Below are positions 1-39,966 of a stretch of DNA of 39,966 nucleotides, one piece after another. Position 1 is the first letter of the stretch. Each line of letters opens with the position of its first letter. The notes below the pieces were generated by a model that did no database searches, was not told where the DNA came from, and saw nothing but the letters and a program-made list of their open reading frames with translations. The translations under genes and the position numbers were made by a program. This stretch comes from Candidatus Saccharimonadota bacterium (GTDB lineage Bacteria; Patescibacteriota; Saccharimonadia; Saccharimonadales; UBA4665): assembly GCA_027365445.1 (NCBI GenBank), contig DAHXNJ010000049.1, forward strand, positions 1-39,966. The letters are read 5' to 3'.

Positions 1-1
1 C

Positions 2-544
2 TATGCAACCAACAATGGGTCATCTGTGAAAGGAGATAACTTAGTTAACTCCCCTAATCAGCAGAATAAGCTAGAACTCAGTCTTGCAAACCTTACACCT
101 GGTAACACCTATACTTACTCATTTAATGTTTGGGATAGTGGCACAATTCAAGGTTTAGTTAACAATATTGTCTATACACCACAACCTAATCCAAGCACCA
201 ATCAGAACTCTCTAGAAGGCGCACTAACCGTTAAAATATATGACGGCCAAGGTAATCTTTTAGGTTCTACGGCTGGCAACCAAAGCTCTACTTTTAGCAC
301 CAGCGGCTATAAAGGCACTTACCCTAATGGTAACTACTTTGGTCCGGACTTTATTCAGCCAGAGCATAATGGCAACACCACAATTCCGGGGAGCGGTGAA
401 GGTTTTGCAACCTATAAAGTTGTTATATCCTATGCTGGAGGCTACTACAACAATAACAATGGTACTAACCCATTAGTTAACCAAAACAATCAAGAAAATG
501 TTTCAATTGATCCGTTACTAACGGTCAACGGCAACACTCTTTAA
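2..544 (+). CDS. 3' part of a larger secreted Asn/Gly/Thr-rich protein (5' end lies upstream of the window)
   Basis: The frame is open from base 2 (YATNNGSSV...), so the GTG at 26 used by the ORF track is probably internal. Stop TAA at 542-544. Composition resembles the other secreted N/S/T-rich proteins here. It is followed by a hairpin and then the SipW-type peptidase gene. Confidence 0.6.
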   Translation, partial: YATNNGSSVKGDNLVNSPNQQNKLELSLANLTPGNTYTYSFNVWDSGTIQGLVNNIVYTPQPNPSTNQNSLEGALTVKIYDGQGNLLGSTAGNQSSTFSTSGYKGTYPNGNYFGPDFIQPEHNGNTTIPGSGEGFATYKVVISYAGGYYNNNNGTNPLVNQNNQENVSIDPLLTVNGNTL

Positions 545-557
545 CCAAAATAATAAT

Positions 558-599
558 CTGGCCGATTGGGAGCTTAAGCCCCCGTCGGTCAGATATTTT
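558..599 (+). terminator. Rho-independent terminator or attenuator hairpin between the partial secreted-protein gene and the signal peptidase gene
   Basis: GC-rich imperfect hairpin: ctggccgattggg (558-570) pairs with cccgtcggtcag (581-592), about 12 bp with one bulge and G:U pairs. It is followed by atatttt. It forms a GC island in AT-rich spacer. Confidence 0.5.
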
Positions 600-604
600 G
601 TGAT

Positions 605-1198
605 ATGGAAAGGTTCAAGTTAATTAAGACTAGAATGTTAAGAAAAGAACATCTTAATCCTAGATTTATTTTTGAAGGAATCGTACTATTAGCCATGCTT
701 ATTGGCTTTATTATAATGTGTATTGCAGTTTTGTCCGGCAGTTGGCAAATAAGACCTATCTTATCTGGTAGTATGCGACCAGGTTTTTCAATTGGAGGAG
801 TAGCAATTACACAGACTATTCCTACGAGCCAATTAAAAGTCGGCGATGTAGCTGTTTTTCACCCGCCGTTTTTGAAGAATACTACGTACATACACCGGAT
901 TATCTCTATAAGGAGGTCTAACAAACAGTACATAATCCGCACAAAAGGAGACGATAATCCCATTGCTGACCCATGGTTGCTTAGAATTACTAGTAAAAAC
1001 GCTTACATAGCGAGATTCACTTTGCCATTTATCGGATATCTTGCAGTTTGGGTTCACTCATACAGTGGCAGGAAGATCCTGTTAACGATTGCCGGCATAT
1101 TAGTAATAATATTTATAATGTCTATCTTATTAGAGCGTGAAAAGAAACGACGTATTAAAAGACCTCATAAAATTACCAAAAATGTTAAAAAGGATTAG
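605..1198 (+). CDS. Signal peptidase I, SipW/Sec11 type (S26B, Ser-His dyad)
   Basis: N-terminal TM, then ILSGSMRPGF (catalytic Ser box, cf. SipW LSGSMEPTF), VGDVAVF, YIHRI (His box, cf. THRI), TKGDDNPIADP (cf. KGDNN..D), and a C-terminal TM plus basic tail. Confidence 0.85.
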   Translation: MERFKLIKTRMLRKEHLNPRFIFEGIVLLAMLIGFIIMCIAVLSGSWQIRPILSGSMRPGFSIGGVAITQTIPTSQLKVGDVAVFHPPFLKNTTYIHRIISIRRSNKQYIIRTKGDDNPIADPWLLRITSKNAYIARFTLPFIGYLAVWVHSYSGRKILLTIAGILVIIFIMSILLEREKKRRIKRPHKITKNVKKD

Positions 1199-1570
1199 CT
1201 TTTTAATTTAGTCTCAATCTTATGGGTAGTGAGCTAACTGGTAGGATTAGCTATAAAAATAGTCGGAAATGTTATATCTGAACTTTTAGACTGGGCAAGG
1301 TCAAAGCAAGCTAGAAGACAGTATAGGCGACTACGAGTTTCTAAATCACACACTCTTGTGTGGATGTTAAACAATAAATAAGATAAGATGCCAGGACCCA
1401 ATTATTAACATTTAATAACAGAAATTGGATTTAGCAAGAACAGTAATCCAAGCAGCCTTAGCTTAAGCTATAAAGTAACGCGTCTATTTCTATGACTTAA
1501 ACCCTAATTATGTCGATTAGGTAGTAACTCGCGTAATAGCTTCTTATAATTTTTTTAGCTTATTTTATTT

Positions 1571-1882
1571 TTAGGAAAAATAATTTTCATCAAGTTCGCC
1601 AAAAATTATCCGGGCAGGCTTATTTCTGTCTTCATCAGTCATAATATTCAGCCATTCCGAATCGCTACTATCTAAGTTATAGCCACTAACAAGTACTATA
1701 TTTTTAATTCGTTGATAACGATTTAGTGCTATCTTAACGTCATGAATCTCTTCAGAAGTGTCAGTTAGTTTTTGATAGCTTAGTTTAATAGGGCCATTTT
1801 CTCTTTCTACAATTTCAAATATGTATTTTATAAATTCAGATGAAGATATAGGACTTGTAACTAGATATTCGGGGTTTTCCAT
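1571..1882 (-). CDS. Hypothetical small acidic cytoplasmic protein (103 aa)
   Basis: Clean ORF, same strand and 129 nt downstream of the PBP gene. No recognisable motifs. Confidence 0.5.
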   Translation of the reverse strand: MENPEYLVTSPISSSEFIKYIFEIVERENGPIKLSYQKLTDTSEEIHDVKIALNRYQRIKNIVLVSGYNLDSSDSEWLNIMTDEDRNKPARIIFGELDENYFS

Positions 1883-2011
1883 TTATATATAATAATATAA
1901 AACAATACATAATACAAAAAAATATTATAGTAGACACTTTGTTATTGCAGATAATCTTAAACTTTCTTCAGTCTATTGCTAATAAATTACAATATTGTTA
2001 GGTTGTCAAAG

Positions 2012-4936
2012 TTATAAAAGACTTCCTCCATTTTTTTGTTTTTTACTATTTTTGGGAGGAGTTGATGTGTTGTTCGATGGTGATGATTGAGGGCTAGATT
2101 GGGCTACGTCAACTGTTTGAAAGGTTATACTAGAACTTCCTTGATATAGTACGCTATCAGTGACGGTACCAGTTAGAGTAACGGTTCCGCTAGATGTTGG
2201 TAAATAATAGAAAGATACTGTTTGTCCAGAAGTACTAACTCCGACTGTATGAATTACTTTGTTATTAATAGAAAAGCTTACATTGCCCGGAAATCTACTA
2301 CTAGATAGTGGGTGAGTACCTTGGGTAATAGTTGCTTGAATTAAGCATCCTTGGCCACTATTGTCAGTGTTAGAACAAGTATTATTGGCTGGCGGTGTAA
2401 TAGCAATCGACGGATGAACGTCACTACATTTATGTACGTTATCATAGGCGGTCGGAGCCTTACTGGCTCCCGTGACGAATTGATCTACCGAAAAAGCTGC
2501 AGCGTTTCCATTATATTCGGTTTGTCTTGCTAAAGGAGGAGTACAAGACGTAGCTAGTAGTCCAGAAACTTTATCAATTGTTATTGATGAGCCTTGAGTT
2601 GACTTTGGGACATACCAGTAAGGAAAGAGGTCTTTAGCTGGTCCTGGTTCAACTGAGCCTAAGCCCACATGGGCTCTTTGGACAAAGGCTGGAAGTACTT
2701 TAATATTACTAGGCTGTACCCAGTTAATTGGTTTTGTATGGAGCATACTTAAGGCTCCTTGCATCCAATATCTAGCTAAAGGTTCCGTCATTATCTCCAT
2801 TCCGCCTGCTGTTAGTGGTTTATTGACTGTGTGGTATCCTACCCATGTTTCAACAGCATATTGAGTAGTCCAGGCAGTCATTAGTCCACTAATGTTGGCA
2901 TGGGTAGTACCGGTTTTTATAGCTATGTCCCAGCCATTATATCTCTGCCATTTATAGCCAAAACTAGATATAGGTGAGCAGTTAGTAGCATTACAATAAC
3001 CAGGCAAATAAGTTGCTTTAGGATCGCTCAGAATATTGTCTAGAATATATGCCGTATCGGGTTGTATAACTTGCTTTGGTTTAGGTTGCTTCCATTGGTA
3101 AATAGCCTTATTAGCCGAATTAGTGATACTTAAGATATACGTTTGAGGGATCTCTTGTCCCAACCTTCCTAAGGTGGCTATTCCGTTAACGGCATGATCA
3201 AGGTGTAAATATCCTCCTTCACCGATAGCTGCCGATCCATAGCAGGGTGCTTGATGACTTGTGCCGGCCGTACTTACGTTTGTGCCTGGCTTATAGCAAA
3301 CGTAAGCATTTGGATAGCCCATCATCGCTGAAGCAGTCTTTTGGACATTACCTAATCCGGCCATTAATCCTGCTTTTACAGCTGGCACATTACGAGATCC
3401 GGCTAGGGCATATCTAATTGTTTCTGGGCCAGGATAGCGAAAGTCGTAGTCCCATAGACAGTTACCGCCATTTAAAGGATATTTTTTATTAGTACATGGA
3501 TATCCGGGCAATGGTTGTTGGATATCGTAGAGCACTGAACCTGCTCCAGCGTTATTCTTAGGATTGTTAATGAATGTTGAGTAGACGTAAGGTTTAATGG
3601 TTGAGCCAGGGGATAAATTAGCTTGAGCGTAGTTGACTTGTCCGTAATTAGGGTTATTGAAGTTAGTCCCGCCTACTAGAGCAACTACTTGGCCTGTTTT
3701 TACCTGTTCGGCTACTAAAGCTTCTTCATCAGCTCCGTAATAATGTATATTTGGAATGTTCTTTTGAATTACTTGATTAGCTAGATTTTGCAAAGGTACG
3801 CTTAGGGTGGTATCTACTTTCCAGGCTCCATGCTTAAGCATTTTGGCACCATATTTTCGAATTAGTTGTTGTTTAGCTGATAAGACAAAATATGGAGCAG
3901 TAATATTATTATATTTAGATTGGAGCTTTTTAACTTGAGCTAGTACGTTAACCTTTTTTGCGGCCGCTGCTTGTTGAGCGGTTATCATATGCTGAGCTGC
4001 CATTTGATCGAGCACATAATGTTGTCTACCTAATAAGGCCGAAGCAGAAAAGTAATTAGTCGATAAGGCTGGATTATACTGAGGACTACTAAATGGAGAA
4101 TAATAAGTTGGAGCTTGTGGAATAGACGCTAACATAGCCGACTGGGCTAGTGTTAATTGACTGGCATTCTCATTAAAATAATCCTTAGCAGCTGCTTGAA
4201 CTCCATAATCAATATTGCCATAAGGAGCTATATTTAGATAAGCAGTTAAAATTTGATTCTTACTATATTTATCGGCCATTTCAACAGATAAAGCTAATTC
4301 CTCTATCTTTCTAGGAATAGTTAAAGGATCTGGCCAGCCTTTATTAAGTTTTACTACTTGTTCGGTAATAGTAGAGGCTCCTTGTAGGCCATGCCCTAAG
4401 TGAATAATGTCGTGAAATGCAGCTCTAACTATTGATCCAAAATTAAAGCCACCTTCATGATAAAAATTCTTATCTTCGATTGCGACCGTTGCTTCTTTTA
4501 CATAGGGAGATATTTGATTGCTACTAACTGGAACTCTTTTAACGCTGTGATAATCTTGCCAAAGTAATATTTTTCCTGTCCGGTCATAATAACTCACGCT
4601 GCCTGGAGCGTTAGGTGCAAATATGCCTAAAGAATATAGATCTTGACTGAAATACGACAACATACCTAAGACTAGGATAAATAGAATTATTATGGTTACA
4701 CCAAGGCTTTCTAGGCCGATGATAGTACCATCGCGACTAAATATAAAACTACCCACTTTTTTAATGTATGGATTAACTTCGCTAAATTTTCTAGGAAGAG
4801 GAAAGTAAGTTCTTTTAACTAACTTATATTGACGCTTTACTACTTTTATTGGATTTAGCTTATGCGATCCCAATGATTGCTGTTGAAAAGCAGATACTCT
4901 TCTTCTACTTCTTCTTCTGTTTCTTCTTGCCGTCAT
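2012..4936 (-). CDS. ponA: Class A penicillin-binding protein (bifunctional GT51 transglycosylase / transpeptidase) with long C-terminal Ig-like/Ser-rich extension
   Basis: Arg-rich N-terminus plus TM. GT51 motifs EDKNFYHEGGFN, GASTITEQ, RKIEE. Transpeptidase motifs STIK (SxxK), SRN (SxN), KTGT (KTG). Confidence 0.92.
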   Translation of the reverse strand: MTARRNRRRSRRRVSAFQQQSLGSHKLNPIKVVKRQYKLVKRTYFPLPRKFSEVNPYIKKVGSFIFSRDGTIIGLESLGVTIIILFILVLGMLSYFSQDLYSLGIFAPNAPGSVSYYDRTGKILLWQDYHSVKRVPVSSNQISPYVKEATVAIEDKNFYHEGGFNFGSIVRAAFHDIIHLGHGLQGASTITEQVVKLNKGWPDPLTIPRKIEELALSVEMADKYSKNQILTAYLNIAPYGNIDYGVQAAAKDYFNENASQLTLAQSAMLASIPQAPTYYSPFSSPQYNPALSTNYFSASALLGRQHYVLDQMAAQHMITAQQAAAAKKVNVLAQVKKLQSKYNNITAPYFVLSAKQQLIRKYGAKMLKHGAWKVDTTLSVPLQNLANQVIQKNIPNIHYYGADEEALVAEQVKTGQVVALVGGTNFNNPNYGQVNYAQANLSPGSTIKPYVYSTFINNPKNNAGAGSVLYDIQQPLPGYPCTNKKYPLNGGNCLWDYDFRYPGPETIRYALAGSRNVPAVKAGLMAGLGNVQKTASAMMGYPNAYVCYKPGTNVSTAGTSHQAPCYGSAAIGEGGYLHLDHAVNGIATLGRLGQEIPQTYILSITNSANKAIYQWKQPKPKQVIQPDTAYILDNILSDPKATYLPGYCNATNCSPISSFGYKWQRYNGWDIAIKTGTTHANISGLMTAWTTQYAVETWVGYHTVNKPLTAGGMEIMTEPLARYWMQGALSMLHTKPINWVQPSNIKVLPAFVQRAHVGLGSVEPGPAKDLFPYWYVPKSTQGSSITIDKVSGLLATSCTPPLARQTEYNGNAAAFSVDQFVTGASKAPTAYDNVHKCSDVHPSIAITPPANNTCSNTDNSGQGCLIQATITQGTHPLSSSRFPGNVSFSINNKVIHTVGVSTSGQTVSFYYLPTSSGTVTLTGTVTDSVLYQGSSSITFQTVDVAQSSPQSSPSNNTSTPPKNSKKQKNGGSLL

Positions 4937-5141
4937 AATCTTAAGTTTGCTTTTCGTTTCCTTATTACTAACTAGTCTTTTGTATAACTTAACTTATTAT
5001 AAGGGTCAGCCGTAAAATCTCTAAAAAAATAATACAATTACAGCTAATAATATATTGTCATGCTAGCTTTAACAATTAACAAGCATGAGAGTTTTTACTT
5101 TTTATATTTTTTCATGTTATTCTAAGACTACATTAACAATT

Positions 5142-5255
5142 TAAACAATATAAAGAGTACGGGGAGAGAACTAGCTCGTTGATCCGTCGGCAACCTGCTT
5201 AATTTCTTAAGAAAGGTGCTCCTTCTAGCCTGTTAAGCGGGAAAGATGTTATTTA
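5142..5255 (+). promoter_or_regulatory. SAM-I (S-box) riboswitch aptamer in the metK leader
   Basis: P1 is taaacaatat (5142-5151) pairing with atgttattta (5246-5255), 9 of 10 pairs. Core elements AAGAG, GGAGAGA, UUGAU, GGCAACC, GGUGCU, GAAAGAUG fall in the order of the SAM-I consensus. The P2b stem GAG/CUC covaries with consensus GGG/CCC. The loop CUAG can pseudoknot with downstream CUAG. P3 is extended by CUUAA/UUAAG. Confidence 0.75.
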
Positions 5256-5262
5256 ATAAGAG

Positions 5263-5300
5263 CATTCTTTCTTCGGCTTGACCAGAAAGGATGTTTTTTT
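5263..5300 (+). terminator. Riboswitch expression platform: terminator / SD-sequestering hairpin plus U7
   Basis: cattctttct (5263-5272) pairs with agaaaggatg (5284-5293), 10 bp including one G:U. It is followed by ttttttt (5294-5300), directly abutting the metK ATG. The 3' arm contains the SD AAAGGA. Confidence 0.7.
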
Positions 5301-6419
5301 ATGTCAGATAATATTAATAACCTATTTACTAGTGAGAGTGTGTGTGCTGGTCATCCAGATAAGATTTGTGATGCAATTAGTGATGCAATTCTTGATGCTG
5401 CTATTGCTAAGGATCCGAATAGTCGAGGGGGAATTGAAGTAGTTGCAGGGTCTAATAAAATCGCACTATTTGGTGAAATTAAAACTAATGCTAAGTTGGA
5501 TTATGAAGACATAGTAATTAAAACAGTGCGTCGCTTAGGCTACACTAAACCTGAATGGGGCTTTAGTGATGCTTCAGAGATTTCTAATAACATACATCAG
5601 CAATCACCTGAAATCTCGATAGGAGTTGATGAAGGAGGTGCTGGCGATCAAGGTATGATGTTTGGCTTTGCTGTAAATGAGACGGATGAATTAATGCCGA
5701 TGCCGATTGCTCTGGCCCATGCTTTAACTAGAAGAATTGATTATGTTAGAGAAGCAGGGGAGATTAAATGGTTGAGGCCGGATGGTAAAACCCAAGTAAC
5801 GATAAGGTATGAAAAAAATAGACCATTATTAATAGAAAAATTAGTAGCTGCTGTGGCTCATGATGAGAATGTCAGCGCTACTGATGTAAGAGCGGAAATT
5901 ATAAAAAAAGTGTTTTTGCCTGTAATAAATGATTTTAATTTTGATCTTCCTCAAGATAAGGATATTGTCGTTAACGGTACAGGGCTCTGGCATATACCAG
6001 GACCTCAAAGTGATGCTGGTTTAACAGGTAGGAAGATAGTCGTCGATACTTATGGGGGCTATGCCAGAGTGGGTGGTGGTGCTTTTAGTGGCAAGGACCC
6101 AAGTAAGGTAGATAGAAGTGGAGCTTATGCCGCGCGCTACATTGCTAAAAATATTGTTGCAGCAAAATTGGCTACTAAATGTGAGGTTGGCTTAGCTTAT
6201 GTAATTGGTCAGTCTAGACCATTGATGCAAACAATTGATACTTTTGGAACAGCTCGTGTTAGTGATAAGGAATTATATGACTTTATGGATAAGCTAATCG
6301 ATACTTCAGTTAATGGGATAATAAATAAACTTGATTTAAAACAGCCAATATACTCAAAGACTACAGCTTATGGTCATTTTGGAAAGCCTGATTTGGCATG
6401 GGAACAAGTTATAAGTTAG
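5301..6419 (+). CDS. metK: S-adenosylmethionine synthetase
   Basis: FTSESVCAGHPDKICD, GAGDQGMMFGFA, GGGAFSGKDPSKVDRSGAYAARY; preceded by the SAM riboswitch. Confidence 0.96.
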   Translation: MSDNINNLFTSESVCAGHPDKICDAISDAILDAAIAKDPNSRGGIEVVAGSNKIALFGEIKTNAKLDYEDIVIKTVRRLGYTKPEWGFSDASEISNNIHQQSPEISIGVDEGGAGDQGMMFGFAVNETDELMPMPIALAHALTRRIDYVREAGEIKWLRPDGKTQVTIRYEKNRPLLIEKLVAAVAHDENVSATDVRAEIIKKVFLPVINDFNFDLPQDKDIVVNGTGLWHIPGPQSDAGLTGRKIVVDTYGGYARVGGGAFSGKDPSKVDRSGAYAARYIAKNIVAAKLATKCEVGLAYVIGQSRPLMQTIDTFGTARVSDKELYDFMDKLIDTSVNGIINKLDLKQPIYSKTTAYGHFGKPDLAWEQVIS

Positions 6420-6620
6420 AAAAATTAACTACAAATAAAACTTTATGGACATTTTAAAAAAAGCATAACAGATTAATTTTTTAGACCTTTATAAGCAAGT
6501 TAAATATATTACTGCTATTAGTTAGCATAAATTTAAAACTTGTGTTGGATTAATACTCTTAAATAACTATAGGGTACATAAAATCTAAGTATATTTAATA
6601 ATCTAAGGAGGGACAAAAAC

Positions 6621-7331
6621 ATGAGAAAAGCTAACTTTCCAAAATTAACATTCCTAAAAAAAAGCAAGAAAAATAAGTCCACAGGATCGGCTAGTCTACT
6701 ATTAACTTCTAGTGCAGCTTTTTTTGGAGTAGTAATTGGTGTTATGGGATCGCTAGGTTTCGTTGGTAACTATTTACACACACAGTTTACCAATGAAAAT
6801 GCGGTCCTATCGCACCAAATTTCATCGCTGAAAACTAATTTATTGGCATATAAAACAGCATCTTTCACTAGCACTGGAGCTTCCGCTGGACAGTGCTCAA
6901 TACCGCCTGCGTCTACAACTTCGAATGTATCCAGTAATTCAGTTATTCCTACGACAAATGAGCAGCAGCCACTAATCACAGCATCAGTCTTAAAGCCGAT
7001 TACAACAACTAGTTCACTGCCATCTTCAAGCACTAACAGCAACACTCCTGTTAGCGTCTATCCTTTTGTCCAAGAATTATCTAATGGACACTTTACAACA
7101 ACCGGAACTATAAGTGATACGGGTTATGCATCGAATAATAATGTCACTACCAATAATACGGCTACTCAAAAAGTAACCAATGACAATAAACTATCGATTA
7201 ATGTGTCAAATCCTCAAACTAGTACATCCGGCAGTTCTAGTGTAACTAGTAATACAAACGGCGGTTCAGCTACTTCAGGAAGTACCAGCAATACGAGCAA
7301 CACTAGCTTAGATGTTAAAGTGCAGAACTAA
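6621..7331 (+). CDS. Membrane-anchored/secreted Ser/Thr/Asn-rich protein with one copy of the ~76-aa 'TG-T-x-SDTG ... NTNGGSATSGS' module
   Basis: Strong SD (AAGGAGG), basic N-terminus plus TM. The C-terminal module TGTISDTGYASNNNVTTN...NTNGGSATSGSTSNTSNTSLDVKVQN is paralogous to the repeats of the 7994 gene. Confidence 0.75.
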   Translation: MRKANFPKLTFLKKSKKNKSTGSASLLLTSSAAFFGVVIGVMGSLGFVGNYLHTQFTNENAVLSHQISSLKTNLLAYKTASFTSTGASAGQCSIPPASTTSNVSSNSVIPTTNEQQPLITASVLKPITTTSSLPSSSTNSNTPVSVYPFVQELSNGHFTTTGTISDTGYASNNNVTTNNTATQKVTNDNKLSINVSNPQTSTSGSSSVTSNTNGGSATSGSTSNTSNTSLDVKVQN

Positions 7332-7366
7332 TAATTGAAATATTAAGTAGTGGGAGGGATAGCCAT

Positions 7367-7879
7367 ATGGCATTAGCAAGTTTACACACAAATTTCATTG
7401 GCATGAGTGTTCGATTGTTAATTGCCACGGCTATCCTGGTATCGGCATACTTTATTGCTAAACCTGATGCCGCATATAAAAGACCTAACTTAAATTTAAT
7501 TAACACAGCTGCATATACTGGCAATAAAGGAATAGCTAACAGTAATATCAAAATAATAAAAGCTGATTCAGTCGGTCAGGTAAAGAAGGTTAAGACCAGT
7601 ACGACCATATCAGCGGCTACTTCGTCAAATAGCGGTAATTCAAACTCCAGCAATACACTAAATATCAATGGCCAAACCGTTAAGTTAAATCCAAATTCAA
7701 CTTTTACCAAAACCATAACATCACCGAGCGGCCAGACCAATATAACCTATAGCTCTTCAAATAATAATGGTCAAGGATCTAGTAGCTCGTTAAACATTAG
7801 TAGTAAATCGGTTAGTCAGTCAGGTACAAGTTCGTCAGGACAATCATCGCAAATTAACATAAATCAATCGACTCAATAA
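7367..7879 (+). CDS. Secreted/anchored Ser/Asn-rich low-complexity protein
   Basis: SD GGGAGGG 8 nt upstream and an N-terminal hydrophobic segment. The S/N/T-rich body has short strand-like LNING, LNISS, ININQ elements. Confidence 0.65.
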   Translation: MALASLHTNFIGMSVRLLIATAILVSAYFIAKPDAAYKRPNLNLINTAAYTGNKGIANSNIKIIKADSVGQVKKVKTSTTISAATSSNSGNSNSSNTLNINGQTVKLNPNSTFTKTITSPSGQTNITYSSSNNNGQGSSSSLNISSKSVSQSGTSSSGQSSQININQSTQ

Positions 7880-7900
7880 GTTATATAGGCCTTAGTCTTT

Positions 7901-7935
7901 CGACACTAATCAATAAATATTGTTGGTTAATGTCG
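7901..7935 (+). other. Intergenic 15-bp stem hairpin (possible terminator or processing site)
   Basis: cgacactaatcaata (7901-7915) pairs with tgttggttaatgtcg (7921-7935): 14 of 15 positions including two G:U pairs, with a 5-nt loop. It is followed by a GC-rich gggagaccaccccccg and has no U tract. Confidence 0.35.
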
Positions 7936-7993
7936 GGAGACCACCCCCCGAAATAGAAATAATTAATAAATATTAGCCAAAAGGAGGCACAAT

Positions 7994-8863
7994 ATGGTAG
8001 TAAGAAAAGCATTAAGAATGACTGCTTCAGCTGTCACGTCATTAGGATTAGTTGCAGGGTTTGGCGGCATAGCAAGTGCTGCTACAACTAACGGAACCGT
8101 AAACACAACCGGATATAACTCGACTAACAATATTACAAACAACTCGACCTGGCATGGTCGTCTAATGAACATGAATGATTTGATGGCTAATGTAGTTAAC
8201 CCTCAATCTTCATTCAGTGGAAATACCTATAATCGTTTTAATACTAAAGGTGGTTCAGCTAACTCTGGTTCAGCTTCAAATAATAGTACTCTAGATGCTA
8301 ATGTAGTCTATTCAAACCCAGCTAGTATGTCTGGTTCTGGATCAGGTTCTTCATCGTTTAGCGGTATGGTTAACGACACGGGCGCACAGTCCAACAATAA
8401 TGTTACCAATAATTCAACTTGGAACGGTCGTGTAATGAACCGCAATAACTTGAATCTAAGCGTATCTAATCCACAGCAGTCATTTAGCGGTAACGCAAGT
8501 TCTAGCTATAACACTAACGGTGGTTCTGCGACTTCTGGTAGTACTAATAATACTAGCAACACCAGTGCATCAGTTAACTATGTAAATTCAGGTAGTATGA
8601 GCACAGCTGGTACTAGTGGTAGTTCATCAAATACAGGCACCGTGAGTGATACTGGTGCAATGTCTAACAATAATGTTACGACTAACACTAACACTAGCTT
8701 AAAAGTAGTTAATTCGAATAGTGCTCAGATCTCGACTAACAATCAACAACAGTCATCATCTGGCAACTCAAATGTTAGCTATAACACTAATGGTGGTTCA
8801 GCAACTTCCGGTAGTGCAAGCAACACAAGTGATACTAACATAAGCGTCGATTACTCTAATTAA
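7994..8863 (+). CDS. Secreted protein built from three tandem ~90-aa Asn/Ser-rich modules
   Basis: SD AAGGAGG and a signal peptide ending ASA-AT. There are three diverged repeats, each ending NT(K/N)GGSA(N/T)SGS..N.S......V.Y.N. The motif DNA sits at 8249-8275, 8519-8545 and 8792-8818 (period 270-273 nt). Confidence 0.8.
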   Translation: MVVRKALRMTASAVTSLGLVAGFGGIASAATTNGTVNTTGYNSTNNITNNSTWHGRLMNMNDLMANVVNPQSSFSGNTYNRFNTKGGSANSGSASNNSTLDANVVYSNPASMSGSGSGSSSFSGMVNDTGAQSNNNVTNNSTWNGRVMNRNNLNLSVSNPQQSFSGNASSSYNTNGGSATSGSTNNTSNTSASVNYVNSGSMSTAGTSGSSSNTGTVSDTGAMSNNNVTTNTNTSLKVVNSNSAQISTNNQQQSSSGNSNVSYNTNGGSATSGSASNTSDTNISVDYSN

Positions 8864-8943
8864 GACAATAATATAGAGTTATTATTAGTTTAATAGTTAT
8901 CACATCACGTGTGACTATTTACTAAACAGCGTAGATGGAAAAA

Positions 8944-8968
8944 GGGCAGATGGGTGGTCTGTCTGCCC
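8944..8968 (+). terminator. GC-rich hairpin downstream of the 7994 gene
   Basis: gggcaga (8944-8950) pairs with tctgccc (8962-8968), followed by ccctagtattcttt. It is a GC island in AT-rich spacer. Confidence 0.45.
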
Positions 8969-9055
8969 CCCTAGTATTCTTTAGTAATGAAAGATTAAAA
9001 CTGTATAAATTTAAAATAATTGCAAATGTAAGTCAATAATAATGAGGAGCCGTCT

Positions 9056-11185
9056 ATGTCTAACCAATTCTTTTTACTAAAACGTCGGATCAAACAAATT
9101 GTCTATCTAATGATGTCACTAGTTTTACTAGGCGGCTTGCCTTTTCCAGCTTACGCACTTGCTGCTACGACCAGCACAGCTATATCGAACAATAGTAGTT
9201 GTCCGCTAGCAACCGGTACAACTAAGCCTACCGGAGCATCAGCAGTAACTTATATTTATAATCCAAAAACATGTTTATGGTCTAATGCTTATTATACTTG
9301 GAATCCAGTAAACGGAGTATATACACCACTAACTCCACTTACTTATACATATAATCAATCAACTGGACTATGGGATTCAACTCAGTGGGTGTATGATCCT
9401 GTAACCAATAAATACGAACAGCAGCCCTTTAGTGTTAGTCAGGTCCCGACCGGAGCTAAAACAATTGGTGGTCCTGCATTAACCTCTTCTTCTAGTAATA
9501 CGTTAAATAATCAAAATTCTGCTTCAAATCAGAATAATTCATCATCGTCATCTAGTTCTAGCGCGAGCAATGGTTCTAATAATGTTACTACGGCCAATAC
9601 TAATAATATAAATCTTAACAATAACAATAATGCTAATGTTAATAATACCCAAAATCAAACAACTAACAGTGGTAATAGTTCAGTATTCGGGAATACCTCT
9701 GCCGGGAATGCTACGAGTGGTAATGCAACATCATTGGCTACGGTCGTAAACAGTATTGCGTCAAACTCACCTTTAGCTAATGCTACCCAATTTACGGCTA
9801 ATATTGACGGTAACGTAAACGGTAATTTAACATTTAATCCGACTCAATTATTTCAACCTGCCAATAGTTCGATCTTAAATTCTAATCAGAATAACGTTAC
9901 TATTAATCAGGCTAATAATAGTTCTATAACTAATAATATTAATCTTGCTACTAATACCGGTAATGCAACAGTCGCAGATAATAATAATGCAGGCAGCGCA
10001 ACCAGCGGCAATGCTAATTCAGTAGCCAATGTAGTTAATATGATTAATTCTATGATAAGTTCTAGAAAATCATTTATTGGAGTAATAAACATCCTAGGTG
10101 ATTTGAATGGGAATATCTTGGTGCCTCAACAATTCTTAAGTGGTTTAATTGCCTCCAACGCGCCTCGATCAACCTACGCCGTAAATAACAATACACTAAA
10201 CAAAGATAGCTTTACGTCTAATCAAAATCAGACTATAAATAATAATATTAGTACCTCTGCGGCATCCGGTAGCGCTATTGTTAATAAGAATACGACGGCT
10301 GGTAATGCAACCAGTGGTAACGCCTCAACTAACGTTACTATATTTAACTTAGCTGGAGATAATGTATCTACTTCTAACTCTATGCTTGTGTTCGTTAATG
10401 TACTAGGAACATGGGTGGGTATGATTCTAAACGCTCCAGCCGGTACTACGTCGGCATTGCTTGGAGGAGGAACTCAATCAACGGGCAGTATAAATAATAA
10501 TCAAGTGAATAATGTTAAAGTTGCTAATACTTCTAATCAGACAATAAATAATAATATTGGTCTTAAATCAAAAAGCGGCAACGCCTTGGTAAGTGAAAAT
10601 ACTAATGCTGGAAATGCCACGAGCGGCAACGCTACGGCATCAGCTAATATCGCTAATCTTGAAAACGATAACTTGAATATGTCTAATTGGTTTGGAATAT
10701 TGTTTATTAACGTATTTGGAAAGTGGATAGGAAGCTTAGGATTATATAATCCGTTAGCCTTAAGTACTAACCAAAGTAGTAATACTACAACTGGTGCAAA
10801 CACAAAGATAGCTACAAATGTACATAATCTCCCTGCTTTTAGTGTCACGAATGCCAATGATAGTATTGCTTTTAGTAAAATTAAGCTTCCAATACTTAGT
10901 GGCAGTAGTTCTTTGTCTGGTGGAATCGGTAGTAATGTGACTAACAGTAGTAATAACTCAGTTAATAATACTAAAAAACCTAATTCAAGTAAGGCACCGA
11001 AGTATAGTTTAACTAGTATTAAGAAGCCTATTAATAAGACTGGTAACAACTATAAGTTAAAAGCTTTACCTAAGAATTCGTCAACAACTGAGATATTCGC
11101 TATTGGAGCTGTAGGTATTGGAATGGCTTTATTTGGAGTTGACTATATTATCCGTCATAAAGCACTTTCTACGACAAATAGATAG
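9056..11185 (+). CDS. Large secreted surface protein (709 aa): W/Y-rich N-terminal repeats, four ~100-aa 'AGNATSGNA' modules, C-terminal hydrophobic anchor
   Basis: SD GAGGAG and a signal peptide ending AYA-LA. The motif A-G-(N/S)-A-T-S-G-N-A lies at nt 9701-9730, 9989-10018, 10298-10324 and 10607-10633 (period 288-309 nt). Three of the four modules are followed by a hydrophobic (V/I)(I/F)(I/V)N(V/I)(L/F)G element (GVINILGDLNGNI, VFVNVLGTWVGMI, LFINVFGKWIGSL); module 1 lacks it. The C-terminus is ALPKNSS followed by a TM and RHK. Confidence 0.8.
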   Translation: MSNQFFLLKRRIKQIVYLMMSLVLLGGLPFPAYALAATTSTAISNNSSCPLATGTTKPTGASAVTYIYNPKTCLWSNAYYTWNPVNGVYTPLTPLTYTYNQSTGLWDSTQWVYDPVTNKYEQQPFSVSQVPTGAKTIGGPALTSSSSNTLNNQNSASNQNNSSSSSSSSASNGSNNVTTANTNNINLNNNNNANVNNTQNQTTNSGNSSVFGNTSAGNATSGNATSLATVVNSIASNSPLANATQFTANIDGNVNGNLTFNPTQLFQPANSSILNSNQNNVTINQANNSSITNNINLATNTGNATVADNNNAGSATSGNANSVANVVNMINSMISSRKSFIGVINILGDLNGNILVPQQFLSGLIASNAPRSTYAVNNNTLNKDSFTSNQNQTINNNISTSAASGSAIVNKNTTAGNATSGNASTNVTIFNLAGDNVSTSNSMLVFVNVLGTWVGMILNAPAGTTSALLGGGTQSTGSINNNQVNNVKVANTSNQTINNNIGLKSKSGNALVSENTNAGNATSGNATASANIANLENDNLNMSNWFGILFINVFGKWIGSLGLYNPLALSTNQSSNTTTGANTKIATNVHNLPAFSVTNANDSIAFSKIKLPILSGSSSLSGGIGSNVTNSSNNSVNNTKKPNSSKAPKYSLTSIKKPINKTGNNYKLKALPKNSSTTEIFAIGAVGIGMALFGVDYIIRHKALSTTNR

Positions 11186-11244
11186 AGTTATAGCTTAAAA
11201 AAATAATTGTTTATTTTTTAGCGCTTTAGGATACAATTAACATT

Positions 11245-11691
11245 ATGGATAACTTCGGTAAATCACAAAAAATAGTTATAGTTGAAGATAATGTTAGCTT
11301 AGCAGATATATATAAAACAAGATTAGAGTTATTGGGCTATAGTTGTTTTGTAGCCTATGATGGTGTGGCTGCGTTGAATATTATAGAACATGAATTGCCC
11401 AATTTGGTATTACTGGATCTAATGGTTCCTAAAATTGCTGGTGACCAAATATTAGAGACGATGAGAAAAAGTGTCTGGGGTAGGGATATACCGGTATTTA
11501 TCATATCTAACCTCAATGAGGCTGATGCGCCTACGGGTTTAAGGGAGATGGGTATTGAAGGTTATGCTGTTAAGGCCAATCTTTCTAACAATCAATTAGA
11601 TGAACTAGTCGATAATATTCTAAAACCAGCGGACCAGCAAGAGGACGTATTATTAGAAACTAATGAAAATGACCAAACTACAATTGCTTAA
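11245..11691 (+). CDS. Single-domain response regulator (CheY-like receiver only)
   Basis: VEDN acidic pocket, LLDLMVP phospho-acceptor Asp, IISNL (Ser/Thr position) and AVKA (Lys). No output domain and no kinase gene in the window. Confidence 0.85.
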
Positions 11692-13886
11692 GTAGCTTTT
11701 AGGATTAATAAAGATTTTCCTTCATAAGCTGACAAAGAAATAGAAAAGGTATTTAGGTCATCGACGTTACCAATAACTTGATCTTCAAACATGTCATAAA
11801 TTTCTGCACCAGCAATGAGGTATTCTGAGTTAACGCTTCCAGATATCTCATCGCCCGAAAAGTTAAGGACACTTAATTGGATCATATCGTTTTCTGGTAA
11901 AACATGGACCATGACTAGCATTGATTTATGAGAAACGTTAGGAATATCTACTTGACGAGCAATATCTATCGAATATTTTTTCCTAATAGCTATTATTTTT
12001 CTTAAATTTACCGCAAAAGATCCTTCATCTTTTAGCTGCTCATTTAATGATCCGTATAAAGCTGATGCTATAGGCATACCAGCAGTACTGGATTTTGCAT
12101 TATGATTGATGCCCATTAGGTCATAGCCGCCTCTATTGATCCATCTAGTATCACCGTCTTTTATAAGTTCTTTGATTTTCTCTTTGTCAATAGTTAGGGC
12201 TCCTACTAAGTCCCAACCGGAAAGAGCAAAAACACCTGGTTGTAAAGCATTAAACATGGCCATAAGTAGGTGTACATGCTTAATTTTTTCTAAATTGTTG
12301 CTATTTATGTTAGATAAATCTGTTATACCCAAGACGGCACATATAAGAGAAGCCGAGGTGCAGGCTATTCCATTTGTGGTAAATAATAGGTTATAGGGAG
12401 CAGCCTCGCCACATAAGCAATTAGCTATTTCTTGTCGAATGATCTTTCTAAGCTCAAGTCCACTGATTTGCGTATCACGAAAATCAAATAGATCATCTTT
12501 ATGTAGTGTCCAGAGGTGAACCAATTCATATGTTAAGTCGTCATGGTTTTGTAGGGCGTGAACTAAAGATGCTGGATCGACGCCTAGTTCAAGTCCAATC
12601 CGCATCATTAATCTTAAAAATTCGGTGTCGGATTTTATCAGTGCATGATGATAGGCTGGCCTAGTAATGAAGTCATAAGATAAATCGGCCCCAGCATGAG
12701 ACATGTTGACTATATCATCAATTGCTAAGTTAAGTTCCTGGAAAGTAAAACCACCAACTTTCCTGACCATGCCGGAAATTAGTAAGTTAGCCGCTTCACT
12801 TAATGGGTGTCCTTCAGACCATGCCGGCTGGTCTTCACTGGATTTTTCTACTCCTAGGAAGCCATTTGCATCAAGTCTCAGAGCACTTGAACCTAGATCG
12901 CCAAGTGAGTGCAGGGCATCACCGACAACAAGTTTCATGCCGGCAAAGCTTGGATCAAGCCAGTTTATTGATGGTTGACCATCCTTAAAGTAGTGAAGGT
13001 AGACCCACCGTCTAGCAATTCCATCCACACCTTTAATTTCTTTAGTTACGCTCCAGTTAGTTTCTTTAACGCCAGGTTCAAAGAAGATTACGCGTTGTAG
13101 CTTGCCGATTATATAACCGAGATGTTTTAATTCTTCTTCAGTCTCTATCGATAAATTAATTGAGTCTTTGCTTTTTGGAACTGCTGGTAATACTTTCCAG
13201 TGCTCAGGCAATATTTCTACCATATGATAAATTCCGGGATAATCCTTATAGCCCATTTCAGCCAATATAAAATCAAAGCCCTTACCTGTGTGGCCAGGAA
13301 TAATATCGTCAATTATTATGCCACCGTTTGCTTTCGCGGTATTGCTCATATTAATGTATTCGCTTTCGCTACCAAATATAGGATCGATTCGGTTACTTAT
13401 CCTATCAAAGTGGCCATCAATGCTTGGTGTTTGTTTCCAGCCACTTATACCGCCAGCTAATTTTAGTGGCCCAGTATGTAGAGCATCAATGCCAATAGTA
13501 TGAAAAGCAGCCCATAGCTCATCACTGCCTAATGTTTTTAATATTGATTCATTGTCTTTAGTTACTAATGACAGACCATAAGACGTATACCAAACTGAGG
13601 CCATTTTAACAGCCATTCTTGGTCTAGGCTTGGCAAATGGACGTTGCCACATGCTTCCTTTAGCTGAATATTTTGTAGCTATCTTATTGGCTTGATAGAG
13701 CATTGATTCTCGTTTTAACCATCCTACATATGATTTATTTTTAGCCGAAGCAGGACCAAGTCGGCGGATGTTAATTGGAGCAATAACAAAACCTCGTGCT
13801 TTAAGCCATAATTTTTTAGGACGCGCAGGGAAAAACTGCTCGGAAAAACTAAGCTTACCTGAACTATGAAAAAGTCTGCGTGCCAT
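11688..13886 (-). CDS. GH13 alpha-amylase-superfamily enzyme, trehalose synthase/transglucosidase-like (732 aa); exact activity not assignable
   Basis: GH13 regions: DDIIPGHTG (I), [11 protein letters not shown] (II, nucleophile Asp), FTFQELN (III, Glu), [11 protein letters not shown] (IV; NHDELT-like as in TreS). Confidence 0.75.
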
Positions 13887-14110
13887 ATGATTAATGTAAC
13901 CGTATTTTTCTTATTAATAAACTATAAAAATCGCTTGAAAAAATAATTTTTTTAGTTAACTGCTATAGTTTCCAATATTAGTTATATATAATTAAAACTC
14001 TTTTTCTTTATAATAGCCTGAGTAAGAGGCGTAAGCTAATTGATTTTAGCATTGGTATAAAGTCAGATAATGTCCTATGCTAAGTATAATTAAATAAAGA
14101 AAGTTAGTAC

Positions 14111-14665
14111 TTGGAAGAATTATTTATACCAATAATAATAGGAACAACTAGAAAACAGCGTAAAAGTCATTATGCTGCACAGTTACTTAATGAGGTCGCT
14201 GGCGAGTACAGTTTTATAAAAACACAAATAATTGATCCGAACGACTTTATTTTCTTAGGTGACGGAAACGATCAAGAAGGCAAAGATTCAAGATATTCAG
14301 ACATAACAAAAAAAGCTGATGGATTTTTTATTGTTGTACCGGAGTATAACCATAGTTTCCCAGGTAGTTTAAAGAGGATGCTAGATAGTGAATTAGAAAA
14401 TTACAATCATAAAGCAGTGGCTTTTGCTGGTACATCATCGGGCAGCTGGGGAGGGGTTAGAGCAATAGAGTCATTGGTTAGTGCGGTAAGAGAAATGGGC
14501 CTTGTTGCTACTTATACTGATATGCACTTTCCTCGTATCCAGTCTTTATTTGACGATAATGGAACTTTAATTGATCAAAAGTATCGAGAAAATGCTAAAA
14601 AAGCATGGAATGAGTTAATTTGGATGACTAGAGTATTAAAGGTGGGTAGAGAGAAAAGTGAATAA
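14111..14665 (+). CDS. NAD(P)H-dependent FMN reductase family protein
   Basis: TTG start. IIIGTTRKQRKS near the N-terminus and VVPEYNHSFPGSLKRMLD are typical of the FMN_red family. Confidence 0.8.
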   Translation: MEELFIPIIIGTTRKQRKSHYAAQLLNEVAGEYSFIKTQIIDPNDFIFLGDGNDQEGKDSRYSDITKKADGFFIVVPEYNHSFPGSLKRMLDSELENYNHKAVAFAGTSSGSWGGVRAIESLVSAVREMGLVATYTDMHFPRIQSLFDDNGTLIDQKYRENAKKAWNELIWMTRVLKVGREKSE

Positions 14666-14675
14666 CTCGGTATCT

Positions 14676-16109
14676 TTATTGGCAGACTAATTTATCTAAT
14701 TCAATTCTTTTATTCTCACCATCGATTTGTAGGGTTAGATAATCCCAATTACAACCAATGAGTTGTTTAGCATTATGTTTACTTAGTTGAACTCTTTGCG
14801 CTGCTCTTGTTTTTTCAGGGGGTGTTATGGTAGCTTGTTTTATTTGTTTGGGTGAGTGTAGTGCAGTTTTATTGCCCATCTTATAACCATATCCATGGGT
14901 AATGGTAATATCTCCTTTAGCAGTAGCATCAAATCTAATTTGATCATAAAGCATATCTATTAATTTAGTTCTTGCATCTCCTAGTTTGAGAGTAGGATTA
15001 TCTTCCATCTTTTTTTGTAGGGCATATAATTTAACTGCCCAGTCGACTCGCCCCATAAGGTCTTCTAGCTTTTTATTGCCATTCATTACAGCTTCTACGT
15101 CATCGCAATATTTTAAGATTGATTGTCCAATCTGCTTGTAAGTATCTGGTATTGCTTGATTCATATAATCTTCTAATTCTTCTAATATGGTTGAAATATA
15201 AAATCGTTGTAAGTCAATATTTCCTTGCAGGGCTGATGAATAGTGAAAATTATTGTCTTTATCTATTGGAATCATATTCCACGAGTTATCATACTGTAGC
15301 CATTCGAAAATACGATAAGGAGCTTTGGCTAATTTATTAGCTAGGGGTGTTTGACTAGCTGCTAATATTAATGCAGCGCCTCCAAGTCTAGAGATTACCG
15401 ACCAGTCTTGTAGATTAATGTCATTACAGCGTATCTCAAACCTATTTCCATGACTGTGATCTATCCTTAATAGTGAATTTACATAATCGTATACATCATA
15501 GGAGTGTGGTTGACTGAGTTTTTGAGAAAACAGTGCCCCACTTTCATCAACCATCATTGAACCGTTAATAAAATTACGTGAATAAAGATAGTTTATCCAA
15601 AGTAACCCGAGGCCTTTTGTTCTATTGGAAAGTTTGTTTTTAAGTTCTGTTGAATTCTGGAAGGATAAGTTATCATGATGTCCTATAGTAGAGCCGGACT
15701 GGTCTATTACTCTTCTTTGGACTATAACCGTGATGTCTTCATGTTTTAACCTACTAATATCATATAGGTAATTACTTATTGCTCGTTCATAAAGCAAAGC
15801 ATTGGCCTTTATGTATTTGACGTCATCTTCTGGACTATCTGTCTCTGGTGTGGCTAGTTCGATCCCGCCTTGATCTACATAAGACCGACTACCATTCTCT
15901 AAGAAAAGATCGTAACTGCTACTGCTTTCTTCTTCTATTAATGGTCTACAAATTTTACTTAGATATTTGTTTATCTTAATTGCCTCTAATCTTGAGTTGT
16001 TGGATTTTGTAGAAATCGTTGGTCTAAGACTATTATTCTTATAACTAAAGAATCTAGTTTCTTCTTCTGTCCCCATGATTTGAGGAAAGTATTTATTATG
16101 CATCTCCAT
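14676..16109 (-). CDS. Pup-ligase/deamidase family protein (PafA/Dop homologue), diverged
   Basis: IMGTEEETRF (cf. IMGIETEFG), FLENGSRSYVDQGGIELATPE (cf. [22 protein letters not shown]), GSTIGHHDNLS (cf. GNSYGCHENYL), RFEIRCNDIN..RLGGAALIL (cf. RLHVIVGDSN..KVGTAALVL). Confidence 0.8.
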   Translation of the reverse strand: MEMHNKYFPQIMGTEEETRFFSYKNNSLRPTISTKSNNSRLEAIKINKYLSKICRPLIEEESSSSYDLFLENGSRSYVDQGGIELATPETDSPEDDVKYIKANALLYERAISNYLYDISRLKHEDITVIVQRRVIDQSGSTIGHHDNLSFQNSTELKNKLSNRTKGLGLLWINYLYSRNFINGSMMVDESGALFSQKLSQPHSYDVYDYVNSLLRIDHSHGNRFEIRCNDINLQDWSVISRLGGAALILAASQTPLANKLAKAPYRIFEWLQYDNSWNMIPIDKDNNFHYSSALQGNIDLQRFYISTILEELEDYMNQAIPDTYKQIGQSILKYCDDVEAVMNGNKKLEDLMGRVDWAVKLYALQKKMEDNPTLKLGDARTKLIDMLYDQIRFDATAKGDITITHGYGYKMGNKTALHSPKQIKQATITPPEKTRAAQRVQLSKHNAKQLIGCNWDYLTLQIDGENKRIELDKLVCQ

Positions 16110-16171
16110 CTTGTTTCATAGTATACAGACATTTTTTTGCCAATAAAAAAAATATATCTAGATATTGTAGT

Positions 16172-16179
16172 GGTATAAT
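16172..16179 (+). promoter_or_regulatory. Candidate extended -10 element (TGgTATAAT) for the cytochrome b gene
   Basis: tggtataat ends 1 nt before ATG 16181 and 7 nt before the in-frame ATG 16187. No SD is present, so a leaderless mRNA starting at about 16186-16187 is plausible. Confidence 0.35.
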
Positions 16180-16180
16180 C

Positions 16181-17989
16181 ATGCTTATGTTTGCAGATAG
16201 ATTGGCTGTTCTTGTAAATCTTAACCAACCAGGTCACTTTCTTCATTGGTCTTTCTTTACCATATCGGTTGCTAACTTGGTAATCATAGCTGTCATGGTA
16301 GTTATTTTTGGATTAGCATTGCTATTGCCTTTCCCTAAGGGTCGTAAAGAAGAAAATGAAATACAGGACGATCGACCAATTCAAGAGGATGTAAACTTAA
16401 GGACATCGGCACTAGTAGCCTCTCCTGAAAGTAAGATGTGGACAGCTCGAGTAAGAAATTTTGGACTTCGAATTTTACCACCAGGTAAGCTACTTCCTGA
16501 TAGACAACCAGCTTATGTGTCATCTTGGATTTATGTCTTTGGTGTTGCCACACTAGCTGCTCTAGGAATGGTCGTTGCATCAGGTATGGCTCTTGCCATT
16601 GGTGGACCAGATTGGTGGCATACTAACCCAATTGGTCATTTCTTTAATAGTATGCATTTGTGGGGTGTAGAGCTGTTTATGGCTTTTATGGTCATCCATC
16701 TATGGGGTAAATTCTGGATGGCTGCATGGAGAGGCAAACGTTCACTAACATGGATTACTGGTGTCATTGCGTTTGTCACCTCAATCTTGGAATGCTTTAC
16801 GGGTTATTTATCTCAACAAAACTTTGACTCTCAATGGATAGCTACAAACGGCAAGGACGCAATCAATGCTACGGGTATGGGTAGTTTTTTTAATCTAATG
16901 AACTTTGGCCAAATGTTAATGTGGCATATTGTGCTTATTCCTATTGTTCTAGTGGCGATCATAGGGGCACATGTATTATTGGTTCGAGTTAAGGGAGTTG
17001 TTCATCCAATTCAAAGCAAGTCGCATAGTAGAGCTGAGCGTAAAGCAATAAGAGCAGCAGAAGCCAAAGCCTGGCGTGGCGCAACTCGTCGTTATGACAT
17101 CTTAAAAGAAGCAAGCATAGCTTCGCTAGTAGTGTTTTTGTTAGTTATTGGCTTAGCAACATTACTATCTTCACCTGATAAGCCACCGGTTACTGTTGCT
17201 AGTTGGGCTAAAGTAGCTCCAGCTAATTTTATGGCTACGGCTGCCAGTGAATTAGCGGGGACAAGCGAAACAGCCACTTATGGGCCACCGTATGACCATT
17301 TACCCAAGCAAGGGTCAGATGATGCTCAGAAAATTGGCATTAGTTGGCAACTGTTAGCTGGTGTAACACAACCTATAAATACTGGTCAAACTTTTGTGCT
17401 ATCACCTTTGTCCAAGATAGCTCCAACGAACAAAAAGCTATCTATGGCTCTAGACAAATATGAAGCTGCTAGCACAACCCAACGACAATCCTGGAACAGG
17501 GCATATGCTAAAGCGGTGACTAAGGTTCGTTTCGTTTCTGGTGTGCCCAAACTACCAAAGACTAAAGCTGGACCAATACCCACTCTTATAACAACCGAGT
17601 TAACGCTTGCGAGATCAGGAGCAATAGATGCTGATTTACTAGCGCAGCAGCCATTTTATGGCACCAATTACACGAAACCTTTATTATTTATTGAGGATGG
17701 TAATTACTTTTCGTCAATAGCCAAAAAGGACCATTTATATGGAACTCAATGGGGTGTAATGAACGAGACTGGGAGTTATCCAGGTCAACCATGGCTATGG
17801 CTTTATACCTTGTGGTATCAGGTACCTGGCTTTAGCACATCAATGAATGTAGACTTAATTGCCGTATATTTAACAGGACTGGCTACATTAATTTTATTAT
17901 TAATACCGTTTATACCAGGTATTAGGGATATACCCAAGATCGTACCAATTTATCGTTTAATATGGAAAAGGTGGTATAAAAGTAAATAG
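16181..17989 (+). CDS. Di-haem cytochrome b (QcrB/b6-like N-terminal domain) with atypical C-terminal half
   Basis: Helix B has His...His 14 residues apart (MHLWGVELFMAFMVIHLWGKFWMAAWRG). Helix D has His...His 15 apart (WHIVLIPIVLVAIIGAHVLL), the b6/QcrB spacing. LECFTGY resembles QcrB FEGYFGY. The real start may be ATG 16187. Confidence 0.8.
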   Translation: MLMFADRLAVLVNLNQPGHFLHWSFFTISVANLVIIAVMVVIFGLALLLPFPKGRKEENEIQDDRPIQEDVNLRTSALVASPESKMWTARVRNFGLRILPPGKLLPDRQPAYVSSWIYVFGVATLAALGMVVASGMALAIGGPDWWHTNPIGHFFNSMHLWGVELFMAFMVIHLWGKFWMAAWRGKRSLTWITGVIAFVTSILECFTGYLSQQNFDSQWIATNGKDAINATGMGSFFNLMNFGQMLMWHIVLIPIVLVAIIGAHVLLVRVKGVVHPIQSKSHSRAERKAIRAAEAKAWRGATRRYDILKEASIASLVVFLLVIGLATLLSSPDKPPVTVASWAKVAPANFMATAASELAGTSETATYGPPYDHLPKQGSDDAQKIGISWQLLAGVTQPINTGQTFVLSPLSKIAPTNKKLSMALDKYEAASTTQRQSWNRAYAKAVTKVRFVSGVPKLPKTKAGPIPTLITTELTLARSGAIDADLLAQQPFYGTNYTKPLLFIEDGNYFSSIAKKDHLYGTQWGVMNETGSYPGQPWLWLYTLWYQVPGFSTSMNVDLIAVYLTGLATLILLLIPFIPGIRDIPKIVPIYRLIWKRWYKSK

Positions 17990-18055
17990 TATATTTTTTA
18001 AGCTAATCTAAAGCATAAAAATGAGAGAGTATAATTAGAAATATACATAAACAAT

Positions 18056-18328
18056 ATGAGAGGGGCTACCATAATGGAGCAGGATAAAGGGGATCGCAGC
18101 GCTGACGGAGAAAGGTATCTTAATATGTTAGGCTTAGGTGAATATGCCAATAGGCAAATACCGGGTCGAACAGAATTAGGTAAGGACTTCTTGTCTATAT
18201 GTGGCGATCAGGCAGAGCAATCGCTTAAAGGTTTTGAGAGCATGAGTACTGAACATCCCAAATATAAACTAGCCAGGGATATGCTTAGAGGAAAATTAAT
18301 TACTTATTGGGATAAAGAAATAGAATAA
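18056..18328 (+). CDS. Hypothetical small protein (84-90 aa)
   Basis: SD GAGGGG sits 8 nt upstream of the in-frame ATG at 18074, so 18074 is the more likely start. Ends ...YWDKEIE. The downstream acidic-protein gene follows after 29 nt. Confidence 0.55.
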   Translation: MRGATIMEQDKGDRSADGERYLNMLGLGEYANRQIPGRTELGKDFLSICGDQAEQSLKGFESMSTEHPKYKLARDMLRGKLITYWDKEIE

Positions 18329-18357
18329 AAAATAAATAGGGTGGAAACTCGAAAATA

Positions 18358-20016
18358 ATGCCAATTAATGAATCTATCAATGTTATAACTAAGAGCGATG
18401 AAAGAGCTGCCTATTTAGCTACACAAGCAAGCAACGCCGAACAAACCAGTGATAGATCTCAAGACATAGAATCTCAAGAATTTAGCTTAAGCGACTCCGA
18501 ACAAGCTAGGCTTAGTCATAAGCATAAAAATGGTCAAGAGTTTAGTGCATATAGTGCTGAACAGGCTAAAAAAATGTGTCCATTTTTAGGAGGGTTATCA
18601 TTAGAAGAGGCGGATCTTTATTTAACTTTATATGAACTTGGTGGTGAGGTAATGGCAAAAGAAGAGAAGGCTAAGTCTGAACAACGAGGTAATTTAAATA
18701 AAGAAAATAGCAAAGAACATATCCTAAAAGTAAAAAAAGATAAGGAGGAGATTTCTAGTGTAAGCACACCTCATACTGAAATAGTAAGACCGATTATAGA
18801 GTCAAGCCTTTCAGAAGATGAATTGTTGCTAAGTAAATCAAAACAAGAGTTGTCGCCTAGGCCGTTAATAGAGTTGTCTTTGCCAGATCTACCTACTCCA
18901 ATAGAGCCACCTAATATTAGAGCCGTACCACAAGAAGAACTTCATCAGCAATCTGTTGAACCATTAGATACTGTATTGGCTAGTAGTGTGCCAGATGATG
19001 CAATTAGATTACAGATTGATCAGCAAATTAATGAAGCTTTAGTTGCACCAATCATAGAAACAAGTAGGGATGATAATGTAGTTAACGATAGATTAATTGT
19101 AGCCGAGGAATTTACAGCCTTGCCTAATTTGGATATATTATTCCAGAATACAATAGCTAAAGGAGACTATCTTGAGGATAAACCTTTAATTTATTCTATA
19201 GATGAACTAGAAAGTAGGTTAGTTAATAAAGAAGATATTATACTGCCGGATGTATCAATTACTGAAGAAGAAAATGACGATGCATTTTTTGCGATAACAG
19301 CAAATGATATGGGCGAAATGATAGCTAATGACGCACTTAGCGTAAGAAGGTCTGAAGAAGTTGTTGTTCTGGTTGACGAAGCCATACGGTTAAGTGAAAG
19401 TACTGAAACGGGCGCTGATCAAGCTGATCTTTGTAATCCGGTTGAATTGTTGTGTGATATTTTAGAAGATGCTAGATTAAAGCAGCTCAGTGAGATACTT
19501 GTCATGCCTGACTTATTAAATAGCGATTATGAGCCAGATAGTTTAGATATAAAAGAAGATAATCTATCAGAGGAAGAGATGGTTATCTTTCCTGCTTCGA
19601 TGATAAAGATAGTCGATCGACTTAGTGCTCCAATTGATGAGAGTGAGACAAATATGGCTCATATTGTTACGGAGATTATAATTAAAGCTCAATTGTTATC
19701 AGAACCAGTAACTGAGTCTATAGACTTAAGTGATGAAGAATTTAAGGATATTGAATGTGAGCTAGAAGTATTGGTAGCAAATTTATATGATGCTATGGGT
19801 ATCGACTTTGATCAATCGGAAATTGATCTATTTGTTAGTATACTGAAGGATCATAAATTTCACTCTAGTGTGTCTTTAGAGCAATCCGATATTGACTTAA
19901 CTAAAGCCGGAACTAGAGAAGCAAAAACAAGTTTTCAGCACTTTAGTAATACTTTTATTGATTGGCAACAACAAATACTTATGCTAATTGGTAAATTATC
20001 GTTGCTATATGCATAG
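18358..20016 (+). CDS. Hypothetical hyper-acidic protein (552 aa), likely largely disordered or extended
   Basis: Long clean ORF, very Asp/Glu/Ser/Leu-rich. Repeated (R/A)P(I/L)IE(S/L/T)S motif at residues 144, 168 and 230. Internal YELGGE at residues 92-97. Short hydrophobic C-terminus ILMLIGKLSLLYA. No recognisable domain. Confidence 0.65.
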   Translation: MPINESINVITKSDERAAYLATQASNAEQTSDRSQDIESQEFSLSDSEQARLSHKHKNGQEFSAYSAEQAKKMCPFLGGLSLEEADLYLTLYELGGEVMAKEEKAKSEQRGNLNKENSKEHILKVKKDKEEISSVSTPHTEIVRPIIESSLSEDELLLSKSKQELSPRPLIELSLPDLPTPIEPPNIRAVPQEELHQQSVEPLDTVLASSVPDDAIRLQIDQQINEALVAPIIETSRDDNVVNDRLIVAEEFTALPNLDILFQNTIAKGDYLEDKPLIYSIDELESRLVNKEDIILPDVSITEEENDDAFFAITANDMGEMIANDALSVRRSEEVVVLVDEAIRLSESTETGADQADLCNPVELLCDILEDARLKQLSEILVMPDLLNSDYEPDSLDIKEDNLSEEEMVIFPASMIKIVDRLSAPIDESETNMAHIVTEIIIKAQLLSEPVTESIDLSDEEFKDIECELEVLVANLYDAMGIDFDQSEIDLFVSILKDHKFHSSVSLEQSDIDLTKAGTREAKTSFQHFSNTFIDWQQQILMLIGKLSLLYA

Positions 20017-20079
20017 CTTTTAATTCCTTGTTATTAGTTTAAGTCATGGACTGTATATTTAAACCAATATATAGTAATA

Positions 20080-20502
20080 ATGTATAATACATTAAAATAT
20101 GGATATATTATGATTGAAGGAGCTAGGGACTTAGAGGCTTACACCATAACCAGAGATGAATATTATAGTAAAAATGTAGGTGATCAAGAGAGAAAAATAA
20201 TAAAGCCAAATATTACTGATATGGCTAATAAAATAATAAAAGCAGAGATGCTTAGTGATATTATTAGCGATAAGCCATGGATTGATCGTGCAAAATGTAA
20301 TATTCAAAAAGTAGAAGCAAACCTATTTTTCCCATCAACAACAGAAGGGGCTATAGTAGCTTGTGAGTATTGCCAGGATTGCCCGGTAAAAAAAGAATGT
20401 AAACAATATGCAATTGACAACAAAGAAGTATATGGAGTATGGGGTGGTGTTGATTTTGAGAGAGAAAAGAGAAGGGCAAAATATTTGCGAAACCATAAAT
20501 AA
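20080..20502 (+). CDS. WhiB-like (Wbl) Fe-S transcription factor with N-terminal extension
   Basis: Cys pattern C-x24-C-x2-C-x5-C (AKCN...CEYCQDCPVKKECKQYA), the G(V)WGG turn (YGVWGGV) and a basic tail EREKRRAKYLRNHK. The start is uncertain (20080 or in-frame ATG 20110). Confidence 0.85.
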   Translation: MYNTLKYGYIMIEGARDLEAYTITRDEYYSKNVGDQERKIIKPNITDMANKIIKAEMLSDIISDKPWIDRAKCNIQKVEANLFFPSTTEGAIVACEYCQDCPVKKECKQYAIDNKEVYGVWGGVDFEREKRRAKYLRNHK

Positions 20503-20645
20503 GTGAGCATTTAAATAAATTAGTTTGCGAGGACTGTCATTAGGGTGTTTTTTTGGGATATGAAAAAGATGAGATAAGTGTTAATATAATAATTGTAAGC
20601 TAAAAACAAAAACATTATTTTAAAGTTGCTGCCGTTATTTGAGGC

Positions 20646-21764
20646 ATGAGAAAAAAAATATTAAAGCTACTATCCAAAAGAGTTAAGAATACCTTCTATT
20701 CGGTTGGTTCTATATTTTTAGTTGGATTAGTTATATCTTTTGCGTTACCTCCTATAAAAAGAATAAATATCGTGCCTACTTCTCAATCTAAAGTAATAAC
20801 TAAGCCAAAGGCCGTTATTAAACCAGAAAAAGTAAAGCCTAAGACAATATCTAAGCCAAGTCCTAAGCCCGTTGTTAGTTATAATAGTCCACCACCTGTA
20901 ACTAAAAGTCCTGCTCCTACAACTACTCAGAAGACTACGTCTGCTCCAACGACAGTTATTACTCCCGCACCGAGTAGCAGTGTAAATACACTAACTCCCT
21001 CAACTTCGTCATCCTCTACCAGTACTTCCACTTCCACTTCGACCTCTTCGTCATCCTCAACTAGTACTTCAACTTCGACCTCTTCATCAACCCCTACTTC
21101 TAGTCCTCCTCCCGCTACTACATCTACGAGTTATACTTCATCAAATTGGGCAGGGTATCTAGTTGCTTCGACAAAGTATACCGCTATAACTGCTGACTGG
21201 GTTGCTCCAACAGTTACCGGTAATGGTGCTTCTCTTTCAGCTGACGCATCTTGGATTGGGATTGGTGGTGTTACGACTTCAGATTTAATACAAATCGGGA
21301 CAGATAATACCGTATCATCTTCAGGAGTTGTAACTACAGGAGCTTTTTATGAGCTTTTACCTAATGCCGCTATTACGATCACCTCCCTTAACATATCACC
21401 TGGAGATACAATAAATGCATCAATCCAAGAAACTTCTACTAATGAATGGACGATTACGTTAATTGATGTAACTAAAAATCAAACTTTTACTAAAAATGTT
21501 TCCTATACTTCTTCGTTGTCTTCGGCTGAGTGGATCGAAGAAGATCCAAGCAATAGCTCTGGAAACCTATATCCGTTGGATAATTTTGGCACTGTATCTT
21601 TTAGTGACGTTACTACGACTGCAAATGGTACTAAAGAAGATTTAAGTGCTGTCAATGGAGATAGTATTACGATGTTAAATAGTTCAAGTCAACCTATTGC
21701 TACGCCATCAGCTATTGGAAGCAATGGTTCTAGTTTTAGTGTAACTAGGCAAAATCCTAGTTAA
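20646..21764 (+). CDS. Membrane-anchored glutamic peptidase, G1/eqolisin (Peptidase A4) family, with Pro/Ser/Thr linker
   Basis: N-terminal TM and a P/S/T-rich linker. SSNWAGY, SWIGIGG, LIQIGTD (catalytic Gln position) and AEWIEEDP (catalytic Glu position) match the scytalidoglutamic peptidase signature. Confidence 0.8.
   Translation: MRKKILKLLSKRVKNTFYSVGSIFLVGLVISFALPPIKRINIVPTSQSKVITKPKAVIKPEKVKPKTISKPSPKPVVSYNSPPPVTKSPAPTTTQKTTSAPTTVITPAPSSSVNTLTPSTSSSSTSTSTSTSTSSSSSTSTSTSTSSSTPTSSPPPATTSTSYTSSNWAGYLVASTKYTAITADWVAPTVTGNGASLSADASWIGIGGVTTSDLIQIGTDNTVSSSGVVTTGAFYELLPNAAITITSLNISPGDTINASIQETSTNEWTITLIDVTKNQTFTKNVSYTSSLSSAEWIEEDPSNSSGNLYPLDNFGTVSFSDVTTTANGTKEDLSAVNGDSITMLNSSSQPIATPSAIGSNGSSFSVTRQNPS
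21006..21083 (+). repeat. Imperfect tandem duplication (42 + 36 nt) encoding the poly-Ser/Thr linker
   Basis: Unit tcgtcatcctc.ac.agtacttc(cacttc)cacttcgacctct at 21006-21047 is repeated at 21048-21083 without the 6-nt insert. Confidence 0.8.
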
Positions 21765-21775
21765 GGGATATAAAA

Positions 21776-23236
21776 ATGAATAATGAAAATTTAAGAATAT
21801 ATGAGATCAATACCGCCAGTTGGTTAACTAAACTTAGTGTTAAATATGAGACGGCAATCAATTTAGGAAATATACCACTGAATGAGTGGAATAGTATTAT
21901 AGGTTTAGACTTTAATGCCATTTGGTTAATGGGCATTTGGCAACGCAGCGACCTGGCCATAGATATCAATCTTGCAGATGAAGCGTTTATGTCTGAAATG
22001 AGTAGTATATTAGATAACTTTAACCCTAGAAATGATTTAATAGGCTCTGCGTATAGCGTACGGGATTATGCTGTTAATGAAAAATTTGGAGATAAAGAAG
22101 ATGTTATTAAGATTAAAAAACTATTAAATGAAAGTGGTATCAAATTAATTCTAGATTATGTACCAAATCATGTGGCGCCGGATCACAAATGGGCAAAAGA
22201 TCATCCTGAGTATTTTATTCAAGGTAGTATAGAAGAGGCAAACAATGATCCAAAAGCATATTTAAATATTGATGGTAATGTTTATGCTAATGGTCGTGAC
22301 CCATATCTAGAACCTTGGAATGATGTTATTCAACTCAATGCATTTAATGAGGAATATCGAAAAGCTTCGGTTGAATTATTATTATCTATTGCACCTATGT
22401 GTGATGGAGTTAGGTGTGATATGGCTATGTTAATGTTAAGTTCGATATTCATAAGTACTTGGAAGAGTAAGTTGAATGAGGAAAGTCATGAAGAATACTG
22501 GCTTCAGGTTATTCCTCGGGTAAAGGAAGAATATCCAGACTTTATTTTTATTGCCGAAAGCTATTGGAACTGCGAACGAGAATTAATCAGTAATGGATTT
22601 GATATTTGTTATGATAAAGATTTTTACGATCATCTTCTAGCTAGGGATGTACATCTATTAGGTCTAGACATTAATAAAGATATTCATGACTTAAACCAAA
22701 CACTGAGATTTCTAGAAAATCATGATGAACCAAGGATTGCTACAGCTTTGCCTTATGAATTATTGAAAATAGCCTTGATTGTATTTGCTGCTACGCCAGG
22801 ATCAAAACTATTCTTTGATGGACAATTAGAAGGTATGAAAATTCGTACCCCGGTTCAGCTTAACAGAGATCCAGCAAGCCAGACTGATGAATATTTAGCT
22901 CACTATTATCGACGGTTTCTATTTTTAATCAATAACATAGAGCTAGTTTCGTTAGACTATCTTGTAGTTCGTTTTTATGATGATAGCTTAAATAATCGAC
23001 TACTTAGCTGGGCGTACACTAGTAGTAAGCAGGGCTATTTATTCTTAACAAATTGGAGTAGTGACATGATACAGTTAAATATGGCTACATTGGATATTGC
23101 TAACTTATTAGATAATAAAAAAATAGATTGCATTTTTACGACCAATGAAGATAATAGATATGTTGAAACTTTATCTTTAGAAACAGATATAAGCATTGAA
23201 CCTTATGAAGGATTGATATTGAGCATTAGCTCTTAA
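21776..23236 (+). CDS. GH13 alpha-amylase-family glycoside hydrolase (cytoplasmic, 486 aa)
   Basis: LDYVPNHVAPDH (region I), GVRCDMAM (II), FIAESYW (III), FLENHDEPR (IV). SD AAGGGA. Lies 11 nt after the G1 peptidase gene. Confidence 0.85.
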   Translation: MNNENLRIYEINTASWLTKLSVKYETAINLGNIPLNEWNSIIGLDFNAIWLMGIWQRSDLAIDINLADEAFMSEMSSILDNFNPRNDLIGSAYSVRDYAVNEKFGDKEDVIKIKKLLNESGIKLILDYVPNHVAPDHKWAKDHPEYFIQGSIEEANNDPKAYLNIDGNVYANGRDPYLEPWNDVIQLNAFNEEYRKASVELLLSIAPMCDGVRCDMAMLMLSSIFISTWKSKLNEESHEEYWLQVIPRVKEEYPDFIFIAESYWNCERELISNGFDICYDKDFYDHLLARDVHLLGLDINKDIHDLNQTLRFLENHDEPRIATALPYELLKIALIVFAATPGSKLFFDGQLEGMKIRTPVQLNRDPASQTDEYLAHYYRRFLFLINNIELVSLDYLVVRFYDDSLNNRLLSWAYTSSKQGYLFLTNWSSDMIQLNMATLDIANLLDNKKIDCIFTTNEDNRYVETLSLETDISIEPYEGLILSISS

Positions 23237-23367
23237 AGTAATAAAGGCGGTTCGTGTATTAGATTTAACATAACATAATGCTAAAAAAGTTAGCATATAT
23301 GCATAAATTATGATATAATAAATATTAACAAGATTATAAAATCTTATATTAAGTAGATAAGAGGCCT

Positions 23368-25185
23368 ATGCAAGATCCTGAGAAAATTAGAAACATTGCC
23401 ATCATAGCTCACGTAGATCACGGAAAAACTACGTTAGTAGATGGATTATTAAAACAATCTCAGACATTTCGGGTTAATCAGGCCGAAATGACTCAAGATT
23501 TAATTATGGATAGTGGTGATCAAGAGCGTGAAAGAGGAATTACTATTACCGCTAAGGTGACTGCTGTTCAGTATGGCGAATATAGGATTAATATAATTGA
23601 TACTCCCGGACATGCGGATTTTAGTGGTGAAGTTGAAAGAACGCTTAATATGGCAGATGGAGCTTTGCTCATAGTTGATGCTCAAGAAGGTCCAATGCCA
23701 CAAACAAAGTTTGTTTTGTCTAAAGCTCTTGCCGCCGGTCTAAAACCGATTGTAATAATCAATAAAATAGATAAACCGGGTTCAAGAATAAAACAAGTTG
23801 AAGACGAAATAGCTAATCTTTTCTTAGAATTAGCAGTCCATGAAGATCAGCTACATTATCCTACTTATTATGCAATTGGGCGTAATGGAAAGGCTTGGTC
23901 TTCTGTTCCGGAAAATAGCGAAGAGGAAACGGATCTTAAGGTTATATTTGGCGCTATTATAGAGCATGTTCCACCACCTAAAATTGAATTAGACAAGCCA
24001 TTTCAAATGATGGTAACTTCGCTTTCGTGGGATAGTTTTCAGGGTAAGTATGCAATTGGACGTATTAGTAGAGGAAAAATAAAAAACGGAGATCAAGTCA
24101 GTGTAGTGCGTAAGGATGGAACGATATATAAAGCAAAAATTGAAAACTTATATATGACCCAGGGATTAGCTCGTTTTAAGGTTGATAGTGCGGTCGCCGG
24201 AGATATTGTTCAATTAACAGGTATGGTTGATGTTAAGATTGGCGAAACTGTAGCTAGTGTTGATTCTCCTGAAGCCTTGCCTGCTATGGAGATTGAGGCC
24301 CCGACTCTAAAAATCTACCTAGGACCTAATACTAGCCCATTTAAGGGTCAGGAAGGTAAGTTTTCGACTAGTCGACAAATTAGTGAGCGTCTTTATAAAG
24401 AACTTGAAACTAATATTGGTCTTGAAGTTAGTGAAGAAGGTATTGGCTTTGTAGTTAGTGGACGCGGTGAGTTACATCTTAGTGTTTTGATTGAATCAAT
24501 GCGCCGAGAAGGATATGAATTTGAAGTCGGCAGACCACAGGTTGTCACAAAACTTGAGGATAATAAGATCGTAGAGCCGATTGAAGAATTATTAGTAGAA
24601 GTCCCAACCGAACATGTGGGAGCCGTCCAAATGGAGCTCGGCAAAAGAAGAGCTCAGCTAAAAGAGCAATTTTCTAATCATGAAGGCATGACCAAACTAG
24701 TATACGAACTACCAACAAGAGTTTTAATTGGTCTTAGAAACATTTTACTTACCAATACAAAAGGAACAGTAATTATGAACAGCTTAACTATTGGTTATAG
24801 CGATATGGGTCAATCTTTAGCTCAGCTTAGGAATGGAGTATTGATTGCTTATGAAACTGGGATTACAACACCTTACGCGCTAGAAACTGCAGAATCACGC
24901 GGAATTGTATTTGTTGGTCCAGCCTTGAAGGTTTATGCTGGGCAAATAATCGGCTTAAACAATCGAAGTGAAGATATGGAGATAAATGTTTGTAAGGCAA
25001 AGCATCTAACTAATATGCGTAGTTCAAGTAGCGATGGTGTCGTTCAGTTAACTCCTCCAACCATATTAAGTCTAGAGCAATGTTTAGATTTTATTGAAAA
25101 TGATGAACTGTTAGAAGTTACGCCGGAAAACTTAAGATTGCGCAAAAAAGAGTTAGATCATCTAAAAAGGAAAAGACAAAAATAG
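23368..25185 (+). CDS. typA: Translational GTPase TypA/BipA
   Basis: IRNIAIIAHVDHGKTTLVD, DTPGHADF, NKIDK, and the full-length EF-G-like architecture typical of BipA. Confidence 0.95.
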   Translation: MQDPEKIRNIAIIAHVDHGKTTLVDGLLKQSQTFRVNQAEMTQDLIMDSGDQERERGITITAKVTAVQYGEYRINIIDTPGHADFSGEVERTLNMADGALLIVDAQEGPMPQTKFVLSKALAAGLKPIVIINKIDKPGSRIKQVEDEIANLFLELAVHEDQLHYPTYYAIGRNGKAWSSVPENSEEETDLKVIFGAIIEHVPPPKIELDKPFQMMVTSLSWDSFQGKYAIGRISRGKIKNGDQVSVVRKDGTIYKAKIENLYMTQGLARFKVDSAVAGDIVQLTGMVDVKIGETVASVDSPEALPAMEIEAPTLKIYLGPNTSPFKGQEGKFSTSRQISERLYKELETNIGLEVSEEGIGFVVSGRGELHLSVLIESMRREGYEFEVGRPQVVTKLEDNKIVEPIEELLVEVPTEHVGAVQMELGKRRAQLKEQFSNHEGMTKLVYELPTRVLIGLRNILLTNTKGTVIMNSLTIGYSDMGQSLAQLRNGVLIAYETGITTPYALETAESRGIVFVGPALKVYAGQIIGLNNRSEDMEINVCKAKHLTNMRSSSSDGVVQLTPPTILSLEQCLDFIENDELLEVTPENLRLRKKELDHLKRKRQK

Positions 25186-25194
25186 TTAGCTAAT

Positions 25195-26499
25195 TTATTC
25201 GTATCTTAATGCTTCGATAGGATCTTTCTTACTAGCTCTAATAGCCGGCAGTGTACCTGCTAGAAAAGCAATAAACATTATACCTATTATGACTATCAAT
25301 ATTGTGCTTACAGGAAAAGTAAGAAGGGATAAGCCGGGGAAATTTTTAACAAAAGTATGAGCACCAATAGTATTAATAATTTTTCCAATTATAGCAGCAA
25401 ATATTACTCCTATGACGCTACCTAAGAATCCTATTAACATCGCTTCAATACTAAATAATGCAAATATTCTTCTTGGGCTCATTCCAAGAGCTTTCATTAA
25501 GCCTATTTCCTTTGTTCTTTCTTGTACTGACATCAATAGAGTGTTGACGATACCAAATGATGCAGCCAGTAATGCAATCACACCAAACATATCAAAAACA
25601 ATAATGATGACGTTTATAGCAGTAAATATAGTATTTTCTTGGTTTTTTACAGTTTGACCTGTATAGCCTTTTTTTGTTAATTGGTTTTGTAAAGCGGTGA
25701 TCTGTTTAGCTGTAAAATTAGATGGAAAAGTGGCTTCAATAGTCGTAAACTCGTTGGCTATTGATGTTGGTAATCCTTTGCTCTGTAGTGCATATAATTG
25801 ATTACCGAGCGCAGTATTAGCAAAAGCAGTTGCATTGCCAATTAAGTTTTTTTGTTGGACACCAGTTACTGTCGCGTTTACAGTTTTTTGTTGTCCCAAA
25901 GCATCAGTAATTCCGATCTCAACTGTTTTACCGATAATAGAGTTACTATTATAGCCAAGTGAAGCGGGATATGTTGATGGAACAGTGATTTGGTTGTTTG
26001 GATTGTTGTTGTTTACGCCATTACCACTAAGCATACCGGCTGTTGTCGAGCCAAATTGCTGCATTAGAGTTAGCTGATACTTATTACCGTTAGAGCTCAT
26101 AATATAGTCAGGCGATAGAGTGTGTACTGCTACGGCACTTGTTATATTGGGTATTGCTTTGATAGTGCTTAAATCTTTATTGGTCATAAGTAGTTGTTTC
26201 TTGCCTGGACCGCGCCCACCAATTAAGGCTGTCTTATGATTTGGATTATATTTTGCTGGAGGGCTATTTGAAGATTTCGGACCAGAAGAGTTTTTGTTCG
26301 TTAAATTAATAGTAAGAACATTGGTTGCTCCTAGATTGCCTAATTGTTTATTAAGATAACTTTTTATACCTGTTCCAATACCGTTTGTTAGGGTAATGGT
26401 CATGGCGCCAATTAATATTGCAATAATAGTCAGTAGTGTTCTGGCTTTACTTCGAAACATGCTTGAGCTAGCGCTTTGCACTAAGTCTCTAAAATTCAT
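25195..26499 (-). CDS. ABC transporter permease, MacB/FtsX type
   Basis: N-terminal TM, a large extracytoplasmic domain and a C-terminal FtsX-like three-TM bundle. The start overlaps the ATPase stop by 4 nt (26496-26499), suggesting translational coupling. Confidence 0.85.
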   Translation of the reverse strand: MNFRDLVQSASSSMFRSKARTLLTIIAILIGAMTITLTNGIGTGIKSYLNKQLGNLGATNVLTINLTNKNSSGPKSSNSPPAKYNPNHKTALIGGRGPGKKQLLMTNKDLSTIKAIPNITSAVAVHTLSPDYIMSSNGNKYQLTLMQQFGSTTAGMLSGNGVNNNNPNNQITVPSTYPASLGYNSNSIIGKTVEIGITDALGQQKTVNATVTGVQQKNLIGNATAFANTALGNQLYALQSKGLPTSIANEFTTIEATFPSNFTAKQITALQNQLTKKGYTGQTVKNQENTIFTAINVIIIVFDMFGVIALLAASFGIVNTLLMSVQERTKEIGLMKALGMSPRRIFALFSIEAMLIGFLGSVIGVIFAAIIGKIINTIGAHTFVKNFPGLSLLTFPVSTILIVIIGIMFIAFLAGTLPAIRASKKDPIEALRYE

Positions 26500-27188
26500 A
26501 CATTACTCCATTTGCTTATTTTTCCATCTTGAATATGTATTTGTCGATCACATCGTTTAGCTATATCTGGATCATGGGTAACTATAATCAAGGTTATATT
26601 TTTTTCTTTATTAAGCTTGAATAGAAGATCTTCGACAGTTTTACCAGTGTGGCTATCTAAGTTTCCGGTAGGTTCATCTGCAAATATAATAGATGGATTA
26701 TTGATAAGCGCTCGGGCGATACAAACTCGTTGTTTTTGGCCTCCGCTAAGGTTACCGGCTTTATCTTTAGCTTTATTTGTTAATTCTACTGATTCCAGCG
26801 CATTCATGCCCCTCTGATTGCGCTCTTTTCTTCCAACTCTAGCAATTTTTAGGGGTAGAATAACATTATTCAATACCGTGTCGTTGGCATTTAAGAAAAA
26901 TTGCTGAAATACAAAACCGTAACTCTTATTGCGTAGTTCGTCTAATTCTGTACCCTTCATTGTTGTTGCGTCTTTATTGTTAATTAGAACTGTGCCTTTT
27001 GTCGGTTTATCAAGTAATGCCAGTAGATGCATTAGAGTGCTTTTTCCAGATCCGCTTTTCCCTATAACCGCTACTGATTCACCGGCCGTAATTGATAAAT
27101 TTATATCTTCTAAGGCATCAAATGCCGCTTCACCTTTGCCATATATTTTTGTTATATGTTTGGCTACAATAACATTATTGGTATCCAT
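26496..27188 (-). CDS. ABC transporter ATP-binding protein (MacB/LolD-like)
   Basis: Walker A GKSGSGKST, signature LSGGQKQRVCIARAL, Walker B IIFADEPTGNLD, and H-loop THD. Confidence 0.93.
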   Translation of the reverse strand: MDTNNVIVAKHITKIYGKGEAAFDALEDINLSITAGESVAVIGKSGSGKSTLMHLLALLDKPTKGTVLINNKDATTMKGTELDELRNKSYGFVFQQFFLNANDTVLNNVILPLKIARVGRKERNQRGMNALESVELTNKAKDKAGNLSGGQKQRVCIARALINNPSIIFADEPTGNLDSHTGKTVEDLLFKLNKEKNITLIIVTHDPDIAKRCDRQIHIQDGKISKWSNV

Positions 27189-27212
27189 GAACTTCTTCCT
27201 TATCTAATAAGT

Positions 27213-27458
27213 TTATATGAAAGTATCTTTAGCTTCGTTTAGCTGTACAAGTATTTGCTTCGCAAACTTCTCTAGTCCATCTGGCTTTATTAAAACTAGT
27301 CCATTTCTACTTGGATGTGTCATGACTAGTAACTTATCTCCTGATTTAAGGTTTATCGCTAACCGTGCTTCGGCAGGAATAACGATTTGGCCTTTATCAT
27401 TAACTGTAACAATTCCCTGGATTGAACGAGCAAATTTACTACTACTACTACTTGTCAT
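27213..27458 (-). CDS. AbrB/MazE/SpoVT-family DNA-binding protein (81 aa)
   Basis: VTVNDKGQIVIPAEARLAINLKSGDKLLV is a swapped-hairpin beta-barrel motif. First gene of the ABC operon, with a 24-nt gap. Confidence 0.75.
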   Translation of the reverse strand: MTSSSSSKFARSIQGIVTVNDKGQIVIPAEARLAINLKSGDKLLVMTHPSRNGLVLIKPDGLEKFAKQILVQLNEAKDTFI

Positions 27459-27586
27459 AAAAGTAATAGTAACATACAGATCGTAGCTTAGGTATTAATT
27501 AATGGTATTTTCTCCGCTGATTCTAAGAATTAGAAAAATGTGTAGATAGTTGCAGAACAATTAATATAAATACATAACCGATTAGG

Positions 27587-27592
27587 TTATAA
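27587..27592 (+). promoter_or_regulatory. Candidate -10 hexamer TATAAT immediately upstream of the GT2 gene
   Basis: tataat ends 8 nt before ATG 27601. There is no purine-rich SD between them, so a near-leaderless transcript is possible. Confidence 0.3.
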
Positions 27593-27600
27593 TATTATCA

Positions 27601-28494
27601 ATGAGCAAAGGTCGTCATTATACTTATAGTGTTGTAATACCATGTTATAACGAAGCCGACTACATTGGTAATACGCTTAAATCTTTAATTGAACAAAAAA
27701 CAGATGTTACTTATGAAATTATTATAGTAGACAATAATTGTACTGATGAGACTGTGGCTATTGCACGGAAGTATGGAGCAAAAGTCGTGAGAGAATCTAT
27801 CCCTGGAGTATGCCCGGCTAGACAGGCTGGTACTGAAGCTGCTAAATACGATATTATCATCTCTACAGATGCTGACACCGTATTTGCTCCTAATTGGTTA
27901 CAGCGGATAGATCAAACTTTTAGGGCACATCCCGAATATATTGCAGTTGGTGGTCCTTGTCGTTATTACGATGGTCCTTGGTGGGGAAAGATATATACTC
28001 ACTTTTTATTTGGTTGGAGCTATCTTTATTTTCTAATCTTTGGCCATCCTTATTATATTACGGCAACTAATATTGCTTTTAAAAAATCTGAATGGACTGG
28101 CTATGATTCAAATTTAATGCAAGGAGGAGATGAGCTAGCATTGCTTCATCAATTAAGAGCTCGGGGTACTGTAGGATTTAGCATTAGTAATGCTACCTAT
28201 ACATCTGGCCGGAGATTGCAAAAGGGGCTACTATATAATGTATTTGTAACGTTTTTGTTTTATTATTTTGGTGCTTATTATATTAATTCTATATTTAAAA
28301 AGAATATTATAGGCGCCGCTCCCGCTTTTAGAAAAACTTATCAACATCCAAGAGCTTATATGCCAAGAATAGCTTTAGTAGCGTTTATTATGTTAATTGT
28401 GTTCGTTCCTTTGTATATCGACAGTCATCGGGTCAGTGTTTTTATCTATCATAATACAAAATATATAAGACCATTCATTAAAAAACTATTCTAA
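27601..28494 (+). CDS. Family 2 glycosyltransferase with C-terminal TM segments
   Basis: VVIPCYNEADYIGNTLKSL, IIVDNNCTDET, STDADT (DxD-like), and a hydrophobic C-terminal third. Confidence 0.85.
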   Translation: MSKGRHYTYSVVIPCYNEADYIGNTLKSLIEQKTDVTYEIIIVDNNCTDETVAIARKYGAKVVRESIPGVCPARQAGTEAAKYDIIISTDADTVFAPNWLQRIDQTFRAHPEYIAVGGPCRYYDGPWWGKIYTHFLFGWSYLYFLIFGHPYYITATNIAFKKSEWTGYDSNLMQGGDELALLHQLRARGTVGFSISNATYTSGRRLQKGLLYNVFVTFLFYYFGAYYINSIFKKNIIGAAPAFRKTYQHPRAYMPRIALVAFIMLIVFVPLYIDSHRVSVFIYHNTKYIRPFIKKLF

Positions 28495-29177
28495 AATGTT
28501 CTGATTATTATTTCATAGTTTCTCTCAAGTTGCCTGTTGAGGTTATTGAAAGATACTAAGTTAGTCATTCTATATTGACTTATGTATCCATGACACGAAG
28601 TTTGCTTATCTTTAAGTTGATCTTTGTTTAAAAGATTTACTTCAATTGTCACATCTGTGTTTAAAAGTTTTGATGCACGATTATTTAATTTAGATAAATA
28701 TTTTTTGCTAACTTTTTTTGGCATGCTCATGTATGGAATGTCTGGATAAAAACTGACTTTATAACCTTCATTTAATAAGCTGACGCCAAGTTCTCGTAAT
28801 AAGACATGATCTGGATGTTTATAGAGGAATGAGCCGGCTAGAGGAAAGTACATGATTGTATTCATGTCGATGTAATTAAATAATCTTTGTTTTAGGGTAG
28901 ATAATGTAGGATTATTCTTTCGATATTGAATATCTAATAAATCTAAGTAGTTAGCTTCTTTACCTAATTCATTTAAGACTTTCTTATTTTCTTTTCTTCT
29001 CAAGTTAACCATTTGAATCGAGTTTGATTCACCGCACAGCTTATCCCAAAGAGTAGCATGGTTATTATCAGGAATTCTTGCAAAAACAGTTAGCACATTT
29101 GCACCTTGAACTGCTATCGTATACCAACAAGATATAACAGCGTCATCCATATGAGGGGATATTATTAGTTGATTCAC
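28491..29177 (-). CDS. PIG-L/LmbE-family N-acetylglucosaminyl deacetylase
   Basis: ISPHMDDAV (PHxDD zinc motif) and YKHPDHVLL (HPDH motif). GTG start is uncertain. The stop overlaps the GT2 stop by 3 nt (convergent). Confidence 0.78.
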   Translation of the reverse strand: MNQLIISPHMDDAVISCWYTIAVQGANVLTVFARIPDNNHATLWDKLCGESNSIQMVNLRRKENKKVLNELGKEANYLDLLDIQYRKNNPTLSTLKQRLFNYIDMNTIMYFPLAGSFLYKHPDHVLLRELGVSLLNEGYKVSFYPDIPYMSMPKKVSKKYLSKLNNRASKLLNTDVTIEVNLLNKDQLKDKQTSCHGYISQYRMTNLVSFNNLNRQLERNYEIIIRTF

Positions 29178-29417
29178 TTAAGACTAGTTATACCATAAAC
29201 TATAAACATACCTATAACTTGTAAAATGATCATAAATCAAAGATGCGTTTGCTGCATTAATGTATGTAGATAATTTATTGTTCTTTTGGAGCTGTTTATT
29301 GACGCATTAGTTAATCATTTAGCCAATGTCCGTATCAGAAATCTAGCATAATGTAATCTGTTCAATCTATGTATGGCTTGAATGTTGGCCTGGTCACACT
29401 TAAAATTGCTAGTTGCT

Positions 29418-30545
29418 TCATTGGCTTCTCATTTTTTCAACACTTTGAATATATAGCTTTTCGTAGTCATCAACTATAATTGGATAATTGAATTTCTTAA
29501 CATAAGTAGTCGCCCAGTTTACCCATAATTCTCTTAATGGATCATTATAAAGTAATAATTCTATTCTTCTAGCAAATTCGTTACTATCTTGAGGATTAAT
29601 GATAGATAAAGCGCCCAATCCATCGAGAACATCAACGTAACCTGAGTTGTTGCCGGCTACGGTAACAATACCGCTGGCCATTGCTTCAAGTAGTACTATT
29701 CCGAAACTTTCTCCATAAATAGCTGGTGAGCAAAATAAGTCAGCTTGAGATAGTAATTCCATTTTCTTTTGCTCTGTGACATAACCTAAAAATTCTACAT
29801 TATTAAGATTTAAGTCTTTGGCTAATTGTTCGAGTTTATTACGATGTGGGCCATCACCTGCAATAATAAGTTTGAGTTCTGGATGTTCTTTAGACACTAG
29901 CTTAAAAGCATTTAATAAAAACTTAACTCCTTTTCTTCTTTCTAGTCTTCCGATAAATAGTATGTTTTGTGGTGTCTTACCAGTTTTAGGGCTTTTTTGT
30001 TTATATATTTTTAAGTTTATACCGTTAGGAATGATGCTAATTGGTTTGTCTGTTAAATTAGCTGCATATTCAGCAGCAGAGTATGATACTGCGGTTAGTT
30101 GATGTAGATTGTTCATTACAGATTTTAAGTATGGCGTGAATACCTTGGCTACGGTTCTACTCATTTGAGTTTCTGGAACTTTTGCATGAAAAGTTGCTAT
30201 GTTTACGGCATTAGATCTTTGCAGTATCTGTCGGCTTAGAACTGGAACCCAGGGTTCATGGAAGTGTAGAACATCAAAGGCTTCATTTTTTAAAACATCT
30301 TCTAATTTATTGATGTCTACTGTTAACGCCACTTGAACCGTTGTGTGTGTAGGTGAACGAAGGTCTGTCGAGCTGCCAACAAAGATCACGTCCGGTAAGT
30401 CTACTACTTCATTTTCCCTAGGTAAAGGAGTGATTATCTTAACGATATGCCCACGTTTTTTTAATTCGGCTTGAAGAGATAAAACAATTTCTTGTACGCC
30501 ACCACCTATGGTTATGTTGTATGGACAAACAAGTCCTATCTTCAT
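29418..30545 (-). CDS. GT4 (GT-B) glycosyltransferase, PimA-like
   Basis: N-terminus MKIGLVCPYNITIGGGVQEIVLSLQAELKKRGHIVKIITP parallels mycobacterial PimA MRIGMVCPYSFDVPGGVQSHVLQLAEVLRDAGHEVSVLAP. C-terminal ESFGIVLLEAMASG. Confidence 0.82.
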   Translation of the reverse strand: MKIGLVCPYNITIGGGVQEIVLSLQAELKKRGHIVKIITPLPRENEVVDLPDVIFVGSSTDLRSPTHTTVQVALTVDINKLEDVLKNEAFDVLHFHEPWVPVLSRQILQRSNAVNIATFHAKVPETQMSRTVAKVFTPYLKSVMNNLHQLTAVSYSAAEYAANLTDKPISIIPNGINLKIYKQKSPKTGKTPQNILFIGRLERRKGVKFLLNAFKLVSKEHPELKLIIAGDGPHRNKLEQLAKDLNLNNVEFLGYVTEQKKMELLSQADLFCSPAIYGESFGIVLLEAMASGIVTVAGNNSGYVDVLDGLGALSIINPQDSNEFARRIELLLYNDPLRELWVNWATTYVKKFNYPIIVDDYEKLYIQSVEKMRSQ

Positions 30546-30697
30546 AAAATACTACTCTACATTGTTTTAGGTGATATAGGCAACCCCTTTAATATAATAT
30601 TATCAGTCATGTCTGAAGATTAATTATAAATTTAACTTCTATTTGTATGTTTTTATCTTATACTTAATATGTTGAATAGACATAAATAAGGGGGAAT

Positions 30698-32134
30698 ATG
30701 AAGTTTCATAAAACTCAGCTTCCGAGTTACGACTTAACTTATAGTGATGTTTTTTTATTACCAAATCTAAGTAAGATAAACTCAAGATTAGATGTTGATT
30801 TGTCAACTAATGATGGTACTGGAAATACTATTCCATTGATTTCGGCTAATATGACTGCCGTTACTGGTATGCGAATGGCTGAAACTATTGCTAGACGGGG
30901 TGGACTATCGGTCTTGCCTCAAGACATTAAACCGGAAGGTTTAAAATCTATGATATCTAGCATTAAGAAAAGAAGCGTGGTTTACGATACTCCTATTACA
31001 TTGTCTACAGCCCATACTATTCATGATGCAATGAGTTTAATCTATAAGCGTGCTTACCGAGCTGTGATAATTATTAACGATCAAGATGAGCCAATCGGTG
31101 TGTTTAGCGAACAGGATGGGGAAGGAAAGGATATCTTCACGCCACTAAGTGATGTAGCTTCTTATCCTGCGGTTTGCTTAGATGATAAACTTACTGCTCG
31201 AGAAATGTTTGATAAATTAGAACAATTACATTTAAGGGTTGCACCAGTAGTTAATGACAAAAAATTAATTGGAATTATAACTCCGATTAGCGCATTGAGG
31301 GCGGAAATATATCGACCAAATTTAGATGATAATGGAAAATTTAAAGTAGCTGTAGCAATGGGGATTAATGGTGATATAGAAGAGAAAACGCATCAGTTAA
31401 TAGATGCTGGGGCCGATATTATTGTCTTAGATACTGCCCATGGACATCAGCAAAAGATACTTAATGCCATTGATAAAGTCAAGAGTATTGATGATGGTCT
31501 GTTATTGGTTGCTGGCAATGTTGTTACGAAAGAAGCAACAAGAGATTTAATTAATGCTGGGGCAGACATTGTTAAGGTAGGTGTAGGACCTGGAGCGATG
31601 TGCACGACAAGAATGATGACTGGAGTAGGACGACCACAATTCTCTGCAGTCTTAGAGTGCTCAGAGGAGGCAAGAAGACTAAATAAAAACGTTTGGGCTG
31701 ATGGTGGAGTTAAATACCCAAGAGATGTAGCCTTAGCATTAGCAGCAGGTGCAAGTAATGTTATGATTGGAAGTTGGTTTGCTGGAACGTATGAGAGTGC
31801 TGCTGATATCCAAAAAGATGAAAACAATCAACTATATAAAACTAATTTTGGAATGGCGTCTAAGAAGGCGGTAAAATCTCGCAATGCTGAAATTGATAGT
31901 TACGAACAAGCTCAAAAACAACTTTTTGAAGAAGGAGTAAGTACTTCAAGAATGTATATTAATCCTTCGATGCCTGGAGTTGAAGATATTATAGATCATA
32001 TACTGGCCGGTGTAAGAAGTGCCTGTACATATAGTGGAGCTCTAAATCTTACTGAGTTTAATCAAAATGCCGTTATTGGTGTTCAATTAGCTTCTGGCTA
32101 TAACGAAGGTATGGCAGTCTCTACCAGTTGGTAA
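30698..32134 (+). CDS. guaB1: IMPDH/GMP reductase family protein with CBS pair, GuaB1 type (GMP reductase-like)
   Basis: VGVGPGAMCTTRMMTGVGRPQFSAV...VWADGGV.YPRDVALALAAGASNVMIGSWFAGTYES is, from memory, near-identical in pattern to mycobacterial GuaB1. 478 aa. SD AAGGGGG. Confidence 0.85.
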   Translation: MKFHKTQLPSYDLTYSDVFLLPNLSKINSRLDVDLSTNDGTGNTIPLISANMTAVTGMRMAETIARRGGLSVLPQDIKPEGLKSMISSIKKRSVVYDTPITLSTAHTIHDAMSLIYKRAYRAVIIINDQDEPIGVFSEQDGEGKDIFTPLSDVASYPAVCLDDKLTAREMFDKLEQLHLRVAPVVNDKKLIGIITPISALRAEIYRPNLDDNGKFKVAVAMGINGDIEEKTHQLIDAGADIIVLDTAHGHQQKILNAIDKVKSIDDGLLLVAGNVVTKEATRDLINAGADIVKVGVGPGAMCTTRMMTGVGRPQFSAVLECSEEARRLNKNVWADGGVKYPRDVALALAAGASNVMIGSWFAGTYESAADIQKDENNQLYKTNFGMASKKAVKSRNAEIDSYEQAQKQLFEEGVSTSRMYINPSMPGVEDIIDHILAGVRSACTYSGALNLTEFNQNAVIGVQLASGYNEGMAVSTSW

Positions 32135-32143
32135 TAATTTAAT

Positions 32144-32317
32144 TTATGCTGCAATAACCTGTTCTCTATTTCTAATTAATTCTAAAATATTGATTCTATT
32201 AATTATAGCTTGCTTATATCTTTTTTCAGCGTCGCTATATTCTTTAGTGGCTATAGCTAATTCTGCGTTGCATTCCTTTAGTTCATTTATAAAAATTTCA
32301 GGTAGATAAGTTTCCAT
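32144..32317 (-). CDS. Candidate unannotated small ORF (57 aa, helical/coiled-coil-like)
   Basis: METYLPEIFINELKECNAELAIATKEYSDAEKRYKQAIINRINILELIRNREQVIAA. TAGGA lies 8 nt upstream of the ATG. It is below the ORF-track size cut-off and has no homology evidence. Confidence 0.3.
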   Translation of the reverse strand: METYLPEIFINELKECNAELAIATKEYSDAEKRYKQAIINRINILELIRNREQVIAA

Positions 32318-32536
32318 ATTGTTTGTCCTATTTATGTTTATGTAAGAAAATTAAAAATATTTATTAACCTGGGGCTTGATTAAGATAATTAAAAGGGGCT
32401 AAATGTATTAGAAGAGGATTATTTATAGCAACTAAGTTAGTTATAGTAATGATAATTTTTAAATAATAGACCACAACTATCAATAACATAATTTTAGTAT
32501 AGTGCTTATGTTAAATTTGAGTAGCTTTTTATTGTA

Positions 32537-33715
32537 CTATTTGTAAAGATATTCTCTTGTAAGTGGCATATTATCATTAATGCCCTTTGTAAATATGATC
32601 TGCGATAAGTCGTTTCCGCCATATGCAAACGCGCTTATAGATCCAGCAAGATATAGTCGCCACATTTTAATAAAACGCTCATCATACATTTTGGTTATCT
32701 TTGGAATTTGCTTATCGAATCTTCTTAACCATTCTTCTAGTGTTAAAGCATAATGAGGTCTTAAGTTCTCTACATCAATAACTCGCATTCCATAATCGGG
32801 AAATAGCTTTATAGTTTCTCTTAAACTTGGTATGTATCCACCAGGGAATATATATTTGTCTATCCAAGCGGGTAAATCTAGTTCTTTTTGTTGAGTTATT
32901 GTATGTAATACTGATATGCCCTTTGGTTTTAATAGATGATCTACTACATCAAAGTATTCTCGATGTTTACCTTTACCTACATGTTCAAATATGCCTACAC
33001 TAACGACACGATCATAAGTTTTAGTTGAATTTATTAAATCTTGATAATTCATTAGTTTAAACTTAGCTAAATGAGATACCTTCTCTTTTTTAGCTAGTTC
33101 TTGTGCAAATTGGTACTGCTCTTTGCTTAAGGTGACCCCTAAACCTTTGGCTTTATATTTTTTAGCTGCAGTTATAACAAGATGGCCCCAACCACAGCCT
33201 ATGTCTACAAATTCTTGCCCTTTTTCTAGTTGTAGTTTTTTTAGAACATGGTCTATTTTTTGTCGTTGAGCCTTCTCTAATGAATCATTCGGTGATTTAA
33301 AATAGGCACAAGTATAAGTCAACGTGTCATCTAGCCATAGCTTGTAGAAATCATTACCAAGATCATAATGTTTTTGTATGTTATCTAATTGATGAGCTTT
33401 GGTATTATTCTTGTGTTTATAGTTAACTATCTTACCAAATGAACTATTAATTAAAGCAAAATTCTCATCTGTTAGGCGAATAAGTTCCACTAATTCTTCA
33501 TCTGGAACAGTTAGTAGTCCGTCCATATAGGCTTCTCCAAAAGCAAGATCGCCTTTTCTAATTATGTCAGTTAAGACTTTAGGACTTTTTATGCTTACTG
33601 TTGTGTATGGCTTACCTTTGCCATAGGTTTTTGTTTCGGTGCCCCAATAGTCGATACTTATTGCCCCAATTGCTATTTTAGATATTACTTTGTCGAATAA
33701 TTTTTTGCTTAACAT
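32537..33715 (-). CDS. Cyclopropane-fatty-acyl-phospholipid synthase family SAM methyltransferase (Cfa/UfaA1/BfaB-like)
   Basis: HYDLGNDFY, TYTCAYF, and the SAM motif VDIGCGWGHL. 392 aa. Lies 38 nt downstream of the FAD oxidoreductase gene on the same strand. Confidence 0.85.
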   Translation of the reverse strand: MLSKKLFDKVISKIAIGAISIDYWGTETKTYGKGKPYTTVSIKSPKVLTDIIRKGDLAFGEAYMDGLLTVPDEELVELIRLTDENFALINSSFGKIVNYKHKNNTKAHQLDNIQKHYDLGNDFYKLWLDDTLTYTCAYFKSPNDSLEKAQRQKIDHVLKKLQLEKGQEFVDIGCGWGHLVITAAKKYKAKGLGVTLSKEQYQFAQELAKKEKVSHLAKFKLMNYQDLINSTKTYDRVVSVGIFEHVGKGKHREYFDVVDHLLKPKGISVLHTITQQKELDLPAWIDKYIFPGGYIPSLRETIKLFPDYGMRVIDVENLRPHYALTLEEWLRRFDKQIPKITKMYDERFIKMWRLYLAGSISAFAYGGNDLSQIIFTKGINDNMPLTREYLYK

Positions 33716-33753
33716 TTCAATATATTATCATCTAGTAGTCTTTTTACAAGGTT

Positions 33754-35106
33754 TTATCTTGATTTTACAGCCTTATCATATAGGGTGGGAGTTAGTGAGC
33801 TCGGATCATACTTATTTTTAAGGTGTGTATATTCTTTTCCGTTATATATGGAATTAAATGTTTTTTTATCCATAAATGTTGAGGAATACAGCATTTTTAT
33901 GCCTTTATGATCAAAACAGTAATCATCCATTATTTTAGTAGATAAATAAGGTTTAGTCTTGGATTTTTTAGCTACGTAACTATAACTGCCTAAGTTTAGG
34001 TATAGCTGGTTAGTTTTGATTGGATAAAAACTAGCGTCAAATTTTGTCTTTATAGGTACGGCCATTATGGGTCTGCCGGATAAATCTAAATTTTCTAGAG
34101 CGAAGTTCAATAGGCTAAAAGCATTTTTCCAAGGCACTTCCCAGTCTTGTATTAGCTGTTCTAGATTAGGATCTTCAAAATTAATAAAAGGCAGTATTTT
34201 ATTTATGTTTCTTTGCCAATTAACATAGCGAGCATAAAAGGCCGAATTTCTTATTTTTCCTGGAGCAAAAGTTCTGAATAACTCATAGAATGGAGTTTCG
34301 GGTATGGCCCAAAACCATTCTGGGTCATAGCGAAAGATATATTCTTTTGTAGTTAGGGTCATAACATGCGGATGACTTAATTCCTTATAAAAGATATTAT
34401 TCCCGTAAATACTTTTTAAATTATTTATTTCGTCGGTTTGTCGGCTGGTTATTAAATAAAATTTTTGGCTAGAATAGACTAAACTTTCTATGTAATCTAC
34501 GTTTTTGTCATTTACTGACTTTTCCATAGCACTTATAAATAATCTTAAATCAGTATATTGTTCAGATTTTAGTTGAACATATTTCTTAGCTGGTCTTAGT
34601 TTAATCTTTGCTCTTAATATGTAGCCTAATGTTCCGTATGAATTAGGTAGTCCATGAAATAGATCTGAATATTTATTATTTGCATTGCATATCACAATCT
34701 GTCCATCGGGCAACAATACTTCTGCCTCAATTAAGCCGTCATGAACAAACCCATATTTATAGCTATTTGTTTCTATGCCGATTCCGACAGTAGCTCCACC
34801 AACTGTTATGTGTTTTAGCTCTGGTGCAACTAAGGGCAAAAGTCCATGGTGCAATGTTTCATCTACTAAAGTCTCATAGGTAGTAAGTCCTTGTACGTCA
34901 GCTGTAAGTTTTTCTTTGTCAATAAATAGAACTTTATTAAAATCGCTTAGATCAATTTTTCGAGCATTATTTGAATTCCTGCCCTCATAGCGAAAAAGAT
35001 TTGAGACAGATTTCTTTTTTATAGTAAAACTGTCTTTATTATTGCTCAGTAAAGCTTTAAGTCGTTTGACTTGATCAACATGAATATCTGTAATATCTCT
35101 AGGCAT
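33754..35106 (-). CDS. FAD-binding (PCMH-type) oxidoreductase, DHCR24/Diminuto/BfaA-like
   Basis: ELKHITVGGATVGIGIETNSYKYGFVHDGLIEAEVLLPDGQIVIC parallels DHCR24 [28 protein letters not shown]....LVLADGS. Confidence 0.8.
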   Translation of the reverse strand: MPRDITDIHVDQVKRLKALLSNNKDSFTIKKKSVSNLFRYEGRNSNNARKIDLSDFNKVLFIDKEKLTADVQGLTTYETLVDETLHHGLLPLVAPELKHITVGGATVGIGIETNSYKYGFVHDGLIEAEVLLPDGQIVICNANNKYSDLFHGLPNSYGTLGYILRAKIKLRPAKKYVQLKSEQYTDLRLFISAMEKSVNDKNVDYIESLVYSSQKFYLITSRQTDEINNLKSIYGNNIFYKELSHPHVMTLTTKEYIFRYDPEWFWAIPETPFYELFRTFAPGKIRNSAFYARYVNWQRNINKILPFINFEDPNLEQLIQDWEVPWKNAFSLLNFALENLDLSGRPIMAVPIKTKFDASFYPIKTNQLYLNLGSYSYVAKKSKTKPYLSTKIMDDYCFDHKGIKMLYSSTFMDKKTFNSIYNGKEYTHLKNKYDPSSLTPTLYDKAVKSR

Positions 35107-35108
35107 AT

Positions 35109-35178
35109 ATAACTACATACTATTTTGCATTTTTACTTAAGAGTCAAGTTAAAAAACAAATTTATAGTATGTAGTTAT
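35109..35178. repeat. Perfect 15-bp inverted repeat flanking a 40-nt spacer, abutting the FAD-oxidoreductase start codon
   Basis: ataactacatactat (35109-35123) is the exact reverse complement of atagtatgtagttat (35164-35178). The left arm lies 2 nt from the ATG (35104-35106, minus strand). Confidence 0.9.
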
Positions 35179-35198
35179 TTTTGATGAGCTATTATTTG

Positions 35199-35627
35199 CT
35201 AACGCATTAATAGTAATCTAACTGGAACCTTATTTGCCGTTGCCCATGTTTTGGCTTCGCTGCGTATGGACTTTATTGTCGCTTTTCGTTGAGTAGGAGT
35301 TAGGCTTTTTAGACCAACTAGTTTTTGAGACAATATTTTCCTTTCATTTAATATTGATGTTTCTTGTGATTGATTTATAATACCTTTTTTTGCTGCGTGA
35401 GAAAGTCTTTTAGTAATGGAAACTCTTTTAAAATGATGAGTCTTATAGTATTGTTTGATAGTATTTTTTACTGAAGGTTCGTTTAAATGATATTTTGTAG
35501 CTAAATCTTGAGACAGGGACATGTGTGATTTATTAGTGGATGCAAAAACTGGTGTTGCTAGTAATAGTGCACAACCGATTGTGGCTACTCCAGTAGTTAT
35601 ATATGCTGCTTTCTTATAATTAAACAT
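35199..35627 (-). CDS. Hypothetical secreted basic protein (142 aa)
   Basis: Signal peptide ...LLATPVFA-STN and a Lys-rich helical body. No recognised domain. Confidence 0.6.
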   Translation of the reverse strand: MFNYKKAAYITTGVATIGCALLLATPVFASTNKSHMSLSQDLATKYHLNEPSVKNTIKQYYKTHHFKRVSITKRLSHAAKKGIINQSQETSILNERKILSQKLVGLKSLTPTQRKATIKSIRSEAKTWATANKVPVRLLLMR

Positions 35628-35853
35628 AATTTATTACTATATTTCCTTTCGCTTAATATTCATCTCGTACATTTAGTACTAATTGTTAGATTACATAATG
35701 TTGCTGAGTTATAGCTTTATAACTATTAAGAGCTAAAAATTAATTAATTTATCACTTTGTTCTGTATAATAATGGTAAGATTTATTTTTAAAGGTTTAAG
35801 ATTCTACTAGCCTTACTTATATAAAAATTTAACGGTGTTAAAAAGCGTTTTTT

Positions 35854-37653
35854 ATGAGAGATATTATAAAAATTATAAAATTCACCAAAAGCTTATGGCG
35901 CTATTATTTGGCCATTAGTATTTTTACTATTTTATTGGCTGGAATGAGTCAATTACAGCCTCTTTTTGTTAAGGGGGCAATTGATCAAATAACTAATGTT
36001 TTGCACGGTCATAAAGTGAATATAGGTGTAGTTGCTATGTTTGCCATCTTTATTTTTATAACCGATTTAGGCACCACTTTTTTTAGCAATATATCTGGTT
36101 ACTTGGGAGATATTTTAGCTGTTAAATTACAGCAATTTATGAGTGAAAAATACTTTGAGCATTTGCTTGATTTAACACAGTCCTACTTTGATAGTGAATT
36201 AACCGGAACGATCATTAACCGAATGAATCGAGGAATTGGGCAGATTAGTCAATTTATTAATATTCTTAGTAATAACTTTCTTCAGTTTATTTTTAGTACT
36301 ATTTTTTCTTTAGCTATAGTTTATTACTTTTCTTGGCAGGTAGGATTAATGCTAACAGCTATTTATCCAGTTTTTATATATATGACTAAAAAGACTTCTA
36401 AGAAGTGGCAAACCTACCAGAAAGATATTAATAAAGAGCAAGATATAGCAAGTGGACGGTTTGCTGAAGCTATAGGGCAAATAAAGGTAGTTAAAAGTTT
36501 TCTGCAGGAAAGAAGAGAGCTTAGTATTTTTAGCCGTCATTTCGCCAAATCAGTTACTACCACTTATCCCCAAAGTCGTTTATGGCATAAACAAGATATA
36601 TCAAGAAGGTTAATACTAAATGTCATTTTTATGGCCATTTACGTATATATTTTTGTTGAGACTGCTAGAGGTGTGTACGGACTAGGTACTATGGTTTTAC
36701 TTATTCAATATGCTCAATTAATTCGTATACCAATTTTTAGTATTAGCTTTTTAGTAGATCAGACCCAAAGGGCGATTTCAAATACAAAAGATTATTTTGA
36801 TGCTATTGATATAGAAGCGGATATTGTTGATCCAGTCGATGCAATAGATCATGAATTTAGAGATGGTAAAGTTTTATTTAAGGATGTTAAATTTAGCTAT
36901 GATAATAAAAAAATGATATTAAAAGGCTTAAGCTTTAAGCTTGATCCGAATACTAAAACGGCATTAGTTGGTGAAAGCGGAGAAGGTAAAACGACTATTA
37001 CTAATTTAATGTTAAGACTATATGAGCCACAAAGCGGTGAGATTGAAATTGATGGACAAAATATAGCCAAAATAACTCAAAAAAGTCTTCGTAGTCAAAT
37101 AGCGGTAGTTTTTCAAGAGCCGGCATTATTTAGTGGTAGTATCAAAGCTAATATTGCTTATGGTACCCCATCGGCAAAGCTTAAAGATATTAAAGAAGCG
37201 GCGCGTTTAGCTAATGCTAATGAATTTATAGATAAATTAGAAAATGCTTACGATACAGAAATTGGAGAAAGGGGGTTAAAGCTAAGCGGAGGACAAAAAC
37301 AACGTATTGCCATTGCGAGGGCATTGTTAAAGAATGCTCCAATTCTTATTTTAGATGAAGCAACGTCTAGCCTAGATAGTAGGAGTGAGAGATTAGTCCA
37401 AGAAGCTTTAGATAATCTAATGGCCAATCGAACGACATTAATAATTGCTCATCGATTAAGCACTATCCAATCGGTAGATCAGATAGTGACTATTAAAGGA
37501 GGTATTGTTGATGAAGCTGGTACTCCAAGTGAACTAGAGTCTAGTGGTGGTATTTACGATCAACTGCTGAAATTACAGCGAGGACATAACGATAAGACAA
37601 AAGAAAAACTAAAAGAGTACGGTATTAAACAGGAAGATCAATCGCCTTTATAA
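35854..37653 (+). CDS. ABC exporter, fused permease/ATPase (MsbA/type I exporter family)
   Basis: Six-TM N-terminal half, Walker A GESGEGKTT, signature LSGGQKQRIAIARAL, Walker B ILILDEATSSLD, and H-loop AHR. Confidence 0.92.
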   Translation: MRDIIKIIKFTKSLWRYYLAISIFTILLAGMSQLQPLFVKGAIDQITNVLHGHKVNIGVVAMFAIFIFITDLGTTFFSNISGYLGDILAVKLQQFMSEKYFEHLLDLTQSYFDSELTGTIINRMNRGIGQISQFINILSNNFLQFIFSTIFSLAIVYYFSWQVGLMLTAIYPVFIYMTKKTSKKWQTYQKDINKEQDIASGRFAEAIGQIKVVKSFLQERRELSIFSRHFAKSVTTTYPQSRLWHKQDISRRLILNVIFMAIYVYIFVETARGVYGLGTMVLLIQYAQLIRIPIFSISFLVDQTQRAISNTKDYFDAIDIEADIVDPVDAIDHEFRDGKVLFKDVKFSYDNKKMILKGLSFKLDPNTKTALVGESGEGKTTITNLMLRLYEPQSGEIEIDGQNIAKITQKSLRSQIAVVFQEPALFSGSIKANIAYGTPSAKLKDIKEAARLANANEFIDKLENAYDTEIGERGLKLSGGQKQRIAIARALLKNAPILILDEATSSLDSRSERLVQEALDNLMANRTTLIIAHRLSTIQSVDQIVTIKGGIVDEAGTPSELESSGGIYDQLLKLQRGHNDKTKEKLKEYGIKQEDQSPL

Positions 37654-38145
37654 CTACAAAACTGAATTTTCTGTTCTTAAGAAATGACAAGTATATCTTC
37701 CGGGATGTTTTCTTAAGTAATCTTGATGGTACTCTTCCGCTGGGTAAAATTTGGTAAATTTCTCTAGACTAGTTACGACTGGTTTTTTATAGATCTTAGA
37801 GCTATTTACTTTATCTATTACTTTATTAGCTATCTCTAATTCTTCATTATTTTGATAAAAAATGGCTGAACGATATGATGTTCCTTTATCGTTACCCTGC
37901 TGGTTTAGGGTAGTTGGATCATGAATTCTAAAAAAATAGTCTAAGATCTTTTCATAGGTAGTTAATTTAGGATCATAAGTAATTGCTAGACTTTCTGCAT
38001 ATCCTGGATGATTATCGTAGGTAGGATCTTTAGCAATACCACCACAGTAGCCAGCTAAAGTATCGACGACACCTATCTGATCTCTAATAAGTTCTTGTAG
38101 ACCCCAAAAACAACCACCAGCTAAGTAAATAGATTTATTATTCAT
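37654..38145 (-). CDS. msrA: Peptide-methionine (S)-S-oxide reductase
   Basis: LAGGCFWG catalytic motif and HDPTT, YRSAIFY, YHQDYL. The stop abuts the ABC exporter stop (convergent, no gap). Confidence 0.93.
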   Translation of the reverse strand: MNNKSIYLAGGCFWGLQELIRDQIGVVDTLAGYCGGIAKDPTYDNHPGYAESLAITYDPKLTTYEKILDYFFRIHDPTTLNQQGNDKGTSYRSAIFYQNNEELEIANKVIDKVNSSKIYKKPVVTSLEKFTKFYPAEEYHQDYLRKHPGRYTCHFLRTENSVL

Positions 38146-38208
38146 AAACTTATATTAACTGTTTTTATATGTATTAAAAGCGATTAATTCACAGCTTGAA
38201 GACTATAG

Positions 38209-38724
38209 TTAGCCATTGACTTCTTTTTGTAATCTAGAAAGGCTTGATTCAAAATCATCTGAAGGTAGCTTTATAGTAGGGATCTTAGCTTCTCTATAAG
38301 AATCTAATATAAGACTATGAAGTTCTTCTTCGTTAGATAAAACTGGATCACAAATCACTGCTAATGAATAACGAGCCGCATCAATTAGTGGCTTTAATTT
38401 AGGAAGCAAAAACTCACATTTATTTAATCTTGCATGAGCTCCTAAATCGCATAGTCCTGTGTTTATTAAGGCTGTTTTAGTAGTTAAAGGAATGGATTTT
38501 TCTTGTCCTAATGTCTTGCCTATAATTAATTTTCCATAAGCAGTAAAATTAGTTTCTTTATGTCTTGCTATATATCCTTCTTCATTTTTTTCTCGCTCTA
38601 ACTCATCACCAATGACAGTAATAGCAGCTTCGGGAACGTTATAGACGTCTGGGTTGTTATAAAATGCTTCTTGAAGTTCTGTTCTTAGAGCCCTATTAGG
38701 CCCAGATAAAACTATTTTTCTCAT
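38209..38724 (-). CDS. AAA_28/NadR-kinase-like fold protein with degenerate Walker A (probable pseudo-enzyme), otherwise hypothetical
   Basis: KIVLSGPNRALRTEL sits where the family has GxxGxGKT(T)L. VPEAA(I)TVI and a C-terminal Y..AVICDP resemble the AAA_28 layout (recalled, not searched). Confidence 0.45.
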   Translation of the reverse strand: MRKIVLSGPNRALRTELQEAFYNNPDVYNVPEAAITVIGDELEREKNEEGYIARHKETNFTAYGKLIIGKTLGQEKSIPLTTKTALINTGLCDLGAHARLNKCEFLLPKLKPLIDAARYSLAVICDPVLSNEEELHSLILDSYREAKIPTIKLPSDDFESSLSRLQKEVNG

Positions 38725-38960
38725 ATTAGATCTTTCTAATTAACACTTAATTGAATAAATATAAATTATACTCCTTAAAGACTATAAACGATTAAACAAA
38801 TATTAAATAATTTGCATATATATTTTTTACTAGATTTTTTTGGCTTTTAATCTGTTTTATTGATAATATGTAATCCTATGAAAGTATTAGGCGAAAATCA
38901 GTAAATTCTTAGAAACTATAAATTATTATAGTAGACAAAAGGTTATAAAGTAGATACAAC

Positions 38961-39966
38961 ATGTTAGTAGCAAGGCAGAAGCAACCCGATTTTATGAGAC
39001 GAAAGCAAAGTAAGCGTCTACGCTTCGTAGGAATCTTTGTCTTGTTAGTAATTTTATTAGCTGGGGCAGTTATATATAAGACATCTAATAAAAAAAGTAT
39101 TAACTCAACTAATGTGCCAACAAAATCTAATCAGAAACTAGCAGCAGCTGAATCTGGTTTATTGCCATGGCAGTTAACGTCTCCATTAAGTCGTATGGCC
39201 GTATTTCCTAACGGTAATAATCTAACTATCGTTGGTGGTCTTACTAGTTCAGGCTCGTCAGCTAGTGGAGTTTATGGTCTTAATACATCCAATGGTAATC
39301 TTAGCTTAAGCAGTTCATTATCTACTGGCGTACATGATGCAGCAAGTGCGATGGTAAACGGTAAAATGGTAATATTCGGAGGAGGACAGACTAGTTCAGT
39401 CAATACAGCTCAGACAATATCGGCAACATCGGGTGCTACTAATGTTTCAAAGATGCCTCAGCTACGTTCTGATGCTACTGCTGCAACTATAGGTAATACT
39501 ACTTATATTATTGGTGGTTATAATGGCAATAACGCTGATCCTCAGGTATTAACCACTACTAACGGAAAAACGTTTAATAATTTTGGATCATTACCTTTTC
39601 CAGTCAGATACGCGGCTGCTGCTGCGCTAAACGGTAAAATATATGTATTTGGAGGATTGGGAGTATCGGGTAGTTCATATAATCAGCCGGTCAATGAAGT
39701 ACAGATTATTAATCCAGCCAATCATACTATAAGTTTAGCCTCATGGAAATTACCTATGCCACTAGAAGGAGCTACAGCTGTCGTACTAAATAATGAGATG
39801 TTTTTAGTGGGAGGACAAAGTAATCAAGTTCAAAATATTCAATTAGGTGTAGGAACAACTCAAGTAAAGGGAATCTCTACCACTAATACTAAAACAAGCA
39901 ATAGTATATATGCTGTGAACACTCAAAGTGGCCAGTTCTTGTTAGCCGGTCATTTACAAGTTCCAG
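38961..39966 (+). CDS. Membrane-anchored Kelch-repeat beta-propeller protein (3' end beyond the window)
   Basis: I translated this by hand and it is open to the window end. Basic N-terminus plus TM (FVGIFVLLVILLAGAVIY). Repeated Kelch blades: NGKMVIFGGG, NTTYIIGGYNG, NGKIYVFGGLG, NNEMFLVGGQ. It is absent from the ORF track because there is no stop in the window. Confidence 0.75.
   Translation, partial: MLVARQKQPDFMRRKQSKRLRFVGIFVLLVILLAGAVIYKTSNKKSINSTNVPTKSNQKLAAAESGLLPWQLTSPLSRMAVFPNGNNLTIVGGLTSSGSSASGVYGLNTSNGNLSLSSSLSTGVHDAASAMVNGKMVIFGGGQTSSVNTAQTISATSGATNVSKMPQLRSDATAATIGNTTYIIGGYNGNNADPQVLTTTNGKTFNNFGSLPFPVRYAAAAALNGKIYVFGGLGVSGSSYNQPVNEVQIINPANHTISLASWKLPMPLEGATAVVLNNEMFLVGGQSNQVQNIQLGVGTTQVKGISTTNTKTSNSIYAVNTQSGQFLLAGHLQVP

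Follow-up and report, generated by a model that had tools for sequence, protein, structure and literature searches.

A cluster of four adjacent genes in the Saccharimonadales (CPR) genome of an ultrasmall Saccharibacteria (TM7) bacterium raises the question of whether proteins built from a common repeated module form a beta-solenoid or amyloid-like system at the cell surface, as the initial annotation had proposed, and how the parts of such a system might fit together.

Gene layout, export signals and spacers

Within the window, the whole stretch of 39,966 nucleotides analysed, genes A, B, C and D are adjacent ORFs on the + strand. Each is preceded by a Shine-Dalgarno (SD) site 6-9 nt upstream of its start (AGGAGG in A, GGGAGG in B, AAGGAGG in C and GAGGAG in D), and each product has an N-terminal hydrophobic segment, at aa 22-50 in A (preceded by a basic tail), 8-33 in B, 11-30 in C (ending in ASA) and 12-38 in D. 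The earlier description of four consecutive same-strand genes with SD sites and signal peptides or anchors was thus confirmed, and the predictions strongly indicate that all four proteins are Sec-exported or membrane-anchored.

6621..7331, + strand: gene A, 236 aa, ORF with SD
7098..7328, + strand: A module, aa 160-236, HMM E = 1.6e-19
7367..7879, + strand: gene B, 170 aa, ORF with SD
7895..7941, + strand: B/C stem-loop, region MFE -28.3 kcal/mol, z = -3.4, AU-rich, without U-tract
7994..8863, + strand: gene C, 289 aa, ORF with SD
8087..8320, + strand: C module 1, aa 32-109, HMM E = 1.9e-15
8357..8590, + strand: C module 2, aa 122-199, HMM E = 2.5e-17
8603..8860, + strand: C module 3, aa 204-289, HMM E = 4.5e-17, ending on the C-terminal Asn
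8944..8969, + strand: C/D stem-loop GGGCAGAtgggtggTCTGTCTGCCCC, GC-rich, z = -3.1
9056..11185, + strand: gene D, 709 aa, ORF with SD
9203..9475, + strand: D N-terminal domain, aa 50-140, pLDDT 85-90, best-predicted part of the model
9536..9829, + strand: D module 1 with extension, aa 161-258, HMM E = 5.5e-6
9857..10126, + strand: D module 2 with hydrophobic extension IGVINILGDLNGNI, aa 268-357, E = 3.3e-3, core pLDDT 79-89
10136..10432, + strand: D module 3 with hydrophobic extension LVFVNVLGTWVG, aa 361-459, HMM E = 2.1e-6
10445..10747, + strand: D module 4 with hydrophobic extension ILFINVFGKWIG, aa 464-564, HMM E = 2.2e-7
10751..11083, + strand: D low-complexity S/T/N/K/P spacer, aa 566-676, pLDDT <50, poorly conserved columns
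11084..11170, + strand: D C-terminal TM helix and basic tail (RHK), hydrophobic segment 677-699, model helix 677-705

The four proteins are differently organized. A runs from a basic cytoplasmic tail through a TM anchor (aa 22-50) and an S/T-rich spacer of ~110 aa to one C-terminal module, terminating exactly on the invariant terminal Asn of that module. B combines an N-terminal TM anchor or signal (aa 8-33) with a variable spacer and a C-terminal beta domain of ~70 aa, conserved as VNGQ.V.VP.NGT.H..I...NG.T.VDISV. C carries a predicted cleavable Sec signal peptide (cut between GIASA and ATT) and three tandem modules without any anchor; its C-terminal Asn is invariant in two family alignments, and its homologues are mostly ~195 aa long with two modules. 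In D, a signal peptide and a Cys/Trp-rich N-terminal beta domain are joined by a low-complexity linker to four enlarged modules, behind which lie an S/T/N/K-rich spacer and a C-terminal TM anchor. The N-terminal domain of D, with its Y-x-Y-N-x-x-T-G-x-W hairpin-like repeats, its conserved Cys and its retained W, Y, P and C columns, had no significant sequence or fold match in the PDB, and might represent a ligand- or wall-binding head. The spacer, variable among orthologues, is presumably a wall-spanning stalk. No LPXTG motif was conserved at the C-terminus of D in the homologue alignment; one distant homologue has an LPDTG sorting signal.

GC-rich hairpins had been described between the genes and ascribed to stoichiometry control. 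This is plausible for the C/D junction only, where the stem-loop is GC-rich and has GC-rich counterparts between C and D in related genomes (68 loci, median z = -2.8, z < -2 in 72%), while the B/C stem-loop is stable but not GC-rich and the A/B spacer contains no hairpin. The C/D hairpin is probably an attenuator or 3' stabiliser which would yield C in excess over D, and no such control appeared plausible at the other junctions. Terminator prediction yielded no canonical + strand site. The window does contain, at 605-1198, a gene for a SipW/archaeal-type signal peptidase I, which is ~5.4 kb away from A and ~6.8 kb away from C; in relatives no such gene was seen within +/-6 kb of the cluster, and neither the window nor the related loci linked any dedicated secretion or assembly machinery to it.

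The shared module and its distribution

A module HMM of 78 positions, derived from 46 modules in proteins of other organisms and excluding those of the window, matched A once, C three times and D four times (E = 1.6e-19 in A, 1e-15 to 1e-17 in C and 2e-7 to 3e-3 in D), and did not match B. The motif [AG]G[NS]A[TN]SG[NS] was found at residue 214 of A, at residues 86, 176 and 267 of C (periods of 90 and 91 aa, i.e. 270 and 273 nt) and at residues 216, 312, 415 and 518 of D (periods of 96, 103 and 103 aa, i.e. 288, 309 and 309 nt), and is absent from B. Motif positions and independent HMM agree with the original claim that three of the four genes share a module in one, three and four copies at these periods. 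The module spans ~78 aa in A and C and ~100 aa in D. A hydrophobic element, previously noted in three of the four modules of D, indeed follows D2 (IGVINILGDLNG), D3 (LVFVNVLGTWVG) and D4 (ILFINVFGKWIG) and is conserved family-wide, with a weak version in D1 (FTANIDGNVNG).

Proteins in which N, S, T and G make up about 50-60% of the residues, as in A, C and D, could owe their repeats to biased composition, and the four genes would then be unrelated low-complexity Asn/Ser/Thr-rich ORFs. The many diffuse matches given by uncorrected BLAST and the lack of any tandem repeat detectable at the DNA level by TRF would fit this reading, to which we nevertheless attach almost no probability. Matches remained after composition correction, with 59% identity between the module of A and the final one of C, a likeness far beyond low-complexity chance. 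The independent HMM reached 1e-19, dozens of columns are invariant over hundreds of orthologues at about 40-45% identity, synteny is strict, and the coevolution ladders described below are coherent; together, these refute a compositional artefact.

The module family comprises 2,110 clusters at 50% identity in an exhaustive search, and all 130 genome matches lie in Saccharibacteria or Patescibacteria MAGs. Homologues of D number >1,484, are ~650-710 aa long, belong without exception to Saccharimonadales and are all named 'hypothetical protein'. Among 79 related genomes, most keep the order B-C-D and as a rule have an A-like gene close by; D directly follows C in about 73 of the 79 loci, C has a B-like gene as its immediate upstream neighbour in 62 of 83 sources (iterated HMM), and an A-like single-module gene occurs near the cluster in about 40 of the 83. 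Searches of Pfam, NCBIfam, PDB sequences and the literature returned no match, in line with the earlier statement that no characterised function was known for the module. The module is uncharacterised, and the operon, conserved across Saccharimonadales, is not described in the searched literature.

Arch geometry and a possible stacked assembly

Mean-field DCA on 753 modules (Meff 668) revealed two ladders of couplings, one along i+j = 105/107 that extends from the pair 28-77 to the pair 49-55, the other along i+j = 19-21. Coupling is confined to the conserved Asn/Val/Gln/Ala/Gly face, with typical scores of 1.4-3.7 against a 99th percentile of 1.5, whereas the highly variable opposite face couples at about 0.2; the facing pairs are A-A, G-G, N-N, Q-N and V-V. 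Since only the conserved face couples, and in this pairing pattern, face-to-face packing is indicated rather than a two-stranded H-bonded hairpin. The data strongly indicate that the module is a long strand-turn-strand arch, with positions 28-49 opposite 55-77 and NT(x)GG at its tip, that a short N-terminal arch with the turn TG(P)xS packs against this tip, and that the facing surface is formed by Asn, Gln, Val, Ala and Gly, the other face being variable and polar. Two details of the initial annotation are hereby revised: the GG(S)ATSG motif marks the tip of the module and not its end, and each module appears as one large layer of ~78-100 aa instead of a series of short rungs.

Between modules, nearly all top couplings in two-module proteins are in register (i to i+92) and strongest at conserved Asn, although in the C family these are confounded by the concerted evolution of repeats, which are 53% identical within a protein and 42-45% between orthologous modules. 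The modules of D evolve as orthologues (46-58% identity between orthologues vs 32-42% between paralogous modules), and their in-register enrichment is 0.25-0.44 for D1-D2, D2-D3, D3-D4 and D2-D4 vs about 0.03 in shifted registers. The D2-D4 coupling equals that of adjacent modules, a feature not predicted by a simple sequential stack. Overall, coevolution favours face-to-face beta-arches stacked in register, with the geometry of curli/Fap-type amyloids.

The two AlphaFold models are all-beta (mean pLDDT 57.5 and 55.9, low overall), and, at low to moderate confidence, they agree with the earlier expectation of a repetitive, parallel, solenoid-like stack, stacking being read from DSSP strings. 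The module cores of D reach pLDDT 80-90, equivalent strands are equal in length from module to module (e.g. 184-204, 280-300, 384-403 and 487-506), and parts of these strands have no partner within their own module. AlphaFold tends to model N/S/T-rich repeats as solenoids, and the layers of known native beta-solenoids are much smaller than the 78-100 residues proposed here. Foldseek gave no significant match for either model (best E = 1.6e-3, probability 0.21, TM 0.09-0.13); the top neighbours of the C model are all beta-solenoids or functional amyloids, namely FapC, SufBD, tapirin, pectate lyase 3, CsgA, ice-binding proteins and bactofilin.

We tentatively favour, at somewhat below even chances, a system in which secreted C stacks in register on membrane-anchored A and D, which act as templates, and so builds up a surface fibre or coat. 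Each module would contribute one layer to a parallel cross-beta body or flattened beta-solenoid, stabilised by ladders of Asn and by a zipper of small residues. D, retained in the membrane by its C-terminal helix and raised through the wall by its ~110 aa spacer, would provide a stable four-layer platform or template, its extra hydrophobic strands supplying a real core, and would bear the Trp-rich head; A might serve as a single membrane-anchored layer, either template or cap. C would be the secreted major stacking subunit, contributing 2-3 layers without an anchor; the conserved hairpin before D would presumably cause its production in excess. C could attach to the free edges of A and/or D as well as to other C molecules and thereby lengthen a fibre or surface coat that serves attachment or envelope structure, with B as a membrane-anchored accessory or assembly factor. 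In favour of co-assembly, modules of A and C are more alike within a genome than between genomes (45.3% vs 39.0% identity, true in 95% of loci, p = 1.5e-7), as are those of D and C (p = 2e-5), a likeness that could also stem from shared composition or gene conversion. Against stacking in register speak the Asp runs on the exposed face of many homologues, which would then repel each other unless cations bind.

A rather unlikely alternative is that these proteins do not polymerise, D being a classical stalk adhesin with anchor, spacer, four stalk modules and N-terminal binding head, and A and C being paralogous proteins, either wall-associated or secreted, without any stacking into a fibre. The order of parts in D, with a well-folded distal head, repeat stalk, low-complexity spacer and anchor, fits fibrillar adhesins, and the LPDTG signal of the distant homologue recalls those of Gram-positive adhesins. 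Couplings at constant i+j are formally also the signature of an antiparallel hairpin, but the variable exposed face shows no cross-strand coupling, although its positions are strongly coupled in register from one module to the next, and the conserved facing pairs (Gly-Gly, Ala-Ala, Asn-Asn) do not resemble a hydrophobic domain core. Concerted repeat evolution could likewise produce in-register couplings, yet these persist in D, whose modules are not homogenised. AlphaFold confidence is low, which also leaves room for this alternative, but the Foldseek neighbours are all parallel solenoids, with no hairpin or Ig-like stalks among them. An adhesin set would, moreover, give no role to the unanchored, head-less C, which is better conserved than any other partner of D and probably has the highest expression.

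It is less probable still that the products form a two-dimensional envelope layer or wall matrix, S-layer-like or cation-bridged, in which acidic or Asn-rich exposed faces bind Ca2+ or wall/host polysaccharide and which would protect the cell or keep its envelope intact without building a discrete fibre. Within one lineage the operon is almost universal and lies among housekeeping genes, and its anchored partners are held from opposite termini (A by the N-terminus, D by the C-terminus) with a free subunit between them. The regular D-x-D-x-D exposed faces of homologues recall Ca2+-dependent beta-rolls and ice-binding proteins, the latter present in the Foldseek list, but the window proteins are Asn/Ser/Thr-rich and not acidic. 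SLH or other wall-binding domains and S-layer family matches were absent, C is very small for a lattice protein, and none of the data tell a sheet from a fibre.

Returning to the stacking system built on A, C and D, the shared exported module, the solenoid-like models and the in-register coevolution lend partial support to the beta-solenoid or amyloid-like character first proposed, whereas homology to curlin/Fap found no support. Nothing in the analysis shows that this is the main surface or attachment structure of the cell, as had also been suggested.

Comparison with known systems

Curli, Fap, chaplins and TasA were rejected as homologues, with no family or sequence match. By analogy, curli (major subunit CsgA, nucleator CsgB; PF07012 Curlin_rpt) share secreted imperfect repeats forming strand-turn-strand arches, inferred to stack in register with Gln, Asn, Gly, Ala and Ser inward, and a homologous cell-bound partner that could template a free major subunit; CsgA structures are among the non-significant Foldseek neighbours. 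They differ in lacking any Pfam, hhalign (probability 3.6%) or PDB sequence match to the present module, in their layer of about 22 aa instead of 78-100 aa, in their CsgE/F/G-type secretion genes, of which the window has none, and in their anchoring, which here relies on transmembrane helices. Saccharibacteria are not known to have an outer membrane. The Fap system of Pseudomonas (FapC, FapB, FapF) resembles the cluster in its larger multi-strand layers per imperfect, linker-separated repeat, and FapC is the top Foldseek match for both models, but not significantly so (E = 0.32 and 1.6e-3, probability <=0.21, TM <=0.13); the repeat consensus differs, and neither sequence similarity nor a FapF-like transporter was found.

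The distribution of one, three and four module copies over the anchored or free proteins A, C and D finds its closest analogy in the chaplins of Streptomyces (long ChpA-C, short ChpD-H; PF03777), a paralogue set with a small domain in varied copy number, in which tethered and free members jointly build a surface amyloid layer on a Gram-positive-type envelope. The chaplin domain is ~40 aa long and hydrophobic, whereas the module described here has 78-100 aa, is polar and gives no Pfam match; long chaplins are sortase-anchored, while A and D depend on TM helices and LPXTG is not conserved. Bacillus TasA/TapA/SipW is likewise encoded by a small operon in a monoderm and pairs a principal secreted fibre subunit with a minor partner for anchoring or nucleation. 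A SipW/archaeal-type peptidase gene does occur in the window, but kilobases from the cluster, and no family match was obtained. TasA itself, a globular jelly-roll subunit, polymerises by donor-strand exchange and does not form a stack of repeats.

D resembles SasG/Aap stalk adhesins in its distal head, tandem beta-rich stalk repeats, low-complexity spacer and C-terminal anchor. It differs from them in having no G5, E or Ig-like domain matches, in that coevolution and models favour stacked parallel layers over end-to-end antiparallel domains, and in its association with the head-less, anchor-less C, which has no counterpart there. Other CPR repeat proteins with ...TG(A/P)xSxN...NTG(D/G)GSVxTGDA... 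units, none of them characterised or in Pfam, were picked up by the module profile; they belong to the same module superfamily and carry 3-6 or more tandem copies in up to 926 aa. These are long single-chain arrays, whereas the Saccharimonadales cluster splits the module over anchored and free proteins within a fixed operon.

Four proteins with export signals, three of them sharing a repeated module

The candidate surface system of the initial annotation consists of four same-strand ORFs, here called A to D, each preceded by a strong Shine-Dalgarno site, and this gene set stands as first described:

6621-7331, + strand: gene A, ORF of 236 aa
7367-7879, + strand: gene B, ORF of 170 aa
7994-8863, + strand: gene C, ORF of 289 aa
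9056-11185, + strand: gene D, ORF of 709 aa

By hydropathy, A has a transmembrane (TM) anchor behind a basic tail, B has an anchor or signal at its N-terminus, the signal peptide of C is cleavable and ends in ASA, and D combines a signal peptide with a C-terminal TM helix, after which comes RHK. The motif [AG]G[NS]A[TN]SG[NS] has one copy in A, three in C and four in D, and is absent from B; successive copies lie 90 and 91 aa apart in C, and 96, 103 and 103 aa apart in D, in exact agreement with the repeat periods first read from the sequence. Tandem Repeats Finder detected no module-length tandem repeats in the DNA, and the repeats are seen at the protein level only, because the DNA copies are too diverged. 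A compositional artefact as the source of these modules (~78 aa in A and C, ~100 aa in D) is refuted, since low complexity does not explain the copies: composition-corrected BLAST aligned the module of A with the last module of C at 59% identity over 76 aa, and a module HMM of 78 positions, whose training proteins came solely from other organisms, recovered all eight copies (A, 1.6e-19; the three of C, 1e-15 to 1e-17; the four of D, 2e-7 to 3e-3).

In the window, A and C both stop on the Asn that closes the last strand (7328 and 8860), and an invariant C-terminal Asn, as [VI]-x-[VI]-x-N-stop, is present in all the A-type and C-type proteins of two alignments (A2 and A3). At the TGPxS turn, the conserved Pro of the family is replaced by Tyr or Ala (TGY, TGA) in the window's modules.

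Distribution of the family and conservation of gene order

Homologues of D number more than 1,484 and are nearly all of 650-710 aa; every one of them comes from Candidatus Saccharimonadales or Saccharibacteria and carries the name 'hypothetical protein'. Across 32 aligned orthologues (~40-45% identity) the architecture is fixed, consisting of a signal peptide, a Cys/Trp-rich N-terminal domain, a low-complexity linker, four modules, a Ser/Thr-rich spacer that varies among the orthologues, and a C-terminal TM helix. The module consensus of these orthologues, INNNI..A.SGNA.V..NT.AGNATSGNA, is followed by a hydrophobic strand pair that reads, in order, F.ANI.G.V.G, GVINI.G.L.G, LVFVNV.G.W.G and ILFINVFG.W.G. 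C-type homologues are mostly ~195 aa long, comprising a signal peptide and two modules of consensus G.I..TGP.S.N.V...V.V.N.N....N.N.Q.A.SG.A.V..NTTGG.ATSG.ASN....V.V.N, and the three-module C of the window represents a rarer variant. An exhaustive profile search yielded 2,110 clusters (50% identity), of which 305 fell below 1e-30; they include distant arrays of the Candidate Phyla Radiation (CPR) type, reaching six or more copies, and a cluster look-up of the distant members returned no taxonomy. The modules of A, C and D belong to this 'TG(P)xSxN ... NTxGGxAxSG' family of Saccharimonadales and the CPR, a new, lineage-wide family without a curated name. When its phyletic distribution was determined, as had been proposed, a single motif pattern, run against 185,579 species genomes, yielded 130 loci that were confirmed; all named genomes were Saccharibacteria, Saccharimonadales or Patescibacteria MAGs, the others being bacterial MAGs without a name.

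In many C orthologues (P0121, P0124, P0134 and P0145) the exposed face has Asp at regularly alternating residues (VDVDNDNDVDVDND...), and the window's proteins have Asn, Ser or Thr at those positions. This regular exposed Asp suggests that part of the family may bind a cation (Ca2+). A two-dimensional or cation-bridged envelope layer, on which such binding would bear, appears to us an improbable reading of the cluster, whose own proteins carry the uncharged residues. At the locus of homologue P0078 (L003, 1-4750), on a 1.9-Mb contig that is large for Saccharibacteria, a giant protein of >5,200 aa with a CBM_4_9 domain is encoded upstream, ~1.7 kb from the B-like gene and 3.3 kb from D, and the downstream gyrase genes seem broken into many short ORFs.

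Gene order is likewise conserved. In ~73 of the 79 retrieved loci the gene right after the C-type one is a same-strand D-type gene. Of 83 sources, with the window and three further loci included, 62 have a B-type gene immediately before C, and ~40 have an A-type gene, encoding a TM anchor and one module, nearby, varying in position and strand. The window shows the same operon context, with a B-like gene, a multi-module secreted gene and a D-type gene of the ~600-770 aa class on one strand. The spacers contain two predicted structures:

7895-7941: long, AU-rich stem in the B/C spacer (z = -3.4)
8944-8969: GC-rich stem-loop in the C/D spacer (z = -3.1)

No stem-loop was found in the A/B spacer, and no canonical + strand terminator was called. 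The earlier statement that GC-rich hairpins separate the genes is accordingly correct for C/D and fails for B/C, where the stem is AU-rich, and for A/B. Relatives also carry GC-rich hairpins of the form GGGGAGAG...CUCUCCCC between C and D; over 68 loci the median z is -2.8, and 72% lie below -2. An attenuator or 3' stabiliser conserved behind C would raise the amount of C above that of D, and we infer from the sequence that C may be produced in excess, as a major subunit, over D as a minor anchor.

The flanking genes (metK, a response regulator, the trehalose synthase gene treS, a PBP and an S26 peptidase) showed no conserved linkage with the cluster in relatives, and for this reason the response regulator was not counted among its parts. 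The wider window contains:

2-544, + strand: ORF perhaps cut by the window edge, directly upstream of the peptidase gene; product beta-rich and Asn/Gly/Thr-rich, no family match
605-1198, + strand: archaeal/SipW-type signal peptidase I (TIGR02228 at 87 bits, cutoff 51.9; the SipW model matches too)
11245-11691: response regulator, convergent with the trehalose synthase gene, their ends overlapping by 4 nt
11688-13886, - strand: trehalose synthase (maltose alpha-D-glucosyltransferase; TIGR02455, 920 bits)
14676-16109, - strand: Pup-ligase/Dop-like protein (PF03136; far under the NCBIfam equivalog cutoffs)
16181-17989, + strand: 602-aa protein with a cytochrome b N-terminal-like domain
18358-20016, + strand: 552-aa ORF after the cytochrome b-like gene, no Pfam or NCBIfam match
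20080-20502, + strand: WhiB-family regulator
20646-21764, + strand: 372-aa protein with a Peptidase A4 (scytalidoglutamic/eqolisin-type) domain (E = 8e-35)

By analogy, the peptidase and the ORF upstream of it may recall the pairing of SipW with TasA and TapA, the substrates to which it is dedicated. The Pup-ligase/Dop-like protein and the WhiB regulator are Actinobacteria-type features inside a Saccharibacteria genome, and Peptidase A4 is a chiefly fungal family, uncommon among bacteria.

Architecture of the module and possible stacking between copies

Mean-field DCA within the module (753 distinct modules, Meff 668) resolved two ladders, one pairing positions 28-49 with 77-55 (i+j = 105/107) around the turn NT(T)GG and the other pairing 1-7 with 18-13 around the turn TG(P)xS, which itself touches positions 44-45, 51-54 and 60-61. 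Only ladders of constant i+j appeared, with no fixed-separation series. Coupling is confined to the conserved face (N28-N77, V32-V73/75, V34-A71, N38-N67, Q40-N65, A42-A63, G45-G61, A47-A58 and V49-G55), where many scores lie above the 99th percentile, while the variable positions in between score ~0.2. Because small residues and Asn/Gln pairs face each other and the outer face is uncoupled, these contacts fit a beta-arch with face-to-face packing, as in the layers of CsgA and FapC, and suit an H-bonded two-stranded hairpin less well. The arch couplings also replace the initial picture of a series of short rungs ending in GGSATSG with a better description, that of one large layer with this motif at its tip. 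Two other folds were ruled out, a membrane beta-barrel or pore, as the long strands have no hydrophobic face on either side, and a DUF11/CARDB Ig-like fold, hinted at by an 'NTGP' turn, for which there was no profile match.

AlphaFold models of C (67 sequences, mean pLDDT 55.9) and D (32 sequences, mean pLDDT 57.5, with 85-90 in the N-terminal head domain and 79-90 in the module cores) are all-beta. Equivalent strands are of the same length from module to module (in D, for example, 184-204, 280-300, 384-403 and 487-506), and parts of them have no possible partner within the module, the facing segment being non-strand or disordered; within the models, this implies parallel inter-module sheets. 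Foldseek returned no significant neighbour for the D model in the PDB and BFVD or for the C model in the PDB. The top matches of the C model were all parallel beta-solenoids or functional amyloids (FapC, SufBD, tapirin, pectate lyase 3, CsgA, ice-binding, bactofilin and Ag43), a fold class that describes solely the local geometry of the model and not its overall shape, as the TM scores were very low. Structure prediction, a check suggested at the outset, hence delivered solenoid-like all-beta repeats, at low confidence and with no significant Foldseek neighbours.

Covariation between modules was examined in two families. In two-module proteins (n = 360) nearly all of the top 50 couplings were in register (i, i+92), the strongest at conserved Asn; this signal is confounded and was downgraded, because modules evolve in concert, being 53% identical within one protein versus 42-45% for orthologous modules elsewhere. 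D offers a cleaner test since its modules are orthologously conserved, with 46-58% identity between orthologues and 32-42% among themselves, the latter only 1-3.5 points above the cross-protein paralogue level.

In-register coupling scores between the four modules of D (D1 to D4)
D3-D4: 0.44
D2-D4: 0.41
D1-D2: 0.31
D2-D3: 0.25
D1-D4: 0.13
D1-D3: 0.11
Any shifted register, D module pairs: about 0.03

The in-register enrichment in D favours physical stacking of its modules. The non-adjacent D2 (aa 268-357) and D4 (aa 464-564) covary as strongly as adjacent pairs, a result at odds with four layers stacked simply in sequence. The 'arch' couplings across modules of D were discarded as too noisy. 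The chief rival, a non-polymerising set of fibrillar adhesins whose modules would be bead-like and antiparallel, has to be weighed here, with the i+j ladders inside the module formally on its side and the D enrichment on the other; we regard it as rather unlikely. Modules of A and C are more similar within the same genome (45.3%) than across genomes (39.0%), in 95% of loci (p = 1.5e-7), and those of D and C behave likewise (p = 2e-5), which would be compatible with co-assembly and equally with shared compositional drift or gene conversion.

A candidate assembly and its relation to known systems

Returning to the stacked reading, we propose a mechanism, plausible if short of probable, in which anchored templates carry a stacked free subunit. 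All four products would leave the cytoplasm by the Sec route. D would be held by its C-terminal helix, with a spacer of ~110 aa that could cross the wall and the Trp-rich head placed distally, and its four enlarged modules would stack into a stable body of four layers, with a true core supplied by the additional hydrophobic strands. A would offer a single layer from its N-terminal anchor, and C, having neither an anchor nor the hydrophobic extension, would add in register to the edges of D and/or A and to itself; Asn ladders and a Gly/Ala zipper would hold the C stacking, allowing a fibre or coat to grow. B, whose conserved beta domain of ~70 aa is tethered to the membrane, may aid assembly. 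Of all this, the gene set, the export signals, the homology of the modules, the contacts of the arch and the conservation have been shown; the stacking, the polymerisation, the stoichiometry and the role in the cell are inferred. A bolder version, possible if doubtful, would see an independently evolved functional amyloid or giant-rung beta-solenoid, the first in the CPR, in which membrane-anchored D (four layers) and A (one layer) start the in-register stack of secreted C (two to three layers), every layer being one whole module of ~80-100 residues zipped by Asn ladders and Gly/Ala faces, and in which the fibre or coat contacts host cells. Taken together, the original repeat-module observation holds, and its beta-solenoid or amyloid-like fibre interpretation is supported in part.

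Host bacteria carry Saccharibacteria and other CPR bacteria attached to them, and we know of no CPR surface molecules beyond type IV pili and a few adhesins. Across Saccharimonadales this operon is conserved, and its module family, with thousands of members, is unannotated. Should the stacked-layer model hold, the few bacterial functional-amyloid and solenoid fibres would be joined by a new independent class with an unusually large layer, built by an anchored-template and free-subunit design within a wall-bearing cell that lacks an outer membrane, and the envelope and attachment biology of microbial dark matter would gain a concrete, genetically tractable candidate. If the proteins are instead a stalk adhesin set, the module would be a new stalk domain family, useful to annotate CPR genomes.

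The first impression that the module had no characterised function was borne out in so far as no resource tried gave a family match. Pfam and NCBIfam gave sub-threshold noise only for A-D and 13 near and distant homologues; D and the C-family profile retrieved 0 chains from PDB sequences at E <= 10, a library that includes CsgA and FapC, and the D head domain retrieved spurious LRR matches only. The family is not described in the literature searched, including a Saccharibacteria Tn-seq study (PMC10633639) and PMC13622651; the essential adhesins of the former carry VCBS, dockerin and FN3 domains and are not A-D proteins.

The resemblance to curlin and Fap repeats that had been noted went with no profile or sequence relation, and the consensus differs. 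The curlin repeat S-x5-Q-x-G-x-G-N-x-A-x3-Q (PF07012) had no Pfam match at E <= 1, hhalign against E. coli CsgA (sequence entered by hand) gave a probability of 3.6%, indicating no relationship, and genes of the csgE/F/G type for outer-membrane secretion and assembly are absent among window ORFs of at least 100 aa; in-register strand-turn-strand stacking as in curli is compatible with our DCA and models, at low confidence and with repeat homogenisation as a confounder. FapC was the best Foldseek match, not significant (E 1.6e-3 and 0.32, probability <=0.21, TM <=0.13), and its repeats had no sequence match to the module in the PDB sequence search. Neither the chaplin domain PF03777 (Pfam, E <= 1) nor a TasA/camelysin-type subunit (Pfam, NCBIfam) was found in A-D. 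The sigpep_I_arch/SipW-like gene lies ~5.4 kb from A and ~6.8 kb from C, and relatives showed no such peptidase within +/-6 kb of the cluster, flanks that are perhaps too short to reach it. D resembles sortase LPXTG proteins in its hydrophobic stretch and basic tail, but LPXTG is not conserved in the 32 orthologues, LPDTG occurring only in the distant homologue P0146. Right-handed beta-helices and autotransporter solenoids have rungs of ~18-30 residues, whereas DCA shows no fixed-separation couplings inside the module and the repeat period is the whole module, 92-103 aa. By repeat and subunit profiles the cluster falls outside the curli, chaplin and TapA/TasA families; by analogy of design, it would work most like the anchored-template and free-subunit amyloids, namely curli CsgB/CsgA, the long and short chaplins and TapA/TasA.

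What the first reader, a model, noticed from the sequence alone, without database searches (positions are those of the whole stretch)
14676..16109. Orphan, diverged Pup-ligase/deamidase (PafA/Dop) family gene with no Pup, ARC/Mpa or proteasome genes around it
The protein carries the PafA/Dop signature blocks (IMGTEEETRF; FLENGSRSYVDQGGIELATPE; GSTIGHHDNLS; RFEIRCNDIN...LGGAALIL) but is clearly diverged from actinobacterial enzymes. In Actinobacteria these enzymes sit in the arc-dop-pup-prcBA-pafA neighbourhood. Here the neighbours are an FMN reductase (convergent, 10-nt gap) and a divergently transcribed orphan cytochrome b. No small ORF ending in GGQ or GGE is adjacent. Three readings are possible. 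The modifier and targets may be non-canonical. The partners may be encoded elsewhere. Or the carboxylate-amine ligase fold may have been recruited for another amide-bond reaction. In a very AT-rich, apparently reduced genome, this is the most system-like unexplained gene in the window.
Basis: partly seen in the sequence, partly recalled or inferred. Interest (0 to 1): 0.72.

Follow-up and report, generated by a model that had tools for sequence, protein, structure and literature searches.

The report
Solitary, remodelled PafA/Dop-family enzyme in Saccharibacteria
This gene encodes an intact, very divergent relative of the enzymes that attach and remove the bacterial ubiquitin-like tag Pup, in a tiny parasitic bacterium (Saccharibacteria) where no such tagging system has been described, and its substrate-holding parts have been rebuilt, so its target is unknown.

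Summary
Window 14676-16109 (-) is an intact 477-aa ORF that matches Pfam Pup_ligase (102 bits, cutoff 25). It scores far below the PafA and Dop equivalog cutoffs. No Pup, ARC or proteasome gene lies in the 40-kb window.

The organism is a Saccharimonadales bacterium (Patescibacteria). The protein belongs to a large, Patescibacteria-restricted and very divergent branch, which I call type A (at least 170 clusters at 50% identity). The AlphaFold model has the full two-domain PafA/Dop fold (TM about 0.7). The ATP-Mg site and the catalytic Asp are kept. dN/dS against an 84%-identical orthologue is 0.17.

The Dop loop is absent. The alpha-loop/NTRDEPHAD segment that contacts Pup and the target protein is replaced. 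Three core positions differ from PafA/Dop (SQK, HDN, RxExRxxD), and the last matches the E-x-R-x-x-D pattern seen in E. coli YbdK.

New finding: Saccharibacteria also carry a less divergent, PafA-like branch, type B. In one contig a genuine Pup (…RGGQ) sits directly upstream of a type-B gene. One MAG encodes both types.

So this gene is either a re-purposed solitary ligase or the diverged second enzyme of a dispersed, unreported Pup system. It is a new variant of a known kind.

The parts
14676..16109 (-). Intact 477-aa gene for a type-A (Patescibacteria-specific) member of the PafA/Dop Pup-ligase family
   Evidence: ORF. Pfam PF03136 at 102 bits. AF2 model pLDDT 88.7, pTM 0.91. Foldseek top hits are Dop and PafA with TM about 0.7. 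dN/dS 0.17 against the orthologue in L024.
16059..16073 (-). GTEEE (residues 13-17), the GhExE ATP/Mg2+ motif. E15 and E17 correspond to Dop E8 and E10.
   Evidence: Coordinates checked. E15 and E17 are each Glu in 140-141 of 144 clade members. The roles of E8 and E10 are taken from PMC8599861.
15843..15896 (-). NGSRSYVDQGGIELATPE (residues 72-89). R75 corresponds to the alpha-phosphate Arg, Y77 and E84 to Mg ligands, and D79 to the catalytic Asp. The D-to-E spacing is Dop-like, with no PafA-type insertion.
   Evidence: Discriminating positions are from PMC7947786, Table 1.
15909..15950 (-). Short 14-residue linker (residues 54-67) where Dop carries its 40-65-residue Dop loop. The Dop loop is absent.
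   Evidence: Alignment A1 against a canonical Dop, P0018. The W47 column is a gap in 133 of 144 members. Secondary structure comes from the model.
15669..15683 (-). GHHDN (residues 143-147). H145 is a Mg ligand (Dop H155). The clade has HDN where PafA and Dop have HEN.
15519..15527 (-). SQK (residues 195-197). Lys replaces the canonical SQR arginine (Dop R205).
   Evidence: K in 144 of 144 clade members. Type B also has [SA]QK.
15447..15479 (-). NSLLRIDHSHG (residues 211-221), a shortened segment. It replaces the alpha-loop end and the canonical RPIINTRDEPHAD motif, which holds PafA R201 and R207.
   Evidence: Alignment blocks. The roles of R201, R207 and R218 and of the alpha-loop come from PMC8599861 and PMC10465538. 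The model is of low confidence here (block pLDDT 66).
15414..15443 (-). RFEIRCNDIN (residues 223-232). E225 replaces the Mg-ligand His (Dop H241) and R227 is a new invariant Arg on the same strand. The E-x-R-x-x-D pattern also occurs in E. coli YbdK (GTVEVRVMD).
14745..14822 (-). C-terminal-domain nucleotide contacts: PPEKTRAAQR (residues 430-439, nt 14793-14822; R435 corresponds to PafA R418, the adenine contact) and W455 (nt 14745-14747; PafA W440 / Dop W453).
   Evidence: Invariant in alignment A2. W is present in 139 of 144 members. Roles are from PMC12053664 and PMC8599861.
16110..16180 (.). 71-nt AT-rich divergent intergenic region shared with the cytochrome-b-like gene. It is the presumed promoter region (inferred only).
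   Evidence: Sequence. The consensus scan gave no - strand promoter match here.

Best explanation
The gene encodes a functional, cytoplasmic, ATP- and Mg2+-dependent enzyme with the PafA/Dop two-domain fold. It belongs to a Patescibacteria-specific, deeply divergent branch (type A) that is neither PafA nor Dop.

Inferred mechanism: Mg-ATP binds in the beta-sheet cradle. The contacts are E15 and E17, R75, Y77, E84, H145 and E225, plus R435 and W455 from the C-terminal domain. A substrate carboxylate is phosphorylated to an acyl-phosphate. An amine then attacks it to form an amide or isopeptide bond, with D79 as general base. The phosphate-assisted reverse reaction, as in Dop, is not excluded.

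The parts that hold the C-terminus of Pup and the target protein in PafA/Dop are replaced or shortened. These are the alpha-loop, the NTRDEPHAD segment and the R201/R207/R218 equivalents. Core positions show SQK, HDN and a YbdK-like E-x-R-x-x-D. I therefore conclude that the enzyme has been re-purposed for a substrate that is not bound as canonical Pup is, most likely a peptide or protein carboxylate.

It works as a solitary gene, without a proteasome and without an operon partner.

Shown: family membership, fold, retention of the catalytic and nucleotide residues, purifying selection, absence of conserved neighbours, and clade distribution. Inferred: activity, direction (ligase) and substrate class.
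For: Family and fold.

All six Dop Mg-ligand positions are kept or conservatively replaced (H241 to E), and the catalytic Asp, the phosphate Arg and the C-terminal-domain adenine and ribose contacts are kept.

dN/dS is 0.17.

The clade is large and restricted. 170 representatives reach E <= 1e-30. All named members and all 12 species-genome loci come from Saccharibacteria, Patescibacteria or unclassified MAGs.

The substrate region is remodelled and the Dop loop is absent. The E-x-R-x-x-D motif is shared with YbdK.

No neighbour is conserved across 16 distinct type-A loci. No Pup-like ORF was found in 384 kb of window plus locus DNA, or in the loci fetched later.

Type B, not type A, keeps the canonical Pup-contact motifs, and type B is the gene next to Pup.
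Against: Nothing was measured, so activity, direction and substrate are all inference.

The whole genome could not be searched, so a Pup gene or a type-B gene may lie elsewhere.

One MAG carries both types, and a related organism has Pup. Both facts fit a role in a Pup pathway.

In large sister subclades of type A the Asp two residues after the Tyr is replaced by Gly. The family chemistry may therefore differ from PafA/Dop more than I assume.

The model is of low confidence in the alpha-loop region.
Confidence: 0.45

Rival explanations
1. Type A is the second enzyme of a dispersed, proteasome-less Saccharibacterial Pup pathway. Pup and a PafA-like type-B ligase are encoded elsewhere in the same genome. 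Type A acts on Pup or on Pup conjugates, for example as the deamidase/depupylase counterpart, a Dop analogue without a Dop loop.
For: A genuine Pup (Pfam 44 bits, ending RGGQ) lies 8 nt upstream of type-B gene P0406 in L028. L028 is Saccharibacteria-like: its MgsA is 72% identical to that of L008, which carries a type-A gene. A Pup ending in Gln needs deamidation (established pupylation biochemistry). MAG GCA_046350695.1 has both type A (P0089) and type B (P0415). For the query, the best NCBIfam, PDB-sequence and Foldseek hits are Dop. The D-x4-E spacing is Dop-like.
Against: The Dop loop, present in all Dop orthologues (PMC8599861), is absent. The T217/alpha-loop and R221-equivalent Pup contacts are not conserved. 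No Pup lies within +-10 kb of any type-A locus, or of the type-B loci other than L028. BLAST and NCBIfam place type A equidistant from PafA and Dop. Type A may be more diverse than type B, but the two searches are not comparable. MAGs can be chimeric.
Confidence: 0.3
2. It is a small-molecule carboxylate-amine ligase, similar to GCL2/YbdK or glutamine synthetase. It would make, for example, a gamma-glutamyl amide or a thiol cofactor precursor, not a protein modification.
For: E-x-R-x-x-D and ELAT motifs are shared with E. coli YbdK. After PafA/Dop, the next structural neighbours are YbdK and GCL enzymes. The neighbours are redox-related: an FMN reductase, a cytochrome b and WhiB.
Against: The PafA/Dop-specific C-terminal domain and the full two-domain architecture are kept: TM about 0.7 to PafA/Dop against about 0.4 to YbdK. 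hhalign to YbdK is not significant (E = 0.31). No biosynthetic neighbour is conserved.
Confidence: 0.12
3. It is host-directed. The enzyme acts on Pup or pupylated proteins of the actinobacterial host on which Saccharibacteria live.
For: Cultivated Saccharibacteria grow as epibionts on Actinobacteria (PMC10633639). Hecht et al. 2020 found Dop and PafA largely conserved across Actinobacteria and Nitrospirae (PMC7947786).
Against: There is no signal peptide: strand beta-1 starts at residue 12. There is no link to a secretion system at type-A loci. The Pup-contact elements are not conserved.
Confidence: 0.05
4. It is a decaying relic of an old transfer from Actinobacteria and no longer has a function.
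For: In two loci (L017, L023) the homologue is split into two or three ORFs. The protein evolves fast: 41-44% identity where BipA is about 79% identical.
Against: The ORF is intact. dN/dS is 0.17. 45 columns are invariant across 17 sequences, including the catalytic set. GC content equals that of the genome.
Confidence: 0.03

Closest known systems
PafA (Pup--protein ligase, TIGR03686; PDB 4B0T, 4BJR)
   Same: The fold is the same two-domain fold (Foldseek E about 1e-17, TM about 0.7). It shares the GhExE motif, the Mg ligands, the catalytic Asp, the C-terminal-domain Arg and Trp nucleotide contacts, the absence of a Dop loop, F69 (PafA F54) and A86 (PafA A72).
   Different: It scores 65 bits against a cutoff of 551. 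It lacks the one-residue insertion after the catalytic Asp. The helical alpha-loop and the R201/R207/R218 substrate contacts are not alignable. It has SQK, HDN and RxExR in place of SQR, HEN and RRLHVI. No pup, arc or prcBA genes are nearby.
Dop (depupylase/deamidase, TIGR03688; PDB 4B0R, 7OXV, 9CKU)
   Same: Dop gives the best sequence and structure hits. The D-x4-E spacing is shared, as are V78 (Dop V93) and P88 (Dop P103).
   Different: It scores 84 bits against a cutoff of 492. The Dop loop, including W47, is absent. H95, T217 and NTRDEPHAD are not conserved. H241 is replaced by Glu.
Saccharibacterial 'type B' PafA-like clade found here (P0158, P0320, P0382/P0415, P0406)
   Same: Same phylum, and same MAG in one case. 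Type B also has no Dop loop, has [SA]QK, is equidistant from PafA and Dop, and is mostly encoded without proteasome genes.
   Different: It is only 18-24% identical to type A. It keeps HPEY/HIEY, HENY, N[TL]R[DN]E.H and R[LV]H..GD.N, and it has the PafA-type insertion. It scores 165-238 bits on the PafA and Dop models, against 41-85 bits for type A. In one locus it sits directly downstream of a Pup gene.
Single-copy PafA/Dop homologues of Planctomycetes and other non-actinobacterial phyla (UBact-associated systems)
   Same: They are non-actinobacterial, lie outside the PafA/Dop duplication, and are about equally distant from both (29-31% according to PMC7947786).
   Different: No reference sequences were available for comparison here. 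The Planctomycetes proteins partly align with the Dop loop, and type A does not. No UBact or proteasome genes lie nearby. Type A is more divergent, at about 20-24% identity to canonical enzymes.
YbdK / GCL2 carboxylate-amine ligases
   Same: The catalytic cradle belongs to the same superfamily. The GxExE, ELAT and E-x-R-x-x-D motifs are shared.
   Different: YbdK has no PafA/Dop C-terminal domain. TM is only about 0.4. The profile comparison is not significant.

Membership tests
Pup-ligase/deamidase family (Pfam PF03136) | Profile score above the gathering threshold | tested here: met
   102.1 bits against 25, E = 4.7e-29.
Pup-ligase/deamidase family (Pfam PF03136) | Two-domain fold: a GS-like beta-sheet cradle plus the family-specific C-terminal domain | tested here: met
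   AF2 pLDDT 88.7 and pTM 0.91. The top 11 Foldseek PDB hits are all Dop or PafA, E from 1e-18 to 1e-11, TM 0.6-0.72.
Pup-ligase/deamidase family (Pfam PF03136) | GhExE motif, Mg2+ ligands, catalytic Asp, nucleotide-contacting Arg and Trp of the C-terminal domain | tested here: met
   E15, E17, Y77, E84, H145, E225 (in place of His), D79, R435 and W455.
PafA (TIGR03686 equivalog) | Equivalog score of at least 551 bits | tested here: not met
   65.2 bits.
PafA (TIGR03686 equivalog) | PafA-specific conserved positions (insertion after the catalytic Asp, G66/S67, A74, helical alpha-loop residues, D439) | tested here: not met
   Mosaic. There is no insertion, P88 is Dop-like, and the alpha-loop is unalignable and shorter.
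PafA (TIGR03686 equivalog) | Ligates the C-terminal Glu of Pup to substrate lysines | not testable with these tools
   This needs biochemistry. No Pup gene was found in the window.
Dop (TIGR03688 equivalog) | Equivalog score of at least 492 bits | tested here: not met
   84.1 bits.
Dop (TIGR03688 equivalog) | Dop loop of 40-65 residues before strand beta-2, with a conserved Trp | tested here: not met
   There is a 14-residue linker instead. The W47 column is a gap in 133 of 144 clade members.
Canonical Pup-proteasome system locus | Gene neighbourhood arc-dop-pup-prcBA-pafA | tested here: not met
   Absent from the window and from all 16 type-A loci. Ten actinobacterial loci fetched in the metagenome scan serve as a control: each has a canonical Dop directly upstream of the pup match, and seven also show a PafA about 1.5 kb downstream.
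Canonical Pup-proteasome system locus | Pup, ARC/Mpa or a 20S proteasome anywhere in the same genome | not testable with these tools
   Only 40 kb of the 55.9-kb contig is available. Whole genomes could not be fetched.
UBact-associated ligase clade | Clusters phylogenetically with UBact-linked ligases and lies next to UBact and proteasome genes | not tested
   No reference sequences were obtained. No small partner gene is conserved at type-A loci.

The most novel reading that the evidence does not exclude
Saccharibacteria are obligate epibionts of Actinobacteria. They may possess an unreported, minimal, proteasome-free Pup-type modification system encoded by dispersed genes. The parts would be a real Pup (…GGQ), a PafA-like type-B enzyme that branches outside the PafA/Dop split, and the radically remodelled type-A paralogue found in this window. 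Type A would carry a new activity: a Dop-loop-independent deamidase/depupylase, a ligase for a second unknown modifier, or an enzyme acting on host Pup conjugates. Its YbdK-like E-x-R active site would make it a living intermediate for how pupylation enzymes arose from carboxylate-amine ligases.
Probability: 0.2. Interest if true: 0.8.

Novelty: new variant of a known kind. Interest (0 to 1): 0.6.

Why it matters
In the literature read here, pupylation is a system of Actinobacteria and Nitrospirae with sporadic cases in a few other phyla. The phylogenetic survey I read lists no candidate-phyla-radiation member (PMC7947786). Full-text searches found no paper linking Saccharibacteria or Patescibacteria with pupylation or PafA.

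Here a large Patescibacterial clade keeps the catalytic machinery but rebuilds the substrate site. Its genomes are about 1 Mb in size, where retained genes usually matter. A second PafA-like clade and a real Pup occur in the same phylum.

If type A acts on Pup, the known range and minimal composition of pupylation expand, with no proteasome and no Dop loop. If it does not, it is a natural example of the PafA/Dop scaffold being re-used for another amide-bond reaction. Its YbdK-like active-site motif also bears on the origin of the family. Either outcome can be tested with recombinant protein and complete genomes.

Tried and rejected
1. Small ORFs ending GG[QE] or G[GST][QE] near 16 type-A loci. 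Only chance ORFs turned up, most of them inside other genes.

The only hit was L028; the best other E-value was about 8-10.

3. They have weak homologues only in L013, and the C-terminal Glu is not conserved.

4. The FMN reductase neighbour, which ends in …KSE, as a possible substrate. The C-terminal Glu is not conserved in L005.

5. Conserved-neighbour clustering. The cytochrome b is adjacent only in the three closest loci, and in a different arrangement in L013. A NUDIX gene occurs in 5 of 16 loci and response regulators lie at variable distances. None spans the subclades.

6. PADLOC defence models: no hit.

7. The metagenome scan with the Patescibacterial Pup returned only canonical actinobacterial dop-pup(-pafA) loci.

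8. hhalign of the clade against E. coli YbdK was not significant (E = 0.31). Only motif-level resemblance is claimed.

9. The promoter and terminator scan was uninformative.

10. Literature searches for Saccharibacteria, Patescibacteria or TM7 combined with pupylation, PafA or proteasome found nothing relevant.

11. Whole-genome presence or absence of Pup, type B and the proteasome could not be tested.
Full report
**Observation**

It matches Pfam PF03136 Pup_ligase at 102 bits against a gathering cutoff of 25. On the NCBIfam equivalog models it reaches only 84 bits for Dop (cutoff 492) and 65 bits for PafA (cutoff 551). Sequence search of the PDB finds only Dop and PafA chains, with E-values from 3e-7 to 3e-5.

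The neighbours are as described. An NADPH-dependent FMN reductase at 14111-14665 is convergent with a 10-nt gap. A cytochrome-b-like protein of 602 aa at 16181-17989 is divergent with a 71-nt gap. Pfam scans of 31 of the 33 window ORFs of at least 100 aa (the other two lie inside longer ORFs on the opposite strand) show no Pup, proteasome or ARC domain. tblastn finds no second family member in the window.

**Organism**

The window's BipA/TypA is 77-80% identical to many proteins. Where those carry an organism name, it is mostly Candidatus Saccharimonadales. The closest named homologues of the gene itself are also from Saccharimonadales or Patescibacteria. All 12 loci found in one-genome-per-species GTDB contigs come from MAGs: nine are named Saccharibacteria, Saccharimonadales or Patescibacteria, and three are titled only 'bacterium'. 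The gene's GC content (0.347) equals that of the window (0.356), so there is no compositional sign of recent acquisition.

**The clade (type A)**

A profile of 17 homologues was searched against 1.84 billion cluster representatives. It found 170 proteins at E <= 1e-30, 1380 at E <= 1e-10 and 2812 at E <= 1e-3. The best 150 all have E <= 6e-40. In a rough neighbour-joining tree of the 144 clade sequences of at least 430 aa, the four canonical Dop and PafA references fall outside them. Every member that carries a source name is from Patescibacteria or Saccharibacteria and is annotated 'PafA2 family'.

The protein evolves fast. It is 41-44% identical between genomes whose BipA is about 79% identical; for example, P0008 and P0190 lie on the same 1.02-Mb contig. 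It is nonetheless under purifying selection. Against the 84%-identical orthologue in L024, dN/dS is 0.17 (Nei-Gojobori). Forty-five columns are invariant across the 17 sequences.

**Fold and active site**

An AlphaFold2 model built on the clade alignment is confident (pLDDT 88.7, pTM 0.91). Its top 11 PDB matches are Dop and PafA structures (E from 1e-18 to 1e-11, TM 0.6-0.72). YbdK and gamma-glutamylcysteine ligases follow at TM about 0.3-0.4.

I reconstructed the A. cellulolyticus Dop, M. smegmatis Dop and C. glutamicum PafA sequences from the HMMER alignment printouts. I then mapped the published functional residues onto the clade. The Dop Mg ligands are E8, E10, Y92, E99, H155 and H241 (PMC8599861). 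They correspond to E15, E17, Y77, E84, H145 and E225. The last is an invariant Glu in place of His.

Other mappings are as follows:
- The alpha-phosphate Arg R90 corresponds to R75.
- The catalytic Asp D94 corresponds to D79.
- R239 corresponds to R223, and D246/N248 to D230/N232.
- The C-terminal-domain contacts PafA R418 (adenine) and W440 (ribose) (PMC12053664) correspond to R435 and W455.

The nucleotide-metal site and the catalytic base are therefore retained. I infer a working ATP-dependent enzyme.

**What is different**

1. The Dop loop is said to be present in all Dop orthologues. It is absent here: a 14-residue linker takes its place, and the W47 column is a gap in 133 of 144 members.

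2. The positions that discriminate Dop from PafA (Hecht et al. 2020, PMC7947786, Table 1) form a mosaic. F69 and A86 are PafA-like. V78, P88 and the lack of the PafA insertion are Dop-like.

3. The alpha-loop and the conserved RPIINTRDEPHAD segment are replaced by a segment about 12 residues shorter (NSLLRIDHSHG). In the canonical enzymes this region includes:
   - PafA R201, which salt-bridges the Pup C-terminus;
   - PafA R207 and R218, which recognise target proteins.
   The functions are taken, and the alignments.

4. Core motifs change from SQR to SQK (144 of 144 members), from HEN to HDN, and from RRLHVIxGDxN to RxExRCNDxN. The last gives an E-x-R-x-x-D pattern. E. coli YbdK, a GCL2-type carboxylate-amine ligase, also shows it (GTVEVRVMD), together with an ELAT motif. 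A profile comparison with YbdK is not significant, so this is a motif-level resemblance only.

5. In large sister subclades of type A (motif 'Y-x-GG…TN[IL]ERATPE'), the Asp two residues after the Tyr is often replaced by Gly. The query's own subclade keeps it.

**Genomic context**

I compared 16 distinct type-A loci, each with up to +-10 kb of flank. One locus (P0009, 42% identical) is syntenic with the window. Its gene order is Peptidase_A4, WhiB, cytochrome b, ligase, FMN_red, TreS, response regulator, MetK. L013 keeps the cytochrome-b adjacency but in a different arrangement. The remaining loci are unrelated.

No neighbour spans the subclades. A NUDIX gene is adjacent or nearby in 5 of 16 loci. 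No locus has a proteasome, ARC or Pup gene.

Regular-expression, phmmer and HMM searches for Pup-like ORFs in six-frame translations of the window and all loci gave nothing for type-A loci. The terminal Glu of the small ORF is not conserved.

**A second clade and a real Pup in the same phylum**

I then searched with P0158, the clade member closest to canonical enzymes. This revealed a second Patescibacterial branch, type B. Its members include P0158, P0295, P0296, P0314, P0320, P0330, P0382/P0415, P0391, P0406 and P0412.

Type B keeps H[PI]EYATPE with the PafA-type insertion, HENY, N[TL]R[DN]E.H and R[LV]H..GD.N, but it has [SA]QK and no Dop loop. It is 25-33% identical to canonical enzymes and 18-24% identical to type A. 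It scores 165-238 bits on both the PafA and Dop models, against 41-85 bits for type A. Both types are thus about equidistant from PafA and Dop.

In contig L028, type-B gene P0406 is preceded at 8 nt by a 67-aa gene. NCBI names the pair 'Pup-like protein' and 'Pup amidohydrolase' [Patescibacteria group bacterium]. The small gene matches Pfam Pup (44 bits, cutoff 27) and ends …STFIQRGGQ. L028 is Saccharibacteria-like. Its MgsA is 72% identical to that of L008, which carries a type-A gene, and its MFS transporter is 61% identical to one in L015.

The other three distinct type-B contexts (L026, L027, L029/L032-37) have no Pup nearby.

One NCBI MAG, GCA_046350695.1 (Ca. Saccharimonadales), carries both types. 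Type A (P0089) is on contig JAXLZX010000009.1 and type B (P0415) is on JAXLZX010000001.1.

A metagenome scan with the Patescibacterial Pup returned only canonical actinobacterial loci. All ten have a canonical Dop directly upstream of the pup match, and seven also have a PafA about 1.5 kb downstream. These serve as a control for what the canonical neighbourhood looks like.

**Interpretation**

Shown:
- The gene is real, intact and under purifying selection.
- It belongs to the Pup-ligase family by profile and by fold.
- It keeps the nucleotide, metal and catalytic residues.
- It is neither PafA nor Dop by any defining test.
- It belongs to a large Patescibacteria-restricted clade encoded as solitary genes.

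Inferred: it catalyses ATP-dependent acyl-phosphate chemistry that makes, or in reverse cleaves, an amide or isopeptide bond. Its substrate is bound differently from canonical Pup, because the Pup- and target-contacting elements have been rebuilt.

I favour a re-purposed, solitary ligase (confidence 0.45). The main rival (0.30) is that type A is the second enzyme of a dispersed, proteasome-less Saccharibacterial Pup pathway, for instance the deamidase/depupylase for a Pup ending in Gln. The A+B co-occurrence and the L028 Pup make this plausible. Small-molecule ligation (0.12), action on the host pupylome (0.05) and a decaying relic (0.03) are less likely.

**Caveats**

- Whole genomes could not be searched.
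- MAGs can be chimeric.
- The tree is a rough neighbour-joining tree without UBact or Planctomycetes references.
- The model is of low confidence in the alpha-loop region.

**Comparison with the literature and novelty**

The phylogenetic survey of PafA and Dop that I read lists Actinobacteria, Nitrospirae, NC10, Armatimonadetes, Verrucomicrobia, Nitrospinae, Firmicutes, Proteobacteria and Planctomycetes. It lists no candidate-phyla-radiation lineage. Full-text searches combining Saccharibacteria, Patescibacteria or TM7 with pupylation, PafA or proteasome found nothing relevant. Automated annotation already labels these proteins 'PafA2 family'.

I rate the finding as a new variant of a known kind, of moderate to high interest (0.6).

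Noticed in passing
L028:7789-9350 (Logan SRR12762297; NCBI MDQ5972023.1 and MDQ5972024.1): A Saccharibacteria-like contig has a two-gene module. A genuine Pup (67 aa, Pfam 44 bits, ending RGGQ) lies 8 nt upstream of a PafA-like type-B enzyme. No proteasome or ARC gene lies within +-8 kb. I found no paper describing pupylation in Patescibacteria.
   Followed up: partly
L031 and L032 (GCA_046350695.1, contigs JAXLZX010000009.1 and JAXLZX010000001.1): One Saccharimonadales MAG encodes both the type-A and the type-B paralogue. This pairing is reminiscent of Dop plus PafA, but both paralogues branch outside that split.
   Followed up: partly
L029, L032-L037 (type-B gene P0382/P0415): The type-B gene is always followed by a convergent 398-aa gene with no Pfam or NCBIfam match. 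Upstream there is either a 79-aa WhiB (followed in L029 by a tRNA-like sequence) or a type IV secretion/conjugation block (TraG, TrbL, PrgI, T4SS pilin, M23 peptidase). The variable upstream side suggests a mobile-element boundary.
   Followed up: no
L017:5002-6489 and L023:10001-11497: In two Saccharibacteria MAG loci the type-A homologue is split into two or three ORFs. This could be a frameshift, a pseudogene or an assembly error.
   Followed up: no
window 16181-17989 (+): A solitary 602-aa cytochrome-b-like protein. It has an N-terminal Cytochrom_B_N_2 domain and a C-terminal extension of about 300 aa with no Pfam match. It lies next to the type-A gene in the window, L005, L013 and L024, but in a different arrangement in L013. 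No other bc1 or b6f subunits are nearby.
   Followed up: partly
window 18056-20016 (+): A 90-aa ORF followed by a 552-aa acidic ORF (E+D about 21%) with no family match. The pair recurs weakly (28-30% identity) only in L013 and is absent from the syntenic locus L005.
   Followed up: partly
window 20080-20502 (+) and 20646-21764 (+): A WhiB-family regulator (the family is typical of Actinobacteria) and a Peptidase_A4 acid protease sit in this Saccharimonadales window. Both are conserved in the syntenic loci.
   Followed up: no
window 11688-13886 (-) and 21776-23236 (+): A maltose alpha-D-glucosyltransferase (TreS, TIGR02455, 920 bits against a cutoff of 719) and an alpha-amylase-family protein indicate trehalose/maltose metabolism in a small genome.
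   Followed up: no
window 28491-30545 (-): An adjacent PIG-L-family deacetylase and a GT4 glycosyltransferase. From memory, this pairing resembles the first two steps of mycothiol or bacillithiol synthesis. It lies 12 kb from the ligase gene and no link was shown.
   Followed up: no
window 32537-33715 (-): A cyclopropane-fatty-acyl/mycolic acid cyclopropane synthase family methyltransferase (CMAS, 310 bits).
   Followed up: no
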